From sequence record OQ689734.1: DNA of 64,000 nt, one strand, 5' to 3'. How positions within the stretch are numbered: the stretch's first letter is position 1; each line of letters begins with the position of its first letter. This document shows, piece after piece, positions 1 through 64,000 of the stretch. The notes beneath the pieces are model-generated. The model saw only the letters and a program-made list of their open reading frames with translations. It did no database searches and was not told where the DNA came from. Source of the DNA: Escherichia phage 4E8. Made by a program: the position numbers and the translations under genes.

Positions 1-36
1 GGCCTCTCATACCCTCCCAATTAATGAGTGAAATAA

Positions 37-132
37 ACGGGGTGAAAGTAATGGGTACTATATTACACGGGGCATTATTAACACGGGATAGGACACGGGG
101 GAAGGTTAGGACGTTCAGGCATGTTCACGGGG
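37..132. repeat. five dispersed copies of (A)CACGGGG in the non-coding leader
   Basis: copies at about 37, 66, 82, 94 and 126. Confidence 0.5.
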
Positions 133-550
133 AAAGGAGGAAGTGAGGGAATAGCCACAATTTTAATGAGGACTCCCCCTTTTTAGGAAACGCGCGGCGA
201 GCACCTAGCCCCATTCGGTCAAATCAGAATTTTAAACAGATATATACATCTTTATTTTTTATAAATCTGTATTTTAAACTGTTATATATAAGGTTAAGAG
301 AGAACTTAATGAACCTAATTAAAGTATTTAGACGGATGAAATGTAAGCATGATTACTATCTTCTTCGTAAAGCTTACGGGGATGAAAGAATACACGGGTT
401 GTATTTGTCAACATGGAAGTGTAAGGAATGTGGTAAGTTAAAGTTTAGTGAATGGGTGGACAGACCGTAATGGAATGGATATTCTGGTTAGTAATAATCT
501 TCTCCTTATTCATATGCTTCTCTATAGCAAGATGTATCAAATATGACTAA

Positions 551-675
551 GCCTTAACATGATAGGGCCTTTATAGGTATGCCTTAATGTGGGGTAGCCT
601 TTATGAAGTCCCCTTTACTTCAGCGTACATGGGTTTATACATGGGTGGGCCTTTAGATGAGTACGCCTTTATGGG
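551..675. repeat. six copies of GCCTT(T/A)A in the non-coding leader before the first ORF
   Basis: copies at about 551, 567, 581, 597, 649 and 665. Confidence 0.5.
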
Positions 676-708
676 TTGATCACTCTCGTTTATCAGAGGA
701 GAACAAAT

Positions 709-975
709 ATGTTTCTAGACTTTTTATCAGAGGTACTTCCCTACTTCCGCACTGAGACATGTGCATTCAAAGTTGAAGAAGATGGAGACACTGAAGTAAT
801 AACTTGTTTGGGTAGATTAGTAGACCTAGACGATGATGAAGATTTTGATGTTACAATAGATTTGAGTTCATTGGGTTGGTTGTATATGCGTTGCTTTATA
901 ACCTACAAACCTGAGACTTATAAAGATTATCGCTATAGTGATAACGTAAATACTGAAGGAGAGAATGATGAATAA
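709..975 (+). CDS. hypothetical protein; start moved to the ATG at 709, which has a GAGGAG Shine-Dalgarno sequence upstream
   Basis: ORF track 676..975; internal ATG preceded by gaggag; acidic protein, first gene after the repeat-rich leader. Confidence 0.4.
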   Translation: MFLDFLSEVLPYFRTETCAFKVEEDGDTEVITCLGRLVDLDDDEDFDVTIDLSSLGWLYMRCFITYKPETYKDYRYSDNVNTEGENDE

Positions 976-1624
976 CAATATGACAGGAACTAATACACTG
1001 AATGCAATCTATGAGAACATGGGATGTAAAGGCGAGGTTGTTTACAATGGTAATCTCCGACCTTTATCAGAGGATATTCTCTATCTGAATAGTGTTCATG
1101 AAACTACTGGAGGTAAATCTCGAGTTGAGATGGTAAAACAACTGGCTCATGGTTCTGTGTATGGGTATGCTCCTTCAACCCGTGAAATATGGGAAGGTTT
1201 GATTCCTCGTACAGAAGCTAAAGATGTGAAAGACTATTTCACTGTAGCAAAAGAAGTTAAACGTAAGTGTCCATCCAATTTAGAAGTTGTTCCGTATGTA
1301 GCTGACAGACATGCACACCTACCGGACTATGCCCGTGAGATGATTGAGATGATTGAAGAAGCCGAGTATGAAGCTCTGAATAATTATTTAAATTCAAAAG
1401 ATCAATGGTCACGTAATGTAGTAGTTGATGAAGAAGGTAATGAAGTAGTTACGTGGGTGCATGTTAGTGAACAAGCTCTGGACCCCGAGCTTGAAGAATA
1501 CAAAAAATTTTTGGCGTCCTCTTCTTTTGATGTAGAGAATGACAAGTCCGTTCCAGTTGGCTGGGAAGGTGAAACTGTAGCTCTCCAGACTTTGTTCAAC
1601 CTACACGTAGGTGATGTAGATTAA
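965..1624 (+). CDS. hypothetical protein
   Basis: 219 aa ORF with ggagag SD before the ATG; followed by a terminator hairpin. Confidence 0.5.
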   Translation: MMNNNMTGTNTLNAIYENMGCKGEVVYNGNLRPLSEDILYLNSVHETTGGKSRVEMVKQLAHGSVYGYAPSTREIWEGLIPRTEAKDVKDYFTVAKEVKRKCPSNLEVVPYVADRHAHLPDYAREMIEMIEEAEYEALNNYLNSKDQWSRNVVVDEEGNEVVTWVHVSEQALDPELEEYKKFLASSSFDVENDKSVPVGWEGETVALQTLFNLHVGDVD

Positions 1625-1635
1625 TAAAAGGTGTT

Positions 1636-1660
1636 GCCTCCTCTCGTGGGAGGCTTTTTG
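1636..1660 (+). terminator. rho-independent terminator-like hairpin (gcctcc...ggaggc + TTTTT)
   Basis: GC stem followed by a T-tract immediately after the stop of 965..1624. Confidence 0.5.
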
Positions 1661-1689
1661 TTATAACGATAATGTAGAAGGAGTATAAG

Positions 1690-2163
1690 ATGTTTGGAGA
1701 AAAAGGAGAACTCACGCCTGCACAGGTAGCTGAGATTACAGGAAGACTGCCCGGAGTAACGGAAGAACTTGAATCCAAGGGCATGGAACCAAGCACAGGG
1801 AAGTTCACTAAAGGTAATAAATTTGGACGTCCCAAAGGTAGTAGAGGTAAATTGACACAGCTCATGCTCGATCGTGTTGCTGCTAGTCATCTGTCTCCTG
1901 ATGAAGTGTTGATTCAGATTTATGAAGATCCAAATATTCCACCCGATCTTAGATTCAAGGCTGCAAGTAAAGTCGCTGATCTGGTATATCCTAAGGCAGC
2001 TTCTGTTGAGGTTAAGATTGAGGAAGAGAATGTAATCAACGAAGAATCATTGAATGCACAAATCAAGGACTTCTTGACTGGAGCACTTGGTGTCGACGTT
2101 ATGCCTCCAGAAGAAGACAACTCTGAGGACGCTGAAAAGGGGGAGGAAGCGGACGAGAGTTAA
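1690..2163 (+). CDS. putative terminase small subunit (by position and a basic GRPKGS segment)
   Basis: 157 aa ORF directly upstream of the large terminase; basic DNA-binding-like N-terminal part, acidic C-terminus; aaggag SD. Confidence 0.4.
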   Translation: MFGEKGELTPAQVAEITGRLPGVTEELESKGMEPSTGKFTKGNKFGRPKGSRGKLTQLMLDRVAASHLSPDEVLIQIYEDPNIPPDLRFKAASKVADLVYPKAASVEVKIEEENVINEESLNAQIKDFLTGALGVDVMPPEEDNSEDAEKGEEADES

Positions 2164-2324
2164 TTAAAGGAAACAGGGAGCTGTCGAAGATCATCTGATT
2201 AGCAATCTAAGGGTTGTTATAATTTTATTGCCACGATGATCTTTTGCAGTGTACCCTTGTAGTGGAGAGGGGAGGTTCTTTGACGAAGGGACTTTCCCTT
2301 TTCTATTTTTAAACTGGAGGAAGT

Positions 2325-3866
2325 ATGTCATTAGATAAACAAATTTATGAAGCTCTAACTGGTAACAACCTTAGTGTAGACGAAAAGAAAGCACTATTGA
2401 ATATGTTGAAAGAGCGTGACCAATGGAGGAAGTATAATAGGATTTTGTCTTTCAAGGCGTATGACTTCCAAAAGAAATTTTATGCAGCAGGATTGAAGCA
2501 TCGCTTTAGATTCTTGTGTGCAGCGAACCGTGTTGGTAAATCTTATAGCGAGGCATACGAGTTTGCTTGTCATGTCACAGGTCGCTATCCAACTTGGTGG
2601 ACAGGATATAAATTTAAAAGACCTATCCTTGCATGGGCAGTTGGTATTACAGGGGATTCCACAAGGAAAGTATTGCAAAAGGAATTGTTTGGTACACCTA
2701 TCGGAAAGGATACAAATTTATTAGGGACAGGTGTCATTCCTCGTGATGCTATCGTCATTGACACGATAGAGCGAGATGGTAACAAACTTCAAATCGTACA
2801 AATCAAACATCAAAATGAAAGAGGAGAGTTTGACGGTTTAAGTACATTAGAATTCCGTTCAACCCAACAGGGTGAACACACATTGATGGGTGCAACAGTT
2901 GACTACATTTGGTTAGACGAAGAAGATCCATATGAATCTATGGCAATCTTCTCTCAGTGCGTAACACGTACACTTACAACTAAAGGTTTAGTTACTATTA
3001 CAGCTACACCAGAGAACGGTTTAACAGAGCTGGTGGATAAGTTTATGAAAGGTGAAGGAGATGAGAACACAGGTTCTCTGTATTTCCAGAATGCTTCTTG
3101 GTGGGATGCTCATGTAGATTTAGGTGGACATATCACTGACCAAGATATTAAAGACATGACTGAAGGTATCCCAACATGGCAGTTAGAGATGCGTTCAAAA
3201 GGTATGCCGTTGCTTGGTTCTGGTTTAATTTATGATGTATCAGATGACATGATTAAGTGTGATCCCTTTGAGATACCTGATACGTGGAAACGTGTTTGTG
3301 CTATTGATATTGGTATCGATCACCCGACAGCCGCTGTTTGGACAGCATATGATGCTAACACTGATACGATTTATGTTTATGACTGCTATAAAGAAGGTGG
3401 ATTTACTCCGGTGTATCATGCACCAGCTATTAATGGTCGTGGTCAGTGGATTCCAGTTATTCTTCCTCACGATGCCGATAATATTGAGAAGGGAAGTGGT
3501 TCGTCTGTTGCTCAATTCTATAAGAATGCAGGGGTTAATGTACAGAGTGAGACCTTCTACAACAAGATTGGAATGGATGGTAAGAAGAACTTCTTTGTAG
3601 AGCCGGGAATTACTGATATTCGTGAACGTATGATGTCAGGTCGTTTTAAAATCTTTAACATTGCTTCATGTGCTAAACTCTTTGAAGAGAAAGCTCGCTA
3701 TCACCGTAAGGTTGGCAAGATTGTTAAGGAACATGATGACTTGATGGATGCTATGCGATATTCAGCTTGTTCTGTAACACATCGTGGACGTAGTAAGCAT
3801 GATGCTAGTTATGGTAGTTCATCGCTTTATCAAGACAATATTAACAGATGGAATCAGACCTACTAA
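2325..3866 (+). CDS. terL: terminase large subunit
   Basis: 513 aa; Walker A-like FLCAANRVGKSY and Walker B-like IWLDEED in the N-terminal ATPase part; C-terminal nuclease-sized domain; located at the head of the morphogenesis module. Confidence 0.85.
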   Translation: MSLDKQIYEALTGNNLSVDEKKALLNMLKERDQWRKYNRILSFKAYDFQKKFYAAGLKHRFRFLCAANRVGKSYSEAYEFACHVTGRYPTWWTGYKFKRPILAWAVGITGDSTRKVLQKELFGTPIGKDTNLLGTGVIPRDAIVIDTIERDGNKLQIVQIKHQNERGEFDGLSTLEFRSTQQGEHTLMGATVDYIWLDEEDPYESMAIFSQCVTRTLTTKGLVTITATPENGLTELVDKFMKGEGDENTGSLYFQNASWWDAHVDLGGHITDQDIKDMTEGIPTWQLEMRSKGMPLLGSGLIYDVSDDMIKCDPFEIPDTWKRVCAIDIGIDHPTAAVWTAYDANTDTIYVYDCYKEGGFTPVYHAPAINGRGQWIPVILPHDADNIEKGSGSSVAQFYKNAGVNVQSETFYNKIGMDGKKNFFVEPGITDIRERMMSGRFKIFNIASCAKLFEEKARYHRKVGKIVKEHDDLMDAMRYSACSVTHRGRSKHDASYGSSSLYQDNINRWNQTY

Positions 3867-3871
3867 AAATA

Positions 3872-3895
3872 GGGGAGGCTTTATCCTCCCTTTAG
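3872..3895 (+). terminator. weak terminator-like hairpin (gggagg...cctccc + TTT)
   Basis: short GC stem with a short T-run after the terL stop. Confidence 0.3.
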
Positions 3896-3931
3896 TAGTT
3901 CCTTCCAAGCTATCACCGAGGGAGAGATTAG

Positions 3932-6175
3932 ATGGCTAAGAAGAAATTTAGTGAAGATGTTTTGGATGAATTACGCGTTGACCTTCAACGTCGATTCAAT
4001 TATGCTCAAGGTTATGTAGACTTAGCTGTAAAAGGCTATGCTCGTGAGGCTTGGGAATACTTCTATGGGAACCTTCCTGCTCCAGTTACTGCTGGTAGCT
4101 CTAGTTGGGTAGACCGTACGGTATGGGAATCAGTGAATGGTACGCTCCAAGATATCATTAACGTGTTCTGTTCTGGTGACGAAGCGGTAACTTTCGTAGC
4201 CGATAACCAAGAAGACAGTGATGCTGCTGACGTAGCCACTAAACTTGTCAACCAAATTTTGTTACGTGATAATCCGGGATACAATATTATCTCTTCAGCG
4301 GCACAAGAGTGTCTGGTTACACGTAACTCTTTTATTAAATATTATTGGGATGAACAGACTTCTACTCAAACAGAAGAAGCAGAGGGTGTTCCTCCGGAAG
4401 CTTTGGCTGCATATGTCCAAGGTTTAGAAGCTGGTGGGCTTCAAGATTTAGAAATCTTTACCACTGACAACGAAGATGGTACAGTGGATGTTAAAGTAAC
4501 TTACAAACAAACAGTAAAACGCGTTAAAGTAGAATATGTTCCTTCAGAACAGATTTTTGTTGACGAACATGCTACCTCTTTTGCAGATGCTCAGTATTTC
4601 TGTCATCGCACACGTAAATCTAAAGAAGATCTGGTTGCTATGGGCTTCCCTAAAGATGAAATTGAAGCTTTTAATGACTGGACTGATACAATGGACACCA
4701 CTCAATCTACTGTTGCATGGTCACGTACTGACTGGCGTCAGGATATAGATTCAGATATCGGTGTAGACACTGATGATATCGCTTCTATGGTTTGGGTTTA
4801 TGAACATTACATCCGTACTGGTGTACTGGATAAGAATAAAGAAGCAAAACTCTATCAGGTTATTCAAGCAGGCGAGCATATTCTCTCTTGTGAAGAAGTA
4901 ACTAGCATTCCTTTTGTAACATTCTGCCCTTATCCTATTCCGGGTTCATTCTATGGACAGTCGGTTTATGATATTACTAAAGATATTCAGGATTTGCGTA
5001 CCGCTTTGGTTCGTGGTTATATCGATAACGTAAACAATGCTAACTATGGTCGTTATAAGGCTCTTGTAGGTGCTTATGACCGTCGTTCTCTACTGGATAA
5101 CCGTCCGGGTGGTGTAGTAGAAATGGAGCGTCAGGATGCGATTGATCTCTTCCCTTACCACAATCTACCTCAGGGTATTGATGGCTTACTAGGAATGTCA
5201 GATGAGTTGAAAGAGACTCGTACTGGTGTTACTAAACTTGGTATGGGTATTAACCCTGATGTGTTTAAGAATGATAACGCATATGCAACTGTTGGATTGA
5301 TGATGAATGCTGCTCAGAACCGTCTCCGTATGGTCTGTCGTAACATTGCTCACAACGGTATGGTTGAATTGATGCGTGGTATTTATAATTTAGTCCGAGA
5401 AAATGGTGAGGTTCCTTTACAAGTACAAACCCCTCGTGGTATGGTTCAGGTTCATCCTAAACAACTGCCTGCTCGTCACAATCTACAAGTTGTTGTAGCT
5501 ATCTCTCCTAGCGAGAAATCAGAACGTGCACAGAAACTCATTAGTCTGAAGCAATTAATTGCTGCTGATGCTCAGTTAGCACCTCTGTTTACTCTGGAGC
5601 AAGATCGTTACATGACTGCACAGATCTTCGAGTTGATGGGAATTAAAGACACTCACAAATACTTAATGCCTCTGGAACAGTATCAACCGCCAGAACCTTC
5701 TCCGATGGAAATCCTCCAGCTTGAGATGACTAAAGCACAGGTTGAGAACGTACAGGCTTCTTCTCAGAAGATGATTGCTGATGCATTCGACCAGCGTGAA
5801 CGCACTACGTTTGAACAGCAGAAAGCTGCGGACGAGTTCAGCTTACGTCAAGAAGAACTGCAATTTAAGCAAGAGAATGCTGCTGATCAGATGACTTTGG
5901 AGAATCGTAAAGAAGACAACAGTGCTACACTTGAACAGGCTAAGCACAAGTTGGCTCTGCTCCAGCAACAGGTCCGTCAGTATGAATCTGTACTTAAAGA
6001 ATTGCAGATGACTCTTAATCATCAGGTCGATGTTGAGAAAGTTGCAAATCAGGCTAAGATTCAAGATAAGACTTTGGAACTCCAAAAGAAAGAAGCAAAT
6101 GAAACTAAGAAAGAACAGCAGAGTTCAATCAAAGATTCACGGATTCCTAACCGTCGTCTTGGTAGTAGAAAATAA
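3932..6175 (+). CDS. portal protein (positional call)
   Basis: 747 aa ORF immediately after terL, good SD; C-terminal coiled-coil/charged tail; no specific motif recognised. Confidence 0.55.
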   Translation: MAKKKFSEDVLDELRVDLQRRFNYAQGYVDLAVKGYAREAWEYFYGNLPAPVTAGSSSWVDRTVWESVNGTLQDIINVFCSGDEAVTFVADNQEDSDAADVATKLVNQILLRDNPGYNIISSAAQECLVTRNSFIKYYWDEQTSTQTEEAEGVPPEALAAYVQGLEAGGLQDLEIFTTDNEDGTVDVKVTYKQTVKRVKVEYVPSEQIFVDEHATSFADAQYFCHRTRKSKEDLVAMGFPKDEIEAFNDWTDTMDTTQSTVAWSRTDWRQDIDSDIGVDTDDIASMVWVYEHYIRTGVLDKNKEAKLYQVIQAGEHILSCEEVTSIPFVTFCPYPIPGSFYGQSVYDITKDIQDLRTALVRGYIDNVNNANYGRYKALVGAYDRRSLLDNRPGGVVEMERQDAIDLFPYHNLPQGIDGLLGMSDELKETRTGVTKLGMGINPDVFKNDNAYATVGLMMNAAQNRLRMVCRNIAHNGMVELMRGIYNLVRENGEVPLQVQTPRGMVQVHPKQLPARHNLQVVVAISPSEKSERAQKLISLKQLIAADAQLAPLFTLEQDRYMTAQIFELMGIKDTHKYLMPLEQYQPPEPSPMEILQLEMTKAQVENVQASSQKMIADAFDQRERTTFEQQKAADEFSLRQEELQFKQENAADQMTLENRKEDNSATLEQAKHKLALLQQQVRQYESVLKELQMTLNHQVDVEKVANQAKIQDKTLELQKKEANETKKEQQSSIKDSRIPNRRLGSRK

Positions 6176-6184
6176 GGATACTGA

Positions 6185-6421
6185 ATGAATACAAGACAGC
6201 AATTCAATAAAGAGCACGCCGCCGCTTTGGCGGCTCTCAATCACAACGGCATTCTTGACGCAGCATTAGAGGCATTAAAAGAAACCCTCATGAGAGATAT
6301 TGTATTAACCGAGGCTCATGAGAATAAGAAACGCGAAGAGTGTTATCAAAAGTATAAAATGGTTGGTAGCTTAAAAGAGGTCATAAAAGCTGCTATCAAT
6401 AATGCAGGAGATATTTCCTAA
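6185..6421 (+). CDS. hypothetical small protein
   Basis: 78 aa ORF between portal and scaffold, SD aagga. Confidence 0.4.
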   Translation: MNTRQQFNKEHAAALAALNHNGILDAALEALKETLMRDIVLTEAHENKKREECYQKYKMVGSLKEVIKAAINNAGDIS

Positions 6422-7503
6422 TGGCAAATGATTATATTGACCCGAACGATTTTAAATCTTTCCTCCAACTAGACGACTTAAAAGGCTCCTTCAAAGAAGA
6501 GCTTAGTCAATTAGAATCAGAACGTGAACCAGAAGTGAACATTGATGATGAATTCCCAGAACAGTCTGAGACTTTTGATCTTGATGCTTCCGACCTTCTC
6601 GGTGATGACGACACGTTAGCGTTCGAAGATGAAGATGGTTGGGAAGATCGTGAAGAGGAAGGCGAAGAAGAAGAGGAAGAGTCTGAGTTCTCTGATGAAG
6701 ACGATGAAGAAGATGATTCCGGTGAAGCAGATCACGATGAAGCTGCTAACAGTGATGAAGATGGCGAAGAAGGTGAAGTCTTTGACGTAGATTATGAAAC
6801 TGTTATCACCCTTCCTGATGGTCGTGAGATGACTATTGAAGAGTTGTCTAATGGCTATTTGACTGGTGCAGAAATGTCCGAACGTGAGACTACTTTGCAG
6901 CGTCATGTTGAAGCTTTTGAAGAACGTGTTGCTGGCTTGGGGGATGTATTAGAACTAGCTGCCCTAGAAGCAGACCGAGTAATTGAAGATTACAACGGTT
7001 TTGATTGGGACAAACTCGCACAAGAAGATCCTCAAGCTTATGTAGAAAATAAACGTTTCTTAGAAAAATATACAGCTCGTCGCCAACAGCTTGAACAAGC
7101 TCAGCTTAAAATCAAGCAAGAAGCACTAGCAAAAGAACAACAGCTCTTCCAAGCTAAATGTACTGAGTGTGTAAGCGTACTTAAACGTGAGATTCCTAAT
7201 TGGGATGACAACTTGTATCAGAACCTGATGCAGTATGCAATCGACTTAGGTGCTACAGAAGAAGAAGTGCTGAAAGAGAACCGTCCGTCAATCTTCCTAG
7301 CTCTACACAAAGCATACCAGTTTGATAAAGGTAAGCAGCAGGTGATGGCTAAGATTAAACGTCCCGGCTCTCCACGCAAGGTTGTGAAGTCCGATGCTTC
7401 TAAGTCTCGTTCTTCCAATACGCCAGACAACGCTAAGGTTGCCAAGGCATTCTCAGAGGGTCGTATTCGTCACGAAGACGCATTTAAGTATCTCGTAGAT
7501 TAA
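6421..7503 (+). CDS. putative head scaffolding protein
   Basis: 360 aa, extremely acidic D/E-rich N-terminal half and coiled-coil C-terminal half; sits between portal and major capsid. Confidence 0.5.
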   Translation: MANDYIDPNDFKSFLQLDDLKGSFKEELSQLESEREPEVNIDDEFPEQSETFDLDASDLLGDDDTLAFEDEDGWEDREEEGEEEEEESEFSDEDDEEDDSGEADHDEAANSDEDGEEGEVFDVDYETVITLPDGREMTIEELSNGYLTGAEMSERETTLQRHVEAFEERVAGLGDVLELAALEADRVIEDYNGFDWDKLAQEDPQAYVENKRFLEKYTARRQQLEQAQLKIKQEALAKEQQLFQAKCTECVSVLKREIPNWDDNLYQNLMQYAIDLGATEEEVLKENRPSIFLALHKAYQFDKGKQQVMAKIKRPGSPRKVVKSDASKSRSSNTPDNAKVAKAFSEGRIRHEDAFKYLVD

Positions 7504-7543
7504 TCGACAAATTTATTTTTAATAGTATAGGAGCTAATATAAC

Positions 7544-8599
7544 ATGGCAAATCCAACTTTATTTGTATCTTACGACCAGAATGGTAAAAAACTTTCTTTT
7601 GCTAACTGGATTTCTGTCCTGTCTCCGCAAGACACTCCGTTTGTGTCTATGACTGGTAAAGAGTCTATCAATCAGACTATTTTCAGCTGGCAAACCGATG
7701 CTCTGGCGAGCGTAGATGCTAACAACGCCCACGTCGAAGGCTCTCGTGCTGAAGACGGCGAAATGAAACCTACTGTAATCAAGTCCAACGTTACTCAGAT
7801 CCTGCGTAAAGTTGTTCGTGTTTCTGATACTGCTAACACCACCGCTAACTACGGTCGTGGTCGTGAACTGATGTATCAGCTGGAGAAGAAAGGTAAAGAG
7901 ATTAAACGTGACCTCGAGAAAATCCTGCTGTCCGGTCAGGCTCGTACCGATATTCTGGCAGACCAGTATCTGACCAACTCTGCAACTGATCCTGCTGTTG
8001 TAGGTAAGAATGATACATCAGCTGCTCGTAAGACTGGTGCTTTCCAGTTCCTGTGTGCACACAATGGTGTTGCTGGTGGTGTTGTTAAGAAAGAAGATGG
8101 TCCTGCTGACCCGGATACTGGTGCAGTAACTGTTAAAGTTGCACAGAATGCTTCTAACCCGACTACTAACATCGGTTTTGATGAAGCTGATATCTTTGAT
8201 ATGACTCTGCAATTGTATACCGCTGGTTCTGAAGCAGACATCATCATGATTAACCCTGCTCACGCTAGTATCTTTGCTAAGCTTCAGGAAAACTCTGTTG
8301 GTTCTCGTCAGCGTATCTTTGAGAACACCAAACAGTTCATCTATGAAGTTAACAGCATCACTGACCCGCTGGGCCAGAGCTATAAAATCATCGTTAACCG
8401 TTGGATGCCTGCTGATGCAGTTTACTTCTTCCGCAGCTCTGACTGGACTCAGATGGTTCTTCGTGCTCCGAAACGTACTGAACTGGCTAAAGATGGTTCT
8501 TACGAGAAGTGGATGATTGAAATGGAAGTTGGTCTGCGTCACCGCAACCCGTATGCTTCCGGCGTTCTGTTCACTGCTGCGGGAAAGGCGGCGGCGTAA
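7544..8599 (+). CDS. major capsid protein (zero-frame product)
   Basis: 351 aa after scaffold; highly biased, highly-expressed-like codon usage (ctg, cgt, ggt); strong terminator downstream; carries a frameshift site near its 3' end. Confidence 0.6.
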   Translation: MANPTLFVSYDQNGKKLSFANWISVLSPQDTPFVSMTGKESINQTIFSWQTDALASVDANNAHVEGSRAEDGEMKPTVIKSNVTQILRKVVRVSDTANTTANYGRGRELMYQLEKKGKEIKRDLEKILLSGQARTDILADQYLTNSATDPAVVGKNDTSAARKTGAFQFLCAHNGVAGGVVKKEDGPADPDTGAVTVKVAQNASNPTTNIGFDEADIFDMTLQLYTAGSEADIIMINPAHASIFAKLQENSVGSRQRIFENTKQFIYEVNSITDPLGQSYKIIVNRWMPADAVYFFRSSDWTQMVLRAPKRTELAKDGSYEKWMIEMEVGLRHRNPYASGVLFTAAGKAAA

Positions 8600-9123
8600 C
8601 AGTAGACAGTGTGACTGTTAGCCCTGCGTCTTTAGCAAGCCTAGAGACAGGGGCTACTCGGCAGTTCACTGCAAGCGCGGAGAAAAGTGATGGTTCTACC
8701 GAAACAACTGGCTTTACTTGGTCAGTGACAGGAGGTGGTTCTATCACTCAGTCGGGTTTGTATACTGCTCCGAGTGCGTCTCAATCCACTGATGTATCCA
8801 TTACTGCAACTTTAGAAGGTGTTTCTGGTACAGCAACCATTTCTGAAATTGTTGCTCCTGCTCCTACTATTGTAGCTAAGGGTCCAATTACGGGTAAAAC
8901 TGGTGGTTCTTCCACTAACTTCACTACCATGTTTACTGTAACTAATTCTACTGCTGCGGATTACACGTTTGTTGTAACCCCTACAGAAGCTGGTACAGTA
9001 AGCGCCGCTGGTGCGTTAACCTTAGATGCTGCTGCAAGTGGCGAAGTTACTGTTCAAGCAAGTTTGACAGCTGACCCATCCATCAATGCAACATGCACTT
9101 TTACTGGTGTAACACCTGCTTAA
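7544..9123 (+). CDS. predicted frameshift-extended capsid protein with C-terminal Big_2-type Ig-like domain(s), about 526 aa
   Basis: -1 frame after the slip reads GGGVTVDSVTVSPASLASLETGATRQFTAS..., a Big_2-like motif beginning exactly at the junction; the stand-alone ORF 8611..9123 starts with GTG and has no SD. Confidence 0.45.
8581..8587 (+). other. candidate -1 programmed ribosomal frameshift slippery heptamer G_GGA_AAG
   Basis: X_XXY_YYZ heptamer in the capsid zero frame 11 nt before the capsid stop; the -1 frame is open from 8521 to 9123. Confidence 0.5.
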
Positions 9124-9130
9124 AACTAGA

Positions 9131-9156
9131 CCCTGCCTTCGGGCGGGGTTTTTTCG
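9131..9156 (+). terminator. rho-independent terminator (ccctgcc TTCG ggcgggg + TTTTTT)
   Basis: GC stem with UUCG tetraloop and a 6-T run after the capsid/Ig ORF. Confidence 0.6.
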
Positions 9157-9224
9157 TTTTAAGACCTATACAAGCTAGTGTGTAATGTATATTCTTTGTC
9201 TACATACAACTAGGAGGACAATCT

Positions 9225-9971
9225 ATGGCGATGCCAGACGTTCAAAACCCAATTAATACCTACGGATGGCTTAAGAAGGCTGTGTCCCTCTGGGCTGACC
9301 GTGATGACCCTGAATTTGTTAATCAAATTCCAAACTTTATTAACTTTGCAGAAAAGGAAATCTACCGTAATTTACGTATTCCTCCTCTGGAAAAAGAAGT
9401 CTATTTAGATATTAAAGATGGTGTGGCTTTTATTCCACCAGATTACTTAGAAGCTCAGTGGATGATGAGATCTAAAGATGGTTTAATCTTCCGTGTAACC
9501 TCTCTCGAAGAAGTGGATTGGCTCAAACGTAATAACTCAGTCAACCCAACCAATTGGAATCAGGGAGAAGTTGTCTTTGCTCGTTTAGGTAGCCGGTTTA
9601 TTTTCTACCCTGCAATTGAAGCAGATACTCCAGTTTACCCTGATGATGGTAGCCCTGAGATTCCAGCAGAGAACTCAGTTATTCTCAGCTATTATGCTGA
9701 CCCACCGGAATTCTGGGAAGATTCAGATACAAGCGCTATTCTTACTATTGCCCCAGAACTTCTTCTGTACTTCACCCTACGTCATGCTTGTCTCTTTGTT
9801 CAAGATGATAATGGTGTTCAGAAATGGTCAGCATTAGGAAAAGCTATCCTTGATGAAATAGTAGAGCAGAATAAGAAACAAGAGTACTCAGGTTCACCTT
9901 TAGTTATTCCTAACACGATTAGCCGTCTACATAGCTCTCGTGAAGTATATGGGATTCGTCGTTTTAGATAA
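9225..9971 (+). CDS. virion structural protein (possibly head-tail connector or adaptor; positional)
   Basis: 248 aa, strong SD aggagg, between capsid and tail-fibre genes. Confidence 0.4.
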   Translation: MAMPDVQNPINTYGWLKKAVSLWADRDDPEFVNQIPNFINFAEKEIYRNLRIPPLEKEVYLDIKDGVAFIPPDYLEAQWMMRSKDGLIFRVTSLEEVDWLKRNNSVNPTNWNQGEVVFARLGSRFIFYPAIEADTPVYPDDGSPEIPAENSVILSYYADPPEFWEDSDTSAILTIAPELLLYFTLRHACLFVQDDNGVQKWSALGKAILDEIVEQNKKQEYSGSPLVIPNTISRLHSSREVYGIRRFR

Positions 9972-9980
9972 GGAGAGAAT

Positions 9981-12761
9981 ATGATCGTTTATAATAACCA
10001 AGCACCTTCGGCTGTTAACAACGTTGGTCAGTTTGGTGCAACAGAAGGCTCTATCGGAGCCTATAAACAAGCTGCTGAATACGCAGCTGATTCTAAATAT
10101 TGGGCACTTTTAGCTGAGTCTAAATTTGGTACAGTTGATGACTTGATTGCTCAGGTTGAAATTCTGTACAAACAAGGTGTTCTATTAAAAGAAGATATTG
10201 AAGACTTAAAACAAGACTTCATTGCACAAGATGCTCGTTTGATGAATCTTATTGCTCAAACTAACGCAGCTGTAGCTGATGCAAATAATGCAGTTGCTTT
10301 AATCAACCAGAAACTTGTAGAAGTTCAACGCCAGCTGGATATCCTATTAGGTATGACAGTCACTGTTACTACCCTCCCTCCGGGTTCTGAGGCCACAGGT
10401 TCATTTAACAACCAGACTGGTGAAATTAAACTTGGTATCCCTGAAGGTGAGAAAGGTGCAGATGGTTCTGTTACTGACCTATCTACTGCTCCTACCGGTA
10501 CACCAGAGCTGGGGGACATTGGTTTCTATGTTGACAAAGATGATAACACTGTTCACAAAACAACTCTCGAAGATATTGCCAACCTGATCCCATCTGTTCG
10601 TTCTATTTCTGTTAACGGAGGCCCTACCCTTGATGGCGAAGTTGCTCTTACACTCAACAAAGAGACAGTAGGTCTTGGGAACGTCCTCAACGTAGCTCAG
10701 TATAGTCGTCAAGAGATTAATGACAAGTTTGATAAAACAACTAAAACCTATCAGTCAAAAGCTGAAGCTGATGCAGATGCTCAATACCGACAAGTAGGGG
10801 AGAAGGTTTTGGTGTGGGACTCAACGAAGTATGAATTCTATACTGTTGCAGCGAATAAAACCCTTACTCCGGTTAAAACAGAAGGTCGAATTCTTACGGT
10901 TAACTCTCGTGCTCCTGATTCAACTGGTAACATCGACATTACCATTCCAACAGGAAACCCATCTTTATATCTAGGTGAGATAGTGATGTTCCCTTATGAC
11001 CCAGCTAAAACTGTTTCATATCCGGGAGTTCTTCCTGCGGACGGTCGTCTTGTTCCGAAAGCAAACGCAGCAGACCTTGGGCCCTCTTTAGTCAGTGGTC
11101 AATTGCCTGTAGTTTCTGAAACAGAGTGGCAAGCTGGTGCTCGTCAATATTTTTCTTGGGGTAAATTGGCTGATGGTATTACTGATGCTGATTCTTCTAA
11201 TTTTATTAACATAAGACTTCCTGATTGGACAGGTGGTGAGGCTATTCGCTCCCCTGACTCTGATAAAGATGCTAACTACAAAGGTCGTGTTTTGTCTCAG
11301 GTTCCTTATATTGTTACAGTTAACGGTAAAGCTCCTGATGATATTAATGGGAACGTAGTTCTAACAGCAGCTAATGTTGGGGCAGCATCTTCAGGCGCTA
11401 ACTCTGATATCACGTCTCTTAATGGACTGACTACTCCTCTTTCTGTTGCTCAGGGTGGTACAGGTGTCACCGATATTGGCTCGCTTCGTAGAGCGGCGTT
11501 GGTTCAGGGGGTTCTGTGTAATGATCAGGCTGGCCCTCAATCTTATAACAGTTATAGATCTCCTAACGGGGAGTATGCTTTCAAAGTGGATAACTCAGGT
11601 TTGGTTGCTTCGATTAATGCAGGTACTGAGGAAGTTGTACCTTTTGCAGTAGGGTCGGGTGGCACAGGAGCTACTTCTGCTGACCAAGCTAGGGAGAATC
11701 TAGGTGTTGGTGCTATAGGTACTTTTGGTGGATATTCTATGGTACAGTCCCCAAATAAAAACTACCGATTAGTTTTAGGTAATGATGGAACTTTTACATG
11801 GCAAACCTCCTCTGGTATAACGTCTCCTATCTCAATTGCATCCGGAGGAACTGGTGCTACATCTAGTACTGCTGCTAGAGTAAATCTTAGCGTTGATAAG
11901 CTTGTCCAAAGTTCAACTGACACTAAACTTTTAGATGGTTCAGGAGACCACACATTCTTTATAGCTGGGGATGATTGGGGATATTTCGCTAATTCTGATT
12001 CTTCTCGAATTGCTCTTCCGGTAATCAGTGGTGGTACAGGAGGGAAAACACCAGCAGAAGGCTGTGAAAAGTTAGCGGCAATGCATTATCAGTATGGACA
12101 ATCAACTTTTTATGGTAGTGAATATTTGCCAACAGGTATTGGCTTCTACAGTCAAGATGTTTCCCCATTCCCAGGAGGTAACGGAGCACCATACCCCTAT
12201 GCAGAAATCATGACAATATCAGAAGGAGGTCGTGGTGGCAATTGGTCTCAGATTGGTTTCTCTACTATTACCCACCAAGCTCCTCGGTATCGTCAAAGAA
12301 CTAATGACCCAGCTTTGATCACTAACTGGAGAGACTTCTTGGTCAGAGACTTAAACACAACTGTGGATGTTAACGGTTTTGTTAAAATAGCATCCCCTAT
12401 TGTCAAGCTTAAACCAGACGGCTCCTCTGAAGTTAATGATCAAGCACAAGGCGTAATCACAGAAAGATTAGATGTTGGTGTTTATAAGATCTCTGGAGTC
12501 TTAGGTTTTAACTCCGACCCTTCTTGGGGTGGTAATGGGGGTGGATTCTCTATTCCTCAAAACTCTAATGGACTTCCTTTACTGTGGGTGGATTATGAAG
12601 TGGATGAAGAAGGTGATATTACTCTGAAAACTTATCATCGAACTCACGAGGGAGTTCCTTCTTTTGCAAGTAATGTAATAGAAGGTGTGGTGGATGGAGA
12701 ACCTGTTGACATTCCAGAAGGACGTTGGGTAGATCTTCGTGTAGAGATGCCAACCGAGTAA
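9981..12761 (+). CDS. tail fibre protein
   Basis: 926 aa; four copies of the tail-fibre-type repeat xSGGTG(A/V)T..AR.NLG (LSVAQGGTGVT, FAVGSGGTGATSADQARENLG, ISIASGGTGATSSTAARVNL, VISGGTGGKT); N-terminal coiled coil. Confidence 0.6.
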   Translation: MIVYNNQAPSAVNNVGQFGATEGSIGAYKQAAEYAADSKYWALLAESKFGTVDDLIAQVEILYKQGVLLKEDIEDLKQDFIAQDARLMNLIAQTNAAVADANNAVALINQKLVEVQRQLDILLGMTVTVTTLPPGSEATGSFNNQTGEIKLGIPEGEKGADGSVTDLSTAPTGTPELGDIGFYVDKDDNTVHKTTLEDIANLIPSVRSISVNGGPTLDGEVALTLNKETVGLGNVLNVAQYSRQEINDKFDKTTKTYQSKAEADADAQYRQVGEKVLVWDSTKYEFYTVAANKTLTPVKTEGRILTVNSRAPDSTGNIDITIPTGNPSLYLGEIVMFPYDPAKTVSYPGVLPADGRLVPKANAADLGPSLVSGQLPVVSETEWQAGARQYFSWGKLADGITDADSSNFINIRLPDWTGGEAIRSPDSDKDANYKGRVLSQVPYIVTVNGKAPDDINGNVVLTAANVGAASSGANSDITSLNGLTTPLSVAQGGTGVTDIGSLRRAALVQGVLCNDQAGPQSYNSYRSPNGEYAFKVDNSGLVASINAGTEEVVPFAVGSGGTGATSADQARENLGVGAIGTFGGYSMVQSPNKNYRLVLGNDGTFTWQTSSGITSPISIASGGTGATSSTAARVNLSVDKLVQSSTDTKLLDGSGDHTFFIAGDDWGYFANSDSSRIALPVISGGTGGKTPAEGCEKLAAMHYQYGQSTFYGSEYLPTGIGFYSQDVSPFPGGNGAPYPYAEIMTISEGGRGGNWSQIGFSTITHQAPRYRQRTNDPALITNWRDFLVRDLNTTVDVNGFVKIASPIVKLKPDGSSEVNDQAQGVITERLDVGVYKISGVLGFNSDPSWGGNGGGFSIPQNSNGLPLLWVDYEVDEEGDITLKTYHRTHEGVPSFASNVIEGVVDGEPVDIPEGRWVDLRVEMPTE

Positions 12762-12770
12762 ATTAACAAT

Positions 12771-12790
12771 GCTCCCTTCGGGGAGCTTTA
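12771..12790 (+). terminator. terminator-like hairpin (gctccc TTCG gggagc + TTT)
   Basis: GC stem with UUCG loop after the stop. Confidence 0.4.
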
Positions 12791-12801
12791 AGGAGATTTA
12801 A

Positions 12802-14988
12802 ATGTCTAGAGAATTAATGCCCAAATCTGGGATAATGATGCCTCATGTTGTTATTAACCGAGATGCTGCAGTAGTGGGTGTATCTACTGTAGATGGGGCC
12901 GCTGGTGCTATCAACTTAACAGAAAAATACCTTCAGAAGTCTGACGCTGAAGCAACCTATCAAACGAAAGCAGAAGGGGCTACTAAGCAATATGTAACCG
13001 ACGCTATCAACCCCATTATGACAAATGCTCTTTTTAAAGATGACCCCTTTGTTAATAATGACACACCTATTCGCTCTGGCGGTGGTAATGGTGTTGAATC
13101 GGTAGATATGATTAAAGTCACCCCTGAGAACACCATCAAACTAGGGAGCTATGCTTCTTCTGTTCAGGGGGTTGAGATTCATTCTGCTGGTCGTCTTCAG
13201 GTTGTTGATCAGAACGATTCTGGAGTCGAAACTAAATATCCGGTATACTCCAAAAGATATCGCCCAGAAGTTGAGGATTTACCTTTCGCTTCAATTGGCT
13301 CCTATGTTAAAGACTCCAAAGGACGCACAATTGGTGTAACTCGTACTGGTATCAACTCTGATATCAAACAGTTTACGCAGAAGGTAACTTTCCAGCAACC
13401 TGTTACTATTCCTGATGCTGTAGGTGATTATGATGCAGTTACACTAAGACAGCTTCGTAACAGTGGTGGAGGTTCTGGTGGTCCTACCATGAGCGGTATC
13501 TCCAACTTTGGTATTGGTGATTTCCATCTTCGTGATAGTCGTGCTTTTATCCCAGCTTTTGAAGTGTTATCTGACGGTCAGCTTCTAAATCGTGCAGACT
13601 ATCCGGACCTGTGGGCTTATGCTCAACTGCTATCCCCAATAACTGATGAGGATTGGCGCTCTTCTATGTATAATAGAGGTAAATATTCCACTGGTGATGG
13701 TTCTACTACTTTCCGCGTTCCTGACAGGAATGGTATCCAAAGGAGTGGTGTTAATGGTTTTGTTGGGGAAGACTCTCTGGGAGCGCTGTATGGTCGAGGT
13801 GATGGTGGAGCTTCGGCTGCGAACGGTCTGGTATTTGATTCAGCTGCACCAAACATCTACGGCAACATTGGCGGCGTGGTAGCCTATGGGCAGACTGGTG
13901 CTATCGTCAGGGGGCAGGAAGAAATGGCTTTGGCACCACAACCCACAACAGGCAATGGTGTTTTAAGAGTAAGTTTGGATGCGTCAAAAGTAAGCCCAAT
14001 TTATGGTCGGTCAAACAGTGAAATCATGGGTCGTAACTTTGTTGGTGTTTGGACTATTCGCGCTCATGGTGGTTTTACTGCTGCTAATACTTCTTGGTCT
14101 GTTATTGATAGTGACTCGACAGAGCCTGCATCCGGAACAGTTGTCAGGGGCGGTAGTGTCAAATCTGAATACAAGATTGGTACAAGCCCAAAATATCAAG
14201 CATATCTTCAGGCATATGGGAAAATTGGTGGGTTAGCAATTGACCGAGGTGCAGTTCTATCAAACGGGGTACAGGAGTGGTTCTTTAATCAAGATGGGAC
14301 TTTGTATTTCCCAGACGCAGAGACGCAAATTGGTACATTAAGGTCTGATGGCGCGTTACATATTAGCGCATACGTCAGGCCAAAGGATATCGTTGTAAAT
14401 CCATTAAACTCTGTTGGGGTTGCAGCTTCAGAAAGAAACGCCATCAGAATGATCAACTACGCAAATGTACCAGAAGGGGGTTATATTAACTCAGTTGGTG
14501 GCGACTGGTACGACGGAACGTGGACCCTCGGTGGGGTTAGGAGTGGTTCAACCTTATTGGACCGTGCACAGCTTAACGTCTATGATGGGCTTAGTGGCAG
14601 TGCCTCGTATTTATTCGGTTCTGACGGCATAGCAAGGTGTCAGGAATGGCGAAGCACATCTGACGAACGGATTAAAAGCAATATTGAGCGTATCAGTGAT
14701 CCACTCTCCAAGATGAAAAACATCAAGGGGGTTACGTGGGTTCTGGAAACCAACGGCTCGGTAGGGTACGGATTCATCGCACAGGACGTAGAGAAGGATT
14801 TTCCTGAAGCTGTATCAGAAATAAAGGCTTCACCAGTCACTCTGCGAGACGGGTCTGTGTTGGACAATGTAAAGTCAGTTAACACCTCGGGAGTTGCTGC
14901 TGCGTTGCACCATGAAGCTATTCTTGAACTTATGAAGCAGGTTGAAGATCTTAAGAAAGAGGTGTCAGAGCTTAAGTCTAGTAAGTAA
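12802..14988 (+). CDS. tail fibre/tailspike with C-terminal intramolecular chaperone (peptidase S74-like) domain
   Basis: 728 aa; C-terminus SDERIKSNIERI...NIKGVTW...GFIAQDVEKDFPEAV matches the auto-cleaving chaperone domain signature (Ser-Lys dyad SDxRxK, GFIAQ). Confidence 0.65.
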   Translation: MSRELMPKSGIMMPHVVINRDAAVVGVSTVDGAAGAINLTEKYLQKSDAEATYQTKAEGATKQYVTDAINPIMTNALFKDDPFVNNDTPIRSGGGNGVESVDMIKVTPENTIKLGSYASSVQGVEIHSAGRLQVVDQNDSGVETKYPVYSKRYRPEVEDLPFASIGSYVKDSKGRTIGVTRTGINSDIKQFTQKVTFQQPVTIPDAVGDYDAVTLRQLRNSGGGSGGPTMSGISNFGIGDFHLRDSRAFIPAFEVLSDGQLLNRADYPDLWAYAQLLSPITDEDWRSSMYNRGKYSTGDGSTTFRVPDRNGIQRSGVNGFVGEDSLGALYGRGDGGASAANGLVFDSAAPNIYGNIGGVVAYGQTGAIVRGQEEMALAPQPTTGNGVLRVSLDASKVSPIYGRSNSEIMGRNFVGVWTIRAHGGFTAANTSWSVIDSDSTEPASGTVVRGGSVKSEYKIGTSPKYQAYLQAYGKIGGLAIDRGAVLSNGVQEWFFNQDGTLYFPDAETQIGTLRSDGALHISAYVRPKDIVVNPLNSVGVAASERNAIRMINYANVPEGGYINSVGGDWYDGTWTLGGVRSGSTLLDRAQLNVYDGLSGSASYLFGSDGIARCQEWRSTSDERIKSNIERISDPLSKMKNIKGVTWVLETNGSVGYGFIAQDVEKDFPEAVSEIKASPVTLRDGSVLDNVKSVNTSGVAAALHHEAILELMKQVEDLKKEVSELKSSK

Positions 14989-14994
14989 TCTAGT

Positions 14995-15013
14995 AGCCCC
15001 TTCGGGGGCTTTA
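14995..15013 (+). terminator. terminator-like hairpin (agcccc TTCG ggggct + TTT)
   Basis: GC stem with UUCG loop after the stop. Confidence 0.4.
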
Positions 15014-15082
15014 GTAGTAAGTATGTTCAAGAAGTAATGAAACTACTATATCACAAAAGGAATACACATAGGAGATACGAAG

Positions 15083-15301
15083 ATGAAAATGATGAAACAA
15101 ATTAGTTATGGGTTAGCTTGTGTTGCTACCGGTTTTGCTGTGTCAGTGGCTGTCCCTGTTAATGCAGTGCACCCCCTGGTCACGCAACCTGCACCAATCG
15201 AGAAGTTAAGTGCATCTTGTAAGCAGCGTACAATTCAGAATAACCTTGTGGTTATCTGTCCGGACTCTGATTCTAGTGCTCTGAGAAACATGCTTCAGTA
15301 A
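15083..15301 (+). CDS. small protein with N-terminal hydrophobic/signal-like segment (possible membrane or secreted lysis-associated protein)
   Basis: 72 aa; MKMMKQISYGLACVATGFAVSVAVPVNA hydrophobic N-terminus; immediately upstream of the lysozyme. Confidence 0.4.
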   Translation: MKMMKQISYGLACVATGFAVSVAVPVNAVHPLVTQPAPIEKLSASCKQRTIQNNLVVICPDSDSSALRNMLQ

Positions 15302-15331
15302 TTTAGGGCTGACTGGAAAGGGAGGTGAGAA

Positions 15332-15823
15332 ATGGATAATGTCGCATTGCCACCGATACAACTGAGCTTAAGCCCAGACGGGATGGAATTCATCATGAAG
15401 CATGAAGGTATGAGAACTCGTGCTTACCAAGATTCCGCAGGTATCTGGACGATATGTGTTGGGGCTACGCGCGATATGAATGGGTATCCAGTAAGACAAG
15501 GATTAACGTATTCTATAGAGGATTGTCTAGCTCTGCTAGATAGAGACACACAAGACTCTGTTCGTGCTACTCAGAAAAATATAAGAGTTCCTATGTTAGC
15601 TCACGAGTTTGATGCTGTCACTTCTTTCAATTTTAATGTTGGTGGTGGTGCTCTTTCAACCTCAAAACTTAGGAAAGTAATCAACGGGGACGTAAAGGGT
15701 GATGTTTATTCAGAGTTCTTACGTTGGGATAAGATAACTGTTAAGGGTGTAAAACAGCAGAGTCCGGGGCTTCACAATCGTAGGGTTGCAGAAGCAGACC
15801 TATACACCACAGGAAAATATTAA
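15332..15823 (+). CDS. GH24 phage lysozyme (endolysin or virion-associated muramidase)
   Basis: 163 aa; HEGMRTRAYQDSAGIWTICVG matches the E...D...T catalytic region of T4/lambda-type lysozymes. Confidence 0.75.
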   Translation: MDNVALPPIQLSLSPDGMEFIMKHEGMRTRAYQDSAGIWTICVGATRDMNGYPVRQGLTYSIEDCLALLDRDTQDSVRATQKNIRVPMLAHEFDAVTSFNFNVGGGALSTSKLRKVINGDVKGDVYSEFLRWDKITVKGVKQQSPGLHNRRVAEADLYTTGKY

Positions 15824-15835
15824 TGGAGGTGCCTT

Positions 15836-16639
15836 TTGGCTATCGAAACAACTGCGGTAGTTACTACCGATTTAAACCCTCTGTACCCACGGGACAGGGA
15901 TTATCTTTATGAAGGGGCTGCCCAGATACGACTGGTCAAACAAGTATTAATTAACACCTTTCCTAACATCACAGAGCCAGTTCAACTTGACTCAGATTCT
16001 TTCAACATCTTAGCAAACAAGGTTTCCTTTACTGGAGATTCTATGGATGTTGGAGGTTTGACGATCAAAAACTTAACTCCGGGAACTGGTGATAAAGATG
16101 CTGTAACCAAAGGTCAGATGGAAGCTTTCATGTTAAACTGGATGCAGAATAAACTCTATCGTATTGGGGCTTACTATATCACTGAAGAAGATATCAACCC
16201 CGGAGATTCTAGCTCTCTTGGTTTTGGTTCTTGGGCTAAAGTAACTGGTGTTGTTATGGGTACTGGTGTTGTTAACCCTGATGGCTCTGTTCCTAATGCT
16301 CAGCGTGTAGAGTTCCAAGCAGGTGGTACTGGTGGTCGTGTATTTAACACAATTCGTGCTGACAACATGCCTCTGACTACAATCAATGGTTCTAGTTTTC
16401 AAGTTAGTTCTTATTCTCACTCACATAATATCACAATGGGTCGTGGAGATGCTAGTGGTCACAACAGCAGTCCTAATTGGTATAGTCCGGGTGGTGGTTA
16501 TACTCAGGTAACTGACACTAACACCCACTCTCACTCAATTACAGGTTCTGTTAGTTTTGGACGTGATGATGTATCAAGACAACCTATTAACACTTTGCCG
16601 CCTTTCAGAGCAGCGCATATCTGGAGACGTATTAGCTAA
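15836..16639 (+). CDS. tail-associated structural protein (TTG start)
   Basis: 267 aa ORF starting at TTG 7 nt after ggagg; G/S/T-rich, inside the tail gene block. Confidence 0.4.
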   Translation: MAIETTAVVTTDLNPLYPRDRDYLYEGAAQIRLVKQVLINTFPNITEPVQLDSDSFNILANKVSFTGDSMDVGGLTIKNLTPGTGDKDAVTKGQMEAFMLNWMQNKLYRIGAYYITEEDINPGDSSSLGFGSWAKVTGVVMGTGVVNPDGSVPNAQRVEFQAGGTGGRVFNTIRADNMPLTTINGSSFQVSSYSHSHNITMGRGDASGHNSSPNWYSPGGGYTQVTDTNTHSHSITGSVSFGRDDVSRQPINTLPPFRAAHIWRRIS

Positions 16640-16648
16640 GGAGGAACT

Positions 16649-19600
16649 ATGGCGCTTTATCCAATAAAATCTTTAGGGGCTGTAGGGGTTATTGCTGACC
16701 AAGCTCCGACTGATTTAGCACCTAATGCTTTCACTAATGCTATCAATGCCCGCTTTGTAGAGCAAAGAGTTTTTAAGACGGGGGGCAATGCCCCTCTTTC
16801 TTATGTAGAAGAAGATAAAGAGATTACACCACTTTCTTTTATATCAATGCCTTTTGACTACTATAGTGCAGGTAATAGCTTTCTGATTGTTGGTACAGAC
16901 AAAAAGCTATACAAGCTAACAGATGAAAGTTTGACAGATATTAGCCGAAAGGTTGCTACTGTCACAAAAAGAGCTTCCGCTTCTATTAAGATATATCCGG
17001 TTGTTTCTCAGATTGTTCCTAAAGAAACTTCTATTTCAATGAATTTCAATCAAACTAAAACCTTGGAAGTTTCTATTCTTCCTGAAGATGCTAACAACAC
17101 AGCTTTAGTTTGGGAGGTTAGTAATTCTTCTTATGGTAAAGTAGAAGCTGATACCGAGAACCCTAAAACTGCAACCTTGACGTCTTATGAAAAAGAAGGG
17201 AATTTAGTAGTTACTGTATCAACAGCTGATAAATCTATTAGTGCTCAGATTGCAGTAAACATCATAGACGGTGATTCTGGTATCTTCTTAAGTCAGGATA
17301 CAATAACTGTCCGCAAAGGTGGTAACACAACGCTAACTGCTGTTACTGGAAAAACTCCTGTAACTTGGGTCTCTAGTAATGCTTCTGTTGTGTCTGTAAC
17401 ACCTAATGCTAATACACTGACAGCTACTTTGTCTGCTAATGGTGAGGGTACTGTAACAATAACTGCTGATAACGGAACTAAGAGTGCTTCTTGTCAAATT
17501 ACTGTTATACCTCAGATAGACAGTATCACTCTGAGTCAGACAAGCGTTCAAATGAGCAGGGGTACTCAGTATGTTTTAACTGCTACGATTAATCCTTCAG
17601 ATGCTCCCAATAAAAGCATAACTTGGACTTCCTCTAATCCTGCCATTGCCACAGTTTCTGGAAATAGTACAGAAGCGGTAATAACAGGGTTACTAGCTGG
17701 GTTTACTGAAATCACAGCTGTTACTCAAGAGGGTGATAGATCAGCAACCTGTACAGTGAGAGTTGATTTAGCTGGGAGAATGATGCGAACTTCTGCAATG
17801 GCTTTATCAGAACCTGTTGTAGATTCTATACAAGAAGAAGAAACCAATAATACTCCTACCGAATCAGAAGAGGTTTTATATTTTGTTAATGAGCCATCTG
17901 GAGTTGATACCTCAGGAATGTATGAAGGTAACAACTTCTATGATTACTCAAACGTCAATGATATGGAAGGTTTTGCACGAGCTGCACTTATGTCCAGCGA
18001 TACTCCGTTGCAATCTTTATCACTAGATATCATCGATGCCTCTCTTGATGTTGGGGAAGATATTGTAATTACAGCCAATGCTTTGCCTGAGGGAGAGTAT
18101 TTCTATCAGTGGACAGTGGACAAAGCAGGATATGTTTCAACCACATCTACTACCGGGAAATCTCTAAAACTGACAGCTATTCGTAAAGGTGAGATCAAAG
18201 TTACTTGTACTGCTAGTCAAATGACTCAGAAAGATTATGATGCTTTTGACGACTATCCTTGGTATCACACCATAATCTCTAACTGTGCAGTGGCTACCAC
18301 TCACTATGAAACACCACAGGTCAAAGAATTTGAATCTGAGTATTTCGTAGATCTTCCGGGATGGGGTGAGCAAACAGTCGTTGATAATGATGGCAACCCT
18401 TCTGTTAAGAAATTTAACTGGAAGTGTGAGCGTATTCGTGCATTCAACAACAGACTTTTTGCTCTGAATATGAGGGAATCTAATGCATCTGGTGTAACTA
18501 CTCACTACCCTCTAAGACTTCGGTGGTCGAATTTCGCTAACGAAAACAAAGCTCCATCTCTTTGGGATGATTATGCTTATGATCGTTTAACAACTTCAGA
18601 CCTATCAGCAAACATTGTTGGTCAAACTGAGGCTTTGGAAAATGGGTACGCTGGGTATATAGATTTAGCAGATTCTAACGGAAGCTTGATTGATGTACTT
18701 CCTCTGAAAGATTACCTTTTTGTTTACACGGAGTTCGAAACCTACATTGGTTCTCCAACCAATAACACATATCAGCCCCTTATGTTTAAGAAGCTGTTTA
18801 ATGACTCTGGCATACTTGCTCCTGAGTGTGCAGTTGAAGTCGAAGGTGGACACTTCGTAGTAACTCAAAATGATGTGATCTTACATAATGGTGCATCTAA
18901 AAAATCTATAGCATCTAACCGAGTCAAGAATCTTCTCATTAATGAGATCTGTCTAGTAAACCCTCTAGCTACTAGAGTTCACCTACACCAAGACAAGAAA
19001 GAGGTTTGGGTTTTATATGTAGGTCCGGGAGAGCCTAAAGAGAGTTTTGCTTGTAATAAAGCCGCTGTTTGGAATTATGAGTTTGACACTTGGTCTTTCC
19101 GTACAATACCATATGCTCAGTGTATTGGGTTAGTCGATCCACCAGTTCTTGAGAGAGGTCCAATCTGGGCAGATTTTCAAGAGATCACTTGGGATGATCC
19201 CTCTATTAACCAATTAGTCTGGAGAAAGGATGCTAATAACTTCCGTCAAAGGATTACAATAGTTGGCTCTTTCCTGAAGGGATTCTATCAAGTGGATGTT
19301 GGTGCTCTGGACTACATCTATGACAGAACCAATGATAGGATTATAGAAAAACCTTTAGAAATGAGGCTAGAAAGAACTGGTATTGATTTTGATAGTGTCA
19401 CTAACGAGTGGAATCAAAAACATATTAATAGATTTAGACCTCAAGTCACTGGTACGGGTACTTATACTTTTGAAGTCGGTGGAAGTCAATTCTCAAACGA
19501 GTATGGACACAATCACTCAACTAAAGAGTTTAAGGTAGGCTCAGACCGTCATGTATCTGTGAGGCTGAACCATCCATACCTATTCTATAATGTTATAGAT

Positions 19601-19669
19601 AATGATGTTAACAGTAATGCTTCTATGAATGGTTTAACCATAGAGTTTAATGTTGGCGGTCGAAGATAA
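16649..19669 (+). CDS. large tail protein with three Big_2-type Ig-like domains
   Basis: 1006 aa; three repeats of the pattern ...tLtatv.P...tn..vtW.Ssn..vAtV...g.vta...G.a.ita... between about residues 120 and 370. Confidence 0.6.
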   Translation: MALYPIKSLGAVGVIADQAPTDLAPNAFTNAINARFVEQRVFKTGGNAPLSYVEEDKEITPLSFISMPFDYYSAGNSFLIVGTDKKLYKLTDESLTDISRKVATVTKRASASIKIYPVVSQIVPKETSISMNFNQTKTLEVSILPEDANNTALVWEVSNSSYGKVEADTENPKTATLTSYEKEGNLVVTVSTADKSISAQIAVNIIDGDSGIFLSQDTITVRKGGNTTLTAVTGKTPVTWVSSNASVVSVTPNANTLTATLSANGEGTVTITADNGTKSASCQITVIPQIDSITLSQTSVQMSRGTQYVLTATINPSDAPNKSITWTSSNPAIATVSGNSTEAVITGLLAGFTEITAVTQEGDRSATCTVRVDLAGRMMRTSAMALSEPVVDSIQEEETNNTPTESEEVLYFVNEPSGVDTSGMYEGNNFYDYSNVNDMEGFARAALMSSDTPLQSLSLDIIDASLDVGEDIVITANALPEGEYFYQWTVDKAGYVSTTSTTGKSLKLTAIRKGEIKVTCTASQMTQKDYDAFDDYPWYHTIISNCAVATTHYETPQVKEFESEYFVDLPGWGEQTVVDNDGNPSVKKFNWKCERIRAFNNRLFALNMRESNASGVTTHYPLRLRWSNFANENKAPSLWDDYAYDRLTTSDLSANIVGQTEALENGYAGYIDLADSNGSLIDVLPLKDYLFVYTEFETYIGSPTNNTYQPLMFKKLFNDSGILAPECAVEVEGGHFVVTQNDVILHNGASKKSIASNRVKNLLINEICLVNPLATRVHLHQDKKEVWVLYVGPGEPKESFACNKAAVWNYEFDTWSFRTIPYAQCIGLVDPPVLERGPIWADFQEITWDDPSINQLVWRKDANNFRQRITIVGSFLKGFYQVDVGALDYIYDRTNDRIIEKPLEMRLERTGIDFDSVTNEWNQKHINRFRPQVTGTGTYTFEVGGSQFSNEYGHNHSTKEFKVGSDRHVSVRLNHPYLFYNVIDNDVNSNASMNGLTIEFNVGGRR

Positions 19670-19675
19670 CAAATA

Positions 19676-19705
19676 GGGGCTTCGGCCCCTTTTATTGTTT
19701 TTTTT
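19676..19705 (+). terminator. rho-independent terminator (ggggc TTCG gcccc + long T-run)
   Basis: perfect 5-bp GC stem, UUCG loop, ttttattgtttttttt. Confidence 0.6.
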
Positions 19706-19719
19706 AATTGGAGGTACTT

Positions 19720-20688
19720 ATGGGTGCTGGAGGTTTTCGAAAGAATACTGGTAGAAACAACACCACACTTCCGTACAATGTTGGTTTTCTAAACAATGTG
19801 CAGGATACAGAAACTTACAACGTTGCTGTCTATGATGAACTACAAAAAGTTAGTACAGCAACCAATCAAATGTTTCAAGCCATTGATGAAATACATGAAG
19901 AAATTGATGTTAGGATTAAAGCTCTTAATGCGATGAATCTTCAATTTGATGAACTTGAAAATAGAATTACTACAGAGATCGAAACAGCTATTGCTGATAT
20001 TCAAACACAGATGGGTAACCTATCCACTGAAGATATTTGGGATAATTCAGTACAACCGCCAGTTAAGCTAGAAAGTTCTATGGCAGGATTTAAGACCTCT
20101 ATAGAAGGTAATGAGGTTAAGATACAATCTGTTGAGGGAATCGTAAACCAGCAGGGAGAGGAAATTGGCTTAGTTCAAACAGAGATCTCTAATATCAACA
20201 GCAGCCTATCTTCTTATATGAAGCTATCTGACTACGAGGCTACGTGGGGGGTTAACTCAAATGTCAACGGTAGGTATGCTGGTGTCAAACTAACTAACAA
20301 TGGCACGAATAGTCAATTCCAAGTAACAGCTAACAAGTTTATTGTCGGTGATGGTAACTCTGGTAACACTCCTTTTGTTTTTGAAGGTGGTAGAGCTAGA
20401 ATGGAATTCGCTGATATCAAGAATGTCAACATTACAACTGCTCAGATTGCTAATGCTCGAATCCAATTTGCTCAGATTGATAACGTGTGGATTCAAGATG
20501 GACAGATTGCTAACCTTACTGCTAACAAGATTACTGCTGGCTCTATGTCCGGTTCTAACTGGAGACTTACAGTAGGTGGAGATTTTGTAATGGGTGGTAC
20601 AGGCGGTTCTCAGTTGTGGATGAACGGTAATAGAATAGATTTTTATGATGGGAGTGGAACTCTTCGCATAAGAATAGGGAGTTGGTAA
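19720..20688 (+). CDS. virion/tail protein; start moved to the ATG at 19720
   Basis: ORF track 19708..20688; ATG at 19720 has a ggagg SD; coiled-coil N-terminus, repeat-like C-terminus (IANARIQFAQIDNVWIQDGQIANLTANKI). Confidence 0.45.
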   Translation: MGAGGFRKNTGRNNTTLPYNVGFLNNVQDTETYNVAVYDELQKVSTATNQMFQAIDEIHEEIDVRIKALNAMNLQFDELENRITTEIETAIADIQTQMGNLSTEDIWDNSVQPPVKLESSMAGFKTSIEGNEVKIQSVEGIVNQQGEEIGLVQTEISNINSSLSSYMKLSDYEATWGVNSNVNGRYAGVKLTNNGTNSQFQVTANKFIVGDGNSGNTPFVFEGGRARMEFADIKNVNITTAQIANARIQFAQIDNVWIQDGQIANLTANKITAGSMSGSNWRLTVGGDFVMGGTGGSQLWMNGNRIDFYDGSGTLRIRIGSW

Positions 20689-20689
20689 T

Positions 20690-21724
20690 ATGGCATATGG
20701 AATATGGACAAGACCTGTTGGTCCGGGTCCGGCGGCACCTGCTGACATTTACATCGATAGTGGTAGCACGTTTCCTCAACTCAAGAATAGAGTTAGCGGT
20801 AACTTTGCATTTAGTGGAAACATTTGTGACCTCCCTATAAACGGGTGGGATGGAAGTGGTCAAATAGTTATTGTCCCAACAGGCTCTGTGGTATGGGAAA
20901 GATATATACCGCCTAATGTGACCTCTGACGTATACTGGATAAATAACATCTCAGTTATTAATAACTCTACTTTTCGAGTTACTATGGATTATAATGTTAA
21001 TGGGTGGATATTTGATATGGCTTTTAATGTGTATCAGATATGGCCTAGAGCTAATAGAAACTACGGAATTACTTTTTCTAACACAGCTGATTACTTCTCT
21101 ATTTCTGACTCTGGTACTGTTGGTCAGTGTATCTGGGCTTGGGAAGGTGACATAAACGGCTCTCTTCAGATACCAGATATTGGAGGTTTTGATATGAGCC
21201 GGGCAACTGTTTATGCAAACTGGAGTCACGGAGGGGCTGGGTTGTTATATAACCCGTCTAACAGGGTTGTTTATGTGTACCAAAACAGGTCTCACGATAA
21301 CAGTAACACAAACCAAACAGGCTATATTGGTGGTGTTAGGATTGCTGTTTTCTGCGATGGTTCTGGGGTACCAACTCACAACGGTGGCCTAAATATCTTT
21401 TCCCCAAATGGGTCTCAGTGCGTATTCTCTACCTACAGAACCCCTTTTAGTGTTGAGGGGTTTATGCCTATGAGTGGAGGTAATACATCTCTGGCCTATC
21501 CAATGATACCACTGTCTTATGGGGCTGGGGCTATACGAGGAAGTGCTAGTGGTTGGTACTTTCAACACACAAGATCTCATATGATGAATGGATCTTCTTT
21601 TGGGACAGGGTATGGAAGAATGATATACTCTTGGTCAAATCGGTATGATCTCGGTGGTGGGGGTGCTCTAGGATTAAGTATTCCGGTATTAGACGCCAAG
21701 AAGATTTTTAGAAGCATACAATAA
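20690..21724 (+). CDS. hypothetical virion protein
   Basis: 344 aa ORF, translationally coupled to the upstream gene. Confidence 0.4.
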   Translation: MAYGIWTRPVGPGPAAPADIYIDSGSTFPQLKNRVSGNFAFSGNICDLPINGWDGSGQIVIVPTGSVVWERYIPPNVTSDVYWINNISVINNSTFRVTMDYNVNGWIFDMAFNVYQIWPRANRNYGITFSNTADYFSISDSGTVGQCIWAWEGDINGSLQIPDIGGFDMSRATVYANWSHGGAGLLYNPSNRVVYVYQNRSHDNSNTNQTGYIGGVRIAVFCDGSGVPTHNGGLNIFSPNGSQCVFSTYRTPFSVEGFMPMSGGNTSLAYPMIPLSYGAGAIRGSASGWYFQHTRSHMMNGSSFGTGYGRMIYSWSNRYDLGGGGALGLSIPVLDAKKIFRSIQ

Positions 21725-21733
21725 GGAGAGGAT

Positions 21734-22531
21734 ATGGATAGGATTTTAGGAGTTTCAGAACTAGACCCACTGGTTCAACAAGCTGCTAAGAAGTATGGTA
21801 TTCCTGCTGCTCTTGTTCATGCGGTGATTCAGAGGGAGTCTAGTGGTAAACCCTCTGCCGCTTCAGGAACAGGGCCAGTAGGATTGATGCAGATTAGTAA
21901 AGGCTTGGCTAAAGATTATGGATATAAACTTGAAGATAGGTTAGACCCTGCAAAGAATATTGACATGGGTGCTAGATATTTAAGAGATAACCTGAAAGCT
22001 TTTGACGGCGATGTGAGGAAGGCTTTGGTGGGGTATTCAGAAGGGACTGGTGGTGCTAAGCAAATGTTTGCTGGTAAGAAAGGGTTTACACCTCAAGCTT
22101 TAGATTCAATGAATAATAAGCTGTTCCTACCATTCTTTGATAAGAATACAGCAGCGGCACAAGTGGCTAATCCTGTAGGTGCTTTGAAAGCAGTACAGCC
22201 TGTGGACCAGTTTGATTCTAATACGCTGACTAGAGAAGGTGCTGCAAACGCTCCTACTCAAGCAGAGATAGCTGCAAGCAAGGCTGGAGCTTTAGGTGGT
22301 CGTCCTGTAGAGTTTTACTCTGATGAACAATCTACTGGGGAAAATCAAAAACCTCAACAGAACTTTGGAAATGCTGTATTGGCAGCTGCTTCTATGCTTG
22401 CAGGAAAACAGCCTAACTCTCAAACCGTACAGAGAGCACATGCCCCTACTCAAGCAGGTTCTCGATACAGTCCACAAACACAAGCCGTGCTGAGACGTTT
22501 GTCTAGCATAGGTACTGATATTTACAGATAA
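21734..22531 (+). CDS. lytic transglycosylase (SLT domain) protein, probably a virion-internal peptidoglycan hydrolase
   Basis: 265 aa; HAVIQRESSGKPSAASGTGPVGLMQI matches the SLT catalytic motif (ES...GxxGLMQ). Confidence 0.7.
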   Translation: MDRILGVSELDPLVQQAAKKYGIPAALVHAVIQRESSGKPSAASGTGPVGLMQISKGLAKDYGYKLEDRLDPAKNIDMGARYLRDNLKAFDGDVRKALVGYSEGTGGAKQMFAGKKGFTPQALDSMNNKLFLPFFDKNTAAAQVANPVGALKAVQPVDQFDSNTLTREGAANAPTQAEIAASKAGALGGRPVEFYSDEQSTGENQKPQQNFGNAVLAAASMLAGKQPNSQTVQRAHAPTQAGSRYSPQTQAVLRRLSSIGTDIYR

Positions 22532-22540
22532 GGAGGACGT

Positions 22541-23593
22541 ATGTCTCTTTTCGGTTCTGCTCCTAAATCTAAGACTACGGTAGCTCCGTCTTCTCAGGTT
22601 GATGCTCTTCTGAAACAGATTGTAGCAAATGCTCAGGCTATGAATCAAAACGATCAAGGTTTTATTGGTCGTAACGTAGCGGGTTTTAATGAAAACCAAA
22701 CAGCAGCTCTTTCTAATTTAGCAAATTCTAACACACTCAACCAACTCAGTCAGATGTACACCCCTAGAACTCAACAAGGGTTGGACCAGATGAATGAGTT
22801 GGCTCAGAAATATCAAAACCTAGTTAATAAAGGTGGTATCACTGCTCAGGATGTTAATAATTTTAGCTCTGGATTGAATAGCTCTGCTTTAGCTAAGTCT
22901 ACAGGTAAAGCTGCTGCTAATGTATCTCTTGGTAATGGTTCTGATTCAGGTTCTCTTAGACGTGCTGCTGCTCAAGGTGCTGCTCTCTCTTCAGCGAATA
23001 CAAACCTTTCTCGTTCTATTCAAGGTAAAAACATGGGTGTTAGCAATCTTATGAATAACAACTCCTATCAGCAAGGTTTGCTCAATGCTCAATCGGGTCT
23101 AGCAAATCAGAATCTGAATCTAGGAGCTGCTGGGGTACAAGCTGGTCAACAGGCAATACAGAATCAGCTCACTGCTGGGAATCTTCAACAACAGCAAGAT
23201 CAACTCCAATCTAACAACAATTGGGAGAATGCTATTGGCAATCAGCAGTATGGTTGGAATCGGCTTAACAACCAGCTTAATGTATTAAACTCAGTAAGCC
23301 CAATGGCTGGGTACACCATTACTAACAAAGGTGCTGCCCCTAATGTTTCACAACAAATCCTTGGTGCTGGGGTTACTGGTCTTGGTATTGCTGGACGTCT
23401 AGGTGCTTTTACCCCTAATCAGCAAACTACTAATGCTTGGAACTCATACAATGCTTCTGGAGGTCAAGCTGGGATGGCTGGTCCTATGATTGGTGGCTCA
23501 AACCTGTCTCAACAGAATGGTCAGAGCAACTGGTTATCTACCGCAGGAAGTAATATCTTAGGTGGTGTTCTAGGAGCCTTTGGAGCAAATTAA
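22541..23593 (+). CDS. Q/N/G-rich internal virion protein (paralog 1)
   Basis: 350 aa low-complexity protein; N-terminus MSLFGSAP..KTT...NQNDQGFIGRNVAGFNENQTAALSNL is similar to the next gene. Confidence 0.4.
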   Translation: MSLFGSAPKSKTTVAPSSQVDALLKQIVANAQAMNQNDQGFIGRNVAGFNENQTAALSNLANSNTLNQLSQMYTPRTQQGLDQMNELAQKYQNLVNKGGITAQDVNNFSSGLNSSALAKSTGKAAANVSLGNGSDSGSLRRAAAQGAALSSANTNLSRSIQGKNMGVSNLMNNNSYQQGLLNAQSGLANQNLNLGAAGVQAGQQAIQNQLTAGNLQQQQDQLQSNNNWENAIGNQQYGWNRLNNQLNVLNSVSPMAGYTITNKGAAPNVSQQILGAGVTGLGIAGRLGAFTPNQQTTNAWNSYNASGGQAGMAGPMIGGSNLSQQNGQSNWLSTAGSNILGGVLGAFGAN

Positions 23594-23602
23594 GGAGGAG
23601 CT

Positions 23603-24571
23603 ATGGCTTTATTCGGTGGTGGGAGTAGCAAGACTACTTCTAAAATGACAAGACCTGACTACATTCAGTCCTATATTGATCAGTTGGTCAATCAGGTTAA
23701 TAACACTAGTTCAGGCGATTATGTGTATCGAGAAAATGTTGGACTTAATCAAAACCAGCAAGAAGCTCTGAACAATCTATCACAATCTGGTGCATTAGGT
23801 GCACTTTCTTCTCAGTATATGGATGCTGCTCAATCTGGCTTAGGTTATCTAGATAACGCATACTCTGGATATAACAACCTATCTAACTCTGGTCAAATCA
23901 CTGGAGAACAGATTGGTGCTCTTGCAGGCCAGCTCTATGACGACGAGGCTGTGCAAGCAGCTATTGCAGCGAATAATGAACAAACCCAACAGAGTTTGGC
24001 TAGGAATGCACTTCCTCAAATCTCTCAGCAGTTTGCTGGTCAGCAAGGTTCTGGTGCACGTATGGCTAAATCTTTTGCTCAGGGTGATGCTCTGAACCAG
24101 ATGCAGAACACAGCAACTAATATTACTAATAGTGCCTATGACTCCGCTCTAACCCAAGCACAGAACATTCTTTCTGGTAATAGACAAACACAAGCATCTG
24201 CTTTAGGTGGTTTATCTAACATTGGCTCCAATCTTGCTAATCTAGGAAACCAAGCTGGTCAGTTATCACAACAGCAAATGATGAATCAGTGGAATGCAGG
24301 ACTGCAACAGCAGCAACAACAGCAATCTGATTTGAACAATGCTTATGAGAATGCTCAGAATGCTGCTAATTGGGGTTGGCAGGATATTAACAATCAACTA
24401 GGTGCTGCCGGGGTTCTTAATGGGGCTTTAGGGACAACCACAACTACTAAAACATCTGGTGGTAGTGGAGGCTTCCTAGGTGGTGCTGCGAGTGGTGCTG
24501 CTGCTGGTTCAGCTTTTGGCCCTTGGGGTGCTTTAGCTGGCGGTGTTATCGGTGGATTAGCTAGCTCTTAA
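23603..24571 (+). CDS. Q/N/G-rich internal virion protein (paralog 2)
   Basis: 322 aa; N-terminus MALFGGGSSKTT...NVGLNQNQQEALNNL parallels the preceding gene. Confidence 0.4.
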   Translation: MALFGGGSSKTTSKMTRPDYIQSYIDQLVNQVNNTSSGDYVYRENVGLNQNQQEALNNLSQSGALGALSSQYMDAAQSGLGYLDNAYSGYNNLSNSGQITGEQIGALAGQLYDDEAVQAAIAANNEQTQQSLARNALPQISQQFAGQQGSGARMAKSFAQGDALNQMQNTATNITNSAYDSALTQAQNILSGNRQTQASALGGLSNIGSNLANLGNQAGQLSQQQMMNQWNAGLQQQQQQQSDLNNAYENAQNAANWGWQDINNQLGAAGVLNGALGTTTTTKTSGGSGGFLGGAASGAAAGSAFGPWGALAGGVIGGLASS

Positions 24572-24585
24572 TTAGGAGAATAATT

Positions 24586-26253
24586 ATGCAACAAACTTCT
24601 TATGCGTATCTTCGCAGTCAAGACCCAAGAAATCAGATTTATGGTGTTAAACAAGGGGCCGCTTCGGCCTCTCCATACATGGCAAGACCTGCTTATCCAG
24701 CTGCTGATGTTTCTATGTATAACCGGAGACCTCCTGCTTCTCCTGTAGGTTTGTCTTCTCTTGTTGCCAATGCTCAAGAAGACCAAGAAGCTATGTTAAA
24801 TCCGGGATTTAGACAGCGCCTTATGGAAGCAGAGAATCAAGGAACTCCTACAAGCCTTCAGGGTATTGATATTGGTGAACCAGCTCCTGCTATGAATAAC
24901 CCAGATCTATCCTCTGATGAGGGTCTACAAGCTGCTGGGTTGATGCCTAGTGACCCACTTCCTGTTACTCCTCCTCGTAAACCTCTGGAAGAAACAGATA
25001 AAGAGTTCTCTCCAGTTCAAGTGGAACAGGCTCAGAATGTTATTAACACTTTAGCTAATAGTAATCCAGCTCCTGAAGGTATGGCTGGTGCAACTCGTGC
25101 TAAAGACCAAGAACGTATTAATAATGATATTATGGAAGTAGCTAAAGCTAAAGACCCAGCACAAGCTTGGAATGAGCTTCAGAAGCAACCGTTCTATCAG
25201 AAGTCTAGTTTCTACACTGGCTTAATGGGTGTTGGTCTTTCTATCATGTCAGGTAAATCCCCTATTGAAGCTTTCCAGATTGGTTCTGGCTTAGCTGCTC
25301 AGGATGAAACTAAACAACAACTAGAAGCCAATCGCGATGCTCTGTTAGAACAAGGCTACTCTCAAGATTCAGTTGCTGCTGCAATTGCTTCGGGAGATCC
25401 TTCTCTTCTCAAGATGCGTCAGATGAGTCCTCAGGAGAAAATGGCTCTTGCTGCTCAGGATGAAGAACGTGCCAATCGTGAGTGGGATAGACGTCAACAG
25501 ATTCAAGAGAATTCGATGCGGGAACGTGCTGCTGAAACTCGTCGTGCTGCTGAAGAACGTGCTAATGCTCAGTTCGAGAAACAGAAAGAACTTATTGGAT
25601 ATCGTGATCAAGTTAAAGCAGAGCGTGCAGAGAAAGCTGCTCAGAGCTTTACTTTCAACCCTAAAGAAGTTCGTCTGGCTCAGAATACAGCAGAAGGTAC
25701 TGTTGCTAAACAGTGGGCAGAAAAAGCAGGTCTGTTTAATCAGTCTCACAAAGACTTGGATTTAGCTGACAAAGCTATTAAAGATAAGGATTATCAAACT
25801 GCTCGTTCTGCTTACATGCAGGCTATCATGAACTCCGCAAGGGCAGAAATTGGTGCTAACCGCTCTCTCCAAGCTGATGACTTGGCTCACTTTGCAGAAG
25901 ACCCGTCAATCTTTGTTAAGGTTGGTAATACTTGGTCCCTTAAAGCAGGTTATCGTCCTTCTGATGCTGCTCTATCATACGCTCGTAAGCAGGCAACTGT
26001 TGGTGCTACTTCCGCTGAGAAAGGTGTGAAGGATGCTAAGAAAGCAACGATCGAAGCGTATATCGGCTCTGGTATGGATAAGAAACGAGCGACAGCTCTT
26101 GTCAACCGTGCTATTCCTTCTGCTGGTTTCTATGACCCATTCGGTACGTTTGAGAGTGAAGCTGAAGCAGCTGTTGGTGGAGATGCTACAAATCCTCGAC
26201 TAACAGGTGCTCTTTCTTCTTCAGCGGCAGATACGAGTTGGATGTTCCAGTAA
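24586..26253 (+). CDS. internal virion protein (hypothetical)
   Basis: 555 aa, coiled-coil/charged central region, in the block between the SLT protein and the giant protein. Confidence 0.4.
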   Translation: MQQTSYAYLRSQDPRNQIYGVKQGAASASPYMARPAYPAADVSMYNRRPPASPVGLSSLVANAQEDQEAMLNPGFRQRLMEAENQGTPTSLQGIDIGEPAPAMNNPDLSSDEGLQAAGLMPSDPLPVTPPRKPLEETDKEFSPVQVEQAQNVINTLANSNPAPEGMAGATRAKDQERINNDIMEVAKAKDPAQAWNELQKQPFYQKSSFYTGLMGVGLSIMSGKSPIEAFQIGSGLAAQDETKQQLEANRDALLEQGYSQDSVAAAIASGDPSLLKMRQMSPQEKMALAAQDEERANREWDRRQQIQENSMRERAAETRRAAEERANAQFEKQKELIGYRDQVKAERAEKAAQSFTFNPKEVRLAQNTAEGTVAKQWAEKAGLFNQSHKDLDLADKAIKDKDYQTARSAYMQAIMNSARAEIGANRSLQADDLAHFAEDPSIFVKVGNTWSLKAGYRPSDAALSYARKQATVGATSAEKGVKDAKKATIEAYIGSGMDKKRATALVNRAIPSAGFYDPFGTFESEAEAAVGGDATNPRLTGALSSSAADTSWMFQ

Positions 26254-26323
26254 TCTAAGACCTAAGTCCTATCTCTTATAATGTATATAGGAGGTAGGAC
26301 ATTTTTATTTATAAGGAGACGTT

Positions 26324-29300
26324 ATGGCTAATTTAAAATCGTGGGAAGAAGCTTCCAAAGCTCCTGCGTATCTGAATGCCTCTCCAGAGCAACAGGCTCA
26401 AATGAGAGAACAATACAAGGCAGCAGGGGGCACTATTCCTGAGACTCAACCACAAGAGCAACCACAACAAGAAGAACGAGGTGTTATTGGGGAGTTTGCT
26501 CAAGGTGTGTCTAACGCTCTTCAATCAGGTGGTGCTAACATTGCAGCTAGTGCTGCTAAAGGTTTAGGTGGGCTGGTAGAGATTGGTGAAAACCTAACTG
26601 GTTCGGAAACAAGCTATGGTAAGCGCATTCAAGAGAACTCTAAGCAATTGCTGGAAGAACGCTTATCCAAGATAGAAGATGGTTTTGGTAAAACAGCTGG
26701 CCAGTATGCTGGTGTTGCTGCTGATATTGGTTTGACAGTTGCAAACCCTGCTGTTGCTGCTGCTGTTATCGCAGCTCGTGAAACAGGTCGTGCTTATGCT
26801 GATCAAACTCCTAAAGAAGATGAAGATAAGTCAATCTTAGATGCTGCTCTTGTTGGTGGTGCTAACTACGCTGCTCAGAAGATACTTCCGGGCATGACTG
26901 GTACAGCTTCTACTACTCTAGGTCGTGTAGGACAAAGCGTAGCCTCTAACGCGGTTGCTGGTGCTAAGGGTGGTGCTATTGTTGGTGCTGCTGAAGCTCA
27001 GAACAAATATGGAGATGATACTACTCTAGCTAATGTCTTGGAAGGGGCTATTGAAGAAGGTGCACTCGGTGCCGCTTATGGTGGGGCGATTGGTGGGGTT
27101 CATGGGTTAATAAGTCGTCCTAGTCCTCAAGTGTTTGATCGTACTCCTGAGCATGTTAAGACTGACATTGCTGCTGAAGATGAGGCTATTCGTAAAGCTG
27201 CTAACGCTGATGAACTTCGTGAAGCCTATGCTAAAGCTGAGAATGCTAATGCTGCCTCTGCTTTAAACCTTCTGGATGAAAATGGTTTCCGAATCACAGA
27301 TGCAGTTGCTATGGACTCTCCTGCTGTTCAGCGTATCTTAAATACAGACCAAAGTCGTGCAGAGAAGGCTGCTACGGTTCAGAAAGATAGCTCTAACGTT
27401 CCCGGTCTTAATCCTTTAGCTTCTCCTAAGAAGACTCAAGGTAAAGCTTTTGCTGACAATGAATACAACCAGAAACAAGCTGTGGCAATGAAAGATGCAA
27501 TGGCTGACTACACTAAAGATAACACCAAAGCCCTTACTGATGTTCTAGACAATCTAGACCGAGAGTTAGTAGCTCTGAGAGCAAGTGGTGATTTTACTGG
27601 TAGTGCTATTGACATTAAAAACCGTACTCAAGCTGATCGTGATTTTATTGATGCTTATAAAACTTTTTACAGTGAAGCTAATCGTTTCAAAGCTCGTGAT
27701 GGTGAAGACCTAAACAACTTCATTGATAAAGCTACTCAGTTGCAGAAGCTCTCTGAAAATGTTTCTCCAGAAATGAAGAAGGCCATTGGTGGATTAAAGA
27801 AACTAAAAGGTATGCCTGAAGGTTTTAACCCTATCCAAGATGCTTTCACTCTGAATAATACAGCTAAGTTCATGAGTAACCAAGACCGTGGTTGGACCTC
27901 TCTGACTGATGACGGTTTTCGTGAAGCTCCGGCTCCTGTGTTAGTTAAGAATCCTCTCGGTGCAGCCAAGTATGTACTTAACCGCTTTACTTCCGATCGT
28001 GCTCGTGCTCAACGTGAGAAGCAACAGTCAGCTAATAGTGAAGCTATCCGCTCTTTGGCTAGGGCTGATTTAGAAGTACAACGAGCTAGGACTCAGGCTG
28101 AAGAAGCAAGAGCAAAAATGGAAGAAGAACCAACCACAGAAGACATCAAATTCCGTACTCAAAATGATGCACCTTCCGAACCGGTTCGTGAGGAGCCTTC
28201 TGCTACTACTGTGACGGAAGAAATTCCTTCCTCTCCAGCTCCAACTGAAACACCTCTTACTGCGAGGGATTTGGTTGCTCAAAGACGTGCTCTCCAACAA
28301 GCAGAGCTTAGACGTCAAGAAGCTGAAGCTGCTCAGGCTCAAGAAAGTGCTACACCAGAACCTGAACCACAGCAAGAAGCTCTTACAGCTAGAGAATTAG
28401 TAGCTCAGCGTAGGGCTGTAGCAGAGGCTAAGAAACGTCAAGAGGCAGAAGAAGCAGAACGTGCTAAAGAAGCTCCTGAGGAAGCCGTAGAAGAGCCTAA
28501 AGAGAAACCTGAGCCATTACCTGCTCGTGCTCCTAAAGCTCCTGAGAAGGCTCCTGAGCCTGTTAAACCGTCACTTGGTGTAGAGCGTCTAGCTTCTATG
28601 TCAACTGCTGCTCGTCAAGCAACGAAAGACCGTGCTGATCGATTTGCTCGTTCTTTGTATTCGGCTGCTGCTAAAGCTAAAGCCACTGCGGAAAACTTCC
28701 TTTCTTACAAAGGAGATCCTAAAGAGCTTATGCGTCGTATCCGTCAGGAAGACCAAGCAAACAACACACAGCGTCATGAAGAGATGGCTAGAAATCAACT
28801 AGCTTCTCAGCAAGGCATTGCTTCTGCTAAATCTCAACATGTTCGTGCTTCTTTTGCTGATTGGGTGAAAGAACGTGGGTTGCCTTCTGATATCGCTACT
28901 AAAGCCTTACGGGCTGAAGAGAAAGGTTTAGGTGGGAACGTCACAAGTCTAGATTCACTGAAGCGAAGAGCTGAGCGTTTATATCAGAAACAAAGAGATG
29001 ATGAGTTTGACCGCCTCTATCGAGAGGCTCTGGAAGAGAATAAAGCTTTTGATAAGAGAGATGCTCCTAAACTGGTAGACCAGAAGAAAGAGCTTCAGGA
29101 TGAAATTGGTGCGTTGCTTGATGCTGAACCGTTACGTCCTGCTCAGAAAGATGCTATGCGTAGGATTATGGAAGACTTCGTGGAGAGTAAGTTTAAATCT
29201 TCAGAGAGAGCTGGAAGGGTTGAGGCTTTGGAAGTTGGTCAGATGAAGGATGTGTGGGATGGGTTTATTAATACCTATAACCGAGAAGTTAACATGTTCA

Positions 29301-30769
29301 ACAAGGCTAACAAGAATTCTCAATACGAAGCAGCAGCTAAACACTTGCAAGCACGTCAAGAACGTCTTGAGACGCTCCGTAACAGAGCTAAAGCTCGCAG
29401 TGATGCTAAGGCAGCCATGGAGGCTGAGAAGCAGTCCTTGGAGGCTATAGCGGCTCAGAAATCAGAGATAGAGAAGATGTTCAAAGAATTGCCTGAAAGT
29501 GTCAGAGAGGCTCAGGAAGGGCGTACTTTGAAACAGCTTGCTGCTCACCATGATAAGAACTCTCCAGTACCACCAGAGCGTTTCCGTAGTATCATTGAAC
29601 GTATTCACAACGCTGAGAGTGATTACCTCGATCGCAAACGTCGTTTGACCGAAGCAGAGGAAGATGCTCGTGAAGCTAAGTGGAATAGGATGTATGAACA
29701 GGCTGAGGAAATGAACCGTAAGTTTGATATCGACTCTAGAGTGAAGAGAGATAAGGCTCTGAAGGAAGCTCAAGAACGAGAGAATGACTTAATGGCAGTT
29801 CAACGTCAGCGTGATGACATTCATAAGCGTTTAGTCAATACTCTGGAAGAGAAGGGAGTTTCTAGGGAAGATGCTGAAGCGTATGCTGGGTCTTACATGG
29901 ATAATCGGTATGCTTTGTTAGAGAAACCAATGACTCCAGTGGAACATCAGAATGCTCGTGCTCGTATTGAATCTGACGTAGAGAAGTTTGTTAAGAAATA
30001 CGAAACAGCTACTCCAATCGAAAGAGAGATTGCTAAAGCAACTGGTGATGCAGATGGAAAACCTTCTGACTTAGATGCAGAAACATTAAAAGCTATTGAA
30101 GATGCTCGTAAAGTTGATTCCGATTTTAAGAAACTCTTAGATGAAGAGAAGGAAATGGAGAAGATTCGTTCAGCTCTACCTGAAGATGAAAGATCTCAGG
30201 CGAACTCTGATATTCTGGAAAGTATTAAGAAACAGGAAGATGATTTTGCTAGCAAAGCAGAGAAAGCTTTTATTGAAGGGAAAGATTTGCAGGAGTTAGC
30301 AAGTGTTGCAGAAGTTCTAGATAGGGTTCATGGTGCAGACAAGGCTGGTAACAACCGTCGATTTGTACGTGCTCTACAGACTGCTGCCGAGAACAAGAAA
30401 CGTTATGGGGATAATCCAGTGGCTTGGTTTAGTGCTGATGATTACTCTGCTATTGCGAAACTTGGTGCTGCTTCGGCAGGTGGTAACAAATCTCGAGCAC
30501 TTGAGAAAATCTTTGGTTCTACAGCAGAACAAGCTAAAGGGAAACTTTTAGGGCGGGATGATGTAGCTAAGATTAGACGTGTGATTGAAGCGAATCCCAA
30601 TGTTAAGATTCCTTCTTACAAGACAACTACTCGACAAGAGTACATGCAGTTCTTGGAGAAGTATAATGACGAGGGAGAGTTGAAAGTCAAACGTGGTTCT
30701 CTGTCTGACAAGTTGGAGAGAGGTAAGCGTCAAGCTAAACTCCGTGTTAGAGTTCGAGCTAAGGAGTAA
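26324..30769 (+). CDS. giant internal virion/ejection protein (tape-measure-like)
   Basis: 1481 aa, largely alpha-helical/coiled-coil, internal near-duplicate segment (LTARDLVAQRRALQQAE / LTARELVAQRRAVAEAK); last gene of the plus-strand block. Confidence 0.5.
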   Translation: MANLKSWEEASKAPAYLNASPEQQAQMREQYKAAGGTIPETQPQEQPQQEERGVIGEFAQGVSNALQSGGANIAASAAKGLGGLVEIGENLTGSETSYGKRIQENSKQLLEERLSKIEDGFGKTAGQYAGVAADIGLTVANPAVAAAVIAARETGRAYADQTPKEDEDKSILDAALVGGANYAAQKILPGMTGTASTTLGRVGQSVASNAVAGAKGGAIVGAAEAQNKYGDDTTLANVLEGAIEEGALGAAYGGAIGGVHGLISRPSPQVFDRTPEHVKTDIAAEDEAIRKAANADELREAYAKAENANAASALNLLDENGFRITDAVAMDSPAVQRILNTDQSRAEKAATVQKDSSNVPGLNPLASPKKTQGKAFADNEYNQKQAVAMKDAMADYTKDNTKALTDVLDNLDRELVALRASGDFTGSAIDIKNRTQADRDFIDAYKTFYSEANRFKARDGEDLNNFIDKATQLQKLSENVSPEMKKAIGGLKKLKGMPEGFNPIQDAFTLNNTAKFMSNQDRGWTSLTDDGFREAPAPVLVKNPLGAAKYVLNRFTSDRARAQREKQQSANSEAIRSLARADLEVQRARTQAEEARAKMEEEPTTEDIKFRTQNDAPSEPVREEPSATTVTEEIPSSPAPTETPLTARDLVAQRRALQQAELRRQEAEAAQAQESATPEPEPQQEALTARELVAQRRAVAEAKKRQEAEEAERAKEAPEEAVEEPKEKPEPLPARAPKAPEKAPEPVKPSLGVERLASMSTAARQATKDRADRFARSLYSAAAKAKATAENFLSYKGDPKELMRRIRQEDQANNTQRHEEMARNQLASQQGIASAKSQHVRASFADWVKERGLPSDIATKALRAEEKGLGGNVTSLDSLKRRAERLYQKQRDDEFDRLYREALEENKAFDKRDAPKLVDQKKELQDEIGALLDAEPLRPAQKDAMRRIMEDFVESKFKSSERAGRVEALEVGQMKDVWDGFINTYNREVNMFNKANKNSQYEAAAKHLQARQERLETLRNRAKARSDAKAAMEAEKQSLEAIAAQKSEIEKMFKELPESVREAQEGRTLKQLAAHHDKNSPVPPERFRSIIERIHNAESDYLDRKRRLTEAEEDAREAKWNRMYEQAEEMNRKFDIDSRVKRDKALKEAQERENDLMAVQRQRDDIHKRLVNTLEEKGVSREDAEAYAGSYMDNRYALLEKPMTPVEHQNARARIESDVEKFVKKYETATPIEREIAKATGDADGKPSDLDAETLKAIEDARKVDSDFKKLLDEEKEMEKIRSALPEDERSQANSDILESIKKQEDDFASKAEKAFIEGKDLQELASVAEVLDRVHGADKAGNNRRFVRALQTAAENKKRYGDNPVAWFSADDYSAIAKLGAASAGGNKSRALEKIFGSTAEQAKGKLLGRDDVAKIRRVIEANPNVKIPSYKTTTRQEYMQFLEKYNDEGELKVKRGSLSDKLERGKRQAKLRVRVRAKE

Positions 30770-30775
30770 ACAAGA

Positions 30776-30817
30776 GAAGCCCCCTTCCTGTAAAAAGGAA
30801 GGGGGCTTCTTTATTTC
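30776..30817. terminator. bidirectional terminator between the convergent gene blocks
   Basis: 13-bp perfect inverted repeat gaagcccccttcc...ggaagggggcttc followed by tttattt; flanked by T-rich sequence on the other strand. Confidence 0.6.
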
Positions 30818-30886
30818 TAGATGTTAGAATCCATCAAATTCATCATACATCCCAATTTTCTTCTTCAAAGTCAATCATAAAACCTC

Positions 30887-31246
30887 CTAGATTAAATCGT
30901 AATACTTAATAATATCAGAGAGCTTAAACTCTCTAATGTCATTCTTGTCATTATCCCAAGCGGTCATTATCCAACAAGGTTTGCCCCCATTATGATAACG
31001 GGAAGAAGCAACTGAGGTTCGTATAGGAATAACGGAGCGGTCTGCAATCTCGCCTCTCCAGTTACGATAGCTAAAGCGAAGAGTTTGTTTCGTAGATACT
31101 TGATCATTTGTGCTTTCCTTGTTCATGGATTCAAAGACTTCCTTTTCTTCAGGAGTCTCTAGATTTTTTAAATTCGCGTCTTGCATCGTTTTCTTCCTTA
31201 GTTTTAATCTTATGGCAGGGTTCTTTACACAAGACTTGAAAGCCAT
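30887..31246 (-). CDS. hypothetical protein
   Basis: 119 aa ORF, last gene of the minus-strand block. Confidence 0.4.
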   Translation of the reverse strand: MAFKSCVKNPAIRLKLRKKTMQDANLKNLETPEEKEVFESMNKESTNDQVSTKQTLRFSYRNWRGEIADRSVIPIRTSVASSRYHNGGKPCWIMTAWDNDKNDIREFKLSDIIKYYDLI

Positions 31247-31553
31247 CTACTTCAACCAAAGCTCTTTCGATGATTTCATCCCAAGATGCTTCATGGTCCA
31301 CTGGAACAATGGGATTGATGTGGTCAACAGCTACTTCCTTAAGAGGGTAGTCATTACCACACATGGCACACTTATAGTGCATTGCCAGCTTACCAGTCTT
31401 AGGGTTGATCTTGCGTTCTGTCTGAGCTTCTTTAAGAGAGTCAAACATAGGCTTCCACTTTCTAGTCAGAGAACGAATCCCTGACTTGATGAAGGAATTG
31501 TAACGTGCTTCAGTCCATGTCCCAGAGCACCTAGTCTTCTCAGCCTTCGCCAT
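31149..31553 (-). CDS. HNH endonuclease (free-standing, homing-endonuclease-like); start set to internal Met (MAKAEK)
   Basis: C-terminal CAMCGNDYPLKEVAVDHINPIVPVDH...LCKEPCH: Cys pairs plus the DH...N...H core; the N-terminal 56 aa of the track ORF look non-coding. Confidence 0.6.
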   Translation of the reverse strand: MAKAEKTRCSGTWTEARYNSFIKSGIRSLTRKWKPMFDSLKEAQTERKINPKTGKLAMHYKCAMCGNDYPLKEVAVDHINPIVPVDHEASWDEIIERALVEVDGFQVLCKEPCHKIKTKEENDARREFKKSRDS

Positions 31554-31731
31554 AACCAACATCCATATCAGCATCTTCCCAAATACGTTTGTTAATACGA
31601 TGTGATTCTTTTTCAGCACGAGGGATACGTCCAGTACGACGATCAAATGCTTGATGTTTAATCTTCTGGTCTTTGCGAGACTCACGATTAGAGGAATTTT
31701 CATCATACGAACGATAATCAAACTTACCCAT
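31540..31731 (-). CDS. small basic hypothetical protein
   Basis: 63 aa charged ORF with protein-like composition. Confidence 0.3.
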   Translation of the reverse strand: MGKFDYRSYDENSSNRESRKDQKIKHQAFDRRTGRIPRAEKESHRINKRIWEDADMDVGYGEG

Positions 31732-32261
31732 TATTCAGTTCCTTCTGTTTTTAAGTAATCACGATCCATATAGTAGGTTTTAACGGAATCTTGAGATGGT
31801 GTTGGGTCAAAAACTACCAACATACTCCCTTTTGTGTTTCCGTTAACAGGGACTCTAGTATCAGCTCTTACAAAACTAATACGTCCTCCTGTTATAAACA
31901 TTATACTATTAGCATTTATCCTACACTTATCAAACCATCGAACTGAAGTATCCGCTGGAATAAGTAGAACTGTTCCAACATTGTGGTCCTGTTGATTTCT
32001 AATTGCCAAGTCAACCCACGGTCCAATATCTGAATATGGTGGATTACACCAAACATAACTACCTCTAAACACTTCAAAGTCATAAGTCAGAGCATTATCT
32101 TCCTCTGATATGAAAGTGCTAACTAGGTGATTGTCTTGACTTGCTGCAATATCACATACGAAGTGTTTATTCTTATTAACATAATTAAACAACCACTGAG
32201 GTGTTTGCCACAAATCTCTTATATCTACCGGAGTGTGTGAGCTTCTATAATCTGTTACCAT
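31731..32261 (-). CDS. DNA N6-adenine methyltransferase (phage Dam-like)
   Basis: 176 aa; WCNPPYS catalytic motif (NPPY) typical of N6-adenine methyltransferases. Confidence 0.65.
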   Translation of the reverse strand: MVTDYRSSHTPVDIRDLWQTPQWLFNYVNKNKHFVCDIAASQDNHLVSTFISEEDNALTYDFEVFRGSYVWCNPPYSDIGPWVDLAIRNQQDHNVGTVLLIPADTSVRWFDKCRINANSIMFITGGRISFVRADTRVPVNGNTKGSMLVVFDPTPSQDSVKTYYMDRDYLKTEGTE

Positions 32262-33100
32262 GTTTTATCCAACCAAGTCCATTCGAATAAGTCACCTTCA
32301 GCTTGTCCAACGAATAGCAATCGAGCATTTTCTAACATCTTAGCTTCTGCTTCTTCCTCGAACCTCTTATAGTATTCCATTCGTATAATATGATAAAGAG
32401 TCCACTTATCGAATACCTTCTCAATAAGTTTGATAGCAGCTTTGCTACCAATACCCTTACGACGCATAACTAAATTACCGCCCCACATCATTTCAACTTT
32501 CTCACCACACCCGGGGATGTTATCTGTACTATCCCCAATCAACATCTGATAGAAGAAGTTCTGCCATGCTACTTCCTCTGATACATAATGAGGGGGTACT
32601 TCTTTCTGTCGTTCACCACAAGCCCAGCGATAATGCCATCCGGGAGTGATTAACAAATCCTTATCACGAGTACAGATGATTGTGTTCTTTTCTATACGCT
32701 GTCGTTCAGCGAGTGCATCATCTGCTTCTCTGCCAAACACTTCAACATACTGGTAATGTTCTTTGATATAATCACTAACGTTCTGCCAGTGATGAGGTCT
32801 TTCTCCCGGTGGTCGATTAGCTTTATAACCTTGCTGCTTAGCAATATCAAACCGAAAATTACCACCTTCGCTGAAATAGAAGACAGTTTTCTCACAACCT
32901 GACCTTGCAATGATTACGTCAATTTTGTGTTGAAGGCGTTCGATCAAGAATCCATAATCAACTGGAACACGACCTGTGTCTAGGAAAGGATGCTCTTGTG
33001 TAAGAGCACCAACCTCATACCGTAGAACATCTGCATCCACAATTGCTACTTCAGGATAGATTACATCAGACATAGAGATCTCTCCGTGTCCTTTCAACAA
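32255..33100 (-). CDS. 5'-3' exonuclease / flap endonuclease
   Basis: 281 aa; acidic metal-binding clusters (DADVLRYEVG, EADD) and a helix-hairpin-helix-like GDSTDNIPGCGEKV...GIGSKAA segment. Confidence 0.7.
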   Translation of the reverse strand: MLKGHGEISMSDVIYPEVAIVDADVLRYEVGALTQEHPFLDTGRVPVDYGFLIERLQHKIDVIIARSGCEKTVFYFSEGGNFRFDIAKQQGYKANRPPGERPHHWQNVSDYIKEHYQYVEVFGREADDALAERQRIEKNTIICTRDKDLLITPGWHYRWACGERQKEVPPHYVSEEVAWQNFFYQMLIGDSTDNIPGCGEKVEMMWGGNLVMRRKGIGSKAAIKLIEKVFDKWTLYHIIRMEYYKRFEEEAEAKMLENARLLFVGQAEGDLFEWTWLDKTW

Positions 33101-33662
33101 TCCAATTTAAATAATCTACTGCATCTTCTACGGTAGAGTCGTTTACTAAATAGTATGTGTTTCTCTGACTGCCTTCGATGTAAGAACGAGAGTCTCCTTC
33201 AAATGAGCAGTCATCACGAAGAATCTGAACTACCTGAACATGGAAATGCTCTTCCAGTTCTGAAACCTCTGCTTTGAATCCACCGTCAGAGAAGACGATA
33301 ACATCTTTCTGCCCTAACAACTGTTGCTTGATACTACTAACAGCCAACTTACCCATACAGGTATCACCAAACATTGGCTTCAAGTAGCTCTCACTAGTTG
33401 CAATCATCAAATCTCGAACTGACTTACCGCCCCACTCAGGACGGCTTCGTTCTTTCCATTCTCGGTCGTTGTACAGCTCCATGAACCCATAAAGAGGGAG
33501 ACCTAATGCAGCAGCAGCCACTCGATACATAGGCTCCTTAAAAGCCTTTACATGCGGTCTAAACTCATCATTACCAGTGGTCTTCTCTAACCAAGCATTA
33601 GCGATTGTATCTTTACCACAACCCGGAGGTCCATTCAGAATTACTACTAATGGTTTACTCAT
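33066..33662 (-). CDS. P-loop nucleotide kinase (dNMP kinase-like)
   Basis: 198 aa; Walker A VILNGPPGCGKDT at the N-terminus. Confidence 0.55.
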   Translation of the reverse strand: MSKPLVVILNGPPGCGKDTIANAWLEKTTGNDEFRPHVKAFKEPMYRVAAAALGLPLYGFMELYNDREWKERSRPEWGGKSVRDLMIATSESYLKPMFGDTCMGKLAVSSIKQQLLGQKDVIVFSDGGFKAEVSELEEHFHVQVVQILRDDCSFEGDSRSYIEGSQRNTYYLVNDSTVEDAVDYLNWIVERTRRDLYV

Positions 33663-34312
33663 TATTGAATCATCCCTTGAAGATCTTCTTTATCAAAGTG
33701 CTTCTCTACTACAGCTTCATACAGATCACGATTCTCTGCATAACGGCGATAGAAGGTTCCGTGTGAAATTCCCAGCTCCTGCTGGATGTGATCATGTGGG
33801 ATACCGAGAAAGAGCATTGAGAACATGCTTGCCATCTTACGGTTTTCCATAATATCACTCAAGTCTTGGAAGAAGAAAAAGATTCTAGATTCCAAGAACG
33901 GGTCTCCAGTAGAATCATGCTTATCCATCGCAATCTCTAAAGGACTTTCCCATGAATTCATCTCAGGAGGTCTAAACATATCAGCCTCTGGAATAGAGTA
34001 GATACGTCGGTCTCCAACTGTCTGACGATTAGAACGAATCGACCAGATGATATTCTTGACACGATAAGTCATGTGCTCAATATCTTTTTCATCAGTGAGC
34101 AGAAGTTCTTCTTGCTTTGCAAATACAAAACGCCAAGCGTTCAGTAACACTTCCTGAGCAACATCCTCTGCCTCGTGATAATCTTTAATGTCATACATAA
34201 AATACTTATGCACAACTTTCCAGTTCTCTCGATAAAATTCATCGAAGGTTGGATAATACTTAATAGGAATGCCATGAATACGATAGCGTGTAGGTGTTGT
34301 CTTTTTCTTCAT
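33662..34312 (-). CDS. putative phage sigma factor (ECF-like sigma-70 family)
   Basis: 216 aa; region-2-like [19 protein letters not shown] and C-terminal HTH-like [16 protein letters not shown]; no phage RNAP gene in the window. Confidence 0.5.
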
Positions 34313-34336
34313 AAGTCATCCTTAACTTACTTTACA

Positions 34337-34561
34337 TTAAACTACACAGAACAAATACATTGCTGTGTCAGGACAAGGGATGTGATCACTAGGTTGCCTA
34401 ATTCTATCCCATTCATCATCTTCTGCTATATAATAAGCCCAATAAGACTCACCATCGTTGATGAAGAATTTGAATGTTCGTCCCCAAATCTGATTATTAT
34501 GTTCCCATACTGCATGAAACTGAGTAACACCTTCTGGTATTGTAAGTTCCGCTCTGATCAT
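34337..34561 (-). CDS. hypothetical small protein
   Basis: 74 aa ORF. Confidence 0.3.
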   Translation of the reverse strand: MIRAELTIPEGVTQFHAVWEHNNQIWGRTFKFFINDGESYWAYYIAEDDEWDRIRQPSDHIPCPDTAMYLFCVV

Positions 34562-34818
34562 TGTATCCCTCTCTCCTTGAGAGCTTTAAGCAAACCATTG
34601 TGGTTAGCGGCACAGGTTGTATAATTATCCTGATACCACTCAAGTGTTGTTGCAAATGCCACTCCCTGTGCACTCTGAAGTAAAGGGAGGTCTACATCAC
34701 ACTCAGCTTTTAGGTTTGTTGGTAAGGGCACTAGCTGCCTGCTGTTGTCGCTCATTGAACAAGCTGACATACTCATCGCTAGCACACACATTGTAAAAAA
34801 CTGGCTTAGTCTTTTCAT
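34558..34818 (-). CDS. outer-membrane spanin lipoprotein (Rz1-like o-spanin)
   Basis: 86 aa; signal peptide with lipobox MSAC; gene overlaps the 3' part of the upstream i-spanin-like gene in another frame. Confidence 0.55.
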   Translation of the reverse strand: MKRLSQFFTMCVLAMSMSACSMSDNSRQLVPLPTNLKAECDVDLPLLQSAQGVAFATTLEWYQDNYTTCAANHNGLLKALKERGIQ

Positions 34819-35050
34819 AATGCATCTCTTTGTAAACAGTTTCCGTGTTCTTCTTCCAGTTTGATAAACCAGTTAGAACTTTCTGAGCCACTTCATCAGC
34901 AGCCTTAGCTCTCTCAATCTCAATCTCTTGCTGTTTCTTCTCTTGGTCAAGAGCATTGCTGTCATTTCGATATTGCTCAAACTTGACACCACCAAAGAAA
35001 ACCAGAGCTGTGAAGATTAAAAAACCTATATTGTTTTGAAGCTTTTCCAT
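34703..35050 (-). CDS. inner-membrane spanin (Rz-like i-spanin); start set to MEKLQNN with GGAG SD
   Basis: N-terminal TM segment IGFLIFTALVFFGGV followed by a charged coiled coil; the o-spanin gene is embedded at its 3' end. Confidence 0.5.
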   Translation of the reverse strand: MEKLQNNIGFLIFTALVFFGGVKFEQYRNDSNALDQEKKQQEIEIERAKAADEVAQKVLTGLSNWKKNTETVYKEMHYEKTKPVFYNVCASDEYVSLFNERQQQAASALTNKPKS

Positions 35051-35061
35051 TTTAACTCCAA

Positions 35062-35086
35062 CGAAAAAAGCCACCCGAAGGTGGCT
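35062..35086 (-). terminator. minus-strand terminator (agccacc UUCG ggtggc + U-run)
   Basis: inverted repeat gccacc cgaa ggtggc preceded on the plus strand by AAAAAA; downstream of the 35109..35849 gene. Confidence 0.5.
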
Positions 35087-35108
35087 AAGCTATTACAAGG
35101 AGAGATTC

Positions 35109-35849
35109 TTAGAATGGGCTATCATCTTCTTCAAAGGTTGATTGCGGCTCTTCATTAATGGTAGGGATGCTTGGAGTAGCATCTTTCTGTTCAGTATCAG
35201 AAGCTTTAGTAACTTCACGACCAGCCAGAGGGATATTCTTAGCATCGTTAGCTTGAGTCAAGAGGTTACGTTGGAATGGGAAGATTGCTTGATAAGCAGC
35301 TAAGTTAGCATCAGTCTCAGCATACGGTTCGAAGAAGATCAACTCACTACGAGGAGCACCTACCGCGTCACGATATTTAGTCGGGATTGGAGTGATGCTT
35401 TTAATGGAGTTTTTCTTCTCACCAGCTTTATTGGTGTAAGAGTTAACCAGAATGTTAACAGGCTGACCTAACAGCATATCTTTAAACCAACCCAAATCAC
35501 CTTTCAGTGCTTGAACACTTGGGTCGATCATTTTAATCAGATTTAGAATACCAGAGTTCTTAGCTCGTGGGTTTACATCGAAAGATTTAAACTGGCAAGC
35601 AGGACGAGGGTCCAGAGATTTGCCTTCATTATCAGTCCCTGTTGCATCTACGCCAATCAGCTCAAAAGCTAAGTCCATACGGAAAGCTGGGTTCTTAGGG
35701 GTAACTGCTTTGGTCTTAGGGTCAATCCAAGGGTCACGATTGTGAACACCTAAACCTACAACACGAACAATACGTGCTTCGTACTCACCATCAGGGATTA
35801 CATCGTAGTTGGATTTACGGGATACAGACAGTTCAGGGATCATAGACAT
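35109..35849 (-). CDS. putative single-stranded DNA-binding protein
   Basis: 246 aa; acidic C-terminal tail ending ...FEEDDSPF, like the acidic C-terminal Phe tails of bacterial and T7-type SSBs; sits in the replication region. Confidence 0.45.
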   Translation of the reverse strand: MSMIPELSVSRKSNYDVIPDGEYEARIVRVVGLGVHNRDPWIDPKTKAVTPKNPAFRMDLAFELIGVDATGTDNEGKSLDPRPACQFKSFDVNPRAKNSGILNLIKMIDPSVQALKGDLGWFKDMLLGQPVNILVNSYTNKAGEKKNSIKSITPIPTKYRDAVGAPRSELIFFEPYAETDANLAAYQAIFPFQRNLLTQANDAKNIPLAGREVTKASDTEQKDATPSIPTINEEPQSTFEEDDSPF

Positions 35850-36394
35850 ATTAATATTTCCTTATATAAATTTAAGATTGTTGCTCTCTTTGAGCGGTTT
35901 GTATACTATATACATTACACTTATACAGATAAGGTTCTATTATACTATAACCTTTTTGGTAGTAGATAATAACAAATAGTAATGTATATATGGTATAGCT
36001 AGTAAAGCTATTGCAGGCTTGTATATTGGGCAATTCATAGAATCCCTTGCAAGTACCGAAGGGCAGGAGCCACCTGCGAGATAAAAATAGAGAATTAAGG
36101 AATCCTTGATTTAGGTTGTAGGGACTCCTAGGGACTTTGATTCTCTATTTAAAAGAATATTAATTACTTACTACCTAAATAATTAACTAACTTACTTAAA
36201 CCAAATTCAAGAATAATAGATAAAAAGATTATTCCTAAGAAAGCTAAAAAGTAAAGGATATAAGTTACCATTCAAGTAAACCTTTAAAGTTAGTTTGTTC
36301 TACTATCCTCTGATAACGAAGATTAGAATCAGCTTGTTTCTTTAACATCTCATTATATTTATCTCTGATAGAGTCTTTATAAACTACAGGTTCT

Positions 36395-36898
36395 TTAAAT
36401 AACGAGATCTTGTTCTTTTCTTCTTTCATCGAAAACCTTCCTAATCTCTTGCAGAGAAACAGCTTTATAATTAATTTGCTCCATTGATGTACAGAAATAT
36501 CTCCAATCATCAATTACATGATTATGGGTATGAGCATAAATATTAAACTTCCCTCTCATTTCATCAGTGTGAATAGGAATATGAGTTACCCAAAACTCTT
36601 TGTACTTATAATCACCACTGATGTGTCTAAAGACTTTCATCATATCAGGGAGAAGTTCTAATCTGTCATGATTTCCTAAGACAAGATGTTTCTCTCCTTT
36701 TACTTCAGCGATAATATCAAGTGCATATTTCTCAAACACCCAATCACCTGTAAAGAAAGTTTTATCACGTTTAGTAACATGATCAAACGCTGCTAAGATA
36801 GCTTTGTCGTGTTCTTCAATACTACTAAACTTCTTCCTAAAGTTACAGATGTTACGATGGCCTAGGTGACCATCACCTGCAAAATAAACTTCAGCCAT
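36395..36898 (-). CDS. calcineurin-like metallophosphoesterase
   Basis: motifs FAGDGHLGH, FFTGDWV, LGNHDR, AHTHNH match the metallophosphatase signature (GDxHG ... GDxxDRG ... GNH[DE]). Confidence 0.6.
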   Translation of the reverse strand: MAEVYFAGDGHLGHRNICNFRKKFSSIEEHDKAILAAFDHVTKRDKTFFTGDWVFEKYALDIIAEVKGEKHLVLGNHDRLELLPDMMKVFRHISGDYKYKEFWVTHIPIHTDEMRGKFNIYAHTHNHVIDDWRYFCTSMEQINYKAVSLQEIRKVFDERRKEQDLVI

Positions 36899-37041
36899 TC
36901 TCGTATGTATCCTCATAATATGAGTAGTTGAAGGATTCAGCTTTCGTTTCAGCCTCCTCCATGTCGTCTGTTTCCAGAATCACTTTCCAGCCAGAACCAT
37001 CAGGATACTCAGCTCCTTCGTCTAGCCAGACTTTATATCGT

Positions 37042-37245
37042 TTAGATAGTGCAACCATCGCAGATGTAATCTCCGCTTAGAGACTCTTGCAAGAGCCGGG
37101 ATTGTTCATCTGATACTAACTTGTCAACCTCTTCTTTCAGAGCCATAAGGTCAACAAAGGTTAGTAGCTCGTGTCGGTCAGCAATCACTTGGTATTTGTA
37201 GTCATTAATATGTGGTGCGCTTTGTACGACGTAAATATTAGACAT
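37042..37245 (-). CDS. hypothetical small protein
   Basis: 67 aa ORF in an operon-like tight array. Confidence 0.3.
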   Translation of the reverse strand: MSNIYVVQSAPHINDYKYQVIADRHELLTFVDLMALKEEVDKLVSDEQSRLLQESLSGDYICDGCTI

Positions 37246-37469
37246 TATAAGATCTCCCTTTGTTTAGCGTTAATGACTGACATTGCTGTGATTGGGTTGT
37301 TTGTTCCAAGATACTCTAGAACAGGTGGACTACTAACTGGTTTACCAGCCTCCACGTAATTCTTAACCTTTCCACCAAGAACTGCTAGAGAAGCCTGAGC
37401 TTCTGCTTCATCAGTATGAACTCGGTCAACTACTTTCTTTCCAATCTTATAAGTGTGAACCCAAATCAT
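37245..37469 (-). CDS. hypothetical small protein
   Basis: 74 aa ORF, start/stop overlaps with neighbours. Confidence 0.3.
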   Translation of the reverse strand: MIWVHTYKIGKKVVDRVHTDEAEAQASLAVLGGKVKNYVEAGKPVSSPPVLEYLGTNNPITAMSVINAKQREIL

Positions 37470-37702
37470 TTAACTTCCTCAATATCAACTAATTCAAAAC
37501 TCCCTATTTCTTCACGCTGGATAATCTCTTTAACCTTCTCAACAGCTTTAATAGGGTTCTCTTCTTCTACAACTTTACACCCCGATACGACGAGACTTCC
37601 TTGCCCACGGAGAAGCATTCTTAACTTATAAATCACTTTGTAATATTTCACCTTGATAAAACCCTTCCCCATTCCTTGATGTAACAGCGACCATCGACCC
37701 AC
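37466..37702 (-). CDS. hypothetical small protein
   Basis: 78 aa ORF, 4-nt overlap with the downstream gene. Confidence 0.3.
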   Translation of the reverse strand: MGRWSLLHQGMGKGFIKVKYYKVIYKLRMLLRGQGSLVVSGCKVVEEENPIKAVEKVKEIIQREEIGSFELVDIEEVK

Positions 37703-37823
37703 TTGGTCTCTGATTTAAACTCTTGAGAGATTCTTGTTTCACAGTCTTCTTTGCTAGCATCCCCAAGAGCATCCATCACCCAAAGAAACAGAGCAATTAC
37801 AATAGACCAGATTAGAAACTTCT

Positions 37824-38216
37824 TCATCGTATCACCAGAGGCTCTTCAGAGTACACAGGAGAGGCTATTTCTACCGGAGGTGCTGCTCTAAGGTCATTAA
37901 GCCTTACGCCCTTCAGCATACCATCTAGGTGGTCCATTTTAGGGATACCTACAGGGAAGTCATCAATCCAAACATCCACAAAGAAACCCAAGCTCTGAGT
38001 GACGGAATCCTTCTGAACACCATTGCAAAAGATAACAGGAATATCTAGACTTGCTGCATCTGCTAGAAGCTCCTCATTTGAATACCCATTAGGTTGAGCA
38101 AAACGATAGGTGACAATACGAACATCATGTCCACGAGATTTCATAAGACCTACAATGTGGGTCCACATCTCTTTGTCCACTGTAAAAGTATCATCATAAT
38201 CTAAACCAATATTCAT
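37824..38216 (-). CDS. putative HAD-superfamily phosphatase-like protein
   Basis: N-terminal GLDYDDT (DxDxT-type motif); 130 aa; aagagg SD. Confidence 0.4.
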   Translation of the reverse strand: MNIGLDYDDTFTVDKEMWTHIVGLMKSRGHDVRIVTYRFAQPNGYSNEELLADAASLDIPVIFCNGVQKDSVTQSLGFFVDVWIDDFPVGIPKMDHLDGMLKGVRLNDLRAAPPVEIASPVYSEEPLVIR

Positions 38217-38232
38217 ATTAGCCTCTTAGACA

Positions 38233-38256
38233 AGAAAAGCCACCCGAAGGTAGCTT
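38233..38256 (-). terminator. minus-strand terminator-like hairpin (agctacc UUCG ggtggct + U-run)
   Basis: same hairpin family as 35062..35086, with one wobble pair. Confidence 0.4.
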
Positions 38257-38500
38257 ATTTATCCTGTGTTTCCAGTTCGCTGATACGAACTTTCAAACCA
38301 TTAATCTCAGCCTGAGCAGCTTCTAGTTTAATTAGAGCTTCTTCAGCGTCAGCTTCTGTTTGAAGAACCGCAGTGGTTAGTTCGTATAAAGCTTGGCGGA
38401 GAGAATCTTTGCCCATAGCATGAATCTGTGCAACAAAGAATTGCTTACCTTCCGTGGTTTCCAAAGTCTCTTTTAATTCTTTAGATGTTAAAGTCATCAT
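38255..38500 (-). CDS. hypothetical coiled-coil protein
   Basis: 81 aa ORF. Confidence 0.35.
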   Translation of the reverse strand: MMTLTSKELKETLETTEGKQFFVAQIHAMGKDSLRQALYELTTAVLQTEADAEEALIKLEAAQAEINGLKVRISELETQDK

Positions 38501-38855
38501 TACTCCCTTTCATAAATTTTAAGAACTGTACCGCCATCTGCTTCAATCTGAGCAACTACTTCATCGCGCTCTTCATCAGAATAAACCAGTTGGTTGTGAA
38601 ATTTGCCTGTACTATCTTGGAAATATACATTCCATTTTGGAGCAGGTTTACGAATCAAATCCATCATTGATCTTTCTCCTCTCGTTCAACCCATGTACGG
38701 AAAAGCTCCCCATACACTTTGGCATCATCAAAACGTCCTTCTTCCTGTGCGAGTTTTTGTTGCTTCAAGCACCATTCAGAACTTTTTACTTCTTCCACTT
38801 CCTTGTCTCCTTAAAAAGAACTAATCAATAAGACTAGTTCATTTCGTAATACGAT

Positions 38856-39047
38856 TCAGCTCTTCCACGGGAGGTTGATGGTTAAATTCTTAATGGAGAA
38901 ATCTTTATCAGGAAACTCTTCCATTAACTCAGCCGCTTCTTGAATAGCTTTTCTTTCTGTGTTATAGATGCAGAAATGTCCATTACAGCAAACAATTGCA
39001 TCTTTTGCTCCCGTAATGGCCCATGTTTCATGTACATGTCTAGTCAT
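38856..39047 (-). CDS. hypothetical small protein
   Basis: 63 aa ORF immediately downstream of the polymerase gene. Confidence 0.3.
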   Translation of the reverse strand: MTRHVHETWAITGAKDAIVCCNGHFCIYNTERKAIQEAAELMEEFPDKDFSIKNLTINLPWKS

Positions 39048-39064
39048 TATTCCTCCACTACAAA

Positions 39065-40912
39065 TTAGTGAGTGTGATTCCAGTTTAACCCAATCTTACA
39101 GTCAGATGCCAGAGGGCATTCCATTTTGAGATACTCACCTGCTTTACGAACACACTCTTCAGTGAGGGTACGAAGTTTGTTAACATCGTCACGATGTACA
39201 GTGAACTGGCCTTCATCATGCATGTCAATAACCTTCGCACAACGAACACCATCACGCTCAATCCATTTATTGAGGAATAGCATTGCATACTTCATAACAA
39301 TCGCCCCAGCGCTCTGTAAGAGTGTATTTAAGGCTTTATGGACCATAACCTTTCCAGTTGCATCTCTTCTCATTGTAATACGACGTCCATCCACACCGTA
39401 GATATATCCACTTTGTGCTTTCTCTGTCATACGTTCAATAAGGATTGCAATACAAGGATTCTCTGCTAAGAATCTTGCTCTCATGATAGCCCCTTCGTCA
39501 GAGCCTCCACCAACGATAGAACCGAGCTTAGCATCACCTGCACCATAGTTAAAGGCATATATAAACGTCTTAGCGTTATCACGAGTAGGAAGACCAGCAA
39601 GTTTTTGGTTATGTGAGTGAATGTCTCCTTCTAAAAGAATATCTCTGTACATAACAGCAGAAGCTAGACCGCGTTCAGCTTCTCGTTTCTTAGCTGGGTT
39701 GTTTTCTCGCTCTGCTTCAGCGAGCATCTCACGACATTCTTTAATAAGGTAGTGAGCTAGCATCCTCAGCTCAAGACCAGAGCCATCGTAACCTAAGAAG
39801 ATTTCACGACCAGCAGGTACATAGAACTTATAGGCACCTACAGGTTTGTCTTTCTTGCCCGGTTTTCCCACTTCGTAGATAATGTTAGTACCTTTTCGTA
39901 CGTAACACCCATCAGGGATATGGTTGGTAATGATGAAAGGATGGTTATGACTGTCGTCTGAGGAATAGTCAGATTGAAAAAGACTGCGGCACTCGTGACC
40001 AAACAAACCGCGAGAAGGAATATTAACAACAATGCGATGTTTAAAACGAAATGTCGGAGTAGCGCAGCTATTAGCTTCGGCGGACAACTTACCATCTTTA
40101 CGTTCCTTGTCGATAAGCCCGCTAATCAAACCTAGCCTGTGAGCCGCTACAACACGTCTCTTAAGCAAGCTTCCTACACCCCCTAGCTCACCCCCAAGCC
40201 CCTCTTCAAGAGTCTCCTCAAGGTTTGTAGGGGCTGTGGGCCACTTGTTTGATGTAGCCAAAGCTTTTTTGATTTCATCAAAGGTTACAGGTTTCTTCCT
40301 ATTCGGATTAAGACCTAAACCACTGACGTAGGCTTTCATGTAGTTGACAGTGTGATAACGGAAATGTTTATCCAAAAATCTTCGGATATCAGCATCTATC
40401 ATCTCCGCTATCTGTTTCTCTTTAGCATTACCTCGAATCCAAGCAGAATACCATGCAGAGTATGTACCATACTTCTTCATAGCTTTACGAATTTCAAAAG
40501 TATTCCAAGGTTTCTTAGAATAATTCCACTCTGGAGGTATAAAACCTTCATCCATCAAGGCTTCTTTAATACGTGCATCTTTTGATGGGTCAAAATCTAC
40601 ATACTCAACGCAAGTAAACGCCCCACCGATATCTTCTCTTTTAAGACCAACCCTATCGCAATAGAGCTGAGGCCACTTCTGTAAAGCACCTGATTTCTTA
40701 AAAGGCTTAGCATAAGTTGAACCGTCCACCCGCATTTTGGGGAGGAGAGGAATCAGTTCTTTATCAATATTGACAATAATCTCTTTGAGAAGGTGAACAA
40801 ACCACCGAGCGTTTCTTCTGTTGAAGTTGACTCCATGCTTCGCCTGTTTTGAGATTATATCAGCGACTGTCATCTCCGTTATGAAAGGTAACTTATCAGG
40901 GTTATCCATCAC
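39065..40912 (-). CDS. DNA polymerase, family A, polymerase domain only
   Basis: 615 aa; motif A FLGYDGSGLELR, motif B RDNAKTFIYAFNYGAGDAKLG (RxxxKxxxFxxxYG), motif C MHDEGQF; no 3'-5' exonuclease motifs in this ORF. Confidence 0.85.
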   Translation of the reverse strand: MMDNPDKLPFITEMTVADIISKQAKHGVNFNRRNARWFVHLLKEIIVNIDKELIPLLPKMRVDGSTYAKPFKKSGALQKWPQLYCDRVGLKREDIGGAFTCVEYVDFDPSKDARIKEALMDEGFIPPEWNYSKKPWNTFEIRKAMKKYGTYSAWYSAWIRGNAKEKQIAEMIDADIRRFLDKHFRYHTVNYMKAYVSGLGLNPNRKKPVTFDEIKKALATSNKWPTAPTNLEETLEEGLGGELGGVGSLLKRRVVAAHRLGLISGLIDKERKDGKLSAEANSCATPTFRFKHRIVVNIPSRGLFGHECRSLFQSDYSSDDSHNHPFIITNHIPDGCYVRKGTNIIYEVGKPGKKDKPVGAYKFYVPAGREIFLGYDGSGLELRMLAHYLIKECREMLAEAERENNPAKKREAERGLASAVMYRDILLEGDIHSHNQKLAGLPTRDNAKTFIYAFNYGAGDAKLGSIVGGGSDEGAIMRARFLAENPCIAILIERMTEKAQSGYIYGVDGRRITMRRDATGKVMVHKALNTLLQSAGAIVMKYAMLFLNKWIERDGVRCAKVIDMHDEGQFTVHRDDVNKLRTLTEECVRKAGEYLKMECPLASDCKIGLNWNHTH

Positions 40913-40925
40913 CCACTCCTTATAA

Positions 40926-41279
40926 TTATTGGTATATTAAATCTGTGAATGCTTGGTTGTCTTCAACAATATCTAAAGCTTCATATGAATCAGCCAATTC
41001 ATCCACATAAAAGACTGCTGGAACATCTTCTGCTCGCTGTCTACGAGCTTCTCTCCGTTCGTTGCTGTTTCTCTGAACCTGTGCAAGTTTCATACCCCAC
41101 ACCTGCTCATATAACTCTGGATACTTGTCACTAACCACTACATAGTTTCGAGCTGGTTGGTTTCTATTAATCTTCGCTGTCAACTCAATAAACTGGCGAA
41201 ACTCTTGAATAGAGAGGTTATCATGAATATTATCCCACTTGAGAACGCAGTGACGTTCTAGGCGTTGAGGTACTGGCAT
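40926..41279 (-). CDS. hypothetical protein
   Basis: 117 aa ORF. Confidence 0.4.
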   Translation of the reverse strand: MPVPQRLERHCVLKWDNIHDNLSIQEFRQFIELTAKINRNQPARNYVVVSDKYPELYEQVWGMKLAQVQRNSNERREARRQRAEDVPAVFYVDELADSYEALDIVEDNQAFTDLIYQ

Positions 41280-41282
41280 AAC

Positions 41283-41552
41283 TTACTCCAATGTAGGGAA
41301 TGGTTTTAGGTTGTTCATGGCTGTACGAACATCAGCACAGATTTCAGGGTCACGATAAGAGAGGAATTTACCATCCTTACCACGAATCATTACATTAGTC
41401 CGTGCTGTTTTATTAGGCAATAAAGAAATCCCTCCAATAAGATGGTTGGTAGGGTGTTGTCCTTGATTAACTTTGTAATCATGAGTCTGAGCGTCACCGT
41501 TAAAGAGATGATCACGAATTTGGATTAAACTAATCTTCATATTATGCACCAA
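41283..41552 (-). CDS. small hypothetical protein (member of a tandem paralog pair)
   Basis: 89 aa; C-terminal TNVMIRGKDGKFLSYRD...NLKPFP matches the neighbour. Confidence 0.4.
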   Translation of the reverse strand: MVHNMKISLIQIRDHLFNGDAQTHDYKVNQGQHPTNHLIGGISLLPNKTARTNVMIRGKDGKFLSYRDPEICADVRTAMNNLKPFPTLE

Positions 41553-41793
41553 AGTTAGGGAAAGGTTTCAGGTTTTCAATAGACTTAGCAATACGCTTAG
41601 GAACACTGCTATCACGGAAGGAGATAAACTTTCCATCAGCACCACGAAGAGCTACGTTAGTGCGAGCTGATGTTTGGTTAAACTGAATCATCTCAACAGC
41701 ACCTGTAACGTTTTCTACAGGGAAGGTGTAGCTTTCGGTTGCATTCTGAGAGGGGAGAAAATCAGTTACAGTGATATAAGTTACTTTAGACAT
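41542..41793 (-). CDS. small hypothetical protein (member of a tandem paralog pair)
   Basis: 83 aa; C-terminal TNVALRGADGKFISFRD...NLKPFP. Confidence 0.4.
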   Translation of the reverse strand: MSKVTYITVTDFLPSQNATESYTFPVENVTGAVEMIQFNQTSARTNVALRGADGKFISFRDSSVPKRIAKSIENLKPFPNFGA

Positions 41794-41811
41794 ATTTATT
41801 ACCTTAGGTTA

Positions 41812-41846
41812 TATAAAAGAAAAGGCCACCCGAAATGGGTAGCCTT
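41812..41846 (-). terminator. minus-strand terminator (ggctaccc auuuc gggtggcc + U-run)
   Basis: 8-bp stem with one wobble followed by a T-rich run in transcript sense; directly after the HNH gene. Confidence 0.5.
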
Positions 41847-41849
41847 ATA

Positions 41850-42344
41850 TTAACTTGAGCTTAAAGCGTGTCTGATAGCTGTATGGCTTACACCAAACAT
41901 TCTACCTAAAGCTCTTGTTCCAAACTGAGCAGAACCTTTGACATAAAGATTTTTAACTCTTTTAACATCCTCTGTATTAAGTTTCATTCTAGGGTTTATG
42001 TTCCTGTGATGGCCTACATTAAGACCTGTATCAAAAGAATGTTGAACATTCTCAGAAGCATCTGCCCACTCTAGATTCTCAATACGATTATCACTTTTTA
42101 CACCATTCTTATGATTTATCTGAGGTTTGTTTTCAGGGTTAGGTATGAAAAAGGTTGCTATCAACCTATGAGCTTTCCATGACCTCCCTTCAAAATAAAC
42201 CCTAATATAACCTTTAGTGTCTAAGTGGCCAGCCTCTTTACCCGGATGGCTCTTATTCCACTTAAGACCTTTTGAAGACGACTCTGTGTAAAACAGACGA
42301 CCAGAATCTCTATCATAAGAGAGGTAGTCGGATATAGGAATCAC
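41850..42344 (-). CDS. HNH endonuclease (homing-endonuclease-like) with C-terminal HTH
   Basis: 164 aa; HRLIATFF...INHKNGVKSDNRIENLEW...ASEN matches the HNH_3 core (H...N...N), C-terminal helix-turn-helix-like segment. Confidence 0.6.
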   Translation of the reverse strand: MIPISDYLSYDRDSGRLFYTESSSKGLKWNKSHPGKEAGHLDTKGYIRVYFEGRSWKAHRLIATFFIPNPENKPQINHKNGVKSDNRIENLEWADASENVQHSFDTGLNVGHHRNINPRMKLNTEDVKRVKNLYVKGSAQFGTRALGRMFGVSHTAIRHALSSS

Positions 42345-42655
42345 TGACTCAGCGCCCCCTTCCTTCCACCATTTGATTTTCCAGCACGATCTCCACTTTT
42401 GCCGCCGTTCGAGCGATTTCGAGAGACTGATTCAACACGTAAGTTACTTGACGCATTAGAACCTCCCGACTTGATTGATCGTTTGTGTCCAACATCTTTA
42501 CCTCGGACAGCAGCTTTTCCATCGCGCTTTTCAACGATGCGACGTGCACGGTGGCGCTGAGCATCTCCGCTCTTGCTACCAACACCTGTCTCACCCCTTG
42601 CGATTGCAGTTCTTCGTTCTTGTGCATAATCACGTTTCGCCTTATCGGTCATCAT
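42341..42655 (-). CDS. small basic protein with a possible HNH-like motif (frame choice uncertain)
   Basis: 104 aa; VGHKRSIKSGGSNASSNL...RNRSNGGK resembles H..GG..N..N spacing; an alternative 94-aa ORF (42349..42633) overlaps in another frame. Confidence 0.3.
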   Translation of the reverse strand: MMTDKAKRDYAQERRTAIARGETGVGSKSGDAQRHRARRIVEKRDGKAAVRGKDVGHKRSIKSGGSNASSNLRVESVSRNRSNGGKSGDRAGKSNGGRKGALSQ

Positions 42656-42699
42656 AACTCCTTAATATATCAGTGTACACTAAGGAGTATACATTATAT

Positions 42700-43437
42700 T
42701 TATGATTTTTCAGATTCCATTGCTTTAACAATAGCTTTACAGAAACCTGAACGAACAATATCATCCGATTCGCCATCTACTAGAGCGGCAAATTCAAATA
42801 ACTGGTGACGGTAGATGAAATCAGTAGCCCAATCAAGACCGCTCTCACCACGCATGTCGTGCTGGTTAGTGTCCCCCATGCAGAACATCTGAGAGGTTTC
42901 ACCAAGACGTGTCATGATTGAATATGCTTCATCAGGAGTAGTGTTCTGGAACTCATCAACAATCACGATAGCATCGTTGAACGAGCGACCACGTAGATAT
43001 TCCAGAGGTACGAACTCAATATTACCATTACCTACTTGACATTCGTAGAAACCTTTACCGTAGCGCTGAGTAATAACATCAACGATTGGCATTAGGTATG
43101 GTTCAAACTTCTCACGAAGCCCACCGGGAAGTAATCCAAGACTATTACCCATACCAACAGCAGGTCGGCTTAGGATAATCTTCTCAATCTTCCCACTCTT
43201 CAGAGCATCAATCACTGTAGAAGTGATTACGAAGGTCTTACCACAACCAGCAGGAGCATCTGTGAATACAACCTGTTTGGTTTTAATTGCATCAAGCAGC
43301 TCACTCTGGAATTGGTTCTGAGGTACTACCGGCTTAGCAAGAACTACTTCTTCAAATTCCCGCTTTCCTTTCTTGGTGACGAGAGCTTCACGACGTAATT
43401 CTCTCCGTGATGCTTTCCGAGATTCTCTACGACTCAT
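42700..43437 (-). CDS. phoH: PhoH-like ATPase
   Basis: 245 aa; Walker A DAPAGCGKTFVITS and overall PhoH-like arrangement. Confidence 0.75.
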   Translation of the reverse strand: MSRRESRKASRRELRREALVTKKGKREFEEVVLAKPVVPQNQFQSELLDAIKTKQVVFTDAPAGCGKTFVITSTVIDALKSGKIEKIILSRPAVGMGNSLGLLPGGLREKFEPYLMPIVDVITQRYGKGFYECQVGNGNIEFVPLEYLRGRSFNDAIVIVDEFQNTTPDEAYSIMTRLGETSQMFCMGDTNQHDMRGESGLDWATDFIYRHQLFEFAALVDGESDDIVRSGFCKAIVKAMESEKS

Positions 43438-43615
43438 TTCCTACCTCCGTGTTCTTCATATAAGAAGCTACAGGATTTACACTCTGAGCAATGGATACCT
43501 ATAACCTTAATTTCGACAAACTTCTTATTCTTCCCTTTAGTCGGGGAGCCTTTGGCAAGCTCCCGTATTACTTTCGAGTCCAAATGGAGAAGAGTTGATT
43601 CACATTTAAAACATT

Positions 43616-43936
43616 TCAGATTGATTTGTCCTTATGTAAACGGTATACTTCAGTAGCCATACAAGCTATACGCTCGTCATGTGGGAGATGCATACCAGTA
43701 GAGCCGTTCCATCCTTCGAACTCTGAATCAAAGAATCCAATAGGCTCGGGATACATCTCTTGCAAGGTGGTTAAGTCATCAGCCACTTGTTGCCACTTAT
43801 CGTCAGACCAGATTGGGTCATCCAACCAATAATACAAATAGGAGTGGATAAGCATCTGTGTTCTATGTCGTTTAATCACTTCAGCAGGACTAATCTCGTT
43901 TCCGTTACCAGTCCTAAATGTATTATCATTGATCAT
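43616..43936 (-). CDS. small protein resembling the N-terminal domain Ia of NAD-dependent DNA ligase
   Basis: 106 aa; IHSYLYYWLDDPIWSDDKWQQVADDLTTLQEMYPE parallels the LigA Ia signature (YxYYxxDxPxxSDxxYDxLxxxLxxLExxxPE). Confidence 0.4.
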   Translation of the reverse strand: MINDNTFRTGNGNEISPAEVIKRHRTQMLIHSYLYYWLDDPIWSDDKWQQVADDLTTLQEMYPEPIGFFDSEFEGWNGSTGMHLPHDERIACMATEVYRLHKDKSI

Positions 43937-44146
43937 TTATTTAACCTCAACAATCCCAAGTTTCCAAACATATCCGGGAGCAGAGTCCTGTACGGCTCCA
44001 TATTGAAGAACAGTATCACAAGCATCACTATCTATACCATCAAGCATCAGCTGACCACGAGTAGGACGTTCTTTGTAATAGGTTACTTTGACTTCTGTGT
44101 CATGAGTCCGTTCACTAAAGCATAGACTTAATTTGTAGATTCTCAT
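43937..44146 (-). CDS. hypothetical small protein
   Basis: 69 aa ORF. Confidence 0.35.
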   Translation of the reverse strand: MRIYKLSLCFSERTHDTEVKVTYYKERPTRGQLMLDGIDSDACDTVLQYGAVQDSAPGYVWKLGIVEVK

Positions 44147-44622
44147 TCTAAAACCCTTTCCTCTAAATCATAAAAGATTTGATTTGTCCCATTGTTTTCA
44201 ACAAGCACTGTCCCGTTATCTAACAGGGTAGTAACTTGTGAATAAGGAATGTTCTTTAACATCAGAGCATTGATGGTTGGCTTATTTTTGAAGTAAGCGA
44301 CCGGCTCAACGTAGAAGGAAATCCCACGACTTCCTTTGATTGGTGTGCTTGAAGACAGAACCCAAATCGTTTCTGGCTTGTCTACTTCCTTTTCAACACC
44401 AACCTCAACAAGCGAGTCAGCAGCGAAACCTACAGGACGACTAGAAGAGCCAAGCGCCCGAATAAATCCCGGTAATTTCGACATATTAGACCAACTACCA
44501 GTGTTTTCATTAAACACAGGTCTTACATCACCATATGCCCAAACCAGATTATCACAGTCACGGGCTATGTATTTGGTCCAATCAGGAACATCATACTCTC
44601 TTCCTTCAAAAATAGCTTTCAT
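44143..44622 (-). CDS. hypothetical protein
   Basis: 159 aa ORF. Confidence 0.4.
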   Translation of the reverse strand: MKAIFEGREYDVPDWTKYIARDCDNLVWAYGDVRPVFNENTGSWSNMSKLPGFIRALGSSSRPVGFAADSLVEVGVEKEVDKPETIWVLSSSTPIKGSRGISFYVEPVAYFKNKPTINALMLKNIPYSQVTTLLDNGTVLVENNGTNQIFYDLEERVLE

Positions 44623-44931
44623 TTAGATAACCTTGTGCTTGTAGATGCTAGGGTTGAAGTAATGCAACCAGTTTATGTATTGTTTCTGTTCAAGGTAGTG
44701 TCTGCAATCATGACAAAAAGCATGACCCAAACCTGTTTCCTCGTTCAGCTTGAAGTTGATAAGAAGCTTCTGCTTTTGACAGAAGCTACATGCTTTAGTG
44801 GGCTTCACGTAGTGCATCCCATGAGATTGGGAAAAGTTTACGAAGCTCTTCATCAACAGTTGATGCGAACACTCGTACTTCATACTGAGCATGGTCGGAC
44901 AGTCGCTGACGACATAACTCTGACCAGCCAT
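44623..44931 (-). CDS. hypothetical Cys-rich (zinc-binding-like) protein
   Basis: 102 aa; CSFCQK...CHDCRH; 5' end overlaps the thyX 3' end in another frame. Confidence 0.35.
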   Translation of the reverse strand: MAGQSYVVSDCPTMLSMKYECSHQLLMKSFVNFSQSHGMHYVKPTKACSFCQKQKLLINFKLNEETGLGHAFCHDCRHYLEQKQYINWLHYFNPSIYKHKVI

Positions 44932-45445
44932 ATAAAGAACCTGTCCACACCCACTCAGTGATCATACCTTGAGGTAGAACGAATCGGGCTTGCTCTGGAG
45001 CAATAAACTTAATCAACTCATCATATGACTCAAGAGCTGTTTCATATGCCCGATTAATCAGAACTAGTGCAGAGTTTTGCGCTCCTGTGGTGAGGAGATT
45101 CCCCGCACCTGCATGGAGGTCCGAAGGTCTTTCAAAAATCTCTTTAGGGATGAAGAGTTCAACTGCTCCATCTTTATACCGCCGGGACATTTCGTTCCAC
45201 GAGAATCCAACTTGATGCTTGCCCAGCTGTCTCGCAATTGCGATTGGCGCTTTGCATCGGAAGCTAATTGTCGGATGGCGGAATGGTGTGACATGCTTTT
45301 CTCTGGCAAGGAACTTGATAAGGCGTTCATCTCGTTCATTTAACTCTCCTTCACGAGTAACCCCAAAGGAAACTCGAGCTGCATTAACAACAGATTTATC
45401 AGAACCCATTGCTTCAATTAGTGTTGCTTGTAATTGTTCGTTCAT
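44795..45445 (-). CDS. thyX: flavin-dependent thymidylate synthase (ThyX) homolog with divergent signature motif
   Basis: 216 aa; AARVSFGV...HVTPFRHPTISFRCKAPIAIARQL...FSWNEMSRRY and SDHAQYEV are ThyX-like, but the canonical RHR of the RHRx7S motif reads KHQ. Confidence 0.7.
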   Translation of the reverse strand: MNEQLQATLIEAMGSDKSVVNAARVSFGVTREGELNERDERLIKFLAREKHVTPFRHPTISFRCKAPIAIARQLGKHQVGFSWNEMSRRYKDGAVELFIPKEIFERPSDLHAGAGNLLTTGAQNSALVLINRAYETALESYDELIKFIAPEQARFVLPQGMITEWVWTGSLYGWSELCRQRLSDHAQYEVRVFASTVDEELRKLFPISWDALREAH

Positions 45446-45459
45446 CCTTGAATTCTTCC

Positions 45460-45675
45460 TTAGTAATGAATCTTTTTATAAACCATGTTGCTTCCACTTT
45501 CTGTTTCAATCCCTTTCTGGATTGTAATCTTAGAAGCACCAGTGTTAACAATTTTTAAAGCTCGCTTAAAGCGGCGAGCCTCTTTCCGTGTGGAGTATGT
45601 TGAGAAGCTAGGGATTGTGCTATCAAAATTAAACCACTTAACTACCCAAAAAGTAATCCAAGGTTTCTTTTCCAT
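45460..45675 (-). CDS. small protein, member of a 4-copy paralog family
   Basis: 71 aa; shares W..V...TRKEAR..K..LK and C-terminal ...HY with 47542..48163 genes. Confidence 0.4.
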   Translation of the reverse strand: MEKKPWITFWVVKWFNFDSTIPSFSTYSTRKEARRFKRALKIVNTGASKITIQKGIETESGSNMVYKKIHY

Positions 45676-45676
45676 A

Positions 45677-45949
45677 TTAAATACCTTTCAGAGCCGTGTC
45701 TAAAAATGCACGGAGATTAGATTCAGTTTGCATACCTGATAAACTATAATGAGCACCACTATTCTTATCAGGTACGACAAAGGCTGGGATACTGCGAACA
45801 CCATATTCAATGGCTCGCTCTCGACCATCACCTTCAGAGATATTTACTTCTTCAACTTCTACACTGTAGTCAGCCACAACCTTCTTAAACACAGGAGCCA
45901 TAGCTGCACATGGAGCACAGGAATTACTATAAAACTTAATTACTTTACT
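45677..45949 (-). CDS. thioredoxin/glutaredoxin-like protein (CxxC); start set to MSKVIKFY
   Basis: FYSNSCAPCAAMAPVFKKV resembles the thioredoxin WCGPC active-site region. Confidence 0.55.
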   Translation of the reverse strand, partial: SKVIKFYSNSCAPCAAMAPVFKKVVADYSVEVEEVNISEGDGRERAIEYGVRSIPAFVVPDKNSGAHYSLSGMQTESNLRAFLDTALKGI

Positions 45950-46142
45950 CATTCTATTCCTTGTTAATAAACAGATTGATATGACGCTGGGTAGCAGGAA
46001 CAACAATAAAAGATTTATACTGACCTTTTGCTAAGTCATGAGCAATCTTCTTTGTCTGACCAAGACCCATCACACAGCCACTAACGATAATGGCATGTGC
46101 TTGTAATTCTTCAGGTAGGTTTAGTTTCACTCTTTGGGTTCC

Positions 46143-46328
46143 TTATAGCATACAAAGAATAATAACAAGAGGTAGTGTTATAGCAAAATGTACCAGAACA
46201 ACACTACCAAGCTTGATAGCTTTAACATCCTCTTCTGCTGGGTTTTCTTTAATTGCTAAATTTCGAGCTTTATATATAACAGTACCAACTATTAATGACC
46301 ACACGGCCCACACAATCAGTGAAATCAT
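46143..46328 (-). CDS. small two-TM membrane protein (paralog 1)
   Basis: 61 aa; two hydrophobic segments; similar to the upstream gene (AIVWSVWAILVGGIVY / LIVWAVWSLIVGTVIY, KENP). Confidence 0.4.
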   Translation of the reverse strand: MISLIVWAVWSLIVGTVIYKARNLAIKENPAEEDVKAIKLGSVVLVHFAITLPLVIILCML

Positions 46329-46337
46329 ATCAAACCC

Positions 46338-46559
46338 TTATGCAGTCAACAGGTGGAGAAGGAAAGGAATGACAACAGAGAAAACTACCAGAGCAATGCT
46401 ACCATGTTTAATAGGTTTAGCATCATTCGGATTCTCTTTAAGCATCTGTTTCTGAGCCAGATAAACGATACCACCAACAAGAATTGCCCACACAGACCAT
46501 ACGATTGCTGAAAACATATTCATATCCTTATAAAGAAGTTCGCCCCACCTCTTAAACAA
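46338..46559 (-). CDS. small two-TM membrane protein (paralog 2)
   Basis: 73 aa; see paralog 1. Confidence 0.4.
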   Translation of the reverse strand: MFKRWGELLYKDMNMFSAIVWSVWAILVGGIVYLAQKQMLKENPNDAKPIKHGSIALVVFSVVIPFLLHLLTA

Positions 46560-46580
46560 AGAGACAGGGCGGAGGTTTGA

Positions 46581-47156
46581 TTAGTAAGACACATCACCAC
46601 TGGAGTGGGACATGTTGCTCTTGACGAAGTAACAGAACTTGCCAAGACCTTCATTGATTTCTTGAAGCATACTCTGATCAACTGGATAGGTGCACAAGTC
46701 TGAATCAAACTCGTCCATCTTCTCAATGATACACATAAGAGTCATGCACATGTCGGAAAGCATGCCGTCCATGTCGAGATCAGCGTTACCTTCTCGGAAC
46801 CAAGCATGACCTAAATAATTACTAGCAGTAGCATCCACTTTAACACAATGAAAGCGCATACGCTCTGCTATTCGGTCGCCTGCCTCACGAGCATAATCTT
46901 CTAGTTCATCGAACATACCATGAACACCTTGGAAACCAGCTCCAGAGACGTTCCAGTGGTAGTTCTTTGCTTTGATGTGTAGAAGTTCAAGATTAGCTTG
47001 CACACCACACAAGATGTGTTCTAAGCTGTTACCGCTAATCAGTTTATTCATTCCCTCAAGACGAGAGATAGAAGAGTCAGCAGTAGAGAATGGGTTGCTA
47101 GAACCCACTCGTGTTAGTTCTGGTAAGTCGAAGACATTATTATGCATTAGGTGCAT
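46581..47156 (-). CDS. Dps/ferritin-like protein
   Basis: 191 aa; YHWNVSGAGFQGVHGMFDELEDYAREAGDRIAERM closely parallels the Dps ferroxidase-site region (HWN..G..F...H......D..AER). Confidence 0.65.
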   Translation of the reverse strand: MHLMHNNVFDLPELTRVGSSNPFSTADSSISRLEGMNKLISGNSLEHILCGVQANLELLHIKAKNYHWNVSGAGFQGVHGMFDELEDYAREAGDRIAERMRFHCVKVDATASNYLGHAWFREGNADLDMDGMLSDMCMTLMCIIEKMDEFDSDLCTYPVDQSMLQEINEGLGKFCYFVKSNMSHSSGDVSY

Positions 47157-47469
47157 CCCCTTCTAAGTTAGTTGAATTAGCTACATTACGAGCAATGTTA
47201 TCCATGACCTGTTGTGTGATAACAATGCAATTCTGAGGGTCTACTGATTTAGAACGCCCCATTTCAGGGTCATAGACTTTGACTCGCTTGGCTGTTGAGC
47301 CAGTAACTTGCAACACTTTGAGAAGATAACCTTGATTTCCAATAGACCATGCAACAACATCACGATTCTTGATATAACGACCAAGCATATCACGATGATA
47401 GAACTGCTGCATAACTTTAGCTTTGCTAATCTCTTCGGCTGGCGGAGCCACTTTACTCAAATCTAACAT
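47140..47469 (-). CDS. hypothetical protein
   Basis: 109 aa ORF. Confidence 0.4.
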   Translation of the reverse strand: MLDLSKVAPPAEEISKAKVMQQFYHRDMLGRYIKNRDVVAWSIGNQGYLLKVLQVTGSTAKRVKVYDPEMGRSKSVDPQNCIVITQQVMDNIARNVANSTNLEGDAPNA

Positions 47470-47541
47470 TTCACTCTCTCCTGTTCAATACAATATTCTT
47501 ATACTGTATATACATTTGAGAGTGATCATATCTACTACCAA

Positions 47542-47751
47542 TCAGTAGTAAATTACTTTAGACATAAAAGAACCAGTGTTAGGGTCTTCATACCAGCGAT
47601 GTATGTCAGCGCTTTTTACTATTGTGCCCAGAATCTTCAACTGTTTCTTAGCAATACGAGCCTCTTTGCGAGTGTCAAACAATTTGATGCTATCTTTTCT
47701 CGTGTGTTGATCAAGATCCCAAACAACACGAATCGCCCACATCTTTTTCAT
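47542..47751 (-). CDS. small protein, paralog family member
   Basis: 69 aa; W.IRVVW...TRKEARIAKKQLK...YY. Confidence 0.4.
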   Translation of the reverse strand: MKKMWAIRVVWDLDQHTRKDSIKLFDTRKEARIAKKQLKILGTIVKSADIHRWYEDPNTGSFMSKVIYY

Positions 47752-47966
47752 TAGTAGTGCACCTTTCCGCTGATATAAATACGGCCTGAGGTATACTCAT
47801 AGCCCTTGAGAATCTTAACAGAGGTAGTGGAGCCATCGTTTAGTGCACAGATTGACTTCTTAAGATTGCGTGCATCTTCTCGTGTCTTCTGGTAGGTCAT
47901 GGTCACACCCCCACTCTTCCACTCTGTTTTAACTAACCAAACTATTTTCATAAGACCTGCTCTCAT
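47751..47966 (-). CDS. small protein, paralog family member
   Basis: 71 aa; IVWLVK...TREDARNLKK...HY; 1-nt stop/start overlap with neighbours. Confidence 0.4.
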   Translation of the reverse strand: MRAGLMKIVWLVKTEWKSGGVTMTYQKTREDARNLKKSICALNDGSTTSVKILKGYEYTSGRIYISGKVHY

Positions 47967-48163
47967 TAGTAGTACACCTTGCTTCCAGCCATGAACGCCC
48001 CTGTCGAGCTTATCATGGCTTTGCTGATAGTAACTTTCTTACACCGTAAACATACCTTCCAATTCTTTTTACAGATTCGAGCTTCTTGTCGAGTGTTACA
48101 AAAAATAGCCGAAGATATTTCTTGAGTGTTGTTGTCATAAACACGAACACACCACTTTTTCAT
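47966..48163 (-). CDS. small protein, paralog family member
   Basis: 65 aa; W.VRVY...TRQEARICKK...YY. Confidence 0.4.
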   Translation of the reverse strand: MKKWCVRVYDNNTQEISSAIFCNTRQEARICKKNWKVCLRCKKVTISKAMISSTGAFMAGSKVYY

Positions 48164-48366
48164 TTTACTAAACCCTTCATGTAATCGTAGAGGTTGTTAG
48201 AAGCTTTGCCCCATTCGACATGCTTCTTATCCATGTAATCCTTAAAGATTTCTCTATTATTTTCGACACACGTATCATACTGCTGACACGCTCTGCCAAA
48301 TGTCATAGCTGTTAACTGAACCTCAGTAGTTAAACCTTTAAGTTCTTGAAACTCTTCTTCAGTCAT
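48160..48366 (-). CDS. hypothetical small protein
   Basis: 68 aa ORF. Confidence 0.35.
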   Translation of the reverse strand: MTEEEFQELKGLTTEVQLTAMTFGRACQQYDTCVENNREIFKDYMDKKHVEWGKASNNLYDYMKGLVK

Positions 48367-48900
48367 TTAGACACCCTTAGAAGCAACTACACCCTCGCTA
48401 CCATTATAGCGACCCTTAACTGCATAGGAATGTTCACCGGCATGTGAATGCTCAAACATTACCATCTGACCGACACGCATACCAGCACGAACACGTAAGC
48501 TGTGGTGCTTGGTTACGTTGTGGAATTCGAACGTCAGCTTGCTATTATTAAACCCAGCGTCTGCCCACCCGGCGTGAAGGTGGTTCAAGCCACAACGAGC
48601 CATTGAGGAGCGGAGTACAAACAGACTTGAGAGGTTATCTGGAAGGTTAAATTCTTCCATTGAGTGAGCTAAGAAGAACTGTCCCGGAGTGATGACAATA
48701 CCATCTTCAGGGATTTTCACCTCTTTCCACTTGAGGTTTTCTTTAGCATCAATATCAACAATGCCGTCAGCCTGTTCTTCAACAAGGATAGTATCACCAA
48801 TACGGATATCCACACTAGCAGCGTTAACATATTTATGCTCCGCATCTAAAAAGCCATTATCAATAACGCTGTGTAATTCTTGAGAACCTAAAAGACTCAT
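48367..48900 (-). CDS. dCTP deaminase family (Dcd/dUTPase-fold) protein
   Basis: 177 aa; AASVDIRIG, LRSSMARCGL, HAGWADAG and GRYNGSEGVVASKG parallel conserved Dcd segments. Confidence 0.65.
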   Translation of the reverse strand: MSLLGSQELHSVIDNGFLDAEHKYVNAASVDIRIGDTILVEEQADGIVDIDAKENLKWKEVKIPEDGIVITPGQFFLAHSMEEFNLPDNLSSLFVLRSSMARCGLNHLHAGWADAGFNNSKLTFEFHNVTKHHSLRVRAGMRVGQMVMFEHSHAGEHSYAVKGRYNGSEGVVASKGV

Positions 48901-50315
48901 GAGTTTCTGTTTCCTTGTACAGATGATGCCAAATTGTTAATCATGTTACGAGCTGTTTCACGAGACAGTGTAACACCTGCTAAGTTACTATCAAGTTCAC
49001 CAACCATTTCACGAGCAGCAGATCGTAGTTCTGCACCAAGTGCAGTATTAGAGTGAGCCAAACCATTACGACGACTATAAGGGCGAGGGGCTTCGTTAGC
49101 GTCATTAGCTAAAGATGCAAAGCCAGTACGAGCAGCTTCACGAGCCGCTATCGCTGCTACTTGATCTTCCATATGGGTTGGCACATCACCAACTTCTACA
49201 CGTTCTATATCACTAGCACGTAGACCCTGAACAACAGAGCTTACTGTTTCCCATGAACGACGAGAACGCTGTAAATCTCCCATTGACGGAGAAGAAGCAG
49301 GACGAATAGTTACCCCACCTGTGTCATGAGTTACATGCCATGTATGGTTGTGGGTGTCCGTCCCAGAAGATCGTGCACTACCAAAACTGCCAGTGAAAGT
49401 GTCACGTCTGTTAGTTCCTGGAGTCCAAGGTTGTGTGATTGCTTCAGCACCGATAGTAACTAACCCACTAGACCATTCTGTCTGTAGGTTAACTTCTTCA
49501 TCCAGATAAATATGACCTACTTCCGGAGGAATATTTAATGCAACCTCCATCATCTTCAAGGTATAATGACGACGTTGATTCTGATACAAGTTTACACCAG
49601 CCATAGGTCCAACTAGATCACTGATAAGATGAACTTCTGGCTCACCAAAAGCACCCATCGCAAGGTGCATGTATTCAGTAGAACTGCTATAAACTGCAAC
49701 AGTTGCTTCAGGCCACTTTTTGTGAACATATTTCATTTCACGACTTGATACTACAGGAATGTCACGAGTATACGACATTGCAAACAAACCTTCATCTGAC
49801 ACATACATGTCATCAAGAGTCATGAAACCCTGACAGATCATAGGGAAGCGACCACATAGAGTGTTCATATCCAGAGGAAGGTTAATCATCATCTGAATCT
49901 TCACTTCATCAATCTCAATTTCCAGAATCTCTTGGAAAATGAAAAGTGCATCAGCGTAAGTTGCTCCGGTGATAGGCTGAGCTAAGCGAGATGTAACTTG
50001 AAGCCCCTTACTCTCTGTCCAAGACAAGAAGTTGTCAAGGAACAGTGCAGCATTACTTACGTTAGCAGGGCTGTTTTCCTGACGAGTGTTCCAACGTAAT
50101 CCTCCTTGAACTAGGAAGATATCAACATCATTCGGAGTTCGGTTTTGGAAGAACGTATCACGAATAGCACCACCTGCAATAACAGGGTAGATACCATCAG
50201 GAACTACGTTGTCTCTGATCAGATTGCGAATCAGATCAAGCCCTACGCTGAGGGCTTCTCCTTCTTGAAGGTTTAATTCAGACAATGGAATCTTAATCAT
50301 TTCTACATTTTCCAA
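48897..50315 (-). CDS. nucleotidyltransferase (Pol-beta superfamily) domain protein with long C-terminal extension
   Basis: 472 aa; [23 protein letters not shown] fits hG[GS]x(9-13)DxD of minimal nucleotidyltransferases (CCA-adding/poly(A) polymerase head); C-terminal ~250 aa unassigned. Confidence 0.45.
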
Positions 50316-50851
50316 TTTAGAGATGGGGGATTCTTATAATCAAATCCAGCCATTTGACAAAGACACATGTAAACTTTAACTGTCAAGTTAACGTCTTGCT
50401 CACAATAGGTGAACATGTCTTCAGTGAATGCGTCCCATGCCTCCTCCTGTTCTCCATAATCTCCTTTCAGCTCCCCAAGAAACTCGCCCCATTGTCTGAG
50501 GCCGTGACCACGAGGGCCATGTCTAGGGTCGCCTTTGGGGTATTCTGGACTATCACCAATACGGTCAGGCTTGAGATATCTACTCAGGCACAAAGTATCG
50601 AAGACGTTAAAGCGAAAAGGTATCACATGAGAATAAAACTTAAACAAAGCAGGAAGGTCAAAATCAATAATATTGTGACCTATTACTACATCAGCCTCTT
50701 TCAGTTTGTGTAGTGCTTCTTCAATTTGGTGAGGGCGATACCCCCACCGCTCTCCAGATAATACATCAAATATCCAGATACACCAGACATTCTGAATACC
50801 ATCATAGAGATTATCCCCCTCAATATCAAACGCATACAGTTTCTTTACCAC
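50303..50851 (-). CDS. DnaQ-like 3'-5' exonuclease (stand-alone)
   Basis: 182 aa; Exo [12 protein letters not shown], Exo II-like [14 protein letters not shown]; overlaps the primase-helicase stop. Confidence 0.65.
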
Positions 50852-52635
50852 GGACGTGCCTCCCCTTCTTGTGCAAGTAAGGAAGCTGCATCCTCTCCAT
50901 TGGTAACGGTAAAAGGATGCTCTTCATCAACTTCATGATCTTCTCGTTCTACAAGACGACCTGTTTCATTGATGTATTTGGTATAGCAAACCCCTGTCTG
51001 TCCATAGTTACGCTCTTTGAGCAGTCGTATGATTGACAAGTTTTTACCTAACCCATCCGCTTGTTTGTTACGTTCAAAACCAATAATACACTGACACCAG
51101 CGCATCAATGAACGTGAACCAGTAAACTGTACTTCTTTAACCTGACCACCTTCTTCGTGAGGTGCACCACCTGCCGGAGCGTTCAAGTGAGATAATACAA
51201 AAGCAGTGAAGTCTAATTCCTTACACATACCAGCAAGCTCTGAAGCAATCTTGCTGATTTCTGTGTTTACCTCAGATGGGGTTAAGTGAGATACCAATGC
51301 AGTGATGTTATCAAGAATGATAAATTTACACTGATTCTCAACTACCCAAAAGCGAATACACTGCTTAATGTCTTCCCACTCGTTCTGCCCAAAATTGTCA
51401 TACAAGAAAAACTTATCAGCGTATCGAAGTGCTTCATCTCGTAGCTGGCTTTCTTCGTACTCAACATCTGGTCGGTGGAATGGAATAGATGCAGATTTAC
51501 CTGCAATGTTCTTAACAGACATGCCTACCTTCTCTTCCAAGAAGAAGCCACCACCATTAAAACCATGCTCAAGGCAAAGCCATGCTACTAGTTCGTGTGC
51601 GATTAAGGTTTTACCTGAACCAACACCACCGCCGATTGCAACCATCTCTCCCCAACGAATACCAAAGGTCATGTCGTTAAGAGTTTTCCACGGATAAGGA
51701 ATACCCCATTCCGCTTTCTTCAGAGCATCTTCGAGGCAATCAAAAACTGTAACAGCGCCGGCAGGAGATTCCCGCTTAGCTGAATATTTCAGATTGTTGA
51801 AAAGCTCTTGACCTCTCCCTGCAAGTAACATGTCGTTTGCATCTTTGATTTCCTTTTCTTGTCCGTTATAAGTGAACGTACCTTTTGGAATCCTTGCAAA
51901 CTTAACATGCGGGTACAGAGAACGACCCTTAGTTAAAGCAATCTCACCTGCATCATCATTGTCCATGCAGAGTACAATCTCCTCGAAACCATTAATAAAA
52001 TCACGGTTTCTTGATAATACAGAAGAGATTGAACCTGCACCGAACGGAAGAGAGACGCAAGCAGGTTTGATGTTAGTTGCGTTTGTAAACGCGGTAAGTA
52101 CGTGGAACCCAGACATACAAGAGAGAGGATCTTCAAAGATGAAGAGTTTCTTGTTGTATACGTCACCACGTTGTGCTTGAGCCATACCAAACAAGTCGGC
52201 TTCTTTCACATTACCTACATAATAGAACTTCTTGCTGTCTAGAAGTTTTACTTCATATCCAACAATGTTCCCATCACGTTCACGAGGGAAGAAGTAGCTG
52301 TCAGGAGTTTGACCATCTGTTTGGCTTAAACCGATACGGCATCCATAACGTTCAGATACAGCTTTAGGAATTAAGCGACGAGTCAACTCTCCCTGAGGAA
52401 GCTCTAAGCAATCGTCTAAGACTTCTCGGAGTTCTTCAGGGGACAGCTCTTTCTTTTCATTAGGAGTGGGCGTCGTTCCTTTCTCGAAGATTTCATACGC
52501 ACCACATCTGTTACATGAACCCCACTCCTCACCGGACTCTTCATTTCGGAAGAGAATCATGTGATTGCGGGTCTTATCACGACCATGAGAGATACACTCT
52601 TTACAGCCTGTGTCTCCCAAAATGATCTTTGACAT
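50845..52635 (-). CDS. primase-helicase (T7 gp4-like architecture)
   Basis: 596 aa; N-terminal Cys4 zinc-binding element (CKEC...CNRC), central TOPRIM-like region, C-terminal helicase with Walker [10 protein letters not shown]. Confidence 0.8.
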
Positions 52636-52670
52636 GCTCTATCCTCCTTGGAATTCCTTGAGCAATCTTC

Positions 52671-52877
52671 TTAGTAAAACGATCGTATTTCTTCCCACAC
52701 ATCATCTTGCAAGTTTCTAAAACCCTGCAAGGTTTGCTTTGTTCTGTGAATAAATTCTTCAGAGTGCTTGTCGGGTGTGAGCATACTGACAAACTTTTCA
52801 TAGCGATTAATCTTCCACCGCATCTTCAAGTAGTCAGATTCCAGCTTTCTTAACTTCTGCCTGTCAGTTACTGTCAT
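52671..52877 (-). CDS. hypothetical small protein
   Basis: internal Met of ORF 52671..52973 chosen to limit overlap with the upstream gene. Confidence 0.3.
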   Translation of the reverse strand: MTVTDRQKLRKLESDYLKMRWKINRYEKFVSMLTPDKHSEEFIHRTKQTLQGFRNLQDDVWEEIRSFY

Positions 52878-53295
52878 CCTTCTCACCTGCCAGATATGCT
52901 GTCCAGTCACCAGATTCAACCAGAACATCTTGTTCTTCGTCGATGTGATAAATCCACGCTTCCACAGTTTCACCGCTGTCCAATAATACTGGAATCAGTG
53001 TACGCTTGTAAAAGGTGTATGGGTTATCATTACCACGATGACCTTCCAGACCGTCATACGGACCTTCCAGACCAGCTTGGGTTGTTTCAAAGACTTCTAC
53101 ACGAACAGGCTTACCATTGCTGTCATGCTCCAAAGATACACTTGGGAAGTATGCTGTGCAATACTGATACAGGTTACAGTTGTTTACTGTCCACCCTTCA
53201 CCAATAGACACACCACCTGCACGAGCATTGATAGCGTGGTTGTGTTGACCTTTACGAAGAGAACCATACGTTGCAACTAATACTTTATCAGACAT
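52864..53295 (-). CDS. gamma-glutamyl cyclotransferase-like (GGCT/AIG2 fold) protein
   Basis: 143 aa; N-terminal VATYGSLRKG (YGSL motif) and VRVEVFETT...LEGPYDGLEG resembling the GGCT catalytic-Glu region. Confidence 0.6.
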   Translation of the reverse strand: MSDKVLVATYGSLRKGQHNHAINARAGGVSIGEGWTVNNCNLYQYCTAYFPSVSLEHDSNGKPVRVEVFETTQAGLEGPYDGLEGHRGNDNPYTFYKRTLIPVLLDSGETVEAWIYHIDEEQDVLVESGDWTAYLAGEKDDSN

Positions 53296-53299
53296 TACA

Positions 53300-53497
53300 T
53301 TACCTTTTGTTTAAAATTTCTTTTGTACAAGAAGTCCCGTTACACACGAGAACTGTTTGAGTTATAGAATCGACAACTGTTACATGGCTGCCGCATTGAG
53401 TTATGATTTGACCTCTCCCTGAATCTTTAGAGATGCATTCATCAGCGGCGATCGCTGACACACTGAATAAGGAGAGGAAAAATAGAATCTTTTTCAT
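53300..53497 (-). CDS. small secreted Cys-rich protein
   Basis: 65 aa; signal peptide MKKILFFLSLFSVSAIAA, four Cys in the mature part. Confidence 0.4.
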   Translation of the reverse strand: MKKILFFLSLFSVSAIAADECISKDSGRGQIITQCGSHVTVVDSITQTVLVCNGTSCTKEILNKR

Positions 53498-53503
53498 GGC
53501 TGC

Positions 53504-53920
53504 TTACCAATCATGTTGGAAACCAGAATATCCAGAGAAGATGATTGATCGGATTGGCTTTTCAGGGAATTCTTCAAAACATCCCTTAATGGCTTTCTTG
53601 GTTTCATCAGAAATTGACTCTTTTTCACCAAACCAGTATTCTTCAAAAATATCAGAGAAGATATAAGTTCGGTATCTTTCCAAGTCATAAAAACCTTCCA
53701 CTGCACTTGTAACAGCTCTACTAATTACACTTGAAGCTACAGGAAATAAGTCACCGTGTTCCAGAAACAAGCACCAACGATCAAAGAGAGGAATCTCTTC
53801 ATCTTTCAGAAGACTTTCTAACTCTTCCTTTGCCTCTTTCTTGTGCTTATCAAAGAGGTTTTTGGAATACTCTACATCTAAGATACGACTTTTAAACATA
53901 TCCAGTTTATTATTAACCAT
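53504..53920 (-). CDS. hypothetical protein
   Basis: 138 aa ORF inside the accessory cluster. Confidence 0.4.
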   Translation of the reverse strand: MVNNKLDMFKSRILDVEYSKNLFDKHKKEAKEELESLLKDEEIPLFDRWCLFLEHGDLFPVASSVISRAVTSAVEGFYDLERYRTYIFSDIFEEYWFGEKESISDETKKAIKGCFEEFPEKPIRSIIFSGYSGFQHDW

Positions 53921-53977
53921 TTTACAACCTCTAGTTAAATTCGAACTAGCCTCCTCTTTCGAAGAGGCTAAAGCAAA

Positions 53978-54163
53978 TTATTCTACTTCGAAGTGTTTGA
54001 TCACACCAGTCAGTACATCAGATTGGAACGTACCTACTAGCTCTGTGCCTCGGAAAAAGTTAACACTTGTTCCAAGTGATTCAAAGCGATCTGCTTGAAT
54101 GTCCAGAGATTGAATATTTCCTTCTGCTGACATTGTACGAAACATGATTGTGTATTTATTCAC
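53978..54163 (-). CDS. hypothetical small protein
   Basis: 61 aa ORF. Confidence 0.3.
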   Translation of the reverse strand: MNKYTIMFRTMSAEGNIQSLDIQADRFESLGTSVNFFRGTELVGTFQSDVLTGVIKHFEVE

Positions 54164-54402
54164 AGACTTGTTACTCCCTTATCTGCTTGTGCAATTGCGA
54201 TGATACGCTCAGCACATTCCATTGAATATTTATCACCTCGTTTGAGGAAGGTGATGATTGCAGAGAACTGATTACCAATCATTCTCTTATTTGTGATACC
54301 AAACTCTTCACAGAGTTGGTTGATAGCTTTACGAGAGCCTACAATCAGAGGCTCTTTTTCTTCGGTCATTCCACGGCTGATCAAATCTTCGATAGACAAC
54401 AT
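54160..54402 (-). CDS. hypothetical small protein
   Basis: 80 aa ORF, 4-nt overlap with the downstream gene. Confidence 0.3.
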   Translation of the reverse strand: MLSIEDLISRGMTEEKEPLIVGSRKAINQLCEEFGITNKRMIGNQFSAIITFLKRGDKYSMECAERIIAIAQADKGVTSL

Positions 54403-54428
54403 TACAAATTCCTTTTTGTTTAATTTAA

Positions 54429-55664
54429 TTACAGAGTTACTGCTACTTCGCTACCTTCAACACTGACAGACTCTAACTTGCGAGGGTTATGAATCTGGAC
54501 TGGATTGACCGGAACGTTCCAACCACTGCGGTAGAAGTTACGACCATCACAGAACAGGATGACATTGGCAGACATTGCATTCGGTTGCAGGTTGTTGTGG
54601 ACATGACGGATATTTGCAATCCAGTAGCCACGAGACAAAGTGTAGCCAGTAGGTGCATTACGAATAGTTTGAGTATTCATCTGACCTTCCAGTTGCATTT
54701 CTTCAGGAACCACATCAACTGAATCAATCGGCTGTGCTACTTGTCCTTCCAGTGCAAAGTTTTCATCATCAGCACTTTCAATATCATCCACCAACTCACC
54801 GTCTCCATCTTCAATCGGAGTCTGGTAAACCACTTTATACTGAGGAGTATAGAGAGGGTTCTGAGCTTTAACAAACTCAAGAATGTTATGACGGTAGGTA
54901 TCCAGAGTTGTACCAGTCAGGCCCGGTGCTGTATTAACTTCCAGTACCCACGCTTCTTGACCTTTGGTGATAATATCAACTGCACCGAAATCCAGACCCA
55001 TTGATTCAACAGCTTTCACCGCATTGATCAGAGAGGCGTCATTCGGAGCATCTGTGAAGGAGCTTGAGTAAACCCAGCCAGTGTGGTGATTACGAATATC
55101 TTCACGATAGTTAGGGTCTTCTCGATAACCGTTGCGACGAATCTTCTTCTGAACATAGGTGATTACACCTTTGAACACATGGACACGCCACTCACGACGT
55201 GGGCCTTGAATGCCTTTAGTGTACAGTTCAGCTCGACCAAGACCATCACCCGGTTCTACAACAACAATGCCCGAACCAGAGTGACCAGTCAGCTCATGGC
55301 GCTCATACACAATATTACCAGTGTTTGACCACTCTTGAGCAGTCTCTTGAACATCTGTGTATTCCACAGTTTTAACACCTGCTTGGTCCATCACGCTGAA
55401 AGCACGACGTTTGTTCGCTGCCATATGTAAGGCTGCGGTACGGTTAAGGACGGTTGCAGAACCAAAGAATGATTCAGGATAGCGACGGTTCCCGTAGTTA
55501 ACAACCACATCACCTTCACGAGAACGCCAGCGGCTATTCTCTGAAAGAAGACCCATCACGTTAGCATTGATGCGTTCATCACGGATAGTATCACTGATAG
55601 CAGATACTAGAGCGTTAACAGAATCAGACGGGCCATACGGAAGAACACGGATACGAGTAGTCAT
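54429..55664 (-). CDS. ATP-grasp family ligase
   Basis: 411 aa; MGLDFGAVDIITKGQEAWVLEVNTAPGL matches the C-terminal ATP-grasp signature (D....g...vlEvN..Pg) of RimK/glutathione-synthetase-type enzymes. Confidence 0.55.
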   Translation of the reverse strand: MTTRIRVLPYGPSDSVNALVSAISDTIRDERINANVMGLLSENSRWRSREGDVVVNYGNRRYPESFFGSATVLNRTAALHMAANKRRAFSVMDQAGVKTVEYTDVQETAQEWSNTGNIVYERHELTGHSGSGIVVVEPGDGLGRAELYTKGIQGPRREWRVHVFKGVITYVQKKIRRNGYREDPNYREDIRNHHTGWVYSSSFTDAPNDASLINAVKAVESMGLDFGAVDIITKGQEAWVLEVNTAPGLTGTTLDTYRHNILEFVKAQNPLYTPQYKVVYQTPIEDGDGELVDDIESADDENFALEGQVAQPIDSVDVVPEEMQLEGQMNTQTIRNAPTGYTLSRGYWIANIRHVHNNLQPNAMSANVILFCDGRNFYRSGWNVPVNPVQIHNPRKLESVSVEGSEVAVTL

Positions 55665-55666
55665 TT

Positions 55667-55897
55667 TTAGATACCTTTTAGTTTAAGGATTTCGTTACGA
55701 CAGGATTGAATTTTAGCTTCGATTGCCCAATACTCAGCGAACATTTCGTCTTCTTGGGCATCGCTTGGAGAGTCGATTAAGTTAAAAGCAAACGGATACA
55801 GCTTTCGCTGCTCCGTTACCAGTTGTTGAAGTCGGAGTTGTTGATACTCCAGCATTGTCAGGTGAGGCTTAGCTCCCTTGCTTGACATGAGGCTCAA
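55667..55897 (-). CDS. hypothetical small protein
   Basis: 76 aa ORF. Confidence 0.3.
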   Translation of the reverse strand: MSLMSSKGAKPHLTMLEYQQLRLQQLVTEQRKLYPFAFNLIDSPSDAQEDEMFAEYWAIEAKIQSCRNEILKLKGI

Positions 55898-56102
55898 CTT
55901 TAATCCCCTTCATTTTAACATAGTCAGCCAACACGTTATTGATAACGGTTGGAAAAGGGATTTCTACTGGAGAGTCAACCAGCTTCCCAATACCTTCTTG
56001 CATCCACTTCTGGATTGCTCGGAGGTTATCACATCCTGTGCTTGTCATCGGAATACGGCGGGTAGTTACCACGTTATCCAACATCAGTTTACGAACTTCC
56101 AT
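55869..56102 (-). CDS. hypothetical small protein
   Basis: 77 aa ORF. Confidence 0.3.
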   Translation of the reverse strand: MEVRKLMLDNVVTTRRIPMTSTGCDNLRAIQKWMQEGIGKLVDSPVEIPFPTVINNVLADYVKMKGIKVEPHVKQGS

Positions 56103-56113
56103 AACTATACCTC

Positions 56114-58147
56114 TTAGTGTTTACCTTTACAGTAATCTGAATTACAGATCACCCTGTTTTCTTTGTTCAGTGAGCAAGTTTCTGCATCACGCCACGGAAT
56201 TTGTTTATAACAGACTGCACAAAACCCAATTGAAGTCCAGAGGGCTTTTGTAAACTCAGCTGTTCGTTGTCCATCGTAACTGACAACTGTTTTTCGGAGA
56301 GAGGTTGACTTTTCTGGAAATGTCTCCGCTTTCTCAGCGGGTACCTCCTTTGGGGCATTCTTTGGACCATAAACAGAGATGGCATAAGTATCACCACCAC
56401 GTTTTTCCAAATACGAATTAGGAACATCTGCAAGTGTGATGTCCCCTGAACGTTTTGCTGAGCTGACCATTACAATCATACGGCTAAGCATACGTTCATC
56501 AACACGAACAGCTACTTCAGGACGACGTGGGTTGGTTGTGTCTACTGCTTTAGTCCAAATATAACCTTCAGATAGAGTAACATTCTTTACTTTATCTTTG
56601 ATTTCTTTGGAGCAGATATAACAAACGTCTTCACCACGAAGTTTACTCATTTCATTGTCAAACTCGAAATCAGTCTTGACTTCACCACAGATAGCACATA
56701 CACCCAAAGGCACATCTTCTTCCTCTTCAGAGGTTTTAGATAACGCTTCGAAGCATTCTGGATGCCAGTATGCCTGATAAGCAAACACAGCCTTACGAGC
56801 ATCTTTCCAGTCAATGTGCTTATCACAACCACCACAGTCACCATGAGAGTGAGATTCCCAGAACTTACGAGTGACTTCTACACCATTCTTAGTGATGAAG
56901 GAGTCCTCTGCATCAAAAGGGATATCATCATCAAAATCAGCAGTAGTGCTTTGAGGCTCCTTATCTGTAGCATCAACAAACAGCCCTGAAGTTAGTACGA
57001 GGCGAATCATACTGTCCACTTCGGAGATACAAGCAATCGTCCCGCGATATACTACCTTTGGGTTTTCAAGAGCCTTAAGATATTCATCTTTGGCTACGTT
57101 GTGAACATCCCCTTCGACATACTCTTGAGCTTTATCATCGTAGATGTAACCAACCATCTTACCACGATCTGTGTTGTTATAAGCATGGAACTCGTGAGGA
57201 ATAATATCCACACGACCATCACGACGATAAGGAAGACCACGATCGGCAGCCAGTTTGTTCTGGTCTTCAATCGCTTTACGACGACGAATGTCTCCGCTTG
57301 TCACGCCGGGCTTGTCGTCTTTGTTTCCGTAAATGTCGCTTGTGCTGCTGCTTGATTTGTTTGTCTGTTGGTTCTGATAAAGAGAGGAGTTCGAGTAATA
57401 GCCGCCCCAGCGACTCGTTACCGTAAAAACCGGAAGCGTGTGCTCCACCTCTTGAACCAGAGTCATACGACTGTTAGACACATCAAAGATATACTCAGTT
57501 CCCACTTTACATTCGAAGTGGTCATTGATACGGTTCTTATGGGACTTAGAACGCTCTAAAATCCACATAAGCATAGCTTCTTCAGAAGCTCCAAACCAAT
57601 CCAAACCACAGCGGGCTAGGTGGAAAGGACGCTCATCATTACGGATAATGTGAAGTGTGTTGTCTTTAGCATCATGCCAAATCAAAGTGAATGCACCATC
57701 CAGTTTTTGGATAGTCTCTGCTGCTCCAATGGTGTTAATTGAGTGGCAGATGTTTTCACTATCAACTTCGAAACGCTTACTGTCAGGAAGGAGATCTTGA
57801 TCTAACAGGGTTCCATTATGAACCAGAGTAATATCCCCGTAAGTAAATGGGTGAGCATTTCGAGCATTGACAGCCCCACGAGTGGCATGTCGGCTGTGAC
57901 CAACAATCCACGAAGGAGGAACTACGTAGTTCGTAAGCCCTTTGGTAATATTTGTATATTCTGTCTGGAGCATAAAAGCATAAGAAGGAAGAGCTTCTTT
58001 ATAAGAGAAGACTTGCTTTTCACCTTTACGCTGACCAAACACACCAGTTGAGTGCTGTCCACGGAAAACACCAGCATACAGAAGTTGGTTGAAAATGTCC
58101 AAATCTGCTGAGGTCATGTTGCCGCCAGCTAATACGATACCACAAAT
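56114..58147 (-). CDS. class-II (Ntn) glutamine amidotransferase domain protein with Cys-rich C-terminal region; predicted AUU start
   Basis: reading upstream of the annotated ATG gives K-I-C-G-I-V-L-A-G-G-N-M...FRGQHSTGVF, the PurF/GlmS-type N-terminus (CGIVG...RGQDxxG) plus GHSRHATRG...NAHPF; ATT at 58145..58147 lies 8 nt after AGGTGG. Confidence 0.65.
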   Translation of the reverse strand: MCGIVLAGGNMTSADLDIFNQLLYAGVFRGQHSTGVFGQRKGEKQVFSYKEALPSYAFMLQTEYTNITKGLTNYVVPPSWIVGHSRHATRGAVNARNAHPFTYGDITLVHNGTLLDQDLLPDSKRFEVDSENICHSINTIGAAETIQKLDGAFTLIWHDAKDNTLHIIRNDERPFHLARCGLDWFGASEEAMLMWILERSKSHKNRINDHFECKVGTEYIFDVSNSRMTLVQEVEHTLPVFTVTSRWGGYYSNSSLYQNQQTNKSSSSTSDIYGNKDDKPGVTSGDIRRRKAIEDQNKLAADRGLPYRRDGRVDIIPHEFHAYNNTDRGKMVGYIYDDKAQEYVEGDVHNVAKDEYLKALENPKVVYRGTIACISEVDSMIRLVLTSGLFVDATDKEPQSTTADFDDDIPFDAEDSFITKNGVEVTRKFWESHSHGDCGGCDKHIDWKDARKAVFAYQAYWHPECFEALSKTSEEEEDVPLGVCAICGEVKTDFEFDNEMSKLRGEDVCYICSKEIKDKVKNVTLSEGYIWTKAVDTTNPRRPEVAVRVDERMLSRMIVMVSSAKRSGDITLADVPNSYLEKRGGDTYAISVYGPKNAPKEVPAEKAETFPEKSTSLRKTVVSYDGQRTAEFTKALWTSIGFCAVCYKQIPWRDAETCSLNKENRVICNSDYCKGKH

Positions 58148-58224
58148 TTTCTAATCCACCTGAAGGGTAAACCCTTTCATCTAATTAACCTTTAAATGCG
58201 CCCTGTATAAGAGCGCCCGTTGTG

Positions 58225-59325
58225 TTACAGCAGTCGTTCTAATTGCATTTCCAGATGGTCTGGAATATAACCAGTGACGTTATCATCACTGCTACCTGAT
58301 TCACGCATCAATGCAAACATGTGACGAATTTCACGAACCGTTGCGATTCGAGTGCTTTCAATCTGAGGGGTGTAGTAGGTCATGATCTCTTCGTAGACAC
58401 TGTTGGCATTACCGCGCACATATCCCAAGAAACCATAGAAGTCATTCATATCACGTAAGTTGATAAGGACTTCACCATCAGGGCCAGTCTGTTGCACACG
58501 AACACGACCAACCAAAGTTACAGATTGCTCACGACAGAAGAGAATATCACGAGCAAGACGATACCCTTCAGTGAGATCACTGTCTCTTGGAGTATAGTCT
58601 AGGGGTAGATGTTGAATCATAGGAGCGAAGCGCAGCTCATTCAACTTCTCAACATAAGCTTCATTGTCTAAATCTGCATATTCAACAGCCAGTTTCTTGA
58701 GAACCAAGAAGCGGTTGACCAGATTCAGAAGTTGGCTCTTTTTCCACTTCGGCTCTGAGATACGGAACTCAACAGAACCAAATTGAGATAGAGGCAAAAG
58801 ATTAAGGGAGGTATATTTATCCCAGCTATTAACAAGAGAGTGGAAGAAAGCTTCCCCGTCTCGGTTGAACGCTGACGAAGCATTCATAACTTGTGCTTGA
58901 ACGACAGCAAAAGCTGGACAGAAGTTGCTACGATAGCGATGGTATCCAGAACATTTGAACATCATCTTTTCATAGAACGTCCATCCAAGAATAACTTTCT
59001 TAAGGATATTACTATCAGCGTCACGCATATCCATATGAACGTGAGTGGAGCAGCGCCAAGTTCCCTCGGCTCCAGAATCCTGTACTGCTTCACTCAGATT
59101 GTTAATAGCACGAAGTAATTCTTCACCGTTGTAAGGTCGTGCACATACTAATTCACAACCATCACGAAGAGAGCCATCTTCAGTACAAACCCACATATCA
59201 GCGTCAATGTCAGTTGTACCTTCGACTTCTAACTCAATACCAACACCACACTGAAAAGCAATACTTGGATGCGGTTCAGATAAGCGAGGGTTACGGTATC
59301 CAAAAACTTGTGCTACGGTTGTCAT
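58225..59325 (-). CDS. amidoligase-like (glutamine-synthetase-fold carboxylate-amine ligase) protein
   Basis: 366 aa; GIELEVEG, EDGSLRDGCELV and CSTHVHMD resemble conserved E-x-E / DGS / HxH elements of GS-like amidoligases. Confidence 0.45.
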   Translation of the reverse strand: MTTVAQVFGYRNPRLSEPHPSIAFQCGVGIELEVEGTTDIDADMWVCTEDGSLRDGCELVCARPYNGEELLRAINNLSEAVQDSGAEGTWRCSTHVHMDMRDADSNILKKVILGWTFYEKMMFKCSGYHRYRSNFCPAFAVVQAQVMNASSAFNRDGEAFFHSLVNSWDKYTSLNLLPLSQFGSVEFRISEPKWKKSQLLNLVNRFLVLKKLAVEYADLDNEAYVEKLNELRFAPMIQHLPLDYTPRDSDLTEGYRLARDILFCREQSVTLVGRVRVQQTGPDGEVLINLRDMNDFYGFLGYVRGNANSVYEEIMTYYTPQIESTRIATVREIRHMFALMRESGSSDDNVTGYIPDHLEMQLERLL

Positions 59326-59948
59326 AATGATTCCACCAACTCTACATTATATGATGACAGGTCTGAAGAAATATGCTTGAACTTCTCCAGAAGGTTTAAA
59401 GATTGACGACCATTGTCGCCATAACCAGCTTCAAGAAGCACGTTTCCAACGTAAGCCCCTTTGTAATAAACTTTTCCATCGACAGGATTGATATAGATGA
59501 AACGAGTAACCAACCCTTCAAACTCTGGATTAAACAGGTTGTACACCAAATCACCCGGAATCGAACGTCCGAGAGAAGGTGGAGTACCACGAAGTTTATT
59601 CCCCATCAAGCCTTTAGCTCGCTGACGAACAGGGTTGATATGGGTCCAGCTCACCATGTTATTGCCATGCTGAAGGTATCCTACATCTGGAGACTCCAGA
59701 ATGAGGCTGTGATCAAACACTGGGATATTACTAACAATCTGACGTTCAAACTGACCTTCGGAGTTTTTAGTCCAGCGCTCCGCCTCAAACACTAAAGACA
59801 TTTCAGCGTCGTGTGAGTAGTCGTCGATATCAAAGTTACCTTGCTGACGAACATCAAGCACATATAGAGGGAGGTTTTTACCATCAGGTGATCGCTGAGC
59901 AATCCATGTTCCACAATAATAGTGTTGAAAATCTCTTAACAAGCTCAC
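59322..59948 (-). CDS. hypothetical protein
   Basis: 208 aa ORF, 4-nt overlap with the downstream gene. Confidence 0.4.
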   Translation of the reverse strand: MSLLRDFQHYYCGTWIAQRSPDGKNLPLYVLDVRQQGNFDIDDYSHDAEMSLVFEAERWTKNSEGQFERQIVSNIPVFDHSLILESPDVGYLQHGNNMVSWTHINPVRQRAKGLMGNKLRGTPPSLGRSIPGDLVYNLFNPEFEGLVTRFIYINPVDGKVYYKGAYVGNVLLEAGYGDNGRQSLNLLEKFKHISSDLSSYNVELVESL

Positions 59949-59957
59949 AATATCACC

Positions 59958-60764
59958 TTATACAATCTGGAGTTTAGAGGAGAATTTATCCGCTTCTTTA
60001 ACATCGTTACTGTTGATGATGTTGTGAAGCTTTTCAATTGGAAGGCGAGAGTGAAGTGACATCAATACTTCCATATCACAGCCTTGAACAACCTTATCAA
60101 CTTGCTCATAAACAAACTTGCGGGTTGACTTCTCGCCAATCCAGAAGTTAGAAAGAGAACGATATTCAATACCGTAATCTTTGTAGCGAATGGCAGAAGC
60201 CTTTCCGTACAACTCTTTACGACGAGTGTCTTTATCCATGATCACAGCTGGCAAGGACAGGAAGTAATCACACAACACACCCAACATCATTTGAGTCTGA
60301 CGACTAATTTCCAGCGTACCAGTGACGCCAAGGTGAACATGACCGCCAGCAGTACGCAGACCTTTGTCTGTCGCTACTGGTGAAGGGTTCTTTTGTCCAG
60401 TGAAGGCATTGAAATCAGGAGTACAACCAAATACAAAGGCTGACGGATGGAAAGATTCCAGCTCTTCTGAAGTGAACACATGAGAGCTAATCCCAAGTGC
60501 TGCCTCCATGCCACGTTCATTGAGAACTTTGTTAGTCAGATCAATACCGCGCTGAATGTTATCATCAAACGCTTCAAACCCTTTCTGTGGGTTAATATCA
60601 AACTCGGCCAGAACGTTATCTTCTTGAAGACGAACATCAGGAGCCAGATCAATTTTATTATCTTTAGAACAGCCCAGCTTACCAGCCACAGAGGTGATAA
60701 TACCGGAAGCAGTACGAACAAACATTTCAGGGTCAGAGCCAATAAGGAAAGCGCGCTTAGTCAT
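59958..60764 (-). CDS. hypothetical protein, possibly a second amidoligase-like enzyme
   Basis: start set to MTKRAFLIGSDPEMF; contains GSDPEMFV, QEDNVLAEF and AGGHVHLGV (weak E/HxH-type resemblance). Confidence 0.3.
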   Translation of the reverse strand: MTKRAFLIGSDPEMFVRTASGIITSVAGKLGCSKDNKIDLAPDVRLQEDNVLAEFDINPQKGFEAFDDNIQRGIDLTNKVLNERGMEAALGISSHVFTSEELESFHPSAFVFGCTPDFNAFTGQKNPSPVATDKGLRTAGGHVHLGVTGTLEISRQTQMMLGVLCDYFLSLPAVIMDKDTRRKELYGKASAIRYKDYGIEYRSLSNFWIGEKSTRKFVYEQVDKVVQGCDMEVLMSLHSRLPIEKLHNIINSNDVKEADKFSSKLQIV

Positions 60765-61707
60765 TGTAATACTCCACGAGTTCATCAAAAAGGGAAACAA
60801 CACGAGCACCAGCTTCTTCTGGTGTCATTGAGGAAGGTACTGCTTGCATCAGACGTTCGATAAAACTTCGAACAGTAATCCTGTCCATACGCTGATCTAA
60901 TACTTCTCGCTTGTGACCTGCACAAGTTGACCAGAGACGTAACCACTCACTCATACTCTCATAATGGTCAGGGTCTTGGTCACGACGACGTGCCATACGA
61001 CGGAGAACTCCATCATTATGGTTTCGTACATAACCATCTCGGTTGTCATCAACACCGAATACATTCTGAACCCATACGTTTTCAGAAAATTCATCAGTGG
61101 TGCAAATTAATGGCAGAAATGCAATTGCACTCATGTCGCCATCAAAATAAGTCGCTGCTGACTCATCGGTTGAGTCTACGTCATTACTATAACACCAGCG
61201 ACCAAAGAAGTTACGACTTAAACCAGCTAAGCGTAGAGCTAAACCGATTCGTTGTCGCTTAAGCAACTCTTCCTTGTCTTGTACGCCTTCCTGAAGGAAC
61301 TCCATTCCATTAAAATCACCATCCAAATAGCTACGGATGGTCATTAGTCCAGTAAACACCTTGTCTGCTGGATGGTTTCGAAGGTTCACGGCAATGGAGT
61401 TCACCGAAGTGACAGAGAACATATCTTTATAGCAAGACATTGAGTTAAAAATGTCTGTTGCTTCAACTAAAGCTCTTTCGATATCTTTAGCTGGCACGCC
61501 ATAAAAATTGTGAGGCCAGAAGTTAATAACTTCAATTTCTGAAGTTCTATCACGAAGGTTTGTTCGGTTACGACTTTCACCGTTAATGTCTGTAACAGAG
61601 TACATGTGCATACAGTTAAAAGTACCAAAGCAAGCTCTTCCTTTGAACACTGACTCACCGAAATCCTCTGCCGGTGTTACCGGAGCAATCGATGCGGAGA
61701 TTGACAT
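60757..61707 (-). CDS. hypothetical protein
   Basis: 316 aa ORF in the accessory cluster. Confidence 0.4.
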   Translation of the reverse strand: MSISASIAPVTPAEDFGESVFKGRACFGTFNCMHMYSVTDINGESRNRTNLRDRTSEIEVINFWPHNFYGVPAKDIERALVEATDIFNSMSCYKDMFSVTSVNSIAVNLRNHPADKVFTGLMTIRSYLDGDFNGMEFLQEGVQDKEELLKRQRIGLALRLAGLSRNFFGRWCYSNDVDSTDESAATYFDGDMSAIAFLPLICTTDEFSENVWVQNVFGVDDNRDGYVRNHNDGVLRRMARRRDQDPDHYESMSEWLRLWSTCAGHKREVLDQRMDRITVRSFIERLMQAVPSSMTPEEAGARVVSLFDELVEYYND

Positions 61708-61715
61708 ATTCGCCT

Positions 61716-62933
61716 CTATTTATTAAAGAATAATTTTTCCATAATGGTTTCCCACTCTTCTGAGGGGAGAGTTGAGAACCCGTTTCCGTGAAGCCTGTTT
61801 GTCATGCAACTAATAATATTGTACATGTTGTAGCTTCGGGTGGATTCTGTTCCATTGTTCCAATTATAACCGAAAACAATTTTATCAAAGGAGGTTTTAT
61901 CCGTAGTTACTTCTCGGATGAATTCTACTAACAGAGATTTCTCCGTAATAATCGGACGTTCCCCATCTGGCAGATTGCAATACTGAGGAAGAAGAATTGG
62001 CAAGAACATCGAATTATTCACTCGACAATCACGAACACCTTCACTGCGATAGATTAGGCTTGAGAAGTCTTCATCACGCAGGTGTCCTTCACCTTCAGTG
62101 TATTCACACTGTCGCCACTTGGTCTGGCGAGGCTCAATCATTGTACTACCAACGCCTACTGTATACAGAGACGCTTGGAAAATACATGAATCGTAATCAT
62201 TCCCTGTTAAAGCAACTTGCTCGTTGCCGAACACATCCACTGAAGAGTTAATCAGTCGGCTGAATGCAAGAGAGGCTAAAGGGGACCAACCTTTCTTATA
62301 CATCTTGTTCAACATTTCATACACAGCAGATTTTTCATCATCTGTATAGAATGTACGATTCAGCATCAGATAGAACAGAGCGCGATCAGCAGGACAACCA
62401 TCAGTACAAACACCCATGAATCCTACTTCATGCCATACCAGACATGAGTCAGAATCCTTATCCATGAATGCTTCAAAGGCTTCCATTACAGCCCTGTCAG
62501 TAACATCAGGACGGTTGTTTTCTTCTGCCCATGTTTCTACATGAGAAGGAGGACGAGGGTCTCCATTCTCCACCCCTTCGCGGAAATATTGAGTGGTAAT
62601 AGGCTTTTTATCACCATAACGTTTTACACCATAAGCGGGAAGGTGTGTACCAGAGTTCCAGATGTACTTAATTTCGGACATAGGCATCATGTTTTCGAGA
62701 ACGTTCTCTTCAGCAGTGCCTTGACGAACCATCATATTTTCACTCCACACCTTAATGCGGATATTCCAGCCGTAGTTGCTGTCATACGTGTTATAATAAT
62801 CAGGATCACCATCTTCATCTTCATCATAATCACCACCCTGATAGTAACCTGCTTTCAGGAAACCATAACAAGGAGGCCAGACGGTTACAACATCATCTGA
62901 TTCTTTCCAGCTTTGAAGTGTTACAGGGAACAT
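61716..62933 (-). CDS. hypothetical protein
   Basis: 405 aa ORF, first large gene of the accessory cluster. Confidence 0.4.
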   Translation of the reverse strand: MFPVTLQSWKESDDVVTVWPPCYGFLKAGYYQGGDYDEDEDGDPDYYNTYDSNYGWNIRIKVWSENMMVRQGTAEENVLENMMPMSEIKYIWNSGTHLPAYGVKRYGDKKPITTQYFREGVENGDPRPPSHVETWAEENNRPDVTDRAVMEAFEAFMDKDSDSCLVWHEVGFMGVCTDGCPADRALFYLMLNRTFYTDDEKSAVYEMLNKMYKKGWSPLASLAFSRLINSSVDVFGNEQVALTGNDYDSCIFQASLYTVGVGSTMIEPRQTKWRQCEYTEGEGHLRDEDFSSLIYRSEGVRDCRVNNSMFLPILLPQYCNLPDGERPIITEKSLLVEFIREVTTDKTSFDKIVFGYNWNNGTESTRSYNMYNIISCMTNRLHGNGFSTLPSEEWETIMEKLFFNK

Positions 62934-62944
62934 CTTTTACCTCT

Positions 62945-63307
62945 TTACTCTGCTACCAAAAGGCTCAGAGATTTGCGAATGTAGTCAATACTACGGAAGT
63001 TTCGATAATTCTCTTGGAAGCGCATCTTTTCAAACTCTGCTTCCTGAAGCTCTACCTCTGCTGCTTTATATCCTGATAAAGCTAAACTTACCACATCCTG
63101 AGGTAAGGTATTACGGCGGCGAATAAGATATTTATTCGCTTTTAGTTTACCTTGTGCACGAGCCATTTTGGCCTTTGCCGCCTTGATACCATGAGAAATC
63201 CAAAGCAGTTGCTGTTTCAGATCTTCCTCATCCATACCGCCTAAATCATTTGCTACTTTATGAAGCGTAGACAGGTTCACATGGCCTTTAATGGGGCGTA
63301 GGTTCAT
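62945..63307 (-). CDS. hypothetical protein
   Basis: 120 aa ORF downstream of a 400-bp intergenic region. Confidence 0.4.
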   Translation of the reverse strand: MNLRPIKGHVNLSTLHKVANDLGGMDEEDLKQQLLWISHGIKAAKAKMARAQGKLKANKYLIRRRNTLPQDVVSLALSGYKAAEVELQEAEFEKMRFQENYRNFRSIDYIRKSLSLLVAE

Positions 63308-63712
63308 AACTTCTCCTGTTTGTCACATTGATTGGTTAGCCAGTTGTAAGACCCTCTGTTATTCTTGCTTAACTCGCAAGATGCAAAAGAGTACATCCTG
63401 ACAAACCCCACAGTGGCTAAGCAAATAAAGATTGCTGCCAATAAGAATTTAGCTTTCAACTTATTATCCATACAACCTCTTCTTTGAACTTAAAAAAGGA
63501 CTCTCATAAGAGAGCCAAGCTTTAAGGCCAATTAAATAGATATCACCCAATATCTGTGGATAACCTGCTCTTAAAATATTCTATCCGACGGATGTTCGAG
63601 GATTATTCCTCTCCCTAGCATCGGCCCCATACGGGAAATATTAAATTAAGATTAGGTTAGTTGAGCCAGAATAGCTCACATAGCCCTCTGATACTCACGA
63701 GGGCTATAGATG

Positions 63713-63964
63713 TTACTCTGTGTCTCCGTCGAAGCGGAGGATTGCTGTCGGAACAGGAATAGCTGCCATGTCAAGCTCTAAACGGAAGAGATGACCTGTG
63801 CTCAACTGAACTGCTGTTACCGGCTTAGTGACACCATCAATAGAGGCAGAAGGGATTCGGATAAAGAATTCCCCCGGATATTCAACCGAACGAAACACAT
63901 CTCCCGGTGTCATATCTTTTACTTGAACAGTAGGCTCAGGAGGTGTTTTATTGGAAATTTGCAT
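63713..63964 (-). CDS. hypothetical small protein
   Basis: 83 aa ORF near the window edge. Confidence 0.35.
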   Translation of the reverse strand: MQISNKTPPEPTVQVKDMTPGDVFRSVEYPGEFFIRIPSASIDGVTKPVTAVQLSTGHLFRLELDMAAIPVPTAILRFDGDTE

Positions 63965-64000
63965 TACAAACCTTTCTTAGCACGATCTTTGGCAGTCTTG

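Follow-up and report, generated by a model that had tools for sequence, protein, structure and literature searches.

The first 675 bp of the Escherichia phage 4E8 sequence contain two clusters of short direct repeats, raising the question of whether these are chance accumulations or sites recognized by a phage protein and, in the latter case, which process they serve. The initial annotation placed both in a 675-bp non-coding leader and listed regulator or packaging-protein binding sites, promoters and terminal-repeat-proximal elements as explanations. Phage 4E8 is a phiEco32-like podophage (Gordonclarkvirinae). The window analyzed here, a 64-kb stretch of a genome of about 76-78 kb, has its position 1 at the physical left end, and the right genome end lies outside it.

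Organization of the left genome end

The features of this region, given by window coordinates, are as follows.

1-206, no strand assigned: left direct terminal repeat (DTR), right boundary ...GCACCT/AGCCCC (slash at the boundary), placed by homology
36-134, plus strand: array 1, five copies of mACGGGkAA inside the DTR, with the core ACGGG at 37, 67, 83, 95 and 127
166-185, plus strand: ATGAGGACTCCCCCTTTTTA, the most strongly conserved element of the DTR, with its end 21 nt short of the DTR boundary
221-288, plus strand: duplicated AT-rich module AAATCWGWATTTTAAAC..TATATA, copies at 221-246 and 263-288
309-470, plus strand: conserved gene for a 53-aa Cys/His (CxH...CxxC) small protein (phrog_7696, E 6.6e-17)
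470-550, plus strand: 26-codon hydrophobic ORF MEWIFWLVIIFSLFICFSIARCIKYD, whose start overlaps the previous stop (TAATG)
543-671, plus strand: array 2, units at 543-557, 559-573, 573-587, 589-603, 603-617, 641-655 and 657-671
688-711, plus strand: ribosome-binding site (RBS) TTATCAGAGGAG, with Shine-Dalgarno GAGGAG, and probable start codon (ATG 709) of the gp4 homologue
1636-1679, plus strand: intrinsic terminator (1636-1654) followed by the phage-sigma late-promoter-like TAATGTAG (1672-1679)
1690-2163, plus strand: putative small terminase (TerS), assigned from profile hits and its location upstream of TerL

The DTR was delimited by comparison with related phages, for which terminal repeats have been described previously (PMC4281155, PMC9965538). 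Over window positions 1-230, the sequence can be aligned along its full length with the DTRs of phiEco32, Paul, LAMP, KBNP1711, Bas89 and SU7, and position 31 is aligned with position 31 of both Paul and LAMP, whose annotated repeats span 1-193 (PhageTerm) and 1-172, respectively. The repeat shares homology with the 193-bp DTR mapped experimentally in phiEco32 and Paul, and with the mapped DTR of YF01. Alignment to phiEco32, KBNP1711 and Bas89 sets the boundary 12 nt before GTCAAAT, and a right-end copy of the DTR is confirmed in phiEco32. Array 1 is located inside this repeat, which bears out the earlier suggestion of terminal-repeat-proximal elements. The DTR of SU7 is probably about 249 bp in size, not 53 bp.

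The element ATGAGGACTCCCCCTTTTTA is almost identical in 17 of 17 relatives. Conserved sequences have been reported in this part of the repeat, namely a conserved DTR region at about 130-170 in YF01 (PMC9965538) and a CCCTTTTTTA repeat 21 nt from the end of the terminal repeat in SU10 (PMC4281155). The element fits the relaxed pattern RTGR-N3-5-CC+TT+WA, which has four other non-leader matches on the two strands of the window, and its letters resemble the array-2 unit RTGR-N4-SCCTTWA in stretched form. Only some phages have a CCCTTTA-type motif ahead of the left DTR boundary, at a distance of about 20 nt, and it was therefore discounted as evidence. A hairpin model of the repeat is unsupported, as single-stranded DTR DNA folded worse than shuffled controls (z = +2.26).

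The description of the 675 bp as a non-coding leader proved wrong in part, with positions 1 to about 206 belonging to the DTR and 309-470 and 470-550 being coding ORFs. The 53-codon ORF recognized earlier is a conserved gene that carries an annotation in LAMP, NJ01, Bas89 and XT32; an eight-phage alignment of its product shows 53-92% identity and invariant C12, H14, C38 and C41. The 26-codon ORF, which returned no family match, is also found in KarlSchell_Bas89. For the first large ORF, the most probable start is ATG 709, preceded by GAGGAG, rather than TTG 676, and its product, the gp4 homologue, matches phrog_12698 (E 1.3e-42) from residue 1 of the ATG-709 translation. The AT-rich module at 221-288, of which a single copy is kept in all relatives, may be a weak early promoter that serves the small ORFs; it scores below the threshold of the sigma-70 scan. 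At the far side, the terminator and the late-promoter-like TAATGTAG divide the left-end operon from the packaging genes, and gp36 promoters with the consensus tAATGTAtA have been described upstream of gene 6 in phiEco32 (PMC8948821).

Unit structure and conservation of the arrays

Array 1 had been described as five copies of (A)CACGGGG within 37-132. Five copies of the core ACGGG are indeed present on the plus strand (37-131), but exact CACGGGG occurs only three times in the window (66, 94 and 126), the five copies reading in order AACGGGG, CACGGGG, CACGGGA, CACGGGG and CACGGGG. Minus-strand copies are absent from the first 1178 bases. Right of the DTR, ACGGG recurs at 376 and 394, inside the 53-aa Cys/His gene, and the variant ATGGG is scattered within array 2 (629, 641 and 671). 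All 17 of the 17 relatives carry four to five copies at matching positions. In a seven-phage DTR alignment with a mean column identity of 65%, the motif columns form invariant islands, and across 46 distinct copies from 17 phages the motif core is invariant, the spacers are divergent and the strand bias is strict. The G-run motif varies by lineage (ACGGG, ATGGG and ATAGGG); the DTR motif of SU7 is ATGGGTA, compared with ACGGGG in other E. coli phages.

The six copies of GCCTT(T/A)A reported for 551-675 were all recovered (551, 567, 581, 597, 649 and 665; 17 matches in 64 kb, both strands), together with a seventh variant copy, CCCTTTA, at 611. The true unit is a bipartite 15-mer, RTGR-N4-SCCTTWA, of which array 2 comprises six to seven head-to-tail copies spaced 14-16 bp apart and placed 340-470 bp inside the left end; the unit at 573-587 has a degenerate 5' half. 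The full pattern has six matches on both strands of the window, all six of them in array 2. Across 17 phages, array 2 starts 216-345 bp after the end of the DTR, and a logo of 77 distinct units shows T at -7 in 73, G at -6 in 74 and a free 4-nt spacer.

When the motif is specified in advance, the Poisson probability is 6.5e-11 for the five copies of ACGGG and 4e-16 for the seven copies of SCCTTWA. We also applied a stricter null, in which any k-mer anywhere in the 64 kb could form the cluster, using 200 order-2 Markov simulations. Some 5-mer occurred five times in 100 bp in 25% of simulations and six times in 125 bp in 4.5%; the corresponding values were 6% for a 6-mer four times in 70 bp, 1.5% for a 6-mer five times in 125 bp and 1% for a 7-mer four times in 125 bp. 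Judged on this sequence alone, array 2 is above chance, though only moderately significant, whereas array 1 is not significant. No other cluster of at least three motif copies per 100 bp was detected elsewhere in the window on either strand.

Related phages strongly conserve the positions of these repeats, with both arrays present on the plus strand in 17 of 17 E. coli relatives, and because of this conservation we regard both arrays as real. Invariant motif cores combined with freely varying spacers point to sites under selection and not to a recent duplication. An origin of the arrays by tandem duplication was rejected, since Tandem Repeats Finder did not call either array and returned as its sole call a 17-bp AT-rich duplication at 243-275.

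A third ACGGG array lies left of the right-end DTR in relatives whose sequence covers that region. It is situated 280-420 bp left of the DTR and contains two to six copies in phiEco32, SU7 and all 11 permuted assemblies that cover the region, arranged as same-orientation direct repeats with a pitch of about 29-31 bp. The 270-340 bp between this array and the DTR are 68-69% A+T in the relatives, compared with 57.8% for the genome, and the minus strand of E. coli relatives has no CCCGT along the junction. Since the ACGGG motif occurs both within the DTR and left of the right-end DTR, it both flanks and fills the junction of a concatemer.

Related units are present in more distant phages. Salmonella 7-11, Proteus Privateer and Cronobacter A24 possess three to five ATGA-N4-[C/G]CATCWA units, which sit between a CCCC(C)TTTT end element and TerS, and lack gp4 and gp5 homologues. 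Related bipartite units between the end element and TerS also occur in the relatives L039, where the array persists within a 269-aa ORF, and L040; in L041 no obvious array 2 was seen. Relatives with such units before TerS include metagenomic ones, and the units are present in some distant relatives. A scan of IMG/VR with AATGAGGACTCCCCC yielded three relevant contigs only. Across these comparisons, the array keeps its place with respect to the DTR end and TerS, independently of the neighboring genes. The 3' half-site is SCCTTWA at 77-100% TerS identity, CCCCTTCA at 68% and CCATCAA or CCACGGGG at about 50%, a covariation that is fully confounded with phylogeny, as everything diverges together.

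A putative role in packaging and its alternatives

Directly downstream of the putative TerS gene lies the TerL gene (2325-3866), with hits to Terminase_6N and Terminase_6C. A profile built from 28 TerS homologues returned small terminases as its two best PDB hits (7joq, E 0.0066; PaP3 6w7t, E 0.22), weak E-values that point to a remote homologue of PaP3 TerS, and the same assignment was made in the YF01 paper (PMC9965538). A single-sequence phmmer search of TerS against the PDB was empty. An AlphaFold model of the monomer was of poor quality (pLDDT 67.5, pTM 0.33), and its Foldseek comparison with PDB structures gave no match below E = 2.7. The protein carries an invariant GRPKGSR motif, and a 22-aa N-terminal extension is found only in lineages with SCCTTWA arrays. 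PaP3 TerS specifically binds a CCCCTTT-containing 20-mer, GCCGGCCCCTTTCCGCGTTA (PMC7672466). CCCCTTT is common to this target, the DTR element CTCCCCCTTTTTA and the unit ATGAAGTCCCCTTTA, an agreement of 7 nt only that may be coincidence, and an array of such units was not seen at the PaP3 left end. TerS is 92-97% identical between SU7 and other E. coli phages despite their differing DTR motif; with TerS near-constant, it cannot easily be the reader of array 1.

Of the explanations considered, we tentatively favor the earlier suggestion of packaging-protein binding sites: the arrays may act in cis as sites at which a PaP3-like small terminase recognizes the junction or initiates packaging, a binding protein and role that we infer from sequence. 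In the proposed mechanism, a ring-shaped small terminase encoded at 1690-2163 would load cooperatively on the iterated sites, and its loading would mark the junction and position the large terminase for two site-specific cuts. Both DTR-boundary cuts would share the sequence GCT/AGSC (slash at the cut), and packaging would then run rightwards from the left end. The location of array 2 between the end cut and the terminase genes, position-conserved in relatives, was counted in favor of this proposal, as were the change of the 3' half-site with TerS divergence, the lineage-restricted TerS extension, the fit of the best-conserved DTR element to the relaxed unit, the profile hits to PaP3-type terminases and the matching architecture of T7. 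Counted against it were the confounding of the half-site covariation with phylogeny, the differing DTR motif of SU7 despite its near-identical TerS, the L041 relative without an obvious array 2 and the poor TerS model. Moreover, the distance of array 2 from the DTR boundary (216-345 bp) exceeds that of lambda cosB from cosN, and with a pitch of 14-16 bp neighboring sites face opposite sides of the helix.

Alternatively, ACGGG, RTGR-N4-SCCTTWA or both could be replication-origin iterons that bind a phage initiator or organize priming next to an AT-rich unwinding region, a possibility that we consider unlikely. In its favor, the same-orientation direct repeats of the right-end array beside an A+T-enriched stretch resemble iteron origins such as lambda ori and plasmid oriV. 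Furthermore, Cronobacter phage A24 has four DnaA-box-like GTTATCCACA copies in the equivalent region, and the drift of the G-run motif by lineage is as seen in iteron-initiator pairs. However, the repeats are short, with a core of 5-9 bp or a unit of 15 bp, and are scattered across about 1.2 kb that includes the terminal repeat; the stretch is only moderately enriched in A+T, and no initiator gene was identified among the adjacent ORFs. The group is also thought to replicate in T7 style, without iteron origins (PMC4281155, PMC9965538), and the position of array 2 is fixed to TerS, with the replication genes tens of kilobases away.

Somewhat less probable still is that the arrays are operators, at which a phage DNA-binding protein, such as the 53-aa Cys/His protein encoded between arrays 1 and 2, shuts off or activates the small early left-end genes. 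Such an arrangement would suit the placement of array 2 between the small ORFs and the gp4 homologue, the split arrays of phiEco32 and Bas89, each half of which precedes a small-gene RBS, and the location of ACGGG arrays upstream of outward-facing promoter regions at both genome ends. It fits poorly with the arrays of 7-11, A24 and Privateer, which have no Cys/His, gp4 or gp5 genes nearby, and with the persistence of the L039 array within an ORF. The 7-11 motif is, moreover, not common to other mapped late promoters, and MEME on 7-11 intergenic regions found nothing recurrent (PMC8948821). A sigma-70-like hexamer pair overlapping the arrays is likewise absent.

This last point also bears on the earlier suggestion that the arrays are promoters, which was not upheld. 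The sigma-70 scan of 1-2400 detected four sites against a shuffled mean of 6.4, with zero in 37-132 or 543-671, and a sigma-70 promoter with a -35/-10 pair at 16-18 bp spacing within the arrays was rejected on this basis. The phage-sigma element scan found no tAATGTAt in the first 9 kb and no TAATGTAT before position 9183. A phage-sigma (gp36) promoter reading of array 2, which calls for tAATGTAtA 6-8 bp ahead of a start site, was rejected as well, as one unit only contains TAATGTGG, which is like the gp36 consensus, the expected late promoter lies at 1672-1679, and TAATGT is missing from the arrays of Paul, LAMP and XT32.

It is very improbable that array 2 is an RNA-level intercistronic element, consisting of protein-binding repeats or a structure controlling translation. 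Array 2 abuts the RBS of the gp4 homologue and is probably transcribed, in the operon ending at 1636-1654; yet the predicted RNA fold of 545-712 shows no gain in stability over shuffled controls (z = +0.56), Rfam gave zero matches at E up to 1 across positions 1-2400, a copy of the unit stands in the DTR beside the cut site, and relatives of array 1 occur in DNA without an evident transcript. That the repeats clustered by chance, or are functionless leftovers of old duplications (with the phage-sigma promoters as a variant for array 2), is scarcely tenable: the strict null would allow the array-1 count, but the comparative data largely refute this explanation, as the relatives are not near-identical (DTR mean column identity as above), the core of array 2, like that of array 1, is invariant among its 77 distinct copies, and arrays persist at only about 50% TerS identity.

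Comparison with known systems and implications

To our knowledge, the function of the terminal repeat arrays of T7 is unproven. These CCTAAAG arrays, which we take to be SRL and SRR of Dunn and Studier 1983, resemble those of the 4E8 group in layout, with one short motif on one strand only in the terminal repeat (TR) and in unique DNA on both sides of the junction. CCTAAAG occurs at 17, 41 and 60 in the 160-bp TR of T7, eight times to its immediate right (175-332), and at 39671 and 39700, shortly before the right TR, with no copy on the other strand. Both linear genomes end in short, exact DTRs, and in both cases concatemers are assumed to be processed as in T7. Nevertheless, the motifs are unrelated (ACGGG versus CCTAAAG), the phages belong to Gordonclarkvirinae and Autographiviridae, respectively, and a phage RNA polymerase is absent in the 4E8 group. 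In addition, the second, bipartite 15-bp unit family of 4E8 has no T7 counterpart, and the T7 arrays abut the TR, whereas those of the 4E8 group lie 216-420 bp away.

In role, the arrays as read here would resemble lambda cosB, with its gpNu1 sites R1-R3, and SPP1 pacL/pacR, with several sites of one family in the interval separating the end cut from the terminase genes, on the first-packaged side, and a ring-forming TerS with an N-terminal DNA-binding region encoded just downstream. The R1-R3 sites of cosB and pacL/pacR are iterated small-terminase binding sites beside the cut site (summarised in PMC7672466). The two arrangements differ in that 4E8 has six to seven direct repeats at a 14-16 bp pitch instead of three R sites and an IHF site, a 206-bp DTR instead of 12-nt cohesive ends or headful cuts, and a greater distance from the cut.

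A broader and more doubtful extension of the packaging proposal is that the phiEco32/7-11 prolate podophages may share one modular junction-recognition code, read by a PaP3-type TerS whose N-terminus would co-evolve with the half-site. Such a code may combine a constant ATGA half-site, a lineage-specific 7-8-nt half-site (CCTTTA, CCCTTCA, CCATCAA or CCACGGGG) and G-run arrays.

In the literature searched, which did not include the original phiEco32 reports (Savalia 2008, Pavlova 2012), we found no description of the arrays. Junction recognition and cutting have been described as unknown, the T7 RNA polymerase of the T7 model being absent (PMC4281155). For annotation, the first 700 bp or so should be regarded as a DTR, two small genes and repeat arrays, and the motifs help to find physical genome ends in permuted assemblies. 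The conserved cis set consists of the 15-bp RTGR-N4-SCCTTWA, the stretched version of this unit located 21 nt from the cut and the bracketing mACGGGkAA arrays. If the shared code outlined above is real, it would represent the first defined packaging signal for short-DTR phages without their own RNA polymerase. It could then serve to redirect packaging specificity and to construct transducing particles or phagemids for this therapy-relevant group, of which phiEco32-like phages (Kuravirus and related) are widely isolated as therapy candidates.

Repeat arrays of the left genome end

Two arrays of short direct repeats occupy the left end: array 1, within the direct terminal repeat (DTR), and array 2, to its right.
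37, 67, 83, 95 and 127, plus strand: ACGGG cores of array 1
543-671: units of array 2

Five copies of (A)CACGGGG had been reported in the initial annotation; the exact heptamer CACGGGG has three copies in the whole window, all within 66-132, and the count of five holds for the core ACGGG. The six reported copies of GCCTTWA were recovered at 551-671, among 17 in the whole window, and a seventh array-2 copy is CCCTTTA at 611. With the motifs fixed beforehand, Poisson probabilities were 6.5e-11 for ACGGG in array 1 and 4e-16 for SCCTTWA in array 2, and no further cluster of at least three copies per 100 bp was found anywhere in the 64 kb, with both strands searched. Under a strict null admitting any k-mer anywhere in the 64 kb (200 order-2 Markov simulations), some 5-mer occurred five times in 100 bp in 25% of simulations, a 6-mer occurred four times in 70 bp in 6%, and the array-2 counts were reached in 1-4.5%. 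On one sequence, therefore, array 1 does not rise above chance and array 2 does so moderately.

Comparison of sequences among relatives decides, in our reading, that the arrays are real. Within the phiEco32 group (Kuravirus, Nieuwekanaalvirus and Suseptimavirus; Gordonclarkvirinae), approximately 97 phages of Escherichia and Shigella match window positions 1-3000 at 84-93% identity. Seventeen phages were compared: 4E8, KBNP1711, Bas89, SU7, phiEco32, Paul, LAMP, XT32, SGF2, NJ01, PGN6866, Bas90, Bas93, rybdy3, 1-6af, TH38 and SDYTW1. In all 17, the DTR holds 4-5 A[C/T]GGG copies at equivalent positions, and 3-8 SCCTTWA copies follow 216-470 bp past its end; this is the positional conservation whose absence the initial annotation had named as a refutation. 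In the DTR alignment, the motif columns form invariant islands against a mean column identity of 65%, and SU7 has ATGGGTA variants where others have array-1 copies. A third array, beyond the view of the initial annotation, lies at the right genome end, with 2-6 ACGGG copies spaced by ~29-31 bp, 280-420 bp left of the DTR; it was found in phiEco32, SU7 and 11/11 permuted assemblies spanning the region. The logo from 46 distinct DTR and 33 distinct right-end copies reads mACGGGkAA, and the minus-strand form CCCGT is absent across the ~1.6-kb junction.

In a distant-mode alignment, position 31 of Paul and of LAMP, whose records start at the physical left end and carry annotated DTRs at 1-193 and 1-172, respectively, corresponds to window position 31. 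Together with the experimentally supported 193-bp DTRs of phiEco32, SU10 and YF01 (PMC4281155, PMC9965538), this identifies the window start as the left genome end. The right DTR boundary is placed by homology at 206 (...GCACCT|AGCCCC), based on an alignment with six relatives and the conserved boundary distance to GACTCCCCC and GTCAAAT. The left end is mosaic: its initial 160 bp belong to the KBNP1711/KarlSchell_Bas89 (Nieuwekanaalvirus) type, whereas from ~545 (545-3000, array 2 and the next genes) the nearest relatives are SU7-like phages; 5/7 array-2 unit contexts are identical to those of SU7.

The left DTR boundary reads ...CAGTGCT|AGCCT.. and the right one ...GGCT|AGGC.. or ..CCT|AGCC..; the common GCT|AGSC (L011 2055-2070; KarlSchell_Bas89 locus L006 1493-1507; right boundaries of relatives) suggests a single nuclease specificity for both cuts. 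By homology, the DTR of SU7 (MZ342906.1; loci L003 1-249 and L012 1576-1627) should be ~249 bp; the right end of its record holds only the first 53 bp, in agreement with the caution of its authors about a '53-bp DTR'. A conserved AT-rich module, AAATCAGAATTTTAAAC..TATATA, directly follows the DTR once in all relatives and is doubled in 4E8 (221-246 and 263-288; TRF 243-275), where it may form a tandem weak promoter.

The array-2 unit and neighboring genes

When 96 array-2 copies, of which 77 are distinct, were aligned by their SCCTTWA core, A-T-G-A emerged at positions -8 to -5 (T in 73/77, G in 74/77), followed by four freely varying bases. The unit is thus RTGR-N4-SCCTTWA (15 bp), longer than initially annotated and arranged head-to-tail at a 14-16 bp pitch; all six matches in the window, with both strands searched, fall at 543-671. 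A relaxed pattern also catches ATGAGGACTCCCCCTTTTTA at 166-185, the best-conserved piece of the DTR, ending 21 nt before its right boundary; it is the counterpart of the conserved region that PMC9965538 places at '130-170' and of a portion of the CCCTTTTTTA repeat in PMC4281155. Separately, three of the four exact copies of TTATCAGAGG in the 64 kb fall within 400 bp (690-699, 724-733 and 1064-1073, plus strand): one is the ribosome-binding site of the gp4 homologue, and two lie in coding sequence, where each encodes L-S-E. Repeats of a related type, TATCAGAG / ATCAGTG, come after the arrays in Privateer and 7-11.

The supposedly non-coding leader is partly coding. The 53-aa ORF at 309-470 matches phrog_7696 (E 6.6e-17), its residues C12, H14, C38 and C41 are invariant in eight phages at identities down to 53%, and homologues are annotated in several relatives; by these sequence criteria it is a real gene.
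470-550, plus strand: 26-codon hydrophobic ORF (MEWIFWLVIIFSLFICFSIARCIKYD), its start overlapping the 53-aa gene's stop codon (TAATG)
1636-1654: terminator, then TAATGTAG at 1672-1679

The 26-codon ORF, kept in KarlSchell_Bas89 (L006 1926-2006) and absent from Kuravirus-type leaders, may encode a small membrane peptide. ATG 709, preceded by GAGGAG, is the most likely start of the gene after array 2. The terminator and TAATGTAG set a small operon at the left end apart from the packaging genes, an arrangement consistent with the gp36 promoter mapped ahead of gene 6 in phiEco32 (PMC8948821). For the gp5 homologue (965-1624, plus strand), many records and PHROG 12176 give the label 'ABC transporter'; Pfam yielded nothing for it at E up to 0.01, and the label seems to have been propagated without support.

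The putative small terminase (TerS, 1690-2163) lies directly upstream of the large terminase gene, a position fitting this identity. It shows 92-97% identity among E. coli phages and ~50% to Salmonella 7-11, Cronobacter A24 and Proteus Privateer. Pfam, a single-sequence PDB search and Foldseek (with a poor monomer model) gave no match; the best two PDB matches of a 28-sequence profile are small terminases (7joq, E 0.0066; PaP3 6w7t, E 0.22), both spanning the oligomerisation core, in agreement with an HHpred-based assignment (PMC9965538). A 22-residue N-terminal extension occurs, in the TerS alignment, only in lineages with SCCTTWA arrays. The most conserved stretch is GRPKGSR(N/G)K (residues 46-52), with GRPKGSR in the invariant core. 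GRPKGSR resembles the AT-hook core of HMGA proteins, a minor-groove motif, which hints that TerS might contact the A/T part of the repeat units through the minor groove.

Arrays in distant relatives and T7

In 7-11, A24 and Privateer, which have neither the small ORFs nor homologues of gp4 and gp5, 3-5 plus-strand ATGA-N4-[C/G]CATCWA units nevertheless lie between an end element, CCCC(C)TTTT, and the gene for TerS. Further metagenomic relatives were found via TerS homologues.
L039: TerS 77% identity; SCCTTTA x7, 5/7 inside an ORF
L040: TerS 68%; ATGA-N4-6-CCCCTTCA
L041: TerS 62%; ATAGGGT x4 and ACGGG x2; no clear array 2 found
L042 (Logan SRR24115948 contig), 957-1755: TerS 51%; ACGGG x13 on the plus strand, none on the minus

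The architecture persists: G-run arrays still surround the end element, and a bipartite ATGA unit still precedes TerS, with the specific half-site differing by lineage. In L042, the ATGA half-site and the array-1 motif are fused in a composite unit, ATGACCTCCCACGGGGA. In L039 (Logan ERR12379733 contig, 1566-2375), five SCCTTTA copies lie in a called 269-aa ORF in two reading frames, and the DNA motif seems kept even where the region codes. A24 (L028 40-229) has four copies of GTTATCCACA / CTTATCCACA in the zone equivalent to the right-end/junction, matching the DnaA-box consensus, TTATCCACA.

In the T7 record, CCTAAAG is confined to the plus strand, in a layout equal to that of the ACGGG family in phiEco32-like phages.
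17, 41 and 60, plus strand: inside the 160-bp repeat
175-332, plus strand: eight copies right of the repeat
39671 and 39700, plus strand: just left of the right repeat

Candidate roles of the arrays

We read the arrays as conserved cis-acting DNA elements of the concatemer junction. The leading, still tentative, proposal is that they, chiefly array 2 and the related DTR element, serve as packaging recognition sites for terminase. They keep their place relative to the DTR end and the TerS gene, not to the neighboring genes; a copy of the array-2 unit adjoins the cut site; the half-site changes along with TerS; and iterated TerS sites are a known solution in lambda and SPP1. Recognition of array 1 by TerS appears less likely, because the SU7 motif differs while TerS barely changes; array 1 may bind another factor, in junction processing or replication. 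That the arrays are origin iterons is unlikely, and operator sites for the left-end operon are slightly less probable again. An RNA element is very improbable, and chance or promoters hardly credible.

No array annotation was present in the records inspected, and the literature (PMC4281155, PMC9965538, PMC8399022, PMC7881722, PMC8948821; two primary phiEco32 papers lie outside this set) goes no further than the DTR, its conserved stretch at 130-170 and the CCCTTTTTTA repeat. These arrays add one case to a known kind of element, repeat arrays associated with terminal repeats and candidate sites of terminase recognition. Transcription of the early genes runs leftward from the right end (PMC8948821), which suggests that this end is the first to enter the cell; packaging would then begin at the left end, where array 2 and the terminase genes lie.

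Follow-up and report, generated by a model that had tools for sequence, protein, structure and literature searches.

The locus lies on the + strand of the window, that is, of the whole 64-kb stretch of DNA analysed here, in which the gene order (portal, small ORF, scaffold, capsid, Ig ORF, adaptor, fibre) is that of phiEco32, SU10, and MLP3. The capsid gene, the -1 frame that runs on beyond it, and the elements found in and after them are as follows:

7544..8599, + strand: major capsid protein gene, zero frame, 351 aa; Pfam PF17236 (SU10_MCP), E = 2.6e-79
8574..8599, + strand: predicted small hairpin CUGCUGC/GCGGCGG whose loop holds the heptamer; role uncertain
8581..8587, + strand: slippery heptamer G_GGA_AAG in X_XXY_YYZ register (capsid frame gcG GGA AAG)
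8587..9123, + strand: -1 frame extension, 178 codons and TAA; proposed C-terminal part of a 526-aa long capsid isoform
8602..8841, + strand: Ig-like domain 1 (Pfam Big_2), extension residues ~6-85; AlphaFold2 strands E6-E85, pLDDT >95
8611..8613, + strand: GTG, ORF-caller start of a 170-aa ORF; probably only an internal Val codon
8866..9114, + strand: Ig-like domain 2, extension residues ~94-176, from the AlphaFold2 model
9128..9161, + strand: strong intrinsic terminator, after the extension

The capsid gene presented a Shine-Dalgarno sequence (AGGAG) at 7529-7533, and its product, an HK97-fold protein of the SU10_MCP family, matched the solved SU10 major head protein (7z45) with E = 1.6e-222. 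The 3′ end of the gene reads ...ACT GCT GCG GGA AAG GCG GCG GCG TAA, with the TAA at 8597-8599; read from these capsid codons, GGGAAAG stands in the zero frame in a slip-competent register, as an earlier note on this DNA had claimed, but the gap between heptamer and stop codon is 9 nt (three codons, GCG GCG GCG) and not the eleven nucleotides given there. The window contains seven copies of GGGAAAG (7.3 expected from shuffles), a count that is at chance level and is no evidence by itself; it is the context of the copy at 8581 that exceeds chance. Only this one among the seven copies lies in register within a long ORF (348 upstream codons), and no other canonical heptamer on either strand of the window combines a position in the last 90 nt of an open frame of at least 150 codons with a subsequent -1 extension of 100 or more codons.

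The -1 frame presented a stop at 8518-8520 and then stayed open, as the earlier note had also read it, from 8521 until the TAA at 9121-9123; just past the slip point it encodes GGGVTVDSVTVSPASLASLETGATRQFTAS.... A fusion of 348 capsid residues with the 178 residues of the extension would have 526 aa and a computed mass of 55.6 kDa (about 526 aa and roughly 55 kDa had been proposed), compared to 38.6 kDa for the capsid protein alone, and its tail is predicted to consist of a GGG linker and two Ig-like domains. For the first of these domains, a good Big_2 match had been claimed; Pfam Big_2 (PF02368) indeed matched extension residues 6-83 (E = 1.5e-5, 25.3 bits), a marginal pass of the 22.8-bit gathering cut-off, and Big_2 scores in relatives were far higher (e.g., 119 bits in L017). 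The AlphaFold2 model of the 178-aa tail, built from a 22-sequence alignment, presented two beta-sandwich domains (mean pLDDT 96.7), and the best PDB match of the whole model was the tandem Big_2 structure of Leptospira LigA (8gyr, E = 6e-11), indicating that the second domain, previously described as beta-rich, is Ig-like too. The model contained no domain beyond these two and no separate capsid-binding domain. Homologues of the extension were solely Ig-domain proteins from related phages, and the extension protein is 95% identical to its counterparts in relatives; none of the homologues in a 5.8-billion-protein set was an in-frame fusion with SU10_MCP, and an in-frame capsid-Ig fusion was found by way of the second capsid paralogue of phage 7-11 (see below).

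The capsid module belongs to the phiEco32/SU10-like (Kuravirus/Suseptimavirus) coliphages of the Gordonclarkvirinae. Pfam SU10_MCP and SU10_adaptor matches are both present in the window, and the 1580-nt region comprising capsid gene and extension presented identities of 99.6% to MLP3, 98.8% to SU7, 93.8% to SU10, and 93.6% to phiEco32; identity was 98.5-98.9% to the group formed by IME267, SU7, PAS59, and 101114UKE3 (the last classed as Suseptimavirus, Gordonclarkvirinae) and about 93.6-93.9% to SU10, phiEco32, and many other Kuravirus phages. GGGAAAG was invariant in all nine Kuravirus-like sequences examined, and the codons that follow it differed among them (GCG/GTG, and GGC GGC to GGG AGC); one sequence (L014) presented a 3-nt insertion after the heptamer that keeps the relation between the two frames. 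Variable columns in the extension numbered 55, 49, and 113 at the first, second, and third codon positions of the -1 frame, respectively (170 columns each), a third-position bias that indicates coding selection in this frame. The -1 frame was intact in eight of the nine sequences. The SU10 record contains the heptamer and a 1-nt insertion ~25 nt downstream, which puts a stop in the -1 frame after 11 codons; the window does not contain this insertion.

No terminator or promoter was found between the capsid gene and the extension, suggesting that both are transcribed on one mRNA; in a Pseudomonas relative without the extension (tf), an annotated terminator directly follows the capsid stop codon. 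Frameshift sites commonly include a stimulatory element, which may be a sequence upstream that resembles a Shine-Dalgarno or an RNA structure (hairpin or pseudoknot) located 5-9 nt downstream, but such an element is not obligatory for GGGAAAG. Folding of 8588-8680 (z = -1.3 versus shuffles) and of 8560-8640 (z = 0.05) gave no convincing stimulatory RNA. A four-sequence consensus fold with a few compensatory changes placed a hairpin downstream, in coding sequence; we rejected this hairpin as evidence for a stimulator because it starts ~22 nt past the heptamer, versus the usual 5-9 nt, and lies in coding sequence. The small hairpin at 8574..8599 cannot serve as a downstream barrier, since the heptamer sits in its loop; L013 has lost one of its base pairs, and its energy is no better than that of shuffled sequences (z = 0.05). 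A small CUGCUGC/GCGGCGG hairpin has been mentioned for SU10 (PMC4281155). An Rfam scan of 8300-9300 presented no match save two sub-threshold sRNA matches at the terminator.

We conclude that a programmed -1 ribosomal frameshift at the G_GGA_AAG of the capsid gene very probably makes a 526-aa, 55.6-kDa capsid-Ig isoform that would be a minor subunit of the head. The earlier note had likewise favoured a frameshifted capsid fusion over a stand-alone Ig gene, a preference supported by the invariant heptamer (9/9), by a GTG that is neither conserved nor preceded by a Shine-Dalgarno sequence, and by the published relatives.

If the Ig ORF were instead an independent gene, its 170-aa protein would be initiated at GTG 8611 and would decorate the capsid non-covalently or have some other role. 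This is how the locus appears in most annotation: ORF callers list the 170-aa ORF, most GenBank records annotate it separately, the counterparts in relatives bear the label ‘Ig domain containing protein’, and SU10 gp10 has been discussed as a possible separate minor capsid protein (PMC9509320). The initiation signals argue otherwise. GTG 8611 is the earliest possible start codon in the -1 frame and, in line with the claim that it has no Shine-Dalgarno sequence, its anti-Shine-Dalgarno pairing (-1.7 kcal/mol) matches that of random positions (median -1.5 kcal/mol); each of the 19 long ORFs on the + strand pairs more strongly (19/19; median -9.3 kcal/mol), with values of -6.5 kcal/mol for the capsid gene and -10.2 kcal/mol for the adaptor gene. 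GTG 8611 is also not a conserved start, because the alignment of the nine Kuravirus-like sequences presented GTA at this position in L013 and L015 and ATA in L014. No start is conserved across relatives; in the protein database, the called starts of their Ig ORFs fall in at least three places (MTVSPASL, MASL/MTSL, and, most often, MSDGST), many of them inside Ig domain 1, and the MSDGST start, ~33 residues into this domain, would drop its first three strands. In more distant relatives, the -1 frame contains either no start codon at all in its first 50 codons (Privateer-like phages) or starts with weak or no Shine-Dalgarno pairing.

The protein itself is also difficult to reconcile with an independent gene. 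The Ig fold begins upstream of GTG 8611, as the earlier note had supposed when it stated that a GTG-initiated product would lack the first Ig strand; strand A of the AlphaFold2 model spans extension residues 6-12 and GTG 8611 is residue 9, so such a product would lose the first three of the seven strand A residues and not the whole strand. The tryptic peptide GGGVTVDSVTVSPASLASLETGATR, which starts eight codons upstream of GTG 8611, could come from the frameshift product only. A stand-alone decoration protein of the Hoc type has its own start and its own capsid-binding domain; the Ig ORF presented neither, the only capsid-binding domain being the capsid protein itself. Initiation signals, conservation, scattered starts, coding signal, transcription, distant relatives, and the contiguous fusion of phage 7-11, when combined, make a stand-alone 170-aa product very unlikely, and we consider an independent gene a highly improbable explanation.

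Even less probable is that both the heptamer and the open -1 frame have become inactive, a relic from which little or no long isoform is made here, as is apparently the case for sequenced SU10. The SU10 record combines the heptamer with a closed -1 frame, and SU10 virions show no extension: cryo-EM revealed no extra capsid density (PMC9509320), and SDS-PAGE showed no long-isoform band, which was attributed to the -1-frame stop in SU10 (PMC9965538). The absence of the extension from SU10 virions indicates that it is dispensable. Both the missing density and the missing band are probably explained by the 1-nt insertion that closes the SU10 -1 frame; flexible Ig tails on only a few percent of the subunits would, in addition, average out in cryo-EM reconstructions. 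Mass spectrometry of SU10, in turn, was reported to show 38.5- and 55.4-kDa capsid forms (PMC4281155), a result at odds with the -1-frame stop in the SU10 record, and the published protein evidence for a long isoform is thus not clean. A relic is difficult to reconcile with a 178-codon frame that is intact here, with 95% protein identity to relatives and variation mainly at third positions, and with the intact versions in eight of the nine Kuravirus-like sequences. A frame change by RNA polymerase slippage on the mRNA, and not by the ribosome, is known to yield -1 products from certain phage and IS genes (reviewed in PMC5009743) but has a negligible probability here, since it requires long homopolymer runs (roughly seven or more), the runs at this site are only three G and three A, and the X_XXY_YYZ register exactly fits ribosomal tandem slippage.

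According to the preferred frameshift model, most ribosomes would stop at the TAA at 8597-8599 and produce the 351-aa, 38.6-kDa capsid protein, while a minority would slip back one base on G_GGA_AAG with tRNA-Gly occupying the P site and tRNA-Lys the A site; in this simultaneous tandem slip, the Gly tRNA would move from GGA to GGG and the Lys tRNA from AAG to AAA, and the slipped ribosomes would read 178 further codons in the -1 frame. Tandem tRNA slippage is the established model for X_XXY_YYZ sites. An efficiency of a few percent may be expected, because the same heptamer is used in lambda G/GT, for which an efficiency of 3.5% is quoted in PMC9965538. With 715 capsid subunits as reported for the SU10 head (PMC9509320), efficiencies between 3.5% (lambda-like) and 10% (T7-like) would correspond to ~25-70 Ig-tailed subunits of 715 per head. 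The long isoform would keep the whole capsid fold and could thus be built into the prolate head as one of its minor components, with the Ig domains displayed on the head exterior, where they would probably mediate a weak and dispensable attachment to carbohydrates, whether of cell surfaces or of the environment. Ig-like domains of phage structural proteins have been described as surface-displayed and often added via 3′ frameshifting, with weak adhesion proposed as their role (Fraser et al. 2006, as cited in PMC9965538); the adhesive surface-display function suggested here draws, by analogy, on this general phage Ig-domain literature.

The lambda G/GT site is an identical G_GGA_AAG near the end of the upstream ORF, with no required stimulatory structure known; lambda G and GT are, however, tail chaperone genes whose product is not a virion component, so the likeness is mechanistic and does not reflect homology. 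The 10A/10B capsid proteins of T7 and T3 belong to an unrelated capsid sequence family and have a different slippery sequence. They nonetheless resemble the present case in that a -1 shift near the end of the capsid gene gives a longer minor subunit, which makes up ~10% of the head (PMC9965538, PMC7881722); in T3, the extension adds an Ig-like domain (PMC9965538). T4 Hoc also presents Ig-like domains on the virion surface, but these belong to a distinct polypeptide that has a capsid-binding domain of its own, whereas here the capsid protein would be the anchor.

Within the Gordonclarkvirinae, the frameshift feature is already known, and the present result is a correct rediscovery that adds no new biology. 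In 2014, the major head gene of SU10 was reported to contain a ‘potential ribosomal slippage (GGGAAAG)’, as in phiEco32 (PMC4281155), and the same GGGAAAG capsid frameshift has been described in YF01 and ‘other group phages’ (PMC9965538); SU7, MLP3, and IME267 are named among the group members compared in the literature. In Proteus phage Privateer, the same GGGAAAG signal was reported together with a minor capsid protein in virions, supported by two bands and mass spectrometry (PMC7881722). The earlier note referred to Ig-like capsid decoration by frameshifting in other phages but was unaware of the publications on this feature. The genome papers of SU7 and PAS59, which are among the closest relatives, did not mention a frameshift. 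The window shares gene order, GGGAAAG position, and a product of ~55 kDa with phiEco32 (gp11/gp12), SU10 (gp9/gp10), and YF01 (gp8), at 93.6-99.6% nucleotide identity. It differs from the SU10 record in its open -1 frame, from YF01 in having two Ig domains and a 526-aa product instead of many Ig domains and 892 aa (PMC9965538), and from MLP3 in lacking an HNH endonuclease gene after the Ig ORF.

The chief value of the result lies in annotation. The two ORFs are kept apart in all five of the Kuravirus-like GenBank records that were inspected, and the extension is left unannotated in one of the five; the claim that annotation misses the fusion was thus correct, and the long capsid isoform is missing from protein databases as a consequence. 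In the SU10 structural study, the Ig ORF was considered as perhaps encoding a protein of its own. Unlike sequenced SU10, the phage studied here has an intact extension, which predicts a head with a minority of Ig-tagged subunits; such heads could differ in adsorption or persistence, and the capsid C-terminus would be a natural display site.

Whether this site is one case of a family-wide and evolutionarily plastic device in prolate SU10_MCP podophages, in which the same minor product, a capsid protein with Ig domains, is obtained via at least three routes, is in our view evenly balanced. In distant relatives, the Ig domains encoded in the -1 frame begin 1-5 residues past the capsid stop. The first route is the canonical G_GGA_AAG of Kuravirus-like and Privateer-like phages. 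Proteus phage P59 and two Privateer-like IMG/VR contigs presented an SU10_MCP capsid protein with 58% identity, a 3′ GGGAAAG, and a 169-aa -1 extension with I-set-like and Big_2 domains; Privateer resembles the window in the same three features (SU10_MCP capsid with 58% identity, 3′ GGGAAAG, 169-aa Ig-like extension) and differs from it in that no spacer codons stand between the heptamer and the stop codon and in that the first Ig domain is I-set/Ig_3-like and not Big_2. In the Privateer-like contigs and P59 alike, GGGAAAG adjoins the TAA. In one Privateer-like sequence (L023), the first G of the heptamer is the very point at which the -1 frame opens, which confines the shift to those seven bases; the first 50 codons of this frame contain no ATG, GTG, or TTG. 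Another canonical heptamer on this route, A_AAA_AAG, was found in one metagenomic contig, with a -1 tail of only 41 aa and no Pfam match.

The second route involves non-canonical sites (G_GTA_AAG or A_GTA_AAG), which were identified in Aeromonas Lahexavirus, three metagenomic contigs, and Serratia phage KSP100; only the Lys tRNA can re-pair at these sites. Our literature search retrieved no description of non-canonical sites for Lahexavirus, and these sites, together with capsid gene duplication, are possibly the only new element, one that lies outside the main finding. The third route is a duplication of the capsid gene with in-frame fusion of the second copy to Ig domains. Salmonella phage 7-11 contains two tandem capsid genes, the second being an uninterrupted ORF of 585 aa in which SU10_MCP covers residues 10-307 and Big_2 matches the C-terminal part (best stretch 503-580), and Cronobacter phage GAP52 resembles 7-11 in this arrangement; the ORFs of these two phages show that the family includes capsid-Ig fusions encoded in one piece.

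Several relatives carry Ig-like domains in the -1 frame downstream of the capsid gene without a canonical heptamer (X_XXY_YYZ) at the capsid 3′ end:

L006 4410-4690, capsid 3′ end and -1 frame Ig-like region, Aeromonas phage LAh_9
L017-L020 3912-4430, capsid 3′ end and -1 frame Ig-like region
L009 3283-3693, capsid 3′ end and -1 frame Ig-like region, Serratia phage KSP100

In all of these, the capsid gene ends in G_GTA_AAG or A_GTA_AAG, with the TAA stop 3 nt further on, and the Ig-like domains in the -1 frame begin within 1-5 residues of the capsid stop (Big_2 match of 119 bits in L017; I-set/Ig_3 domain matches in L020 and KSP100). Most candidate start codons near the beginning of the -1 frame have weak or no Shine-Dalgarno pairing, and the KSP100 -1 frame opens just 13 nt upstream of the capsid stop. 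Together, these sequence features suggest that a single tRNA-Lys may slip on A_AAG at these sites. A literature search covering Lahexavirus found no description of G_GTA_AAG or A_GTA_AAG as capsid slip sites; the -1 frame ORF is annotated as "tail protein" in LAh_9 and "major tail subunit" in KSP100.

Two further relatives contain tandem capsid paralogues:

L005 2482-5258, tandem capsid paralogues, Salmonella phage 7-11
L008 3492-5629, tandem capsid paralogues, Cronobacter phage GAP52

The first paralogue is short, and a terminator, which the 7-11 record annotates, comes after it. The second continues in frame into Ig-like domains, giving proteins of 585 aa in 7-11 and 366 aa in GAP52; neither capsid locus contains a slippery heptamer. 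Judged from this gene arrangement, capsid duplication would be another route to the same pair of short and long capsid proteins.

An IMG/VR contig of 124,877 bp presented a different extension:

L022 3921-4052, capsid 3′ end and -1 extension

Its capsid gene closes with A_AAA_AAG, the dnaX-type heptamer, 3 nt ahead of TAA; the -1 extension comprises only 41 aa, is rich in proline and lysine, and has no Pfam match.

Alignment with Kuravirus sequences identified a difference in the SU10 record (KM044272):

L002 2560-2600, 1-nt insertion, SU10

None of the other Kuravirus sequences compared has this insertion, which closes the -1 frame 11 codons past the heptamer. The closed frame is at odds with the 55.4-kDa form reported for SU10 by mass spectrometry (PMC4281155), but is consistent with cryo-EM lacking extra density (PMC9509320) and with the reported absence of a long-isoform band (PMC9965538); the insertion could reflect an error in sequencing or a difference between phage stocks.

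Other features were found around the site in the window:

8609-8671, predicted hairpin in the Ig domain 1 coding sequence (RNA folding, consensus of four sequences)
6421-7503, protein directly upstream of the capsid gene

The hairpin is present in four Kuravirus-like sequences, with both sides changed at three pairs; its folding was not significant against shuffles, and a classical stimulator would lie closer to the slip site. In MLP3, the closest relative, an HNH homing endonuclease gene (L003 3182-3694) separates the Ig ORF from the adaptor gene. At this position the window has just a 101-nt intergenic region with the terminator (9124-9224). In phiEco32 and SU10, the upstream protein carries the annotation "scaffolding protein". 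It has no Pfam match; its N-terminal third is very acidic, with long Glu/Asp runs (EEEGEEEEEESEFSDEDDEEDD).

Follow-up and report, generated by a model that had tools for sequence, protein, structure and literature searches.

A Probable Endolysin with a Candidate Holin Upstream, and a Presumed Ejection Transglycosylase, within the Virion Block of Escherichia Phage 4E8

Genome and Gene Layout

The stretch of DNA analysed here (the window, 64,000 nucleotides of Escherichia phage 4E8, record OQ689734.1) comes from a podophage of the Gordonclarkvirinae (phiEco32/SU10-like); it is 96.6% identical to vB_EcoP-101114UKE3 (Suseptimavirus), and 98 related records were found. A first-pass annotation had described two muralytic enzymes inside the tail/virion block; every ORF it named was found in its place, and both enzymes are indeed there, with PF00959 and PF01464 domains and fibre and ejection neighbours of the SU10 type. 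The genes concerned are as follows:

12802..14988 (+): distal part of the long tail fibre, SU10 gp13 homologue (55% identity), 5' neighbour
15083..15301 (+): putative holin of 72 aa (PHROG 11161 “holin”, 1.8e-46, by annotation only)
15332..15823 (+): soluble GH24 (T4-lysozyme-type) lysozyme of 163 aa and 18 kDa, very probably the endolysin (PF00959, catalytic triad, PDB matches, SU10 gp15)
15836..16639 (+): short tail fibre, SU10 gp16 homologue (83% identity; PF21939 Gp10_C), 3' neighbour
21734..22531 (+): lytic transglycosylase of 265 aa, SU10 gp20 homologue, very probably virion-internal and ejected (PF01464, alignment to T7 gp16)
22541-23593, 23603-24571, 24586-26253 and 26324-30769 (+): four further ejection/internal proteins, homologues of SU10 gp21-24

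The lysozyme gene thus lies between tail-fibre genes, as had been noted, flanked by the homologues of SU10 gp13 (the distal part of the long fibre, found in the SU10 virion) and of the SU10 short tail fibre. The placement of the SLT gene among internal virion proteins also holds: it encodes the homologue of the ejection protein gp20 of SU10 and is followed by homologues of gp21-24, with which the four products agree in size; the first (22541-23593) is 77% identical to gp21, and the first two match PHROG 4287 “DNA ejection protein”. In SU10/phiEco32 (Kuravirus), gp14 “holin” and gp15 “lysin” sit between the long- and short-fibre genes in the same order and with the same sizes (72 and 163 aa), although the window phage belongs to a different genus (Suseptimavirus-like backbone). 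RefSeq and several papers on Kuraviruses already label the pair at 15083-15823 “holin + endolysin” amid morphogenesis genes; the positions and roles of both enzymes are published for SU10/phiEco32-type phages, and nothing in them is new here. Across the subfamily (~99 records), only the 72-aa protein (99 of 99), the lysozyme (98) and the i-spanin (about 98) are universal.

Domain Content of the Two Enzymes

Domain identities, catalytic residues, the absence of a SAR segment, synteny and phyletic universality were established directly on the window and its relatives. The lysozyme matches PF00959 (Phage_lysozyme) with E=6.4e-31 and 107.7 bits, for a cut-off of 22.3, and the SLT protein matches PF01464 with E=7.7e-26, both well above chance level. 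In the lysozyme, the catalytic triad Glu-8x-Asp/Cys-5x-Thr is present as E25/D34/T40 within HEGMRTRAYQDSAGIWT, the PDB endolysins 8app (4e-28) and 7m5i (6e-24) are matched, and SU10 gp15 is 90% identical. The N-terminus, MDNVALPPIQLSLSPDG, has no hydrophobic segment, and scanning the whole protein revealed no SAR or signal segment (KD19 maximum 0.83, residues 4-22); the enzyme is a bare catalytic domain, devoid of any attachment domain.

The SLT domain covers residues 8-118 of the transglycosylase and is followed by a low-complexity tail. Its top PDB matches are the LT domain of T7 gp16 (6yt5/7eyb); the catalytic E35-S36 aligns to E37-S38 of gp16, and the motifs GLMQ and GYSEG are present. SU10 gp20, 82% identical, and the N-terminal LT domain of T7 gp16 likewise combine an SLT fold, a Glu-Ser motif and a gene among internal-protein genes; both are head-packaged and ejected enzymes, to which we liken the window protein from its sequence. 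The architecture differs in that the LT domain of T7 forms the N-terminal end of a core protein of 1318 aa, whereas the window enzyme is a stand-alone 265-aa protein, the channel-forming functions being carried by separate proteins (the gp21-24 homologues).

The 72-aa Protein Encoded Upstream of the Lysozyme

The small protein with a hydrophobic N-terminus that had been seen to precede the lysozyme is 72 aa long, with a single hydrophobic stretch at residues 7-29 (KD19 maximum 1.91); its gene is preceded by a good SD sequence, AGGAG. It consists of an n-region (MKMMKQ), a weakly hydrophobic helix (7-28), a variable Pro-rich linker (29-40) and a C-terminal module with Cys46 and Cys59. It is 73% identical to SU10 gp14 and represents an allele of the KBNP1711/Bas89 type, unlike that of the nearest genome. 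By the positive-inside rule, its C-terminus would be periplasmic, the charge being modest. One has to keep in mind that a KD19 of 1.91 in such a crude scan is a value shown alike by signal peptides, SAR domains and TMDs; the TMDs of lambda S105 and T7 gp17.5 themselves score no higher than signal peptides in Hessa-type and KD windows, and these scores, which fail to discriminate a TMD from a signal peptide, were not used as evidence.

The gene lies directly upstream of the lysozyme gene in the annotated relatives inspected (UKE3 and SU10) and in divergent metagenomic relatives, including the most divergent ones, L004 (lysozyme 58% identical) and L005. Among 1.84 billion representatives, a profile search turned up just two more true relatives, P0025 and P0026, on SU10-like contigs or with the same architecture, and no homologue was found outside SU10-like phages, Felix O1-like phages included. 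The 72-aa protein has no match in Pfam or NCBIfam even at E<=10, and thus no curated holin family; at the same threshold in both databases, no holin family was matched by its remote homologues or by any other small TM ORF either. Its AlphaFold2 model is of low confidence (pLDDT 54, pTM 0.20), too poor for a fold search to be run from it.

Genetic linkage to the endolysin gene and co-inheritance with it are what is expected of a holin, and we lean towards the 72-aa protein being the holin for the soluble lysozyme. No functional test of this role was found in the searchable literature. The protein also lacks the highly charged cytoplasmic C-terminal tail of classical holins, so the statement that no canonical holin adjoins either enzyme was a fair one, the adjoining protein being an atypical, putative holin. 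Two other membrane proteins were considered as a universal holin and rejected: the tandem 2-TMD paralogues at 46143-46559 (-) (PHROG 9296), found in 50 of ~99 records and with no charged C-terminal tail, and a 59-aa TM protein at 37648-37827 (-), detectable in 69 of ~99. A lambda-S-like dual start (M1-K2-M3-M4), which the window protein has, is not family-wide (homologues begin, e.g., with MKILKQ or MKTLKQ) and is therefore probably not functional. A lipoprotein of the o-spanin or u-spanin kind was discarded as well: C13, only 12 residues from the N-terminus, is preceded by G-L-A (with V, L or I at -1 in homologues), which does not fit the lipobox [LVI][ASTVI][GAS]C.

The main competitor to a holin is an exported protein. 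T4 RI antiholin and T4 Spackle are small exported periplasmic regulators, and the 72-aa protein resembles them in its layout, with a signal- or SAR-like N-terminus ahead of a small periplasmic domain that contains Cys. It could accordingly be a Sec-exported small periplasmic protein, regulating lysis or inhibiting a muralytic enzyme (antiholin-like/Spackle-like) rather than forming holes, either after cleavage at A28|V29 to yield a 44-aa disulfide-stapled peptide or with a releasable SAR-type anchor, as in T4 RI. The n/h/c architecture is that of a signal peptide, and P25-V26-x-A28, a small-x-small, signal-peptidase-like motif, is invariant in 18 close relatives; the h-region is rich in Gly, Ala, Ser and Thr, with a KD19 of 1.91 compared with 1.84 for the OmpA signal peptide and 1.75 for T4 RI. 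Conservation peaks in the extramembrane C-terminal tail, a near-invariant module whose two invariant Cys fall on a predicted beta-hairpin, and no curated holin family speaks for the “holin” label, which is annotation only.

Several observations nevertheless make an exported regulator unlikely. The helix carries a stripe (Y9-G10/C13/G17/S21/A28, 90-100 degree periodicity) that persists at 39-56% identity, which would be odd for a disposable signal peptide; its invariance in remote relatives points to a helix with a function beyond that of a targeting signal. In the remote homologues, A28 is invariant but P25 is lost, and P0026 has no basic n-region. Strict adjacency to a soluble endolysin is a classical holin signature, and no other small TM protein of the window is universal to the subfamily; were the 72-aa protein a regulator, the holin releasing the GH24 endolysin would have to lie elsewhere, subfamily-wide. 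Late expression fits superinfection exclusion poorly. The 72-aa protein further differs from T4 RI and Spackle, with which it shares no sequence similarity, in that its gene is late and part of the endolysin cassette, its hydrophobic helix has a conserved face, and the window phage has no gpt-type holin partner. If the protein were such a regulator after all, the “holin” label would be wrong in ~100 Gordonclarkvirinae phages; these are frequent candidates for therapy and biocontrol, and the basis of the label is gene position together with a single hydrophobic stretch.

Returning to the holin reading, class III holins have been defined by T4 gpt (IIIa) and phiKZ gp142 (IIIb), each with a large regulatory domain (PMC12894885). 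The 72-aa protein shares with them only a gross predicted topology (single TMD, N-in/C-out); it has no homology to either, its soluble parts are tiny (6 aa cytoplasmic and 44 aa periplasmic), and a gpt-like or gp142-like identity was rejected for want of both a family match and a large soluble domain. It may instead be a true holin of a new, minimal kind with a single TMD, distinct from IIIa/IIIb, having next to nothing on the cytoplasmic side and a small hairpin in the periplasm; a single-pass protein with a periplasmic Cys-hairpin acting as a large-hole holin would be a modest addition to the known holin classes. As a side observation, the homologue is annotated as “holin class III” in one curated record, that of phage Paul (MN045231).

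Fate of the Two Enzymes

Whether each enzyme is carried by the virion was taken from the literature on the close homologue SU10. Two independent MS studies did not detect SU10 gp14, gp15 and gp19 in virions, and gp15 went undetected even in a crude PEG preparation that showed terminase, DNA polymerase and sigma factor; neither density nor model is assigned to gp15 in the SU10 virion structure. SU10 gp20-24, for their part, were detected in virions and are lost in genome-release intermediates. Because gp15 is non-virion and gp20 is virion, an endolysin and an ejection enzyme, rather than two virion hydrolases, are what we conclude: by analogy with its homologue in SU10, the GH24 lysozyme is a non-structural endolysin, and the SLT protein a virion-packaged ejection enzyme. 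We hold this division of roles with high confidence.

The first-pass annotation had also considered the lysozyme as a second virion-associated hydrolase. A tail-associated lysin would suit a gene wedged between long- and short-fibre genes in a late structural operon, yet it is highly improbable: the SU10 homologues of the lysozyme and of the small protein are both absent from virions, nothing is modelled for gp15, the protein is a catalytic domain with nothing to attach it, and in the SLT enzyme the virion already has a hydrolase. Still less credible is a pinholin with a SAR-endolysin, in which the small protein would merely depolarise the membrane and the lysozyme release itself; although its helix is small and weakly hydrophobic and has a face resembling a glycine zipper, the 72-aa protein has one putative TMD where characterised pinholins have two, and a lysozyme entirely lacking a SAR or signal-anchor segment needs large holes. 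The first-pass interpretation therefore stands in one of its options, that of an endolysin with its hydrophobic neighbour as a holin candidate, which fits the whole of the evidence as well as existing annotation, and falls in the pinholin and virion-hydrolase ones. It would have been weakened by a lysozyme found in virions along with a lysis cassette elsewhere; the SU10 homologues are non-virion by MS, and the annotation of the nearest relative's complete genome shows no further endolysin/holin cassette.

Spanins, Promoters and Non-Coding Elements

The remaining features are the spanin genes and the candidate regulatory elements:

9183..9191 (+): late promoter motif TAATGTATA, read by the phage sigma factor (exact match)
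14990..15014 (+): GC-rich UUCG hairpin directly 3' of the fibre gene (-13.9 kcal/mol, z = -2.2)
15032..15052 (+): conserved 21-nt box AAGTAATGAAACTACTATATC, ~30 nt 5' of the 72-aa gene
26279-26287 (+): second late promoter, within the ejection-protein block
34558..34818 (-): o-spanin, lipoprotein signal with lipobox MSAC at C20 (weak PHROG 456 Rz-like match)
34703..35050 (-): i-spanin, N-terminal TMD and charged helical periplasmic domain (PHROG 1152 Rz-like spanin, 1.5e-36)
35909..35917 (-): exact TAATGTATA motif 5' of the spanin-bearing operon

The spanin pair had been placed far from the lysozyme, and it is 18.7 kb away on the opposite strand (34558-35050); the two genes overlap by 116 nt and have the features of a two-component spanin. 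The spanins of phiEco32 have been listed, along with an o-spanin family covering phiEco32/KBNP1711/ECBP2/NJ01 (PMC6139136).

The sequence TAATGTATA, its role with the phage sigma factor and its position between CDS10 and CDS11 of SU10 are published (PMC4281155). In the window, it heads the late operon holding the 72-aa, lysozyme and SLT genes, 3' of a strong terminator hairpin, and late promoter motifs bracket this operon. From the same published role, we infer that the copy at 35909..35917 serves as a phage-sigma middle promoter. The hairpin at 14990..15014, which UKE3 and SU10 share and which L005 retains through compensatory changes in the stem, may be a partial terminator or an RNA-stability element, and the box AAGTAATGAAACTACTATATC, unique in the window and conserved amid an otherwise diverged patch, is possibly an internal promoter or regulatory element. 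A scan for sigma-70 promoters between 12.5 and 23 kb showed no enrichment (21 sites for 21.9 expected).

Proposed Course of Entry and Lysis

Podophages normally have two muralytic enzymes, one serving entry and the other exit. The whole arrangement is probably explained by the split lysis-and-entry toolkit standard for phiEco32/SU10-type podophages, in which two enzymes are present because each acts at the opposite end of the infection cycle. The SLT protein would be packaged in the head together with the four other ejection proteins and, at infection, leave through the nozzle to cleave the peptidoglycan locally, so that a trans-periplasmic DNA channel can form; this would be the job of the N-terminal transglycosylase domain of T7 gp16. 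The GH24 lysozyme would be a cytoplasmic endolysin produced late from the structural operon and, having no export signal, would need a large-hole holin for its release, the best candidate being the product of the gene immediately 5'. The function, topology and timing that we infer for this 72-aa protein are those of a single inner-membrane span (N-in, C-out) that would oligomerise via the conserved small-residue face of its helix and trigger late. The i-/o-spanin pair, which is encoded 19 kb off among the middle genes and is apparently driven by a promoter sharing the phage-sigma motif of the late operon, would act last, fusing or disrupting the outer membrane. The discovery value of this scheme is small, and its practical worth lies in cleaner annotation.

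In T7, the holin gene 17.5 directly follows the tail-fibre gene 17, the spanins are encoded by 18.5/18.7, and the amidase gene 3.5 lies elsewhere. The window phage is like T7 in its dispersed lysis genes, its late-operon gene for a small candidate holin directly 3' of a tail-fibre gene, and its separate virion transglycosylase; the distant lysis gene of T7 is, however, the endolysin (amidase), whereas here the spanins are distant, and T7 gp17.5 has neither sequence similarity nor a shared family with the 72-aa protein.

Outside the subfamily, the nearest relatives of both the lysozyme (about 40% identity) and the i-spanin are found in Felix O1-like myophages; for the i-spanin, the relationship is distant (about 37% identity over the C-terminal half), and both belong to the same i-spanin family (PMC6139136).

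Two muralytic enzymes in the tail and virion gene block

Megablast with positions 15000-23000 returned 98 phage records, all of them from Gordonclarkvirinae podophages of Escherichia or Shigella, such as phiEco32, SU10, KBNP1711, SU7, and their relatives; the top match, vB_EcoP-101114UKE3 (Suseptimavirus; UKE3 hereafter), is 96.6% identical across the full 8 kb. RefSeq already names the three genes discussed here “holin”, “endolysin”, and “transglycosylase”, and annotates an “Rz-like spanin” on the other strand; three papers describe the holin and endolysin of Kuraviruses as lying midway through the morphogenesis module. The gene arrangement is the one published for SU10 and phiEco32 and is already known; the sole new element is a caveat on the holin label of a 72-aa protein.

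Muralytic and lysis genes of phage 4E8
15083-15301 (+), 72-aa putative holin
15332-15823 (+), lysozyme, 163 aa; PF00959 Phage_lysozyme, 6.4e-31
21734-22531 (+), SLT protein (transglycosylase), 265 aa; PF01464 SLT, 7.7e-26
34558-34818 (-), o-spanin, a lipoprotein; overlaps the i-spanin gene
34703-35050 (-), i-spanin; PHROG 1152, 1.5e-36

Both enzyme ORFs lie exactly where the first-pass annotation had placed them, and its description of their surroundings also stands: the lysozyme gene sits between tail-fibre genes, one homologous to the distal part of the SU10 long fibre (55%), the other to that phage's short tail fibre (83%), and the SLT gene is among those of internal virion proteins, with homologues of SU10 gp21-24 coming next. 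In the lysozyme, the GH24 triad is present as E25/D34/T40; the nearest solved structures to this enzyme are phage endolysins (8app, 7m5i). The SLT protein has the catalytic E35-S36 and the GLMQ and GYSEG motifs; its nearest solved relative is the N-terminal transglycosylase domain of T7 gp16, where E35 aligns with the catalytic E37. Identity to SU10 is 90% for the lysozyme (gp15), 82% for the SLT protein (gp20), and 73% for the 72-aa protein (gp14).

Between the tail needle and SLT genes, 20690-21724 (+) encodes a 344-aa DUF6453 protein, called “membrane protein” in PHROGs and RefSeq, yet devoid of any hydrophobic segment (maximum KD19, the hydrophobicity score over 19 residues, 0.86), so that this label looks wrong; its SU10 homologue, gp19 (62% identical), is absent from virions, and it may be an assembly factor. 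Downstream of the SLT gene, the gp21- and gp22-like ejection proteins (22541-24571 (+)) are rich in Gln, Asn, Gly, and Ala, free of Cys, and paralogous, since both match PHROG 4287; their Gly/Ala-rich, moderately hydrophobic C-terminal tails, such as GGFLGGAASGAAAGSAFGPWGALAGGVIGGLASS, may serve the translocation channel as membrane-insertion segments.

Roles of the two enzymes at entry and exit

Two muralytic enzymes are normal in podophages; T7, for example, has the gp16 transglycosylase and the gp3.5 amidase. The cryo-EM paper on SU10 (Supplementary Table 1) gives gp14 (“Holin”) and gp15 (“Lysin”, 163 aa) as non-virion proteins undetected by mass spectrometry (MS), and gp20 (“Transglycosylase”) and gp21-24 as part of the virion; gp20-24 are lost from genome-release intermediates and are, therefore, ejection proteins, and the authors assigned peptidoglycan degradation at entry to gp20. 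Earlier shotgun proteomics of SU10, on a crude PEG preparation where even terminase, DNA polymerase, and sigma factor were seen, found gp20-24 and not gp14, gp15, or gp19.

A second virion hydrolase, one of the two roles first considered for the lysozyme, is contradicted by these two MS studies, as its 90%-identical homologue was detected in virions in neither; the other role, endolysin, is borne out by the same studies and by the complete genome of the nearest relative, in which no further lysin or holin is annotated. Taken together with the homologue identities, this evidence, whose virion-composition part is entirely transferred from SU10 to 4E8, makes the lysozyme the endolysin and the SLT protein the entry enzyme.

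At entry, the packaged SLT protein would be ejected through the nozzle together with the gp21-24 homologues and would cut the peptidoglycan locally to let the channel cross the periplasm, a role shown in SU10 and which we infer here. At exit, the late operon would yield a cytoplasmic lysozyme, the GH24 enzyme, together with the 72-aa membrane protein; the latter would build up, oligomerise by its small-residue helix face, and trigger, thereby releasing the lysozyme; as a last step, the spanin complex would disrupt the outer membrane, as is known at the family level.

The 72-aa putative holin

Several observations favour, for the 72-aa protein, a part in lysis tied to the endolysin. With neither a SAR nor a signal segment (maximum KD19 0.83), the lysozyme needs a large-hole holin. 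The 72-aa gene is found in 99 of 99 related phage records, immediately 5' of the lysozyme gene even in L005 and L004, two metagenomic sequences that are the most divergent relatives found; in L004, the order of the two genes is kept despite different fibre genes upstream and a lysozyme of only 58% identity. No other small membrane-type ORF matches the universal distribution that the 72-aa protein has in common with the lysozyme and the i-spanin (98 records each).

Its architecture, as deduced from alignments with 18 close homologues and 2 remote ones, begins with a short basic n-region and a hydrophobic segment of 20 residues, rich in Gly, Ala, Ser, and Thr, and continues with a variable, Pro-rich linker (residues 29-40) and a nearly invariant C-terminal module, KLSxxCKQRTIQNNLVVICPDxxSxxLR, in which Cys46 and Cys59 flank a beta-hairpin predicted by AF2 at low confidence (pLDDT 54). 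The segment bears two features that pull in opposite directions. It ends in a conserved small-x-small site with an invariant A28, which in close relatives reads P-V-x-A, a textbook signal-peptidase motif, and its hydrophobicity is similar to that of signal peptides and SAR domains, as would suit an exported or SAR-type periplasmic regulator. However, an invariant stripe (Y9-G10, C13, G17, S21, A28) with 90-100 degree periodicity persists at 39-56% identity; judged from these alignments, this is the pattern expected of a helix-packing face in a functional TM helix and not of a disposable signal peptide. We regard the protein as probably a holin, with some reserve, and the regulator as rather unlikely.

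No curated holin family matched the 72-aa protein, even at E<=10, and no experimental test of it was found in the searchable literature; a profile search of 1.84 billion representatives placed the family solely in SU10-like phages. As currently defined, established class III holins, with one TMD and N-in/C-out topology, are either homologous to gpt (IIIa) or similar to phiKZ gp142 (IIIb), and both types have a large soluble domain (PMC12894885); the 72-aa protein has only its predicted topology in common with them.

Two other candidates for a universal holin were rejected on distribution, the tandem 2-TMD paralogues at 46143-46559 (-) being detectable in 50 records only and the 59-aa ORF at 37648-37827 (-) in 69 of about 99. 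The paralogues (46143-46328 (-) and 46338-46559 (-); PHROG 9296), detectable in only about half the subfamily, have two strongly hydrophobic TMDs each and no charged tail, and may be accessory membrane proteins that act in exclusion or host takeover. In the 59-aa protein (PHROG 14089), a strong TMD at the N-terminus is followed by a small C-terminal domain with two Cys, a gross architecture shared with the 72-aa protein.

Positions 14960-15455 form a mosaic patch strongly diverged from UKE3 (about 97% identical elsewhere), which reaches from the 3' end of the gene for the distal fibre through all of the 72-aa gene into the lysozyme gene, where identity jumps back after ~120 nt. The 72-aa allele is 100% identical to that of Bas89, 98.6% to KBNP1711/ECBP2, and only 68% to UKE3; from the sequence, the patch looks like a fibre-tip recombination that brought the “holin” along.

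Spanins and expression of the lysis genes

The spanins are, as first reported, far from the lysozyme gene (18.7 kb) and on the other strand. They belong to one apparent operon (33662-35849 (-)), which also holds an upstream 246-aa protein (PHROG 6599), a 74-aa protein, and, directly downstream, a phage ECF-type sigma factor gene; the o-spanin is a “hypothetical protein” in the nearest RefSeq record.

For the phage sigma factor, the late-promoter motif has been published as tAATGTATAtA (PMC4281155); it occurs exactly at 9183, after a strong terminator and ahead of the adaptor gene, and again at 26279, before the gp24 homologue; the late operon from 9183 contains the 72-aa, lysozyme, and SLT genes. 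An exact minus-strand copy at 35909-35917, upstream of the spanin-carrying operon, is presumably used as its promoter. The lysis genes are, thus, split over two transcription units, a situation resembling that of T7, whose lysis genes are dispersed.

Upstream of the 72-aa gene, 14990-15052 holds a UUCG hairpin and, beyond it, a 21-nt box at 15032-15052 that is unique in the window, AAGTAATGAAACTACTATATC. Despite diverged flanks, UKE3 and SU10 keep both, as does a distant relative from metagenomic data, in which the stem carries compensatory changes; L004, the most remote relative, where the genes abut, lacks them. They may act on the lysis cassette as an internal promoter or a regulatory element.

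Relatives outside the subfamily

It is in Felix O1-like myophages that both the lysozyme (about 40%) and the i-spanin (PMC6139136) have their nearest relatives beyond the subfamily; there, the lysin gene likewise adjoins a tail protein gene. These similarities suggest shared ancestry or lysis-gene exchange between two otherwise unrelated phage groups.

Elsewhere in the window, a 65-aa ORF at 53300-53497 (-), with no PHROG or NCBIfam match, has a clear signal peptide (MKKILFFLSLFSVSAIA|AD) ahead of a mature part with six Cys and is a putative secreted early protein.

Follow-up and report, generated by a model that had tools for sequence, protein, structure and literature searches.

Ancient tandem duplicates of a small ejection protein in Escherichia phage 4E8, an SU10/phiEco32-type podophage

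Two consecutive genes of Escherichia phage 4E8 (OQ689734.1), located on the + strand at 22541..23593 and 23603..24571 of the 64,000-nucleotide stretch analysed here (the window), encode proteins of 350 and 322 aa, hereafter A and B, which are ancient duplicates of the small ejection protein (pilot protein) found in podophages of the SU10/phiEco32 type. Both are rich in Q, N, G, A and S, both belong to PHROG 4287, and they are the respective orthologs of SU10 gp21 and of SU10 gp22, a 'DNA injection protein'. That they are ejection proteins is essentially known, the genes being already annotated and their orthologs experimentally supported.

To our knowledge, the conduit of short-tailed phages across two membranes is structurally understood only in T7, and partly in P22 and the N4-like phages. 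Phages of the SU10/phiEco32 group possess five ejection proteins and an unusual nozzle, which is extensible.

Results

The window shares 98.2% identity with Suseptimavirus vB_EcoP-101114UKE3, and the source phage, judged from its sequence, is a Suseptimavirus, i.e., a phiEco32/SU10-like podophage. Its ejection-protein block opens with an SLT lytic transglycosylase of 265 aa (21734..22531, + strand; Pfam PF01464 SLT, E=7.7e-26; PHROG 12507, transglycosylase), the ortholog of SU10 gp20 (81.5% identity), and continues on the same strand with A, B, a medium-sized ejection protein of 555 aa (24586..26253; PHROG 12130; 75.1% identical to SU10 gp23) and a giant ejection protein of 1481 aa (26324..30769; PHROG 14629; 81.3% identical to SU10 gp24), the latter with a hydrophobic window of Kyte-Doolittle value 1.71 at residue 131. 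By position only, the 555-aa protein is a candidate periplasmic-tunnel subunit and the 1481-aa protein a candidate inner-membrane/cytoplasmic subunit. An earlier note on this DNA, made from the sequence alone, had described two consecutive ORFs of 350 and 322 aa, which are present exactly as described, and had placed them between an SLT-domain protein and the giant internal protein; the SLT neighbour is indeed there, but the giant protein is not the adjoining gene, since the 555-aa ORF (24586-26253) intervenes.

A and B each start with an ATG located 5 nt after an AAGGAGG Shine-Dalgarno sequence (TAAGGAGG), which in both cases overlaps the stop codon of the gene before: the junction reads TAAGGAGGACGT then ATG between the SLT gene and A (22529..22540, + strand), and TAAGGAGGAGCT then ATG between A and B (23591..23602, + strand). 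A direct repeat common to the two junctions (D3) was found in a DNA-level repeat search, which gave no sign of a recent duplication of A and B, returning just this common RBS/start region and short GCT-rich matches.

At the protein level, composition-adjusted BLASTP aligns A with B at E=2e-13, with 30% identity across 270 aa, and the Smith-Waterman score is 291, compared with 95.5 +/- 12 when whole sequences are shuffled (z=16) and 117 +/- 15 when 30-residue blocks are (z=11). The BLASTP alignment contains the N-terminal motifs M-S/A-LFG, K-T-T, G-F/L-N-E/Q-NQ and AL-S/N-NL, so that the conserved N-terminus and the paralogy claimed in the earlier note are both borne out; A and B are true paralogs, their likeness exceeding what composition would give. 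Both match the PHROG 4287 'DNA ejection protein' HMM over most or all of their length (A, E=2.3e-104, residues 1-350; B, E=4.3e-99, residues 1-310), and searches of Pfam and NCBIfam returned no family for either. Relative to B, A carries an internal deletion of ~21 residues (alignment columns 132-152), and its C-terminus is different and longer.

The experimental evidence comes from SU10 (Siborova et al. 2022, PMC9509320), a Kuravirus and therefore a member of another genus than the source phage. A is 77.1% identical to SU10 gp21 over 350/350 aa (dN/dS 0.11) and B 82.0% identical to gp22 over 322/322 aa (dN/dS 0.095), the gene order SLT-A-B-medium-giant being identical in the two phages. Supplementary Table 1 of PMC9509320 records SU10 ORF21 (350 aa) and ORF22 (322 aa) as 'in virion: yes' and 'detected by MS: yes', a separate SU10 proteome gives sequence coverages of 53.4% for gp21 and 49.1% for gp22 (PMC4281155), and gp20-24 are missing from genome-release intermediates (PMC9509320). 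Because gp21 and gp22 are found in virions by MS and are lost from these intermediates, they are ejection proteins, and orthology supports the same assignment for A and B. Within the same block, gp20 is an ejected protein that has transglycosylase activity, and gp23 and gp24 are likewise in the virion and lost upon genome release (PMC9509320). The earlier note had interpreted the pair as ejected core or channel components, an interpretation to be given up were the proteins absent from virions; it matches the published experiments on gp21 and gp22 (virion MS, loss on genome release), both of which were found in virions. The SU10 papers assign neither protein a structure, a stoichiometry or an individual role, and do not discuss their paralogy (PMC9509320, PMC4281155).

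The composition of A and B is unusual, as had been noticed earlier: Q+N amounts to 26.9% in A and 24.5% in B, compared with 9.9 +/- 4.2% in the remaining 41 long ORFs of the window, and K+R+D+E to 7.1% and 8.1%, compared with 23.9 +/- 6.1%. The accompanying description as low-complexity proteins has to be toned down, as a sequence entropy of 3.66-3.67 bits makes their low complexity merely moderate. AlphaFold2 monomers (mean pLDDT 53) predict helix across about 75-80% of each protein. In A the predicted alpha-helical body comprises residues 18-252 (22592..23296, + strand), with DSSP helices at residues 18-36, 51-61, 64-96, 102-123, 137-166 and 175-252; this model was used for secondary structure only, because its mean pLDDT is 53.5. 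In B the predicted body comprises residues 19-274 (23657..24424, + strand; DSSP and per-block pLDDT), pLDDT reaches 72-85 at residues ~100-190, and the 100-degree hydrophobic moment exceeds that of shuffles (z=3.7), indicating amphipathic periodicity. Foldseek searches with the A and B models found nothing in the PDB at E<=0.001, the top match (E=0.23) being the coiled coil of a colicin, and only uncharacterised phage homologs in BFVD (TM-scores 0.2-0.3); owing to this low confidence and lack of structural neighbours the folds were set aside for inference. Sequence searches of the PDB with single A or B sequences gave nothing, or E=0.89. The family profile retrieved only coronavirus HR1 coiled coils from the PDB (E ~0.04-0.13), which were rejected as compositional or coiled-coil noise.

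The earlier note had also suggested that such bodies may be flexible or phase-separating. As regards flexibility, AlphaFold2 gives helices and not disorder over the first ~250-275 residues, at low confidence. Disordered, prion-like Q/N-rich proteins forming a condensate would fit a Q+N content of 25-27%, the very few charged residues and the low AlphaFold2 confidence of most residues in both proteins, but the extent of predicted helix, the amphipathic periodicity of B and a full-length, position-specific conservation in thousands of relatives with dN/dS ~0.1, as usually seen in proteins that fold or oligomerise, make this extremely improbable; phase separation thus finds no support, and the best-conserved element is instead a membrane-type glycine-zipper tail.

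In A this tail consists of two glycine-rich hydrophobic segments joined by an N/Q/S/G linker. The first, residues 272-291 (QILGAGVTGLGIAGRLGAFT; 23354..23413, + strand), is the top 19-residue Kyte-Doolittle window of A (1.29), carries small-xxx-small repeats and is among the two best-conserved blocks of the A clade; the second, residues 331-350 (WLSTAGSNILGGVLGAFGAN; 23531..23590, + strand), reaches 1.03 and contains GxxxG and small-xxx-small motifs. In B there is a single C-terminal glycine zipper, residues 285-322 (SGGSGGFLGGAASGAAAGSAFGPWGALAGGVIGGLASS; 24455..24568, + strand), with nine overlapping GxxxG motifs, which is the most conserved stretch of the B clade (0.72-0.79 identity versus 0.44-0.67 elsewhere) and is kept in distant single-copy relatives. 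Relatives also give Pfam glycine-zipper matches that are sub-threshold. The top 19-residue windows (A 1.29, B 1.07) are close to those of P22 gp7 (1.31) and LUZ24 gp53 (1.29), and the hydrophobic segments of A and B fall under the usual Kyte-Doolittle threshold of ~1.6 for a transmembrane helix. A literature search for phage ejection proteins with a glycine zipper found no paper.

The family itself is very large. At E<=1e-3 a profile search retrieved 7380 cluster representatives, of which the majority are 270-430 aa in length and match from end to end; members occur in phages whose capsid, portal or adaptor genes are of the SU10 type, and their genes immediately precede a medium-sized and a large ORF. 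In a Poisson-distance tree with 200 bootstraps the A clade and the B clade separate with 200/200 support each, the A branch being longer. Relatives such as 7-11 and LUZ24 have a single copy, both paralogs are kept in every duplication-bearing lineage examined, and a new point is that one duplication took place, basal to the Gordonclarkvirinae-like lineage.

These data bear on whether A and B act together. They might instead act at different places or times and form no single mixed ring; B, with the ancestral zipper, could for example be the membrane pore, and A an adaptor, a plug or an inner-membrane element. In line with such a division of labour are the separation of the two clades and the longer A branch, the retrieval of distant single-copy relatives with B but not with A, the internal deletion, different C-terminus and linker-separated segments of A, the fact that each clade has best-conserved blocks of its own, and the retention of both copies wherever the duplication occurs. 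However, A and B are alike in length, composition and predicted helical layout, a likeness that suits a hetero-oligomer equally well; we consider separate roles conceivable, if rather unlikely.

A further new point is that in many single-copy relatives a Peptidase_S74 domain follows right after the zipper. It scores above the Pfam cut-off in P0211 (37 bits), P0228 (39.7), P0239 (37.9), P0122 (26.2) and P0126 (24.8), and reaches 20.5 bits in 7-11 gp20, slightly under the 22-bit cut-off; a Pfam search found no PF13884 (Peptidase_S74) in A or B. In single-copy relatives such as 7-11 gp20, a self-cleavage site, F|SD, is predicted ahead of this domain. The domain is an intramolecular chaperone which in known cases helps trimeric fibres to fold and is then released by self-cleavage, and its presence in relatives is a hint about oligomeric state. 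Taken together with the long predicted helices of the A and B bodies, it would suit a trimeric alpha-helical coiled-coil fibre or needle that extends or replaces the tail needle and encloses no hollow channel. We hold this to be quite unlikely: A and B have no S74 domain, SU10 has a separate trimeric needle, gp18, and gp21 and gp22 are unseen in its tail density (PMC9509320), the domain may be a mere self-cleaving linker in fusion proteins, and trimers could also build 6-, 9- or 12-mers.

In some relatives the module is fused to a cell-wall hydrolase, by which a role in envelope penetration is indicated. This fusion, together with the strongly conserved glycine-zipper tail and the conserved place at the head of the ejection block, speaks against A and B being capsid-internal accessories that organise or lubricate DNA, stabilise the portal barrel or plug the channel, and are expelled passively with no role in the envelope. 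Such an accessory would agree with the density of gp21 and gp22, which is unresolved in SU10 virions (PMC9509320), and with P22, where the ejection proteins are thought to be loosely bound to the portal barrel and to take up room which DNA can otherwise fill (bioRxiv 10.1101/2025.06.11.659172; PMC8402733); the near absence of charge in A and B would limit DNA binding. A purely capsid-internal function is, on balance, very unlikely.

Discussion

A and B probably oligomerise and send their zipper tails into a membrane, so that the DNA conduit would begin with an outer segment made of these proteins. All five proteins of the block (SLT, A, B, 555-aa and 1481-aa) would be packed in the capsid and leave upon genome release, as shown for the SU10 orthologs. 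With the tail needle gone, A and B would pass through the portal-nozzle channel as extended, poorly charged and largely helix-forming chains, after which their long Q/N-rich helices would oligomerise, possibly into a mixed A/B ring, and the glycine-zipper C-termini would enter one of the host membranes, most likely the outer one. The first trans-envelope segment built in this way would prolong the SU10-type nozzle and provide a docking site for the downstream 555-aa and 1481-aa proteins.

A more elaborate version, in which two diverged paralogs form a hetero-oligomeric pore, their single-copy ancestor was matured by S74 self-cleavage, and the duplication replaced the S74 chaperone by a partner subunit, is speculative and in our opinion doubtful. 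If the ancestor was indeed matured by S74, assembly of the first ejected component would follow a trimer-based logic taken over from tail fibres. Among the leads offered by these results are the glycine zipper as a target and the duplicated versus single-copy lineages as a natural experiment.

Comparison with known ejection proteins

We infer that the role of A and B would correspond to that assigned to T7 gp14, P22 gp7, DEV gp73 and Pa223 gp56. T7 gp14, which is the outer-membrane pore of the T7 ejectosome, and N4 gp52/DEV gp73 occupy the same slot as A and B, being small, first-ejected, membrane-inserting products of a small-medium-large operon (PMC8954989), but they are about half the size, and the hydrophobic segment of T7 gp14 is N-terminal whereas the glycine-rich segments of A and B are C-terminal. 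No similarity of the family to T7 gp14 or N4 gp52 was found with hhalign (probability 0.1-0.2%; 0.1% for T7 gp14), and PHROG 805 was not matched by A or B.

P22 gp7 (PHROG 598), listed as a gp14-like (outer membrane) small ejection protein (PMC8954989), is like A and B encoded by the first and smallest gene of its ejection block and has a similar composition (Q+N 18%, G+A+S 40%, charged residues 10.5%); it differs in its length of 229 aa and in having a cleaved 20-residue N-terminal leader. A new point is that the C-terminal motif GGxASGAxAG...PWGAxxGGxIGxLxS is common to P22 gp7 and the A/B family. The B-type zipper aligns with the P22 gp7 C-terminus in hhalign at 77.6% probability (E=1.9e-5, 26 columns; reversed controls 0.5-0.8%), or at 47% (E=2e-4) in a single-sequence test; the PWGA-type tail is clear in B, and A has glycine zippers without PWG. 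Beyond these last ~26-38 glycine-rich columns hhalign found no similarity between A/B and P22 gp7, neither A nor B matched Pfam PF25688 (P22_gp7) even at E<=10, P22 gp7 itself scoring 428 bits, and the hhalign comparison of the family with P22 gp20 was negative.

Gp20 of Salmonella phage 7-11 resembles A and B in its PHROG 4287 match (E=2.3e-136), N-terminus, helical body and glycine zipper. Unlike the A/B pair, this protein and its relatives in Grimontviridae and in Cronobacter, Aeromonas and Proteus phages ('DNA ejection proteins') are present in a single copy, which in 7-11-like phages lies upstream of the SLT gene, whereas A and B lie downstream of it. Proteins of the 7-11 gp20 type also carry a C-terminal extension of ~80-100 residues resembling Peptidase_S74, unlike A and B.

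The remaining comparison, with LUZ24 and Pa223, is also new: profile comparison indicates remote homology of A and B to the Bruynoghevirus protein LUZ24 gp53/Pa223 gp56 (PHROG 7477), a proposed outer-membrane channel protein. LUZ24 gp53 (313 aa) matches PHROG 4287 at E=2e-10 and the A/B family profile with an hhalign probability of 93.3% (E=2.6e-7, 147 columns), and since A and B themselves do not match PHROG 7477 at E<0.01, we regard them as remote relatives rather than as members. With A and B gp53 shares a similar size, an N-terminal G/S/K/T stretch, a 'W..YEN' region, a glycine-rich hydrophobic tail and the unusual composition, and the central hhalign-aligned region sets 'GSSRAGVAEG' of gp53 against 'GSGARMAKS' of B; it differs in being a single copy. 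It was taken as the presumed counterpart of Pa223 gp56 by matching size and gene order. Pa223 gp56 occurs in the virion; it has been proposed as a gp14-like outer-membrane channel and modelled as a nonameric channel with AlphaFold3, its channel role being a prediction from AlphaFold3 and transmembrane prediction (bioRxiv 10.1101/2025.06.11.659172).

The order A, B, 555 aa, 1481 aa is paralleled in LUZ24 by gp53, gp52, gp51 (505 aa) and gp50 (1055 aa), so that gp53, like A and B, precedes a medium-sized and a large ejection protein. BLASTP and thin profiles (six and five orthologs) found no similarity between the 555-aa protein and gp51, or between the 1481-aa protein and gp50. As no homology was detected to these LUZ24 candidates for the tunnel and the inner-membrane part, the mapping of small, medium and large proteins is one of size and order only. 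The comparison nevertheless ties gp21 and gp22 to a very large family that includes the proposed outer-membrane channel of the therapeutic Pseudomonas phages LUZ24 and Pa223, and that shares a membrane-type tail with P22 gp7.

Probable ejected virion proteins with characterised orthologs

The two tandem genes, A (22541-23593, 350 aa) and B (23603-24571, 322 aa), lie in a region that matches Escherichia phage vB_EcoP-101114UKE3 (genus Suseptimavirus, within Gordonclarkvirinae) at 98.2% identity, and SU7, Bas86, Bas87 and others at 94-98%. The Bas86 and Bas87 records already label each of the two genes 'DNA ejection protein'. In the Kuravirus SU10 the gene order is the same, A being 77.1% identical to ORF21 (350 aa) and B 82.0% identical to ORF22 (322 aa), with dN/dS of about 0.1. 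The SU10 proteins were detected in virions by mass spectrometry, in a 2014 proteome with coverage of 53.4% for gp21 and 49.1% for gp22 (PMC4281155), and again as virion proteins in the 2022 cryo-EM study (PMC9509320, Supplementary Table 1), in which they were shown experimentally to be packaged and ejected and in which none of the resolved density was assignable to gp21 or gp22 (PMC9509320).

The earlier note had proposed A and B as ejected internal virion proteins and had given their absence from virions as what would refute this; that check has in effect been run on the close SU10 orthologs, both of which are present. The note's interpretation is borne out, and A and B are very probably ejected virion proteins. 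As a DNA ejection protein pair they are already annotated and the ejection of their orthologs already shown. What is added here is modest, namely the history of the duplication, a remote homology to the candidate channel protein of Bruynoghevirus, the zipper in common with P22 gp7 and the S74-bearing relatives, which sharpen a testable model and leave the category unchanged.

Gene layout and neighbouring genes

All genes of the block are on the plus strand. A and B start with ATG, each preceded at 5 nt by an AAGGAGG Shine-Dalgarno. In both cases this motif shares bases with the stop codon of the upstream gene (TAAGGAGG), so that the genes form a single compact operon. The SLT transglycosylase gene (21734-22531) lies directly upstream of A and the 555-aa ORF (24586-26253) directly downstream of B, followed by the giant 1481-aa ORF (26324-30769); the placement of the pair between the SLT and giant proteins, as first described, therefore holds on the SLT side, while the giant is not an immediate neighbour.

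Junction motifs of the block are found at 21725-21733, 22529-22540, 23591-23602 and 26306-26323. At the three junctions into SLT, A and B the stop codon is fused with the next Shine-Dalgarno (TAAGGAG); the fourth, which precedes the 1481-aa gene, is found some 50 nt past the previous stop and is not a fused stop. This layout suggests that translation is coupled and that expression ratios are fixed.

Upstream of the SLT gene, and flanked on the other side by the tail needle, the structural operon includes a gene for a DUF6453 protein (20690-21724, 344 aa; PHROG 1265 'membrane protein', moron category). Among the genes of the block it has diverged most from SU10 (62.6% identity, dS saturated), and its ortholog, SU10 ORF19, was not detected in virions. 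The tail needle was called mechanically from TTG 19708 (19708-20688, 326 aa), but the true start is probably the later one at 19720, since related records annotate 322 aa and the 322-aa reading aligns with SU10 gp18 at 91.6% identity. Around residue 131 the 1481-aa protein shows a hydrophobic window (KD 1.71). At residues ~640-760 one of its segments is nearly repeated (LTARDLVAQRRALQQAE... and LTARELVAQRRAVAEAK...), and a P/E/K/A-rich stretch comes next; the label 'Nuclear Pore Complex' carried by its ortholog in the SU10 table is probably a spurious low-complexity annotation.

Paralogy, composition and duplication history

A and B share 30% identity over 270 residues (BLASTP with composition adjustment, E=2e-13), the alignment displaying the common N-terminal motifs from which tandem paralogy was originally proposed, and both match PHROG 4287 ('DNA ejection protein') essentially over their full length. 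Their composition is extreme for this genome, as had been noticed: Q+N amounts to 26.9% in A and 24.5% in B against 9.9 +/- 4.2% in the other 41 long ORFs of the window, and charged residues to 7.1% and 8.1% against 23.9 +/- 6.1%. The similarity is nevertheless not a by-product of this common composition, since the Smith-Waterman score of 291 exceeds the scores of whole-sequence shuffles by 16 SD and those of 30-residue block shuffles by 11 SD. The further suggestion that such proteins could phase-separate found no support.

At the DNA level, likeness between the genes is left only in the RBS/start region, so the duplication is old. In a distance tree the A and B clades were each recovered in 200/200 bootstraps and as sisters in 137/200, with the single-copy proteins of 7-11-like and more distant phages outside; single-copy lineages include Salmonella phage 7-11 (Grimontviridae), a metagenomic relative (L006), LUZ24 and small podophages with SU10-type capsids. 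Both copies are likewise present in elements of Enterobacter and E. coli that are more distant, in the order SLT-333/334-322-490/498-1108/1113. B has kept the ancestral tail and retrieves distant relatives; the branch of A is longer, and A is missing about 21 alignment columns and ends in a tail of another kind, which contains two glycine-rich segments. The simplest reading is that the gene was duplicated once, long ago, and that the copies then diverged and were both retained.

Wider family and genomic contexts

In word-indexed searches, orthologs of both the A and the B type were recovered with identities as low as about 40%, and the two types repeatedly shared a contig. A profile built from both clades and searched against 1.84 billion cluster representatives matched 7380 proteins at E<=1e-3, of which 2063 reached E<=1e-10; the majority are 270-430 aa long and match the whole profile. 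Judging by genomic context, the family belongs to podophages whose major capsid, portal or adaptor genes are of the SU10 type; its gene comes late in the tail-gene block, ahead of one medium-sized and one large ORF. The recurrent architecture consists of an MG-(G/S)n-T/S-rich-P N-terminus, a helical Q/N-rich body and a tail of the form ...TTT..SGG..LGGAxSGAAAGSAFGPWGALAGGVIGG.

A phage element with SU10-type capsid and portal genes and the same block, SLT-334-322-498-1113 (loci L005 and L015, the latter E. coli GCA_023211535.1, contig DAHCAP010000002.1, 204317-225285), lies mid-way in a 389-kb E. coli contig. The SU10-type group is usually regarded as strictly lytic; this position suggests that temperate (prophage) relatives exist, or may instead reflect misassembly of the contig.

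In many single-copy relatives a Peptidase_S74 intramolecular-chaperone domain, in several cases above the Pfam cut-off, directly follows the glycine zipper: 7-11 gp20 (locus L008, 9001-10239; 20.5 bits, just under the cut-off), P0097 (L006, 10001-11272), P0098, P0119, P0122, P0126, P0211 and the metagenomic P0228 and P0239, in which S74 is followed by a Hydrolase_2 cell-wall hydrolase. The domain is absent from A and B themselves and is unexpected on an ejection protein. In known proteins S74 aids trimer folding and then cleaves itself off, which by analogy hints at a trimer-based assembly step or trimer-assisted folding, or else at a self-cleaving polyprotein; after cleavage, these relatives would have a mature C-terminus similar to the one with which A and B naturally end.

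Predicted structure and proposed mechanism

AlphaFold2 monomers of A and B are of low confidence (mean pLDDT 53, reaching 72-85 at residues ~100-190 of B), and no structural neighbours of the models were found in the PDB. The models are consistently helical to residue ~252 in A and ~274 in B, followed by a coil-like glycine-rich tail. The tail of B, which is the most conserved part of that protein, has nine overlapping GxxxG motifs, and relatives give sub-threshold matches to Pfam glycine-zipper families. Kyte-Doolittle values of the A and B tails (1.07-1.29) are below those of a classical transmembrane helix and on a par with P22 gp7 and LUZ24 gp53.

A and B would pass out of the nozzle extended. 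Their helices would oligomerise, possibly into a ring containing both proteins, and the glycine-zipper tails would enter a membrane, most probably the outer membrane. This would give the first segment of a conduit, to be completed by the SLT enzyme together with the 555-aa and 1481-aa proteins. We lean slightly towards a membrane-inserting channel component; its location in the outer membrane specifically is a tentative assignment.

Comparison with characterised ejection proteins

LUZ24 gp53 (313 aa), the putative counterpart of gp56 of the fellow Bruynoghevirus Pa223 by matching size and gene order, hits PHROG 4287 (E=2e-10) and aligns with the A/B profile over 147 columns (hhalign probability 93.3%, E=2.6e-7). 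The virion protein Pa223 gp56, noted to be twice the usual size, has been proposed as a gp14-like outer-membrane channel and modelled by AlphaFold3 as a nonameric channel (bioRxiv 10.1101/2025.06.11.659172). A and B are thus remote relatives of the Bruynoghevirus candidate channel protein; no similarity was detectable between the 555-aa and 1481-aa proteins and LUZ24 gp51 and gp50.

P22 gp7, a small ejection protein classed as gp14-like in review (PMC8954989), shares with A and B an unusual composition and a C-terminal glycine zipper (hhalign 77.6%, E=1.9e-5; reversed controls <1%), which marks a common module; outside the zipper nothing aligns. Neither A nor B matches Pfam PF25688 (P22_gp7), and the family shows no detectable similarity to T7 gp14 or N4 gp52. 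By sequence, then, A and B stand outside the gp14 and PF25688 families, although they would fill the functional slot of T7 gp14.
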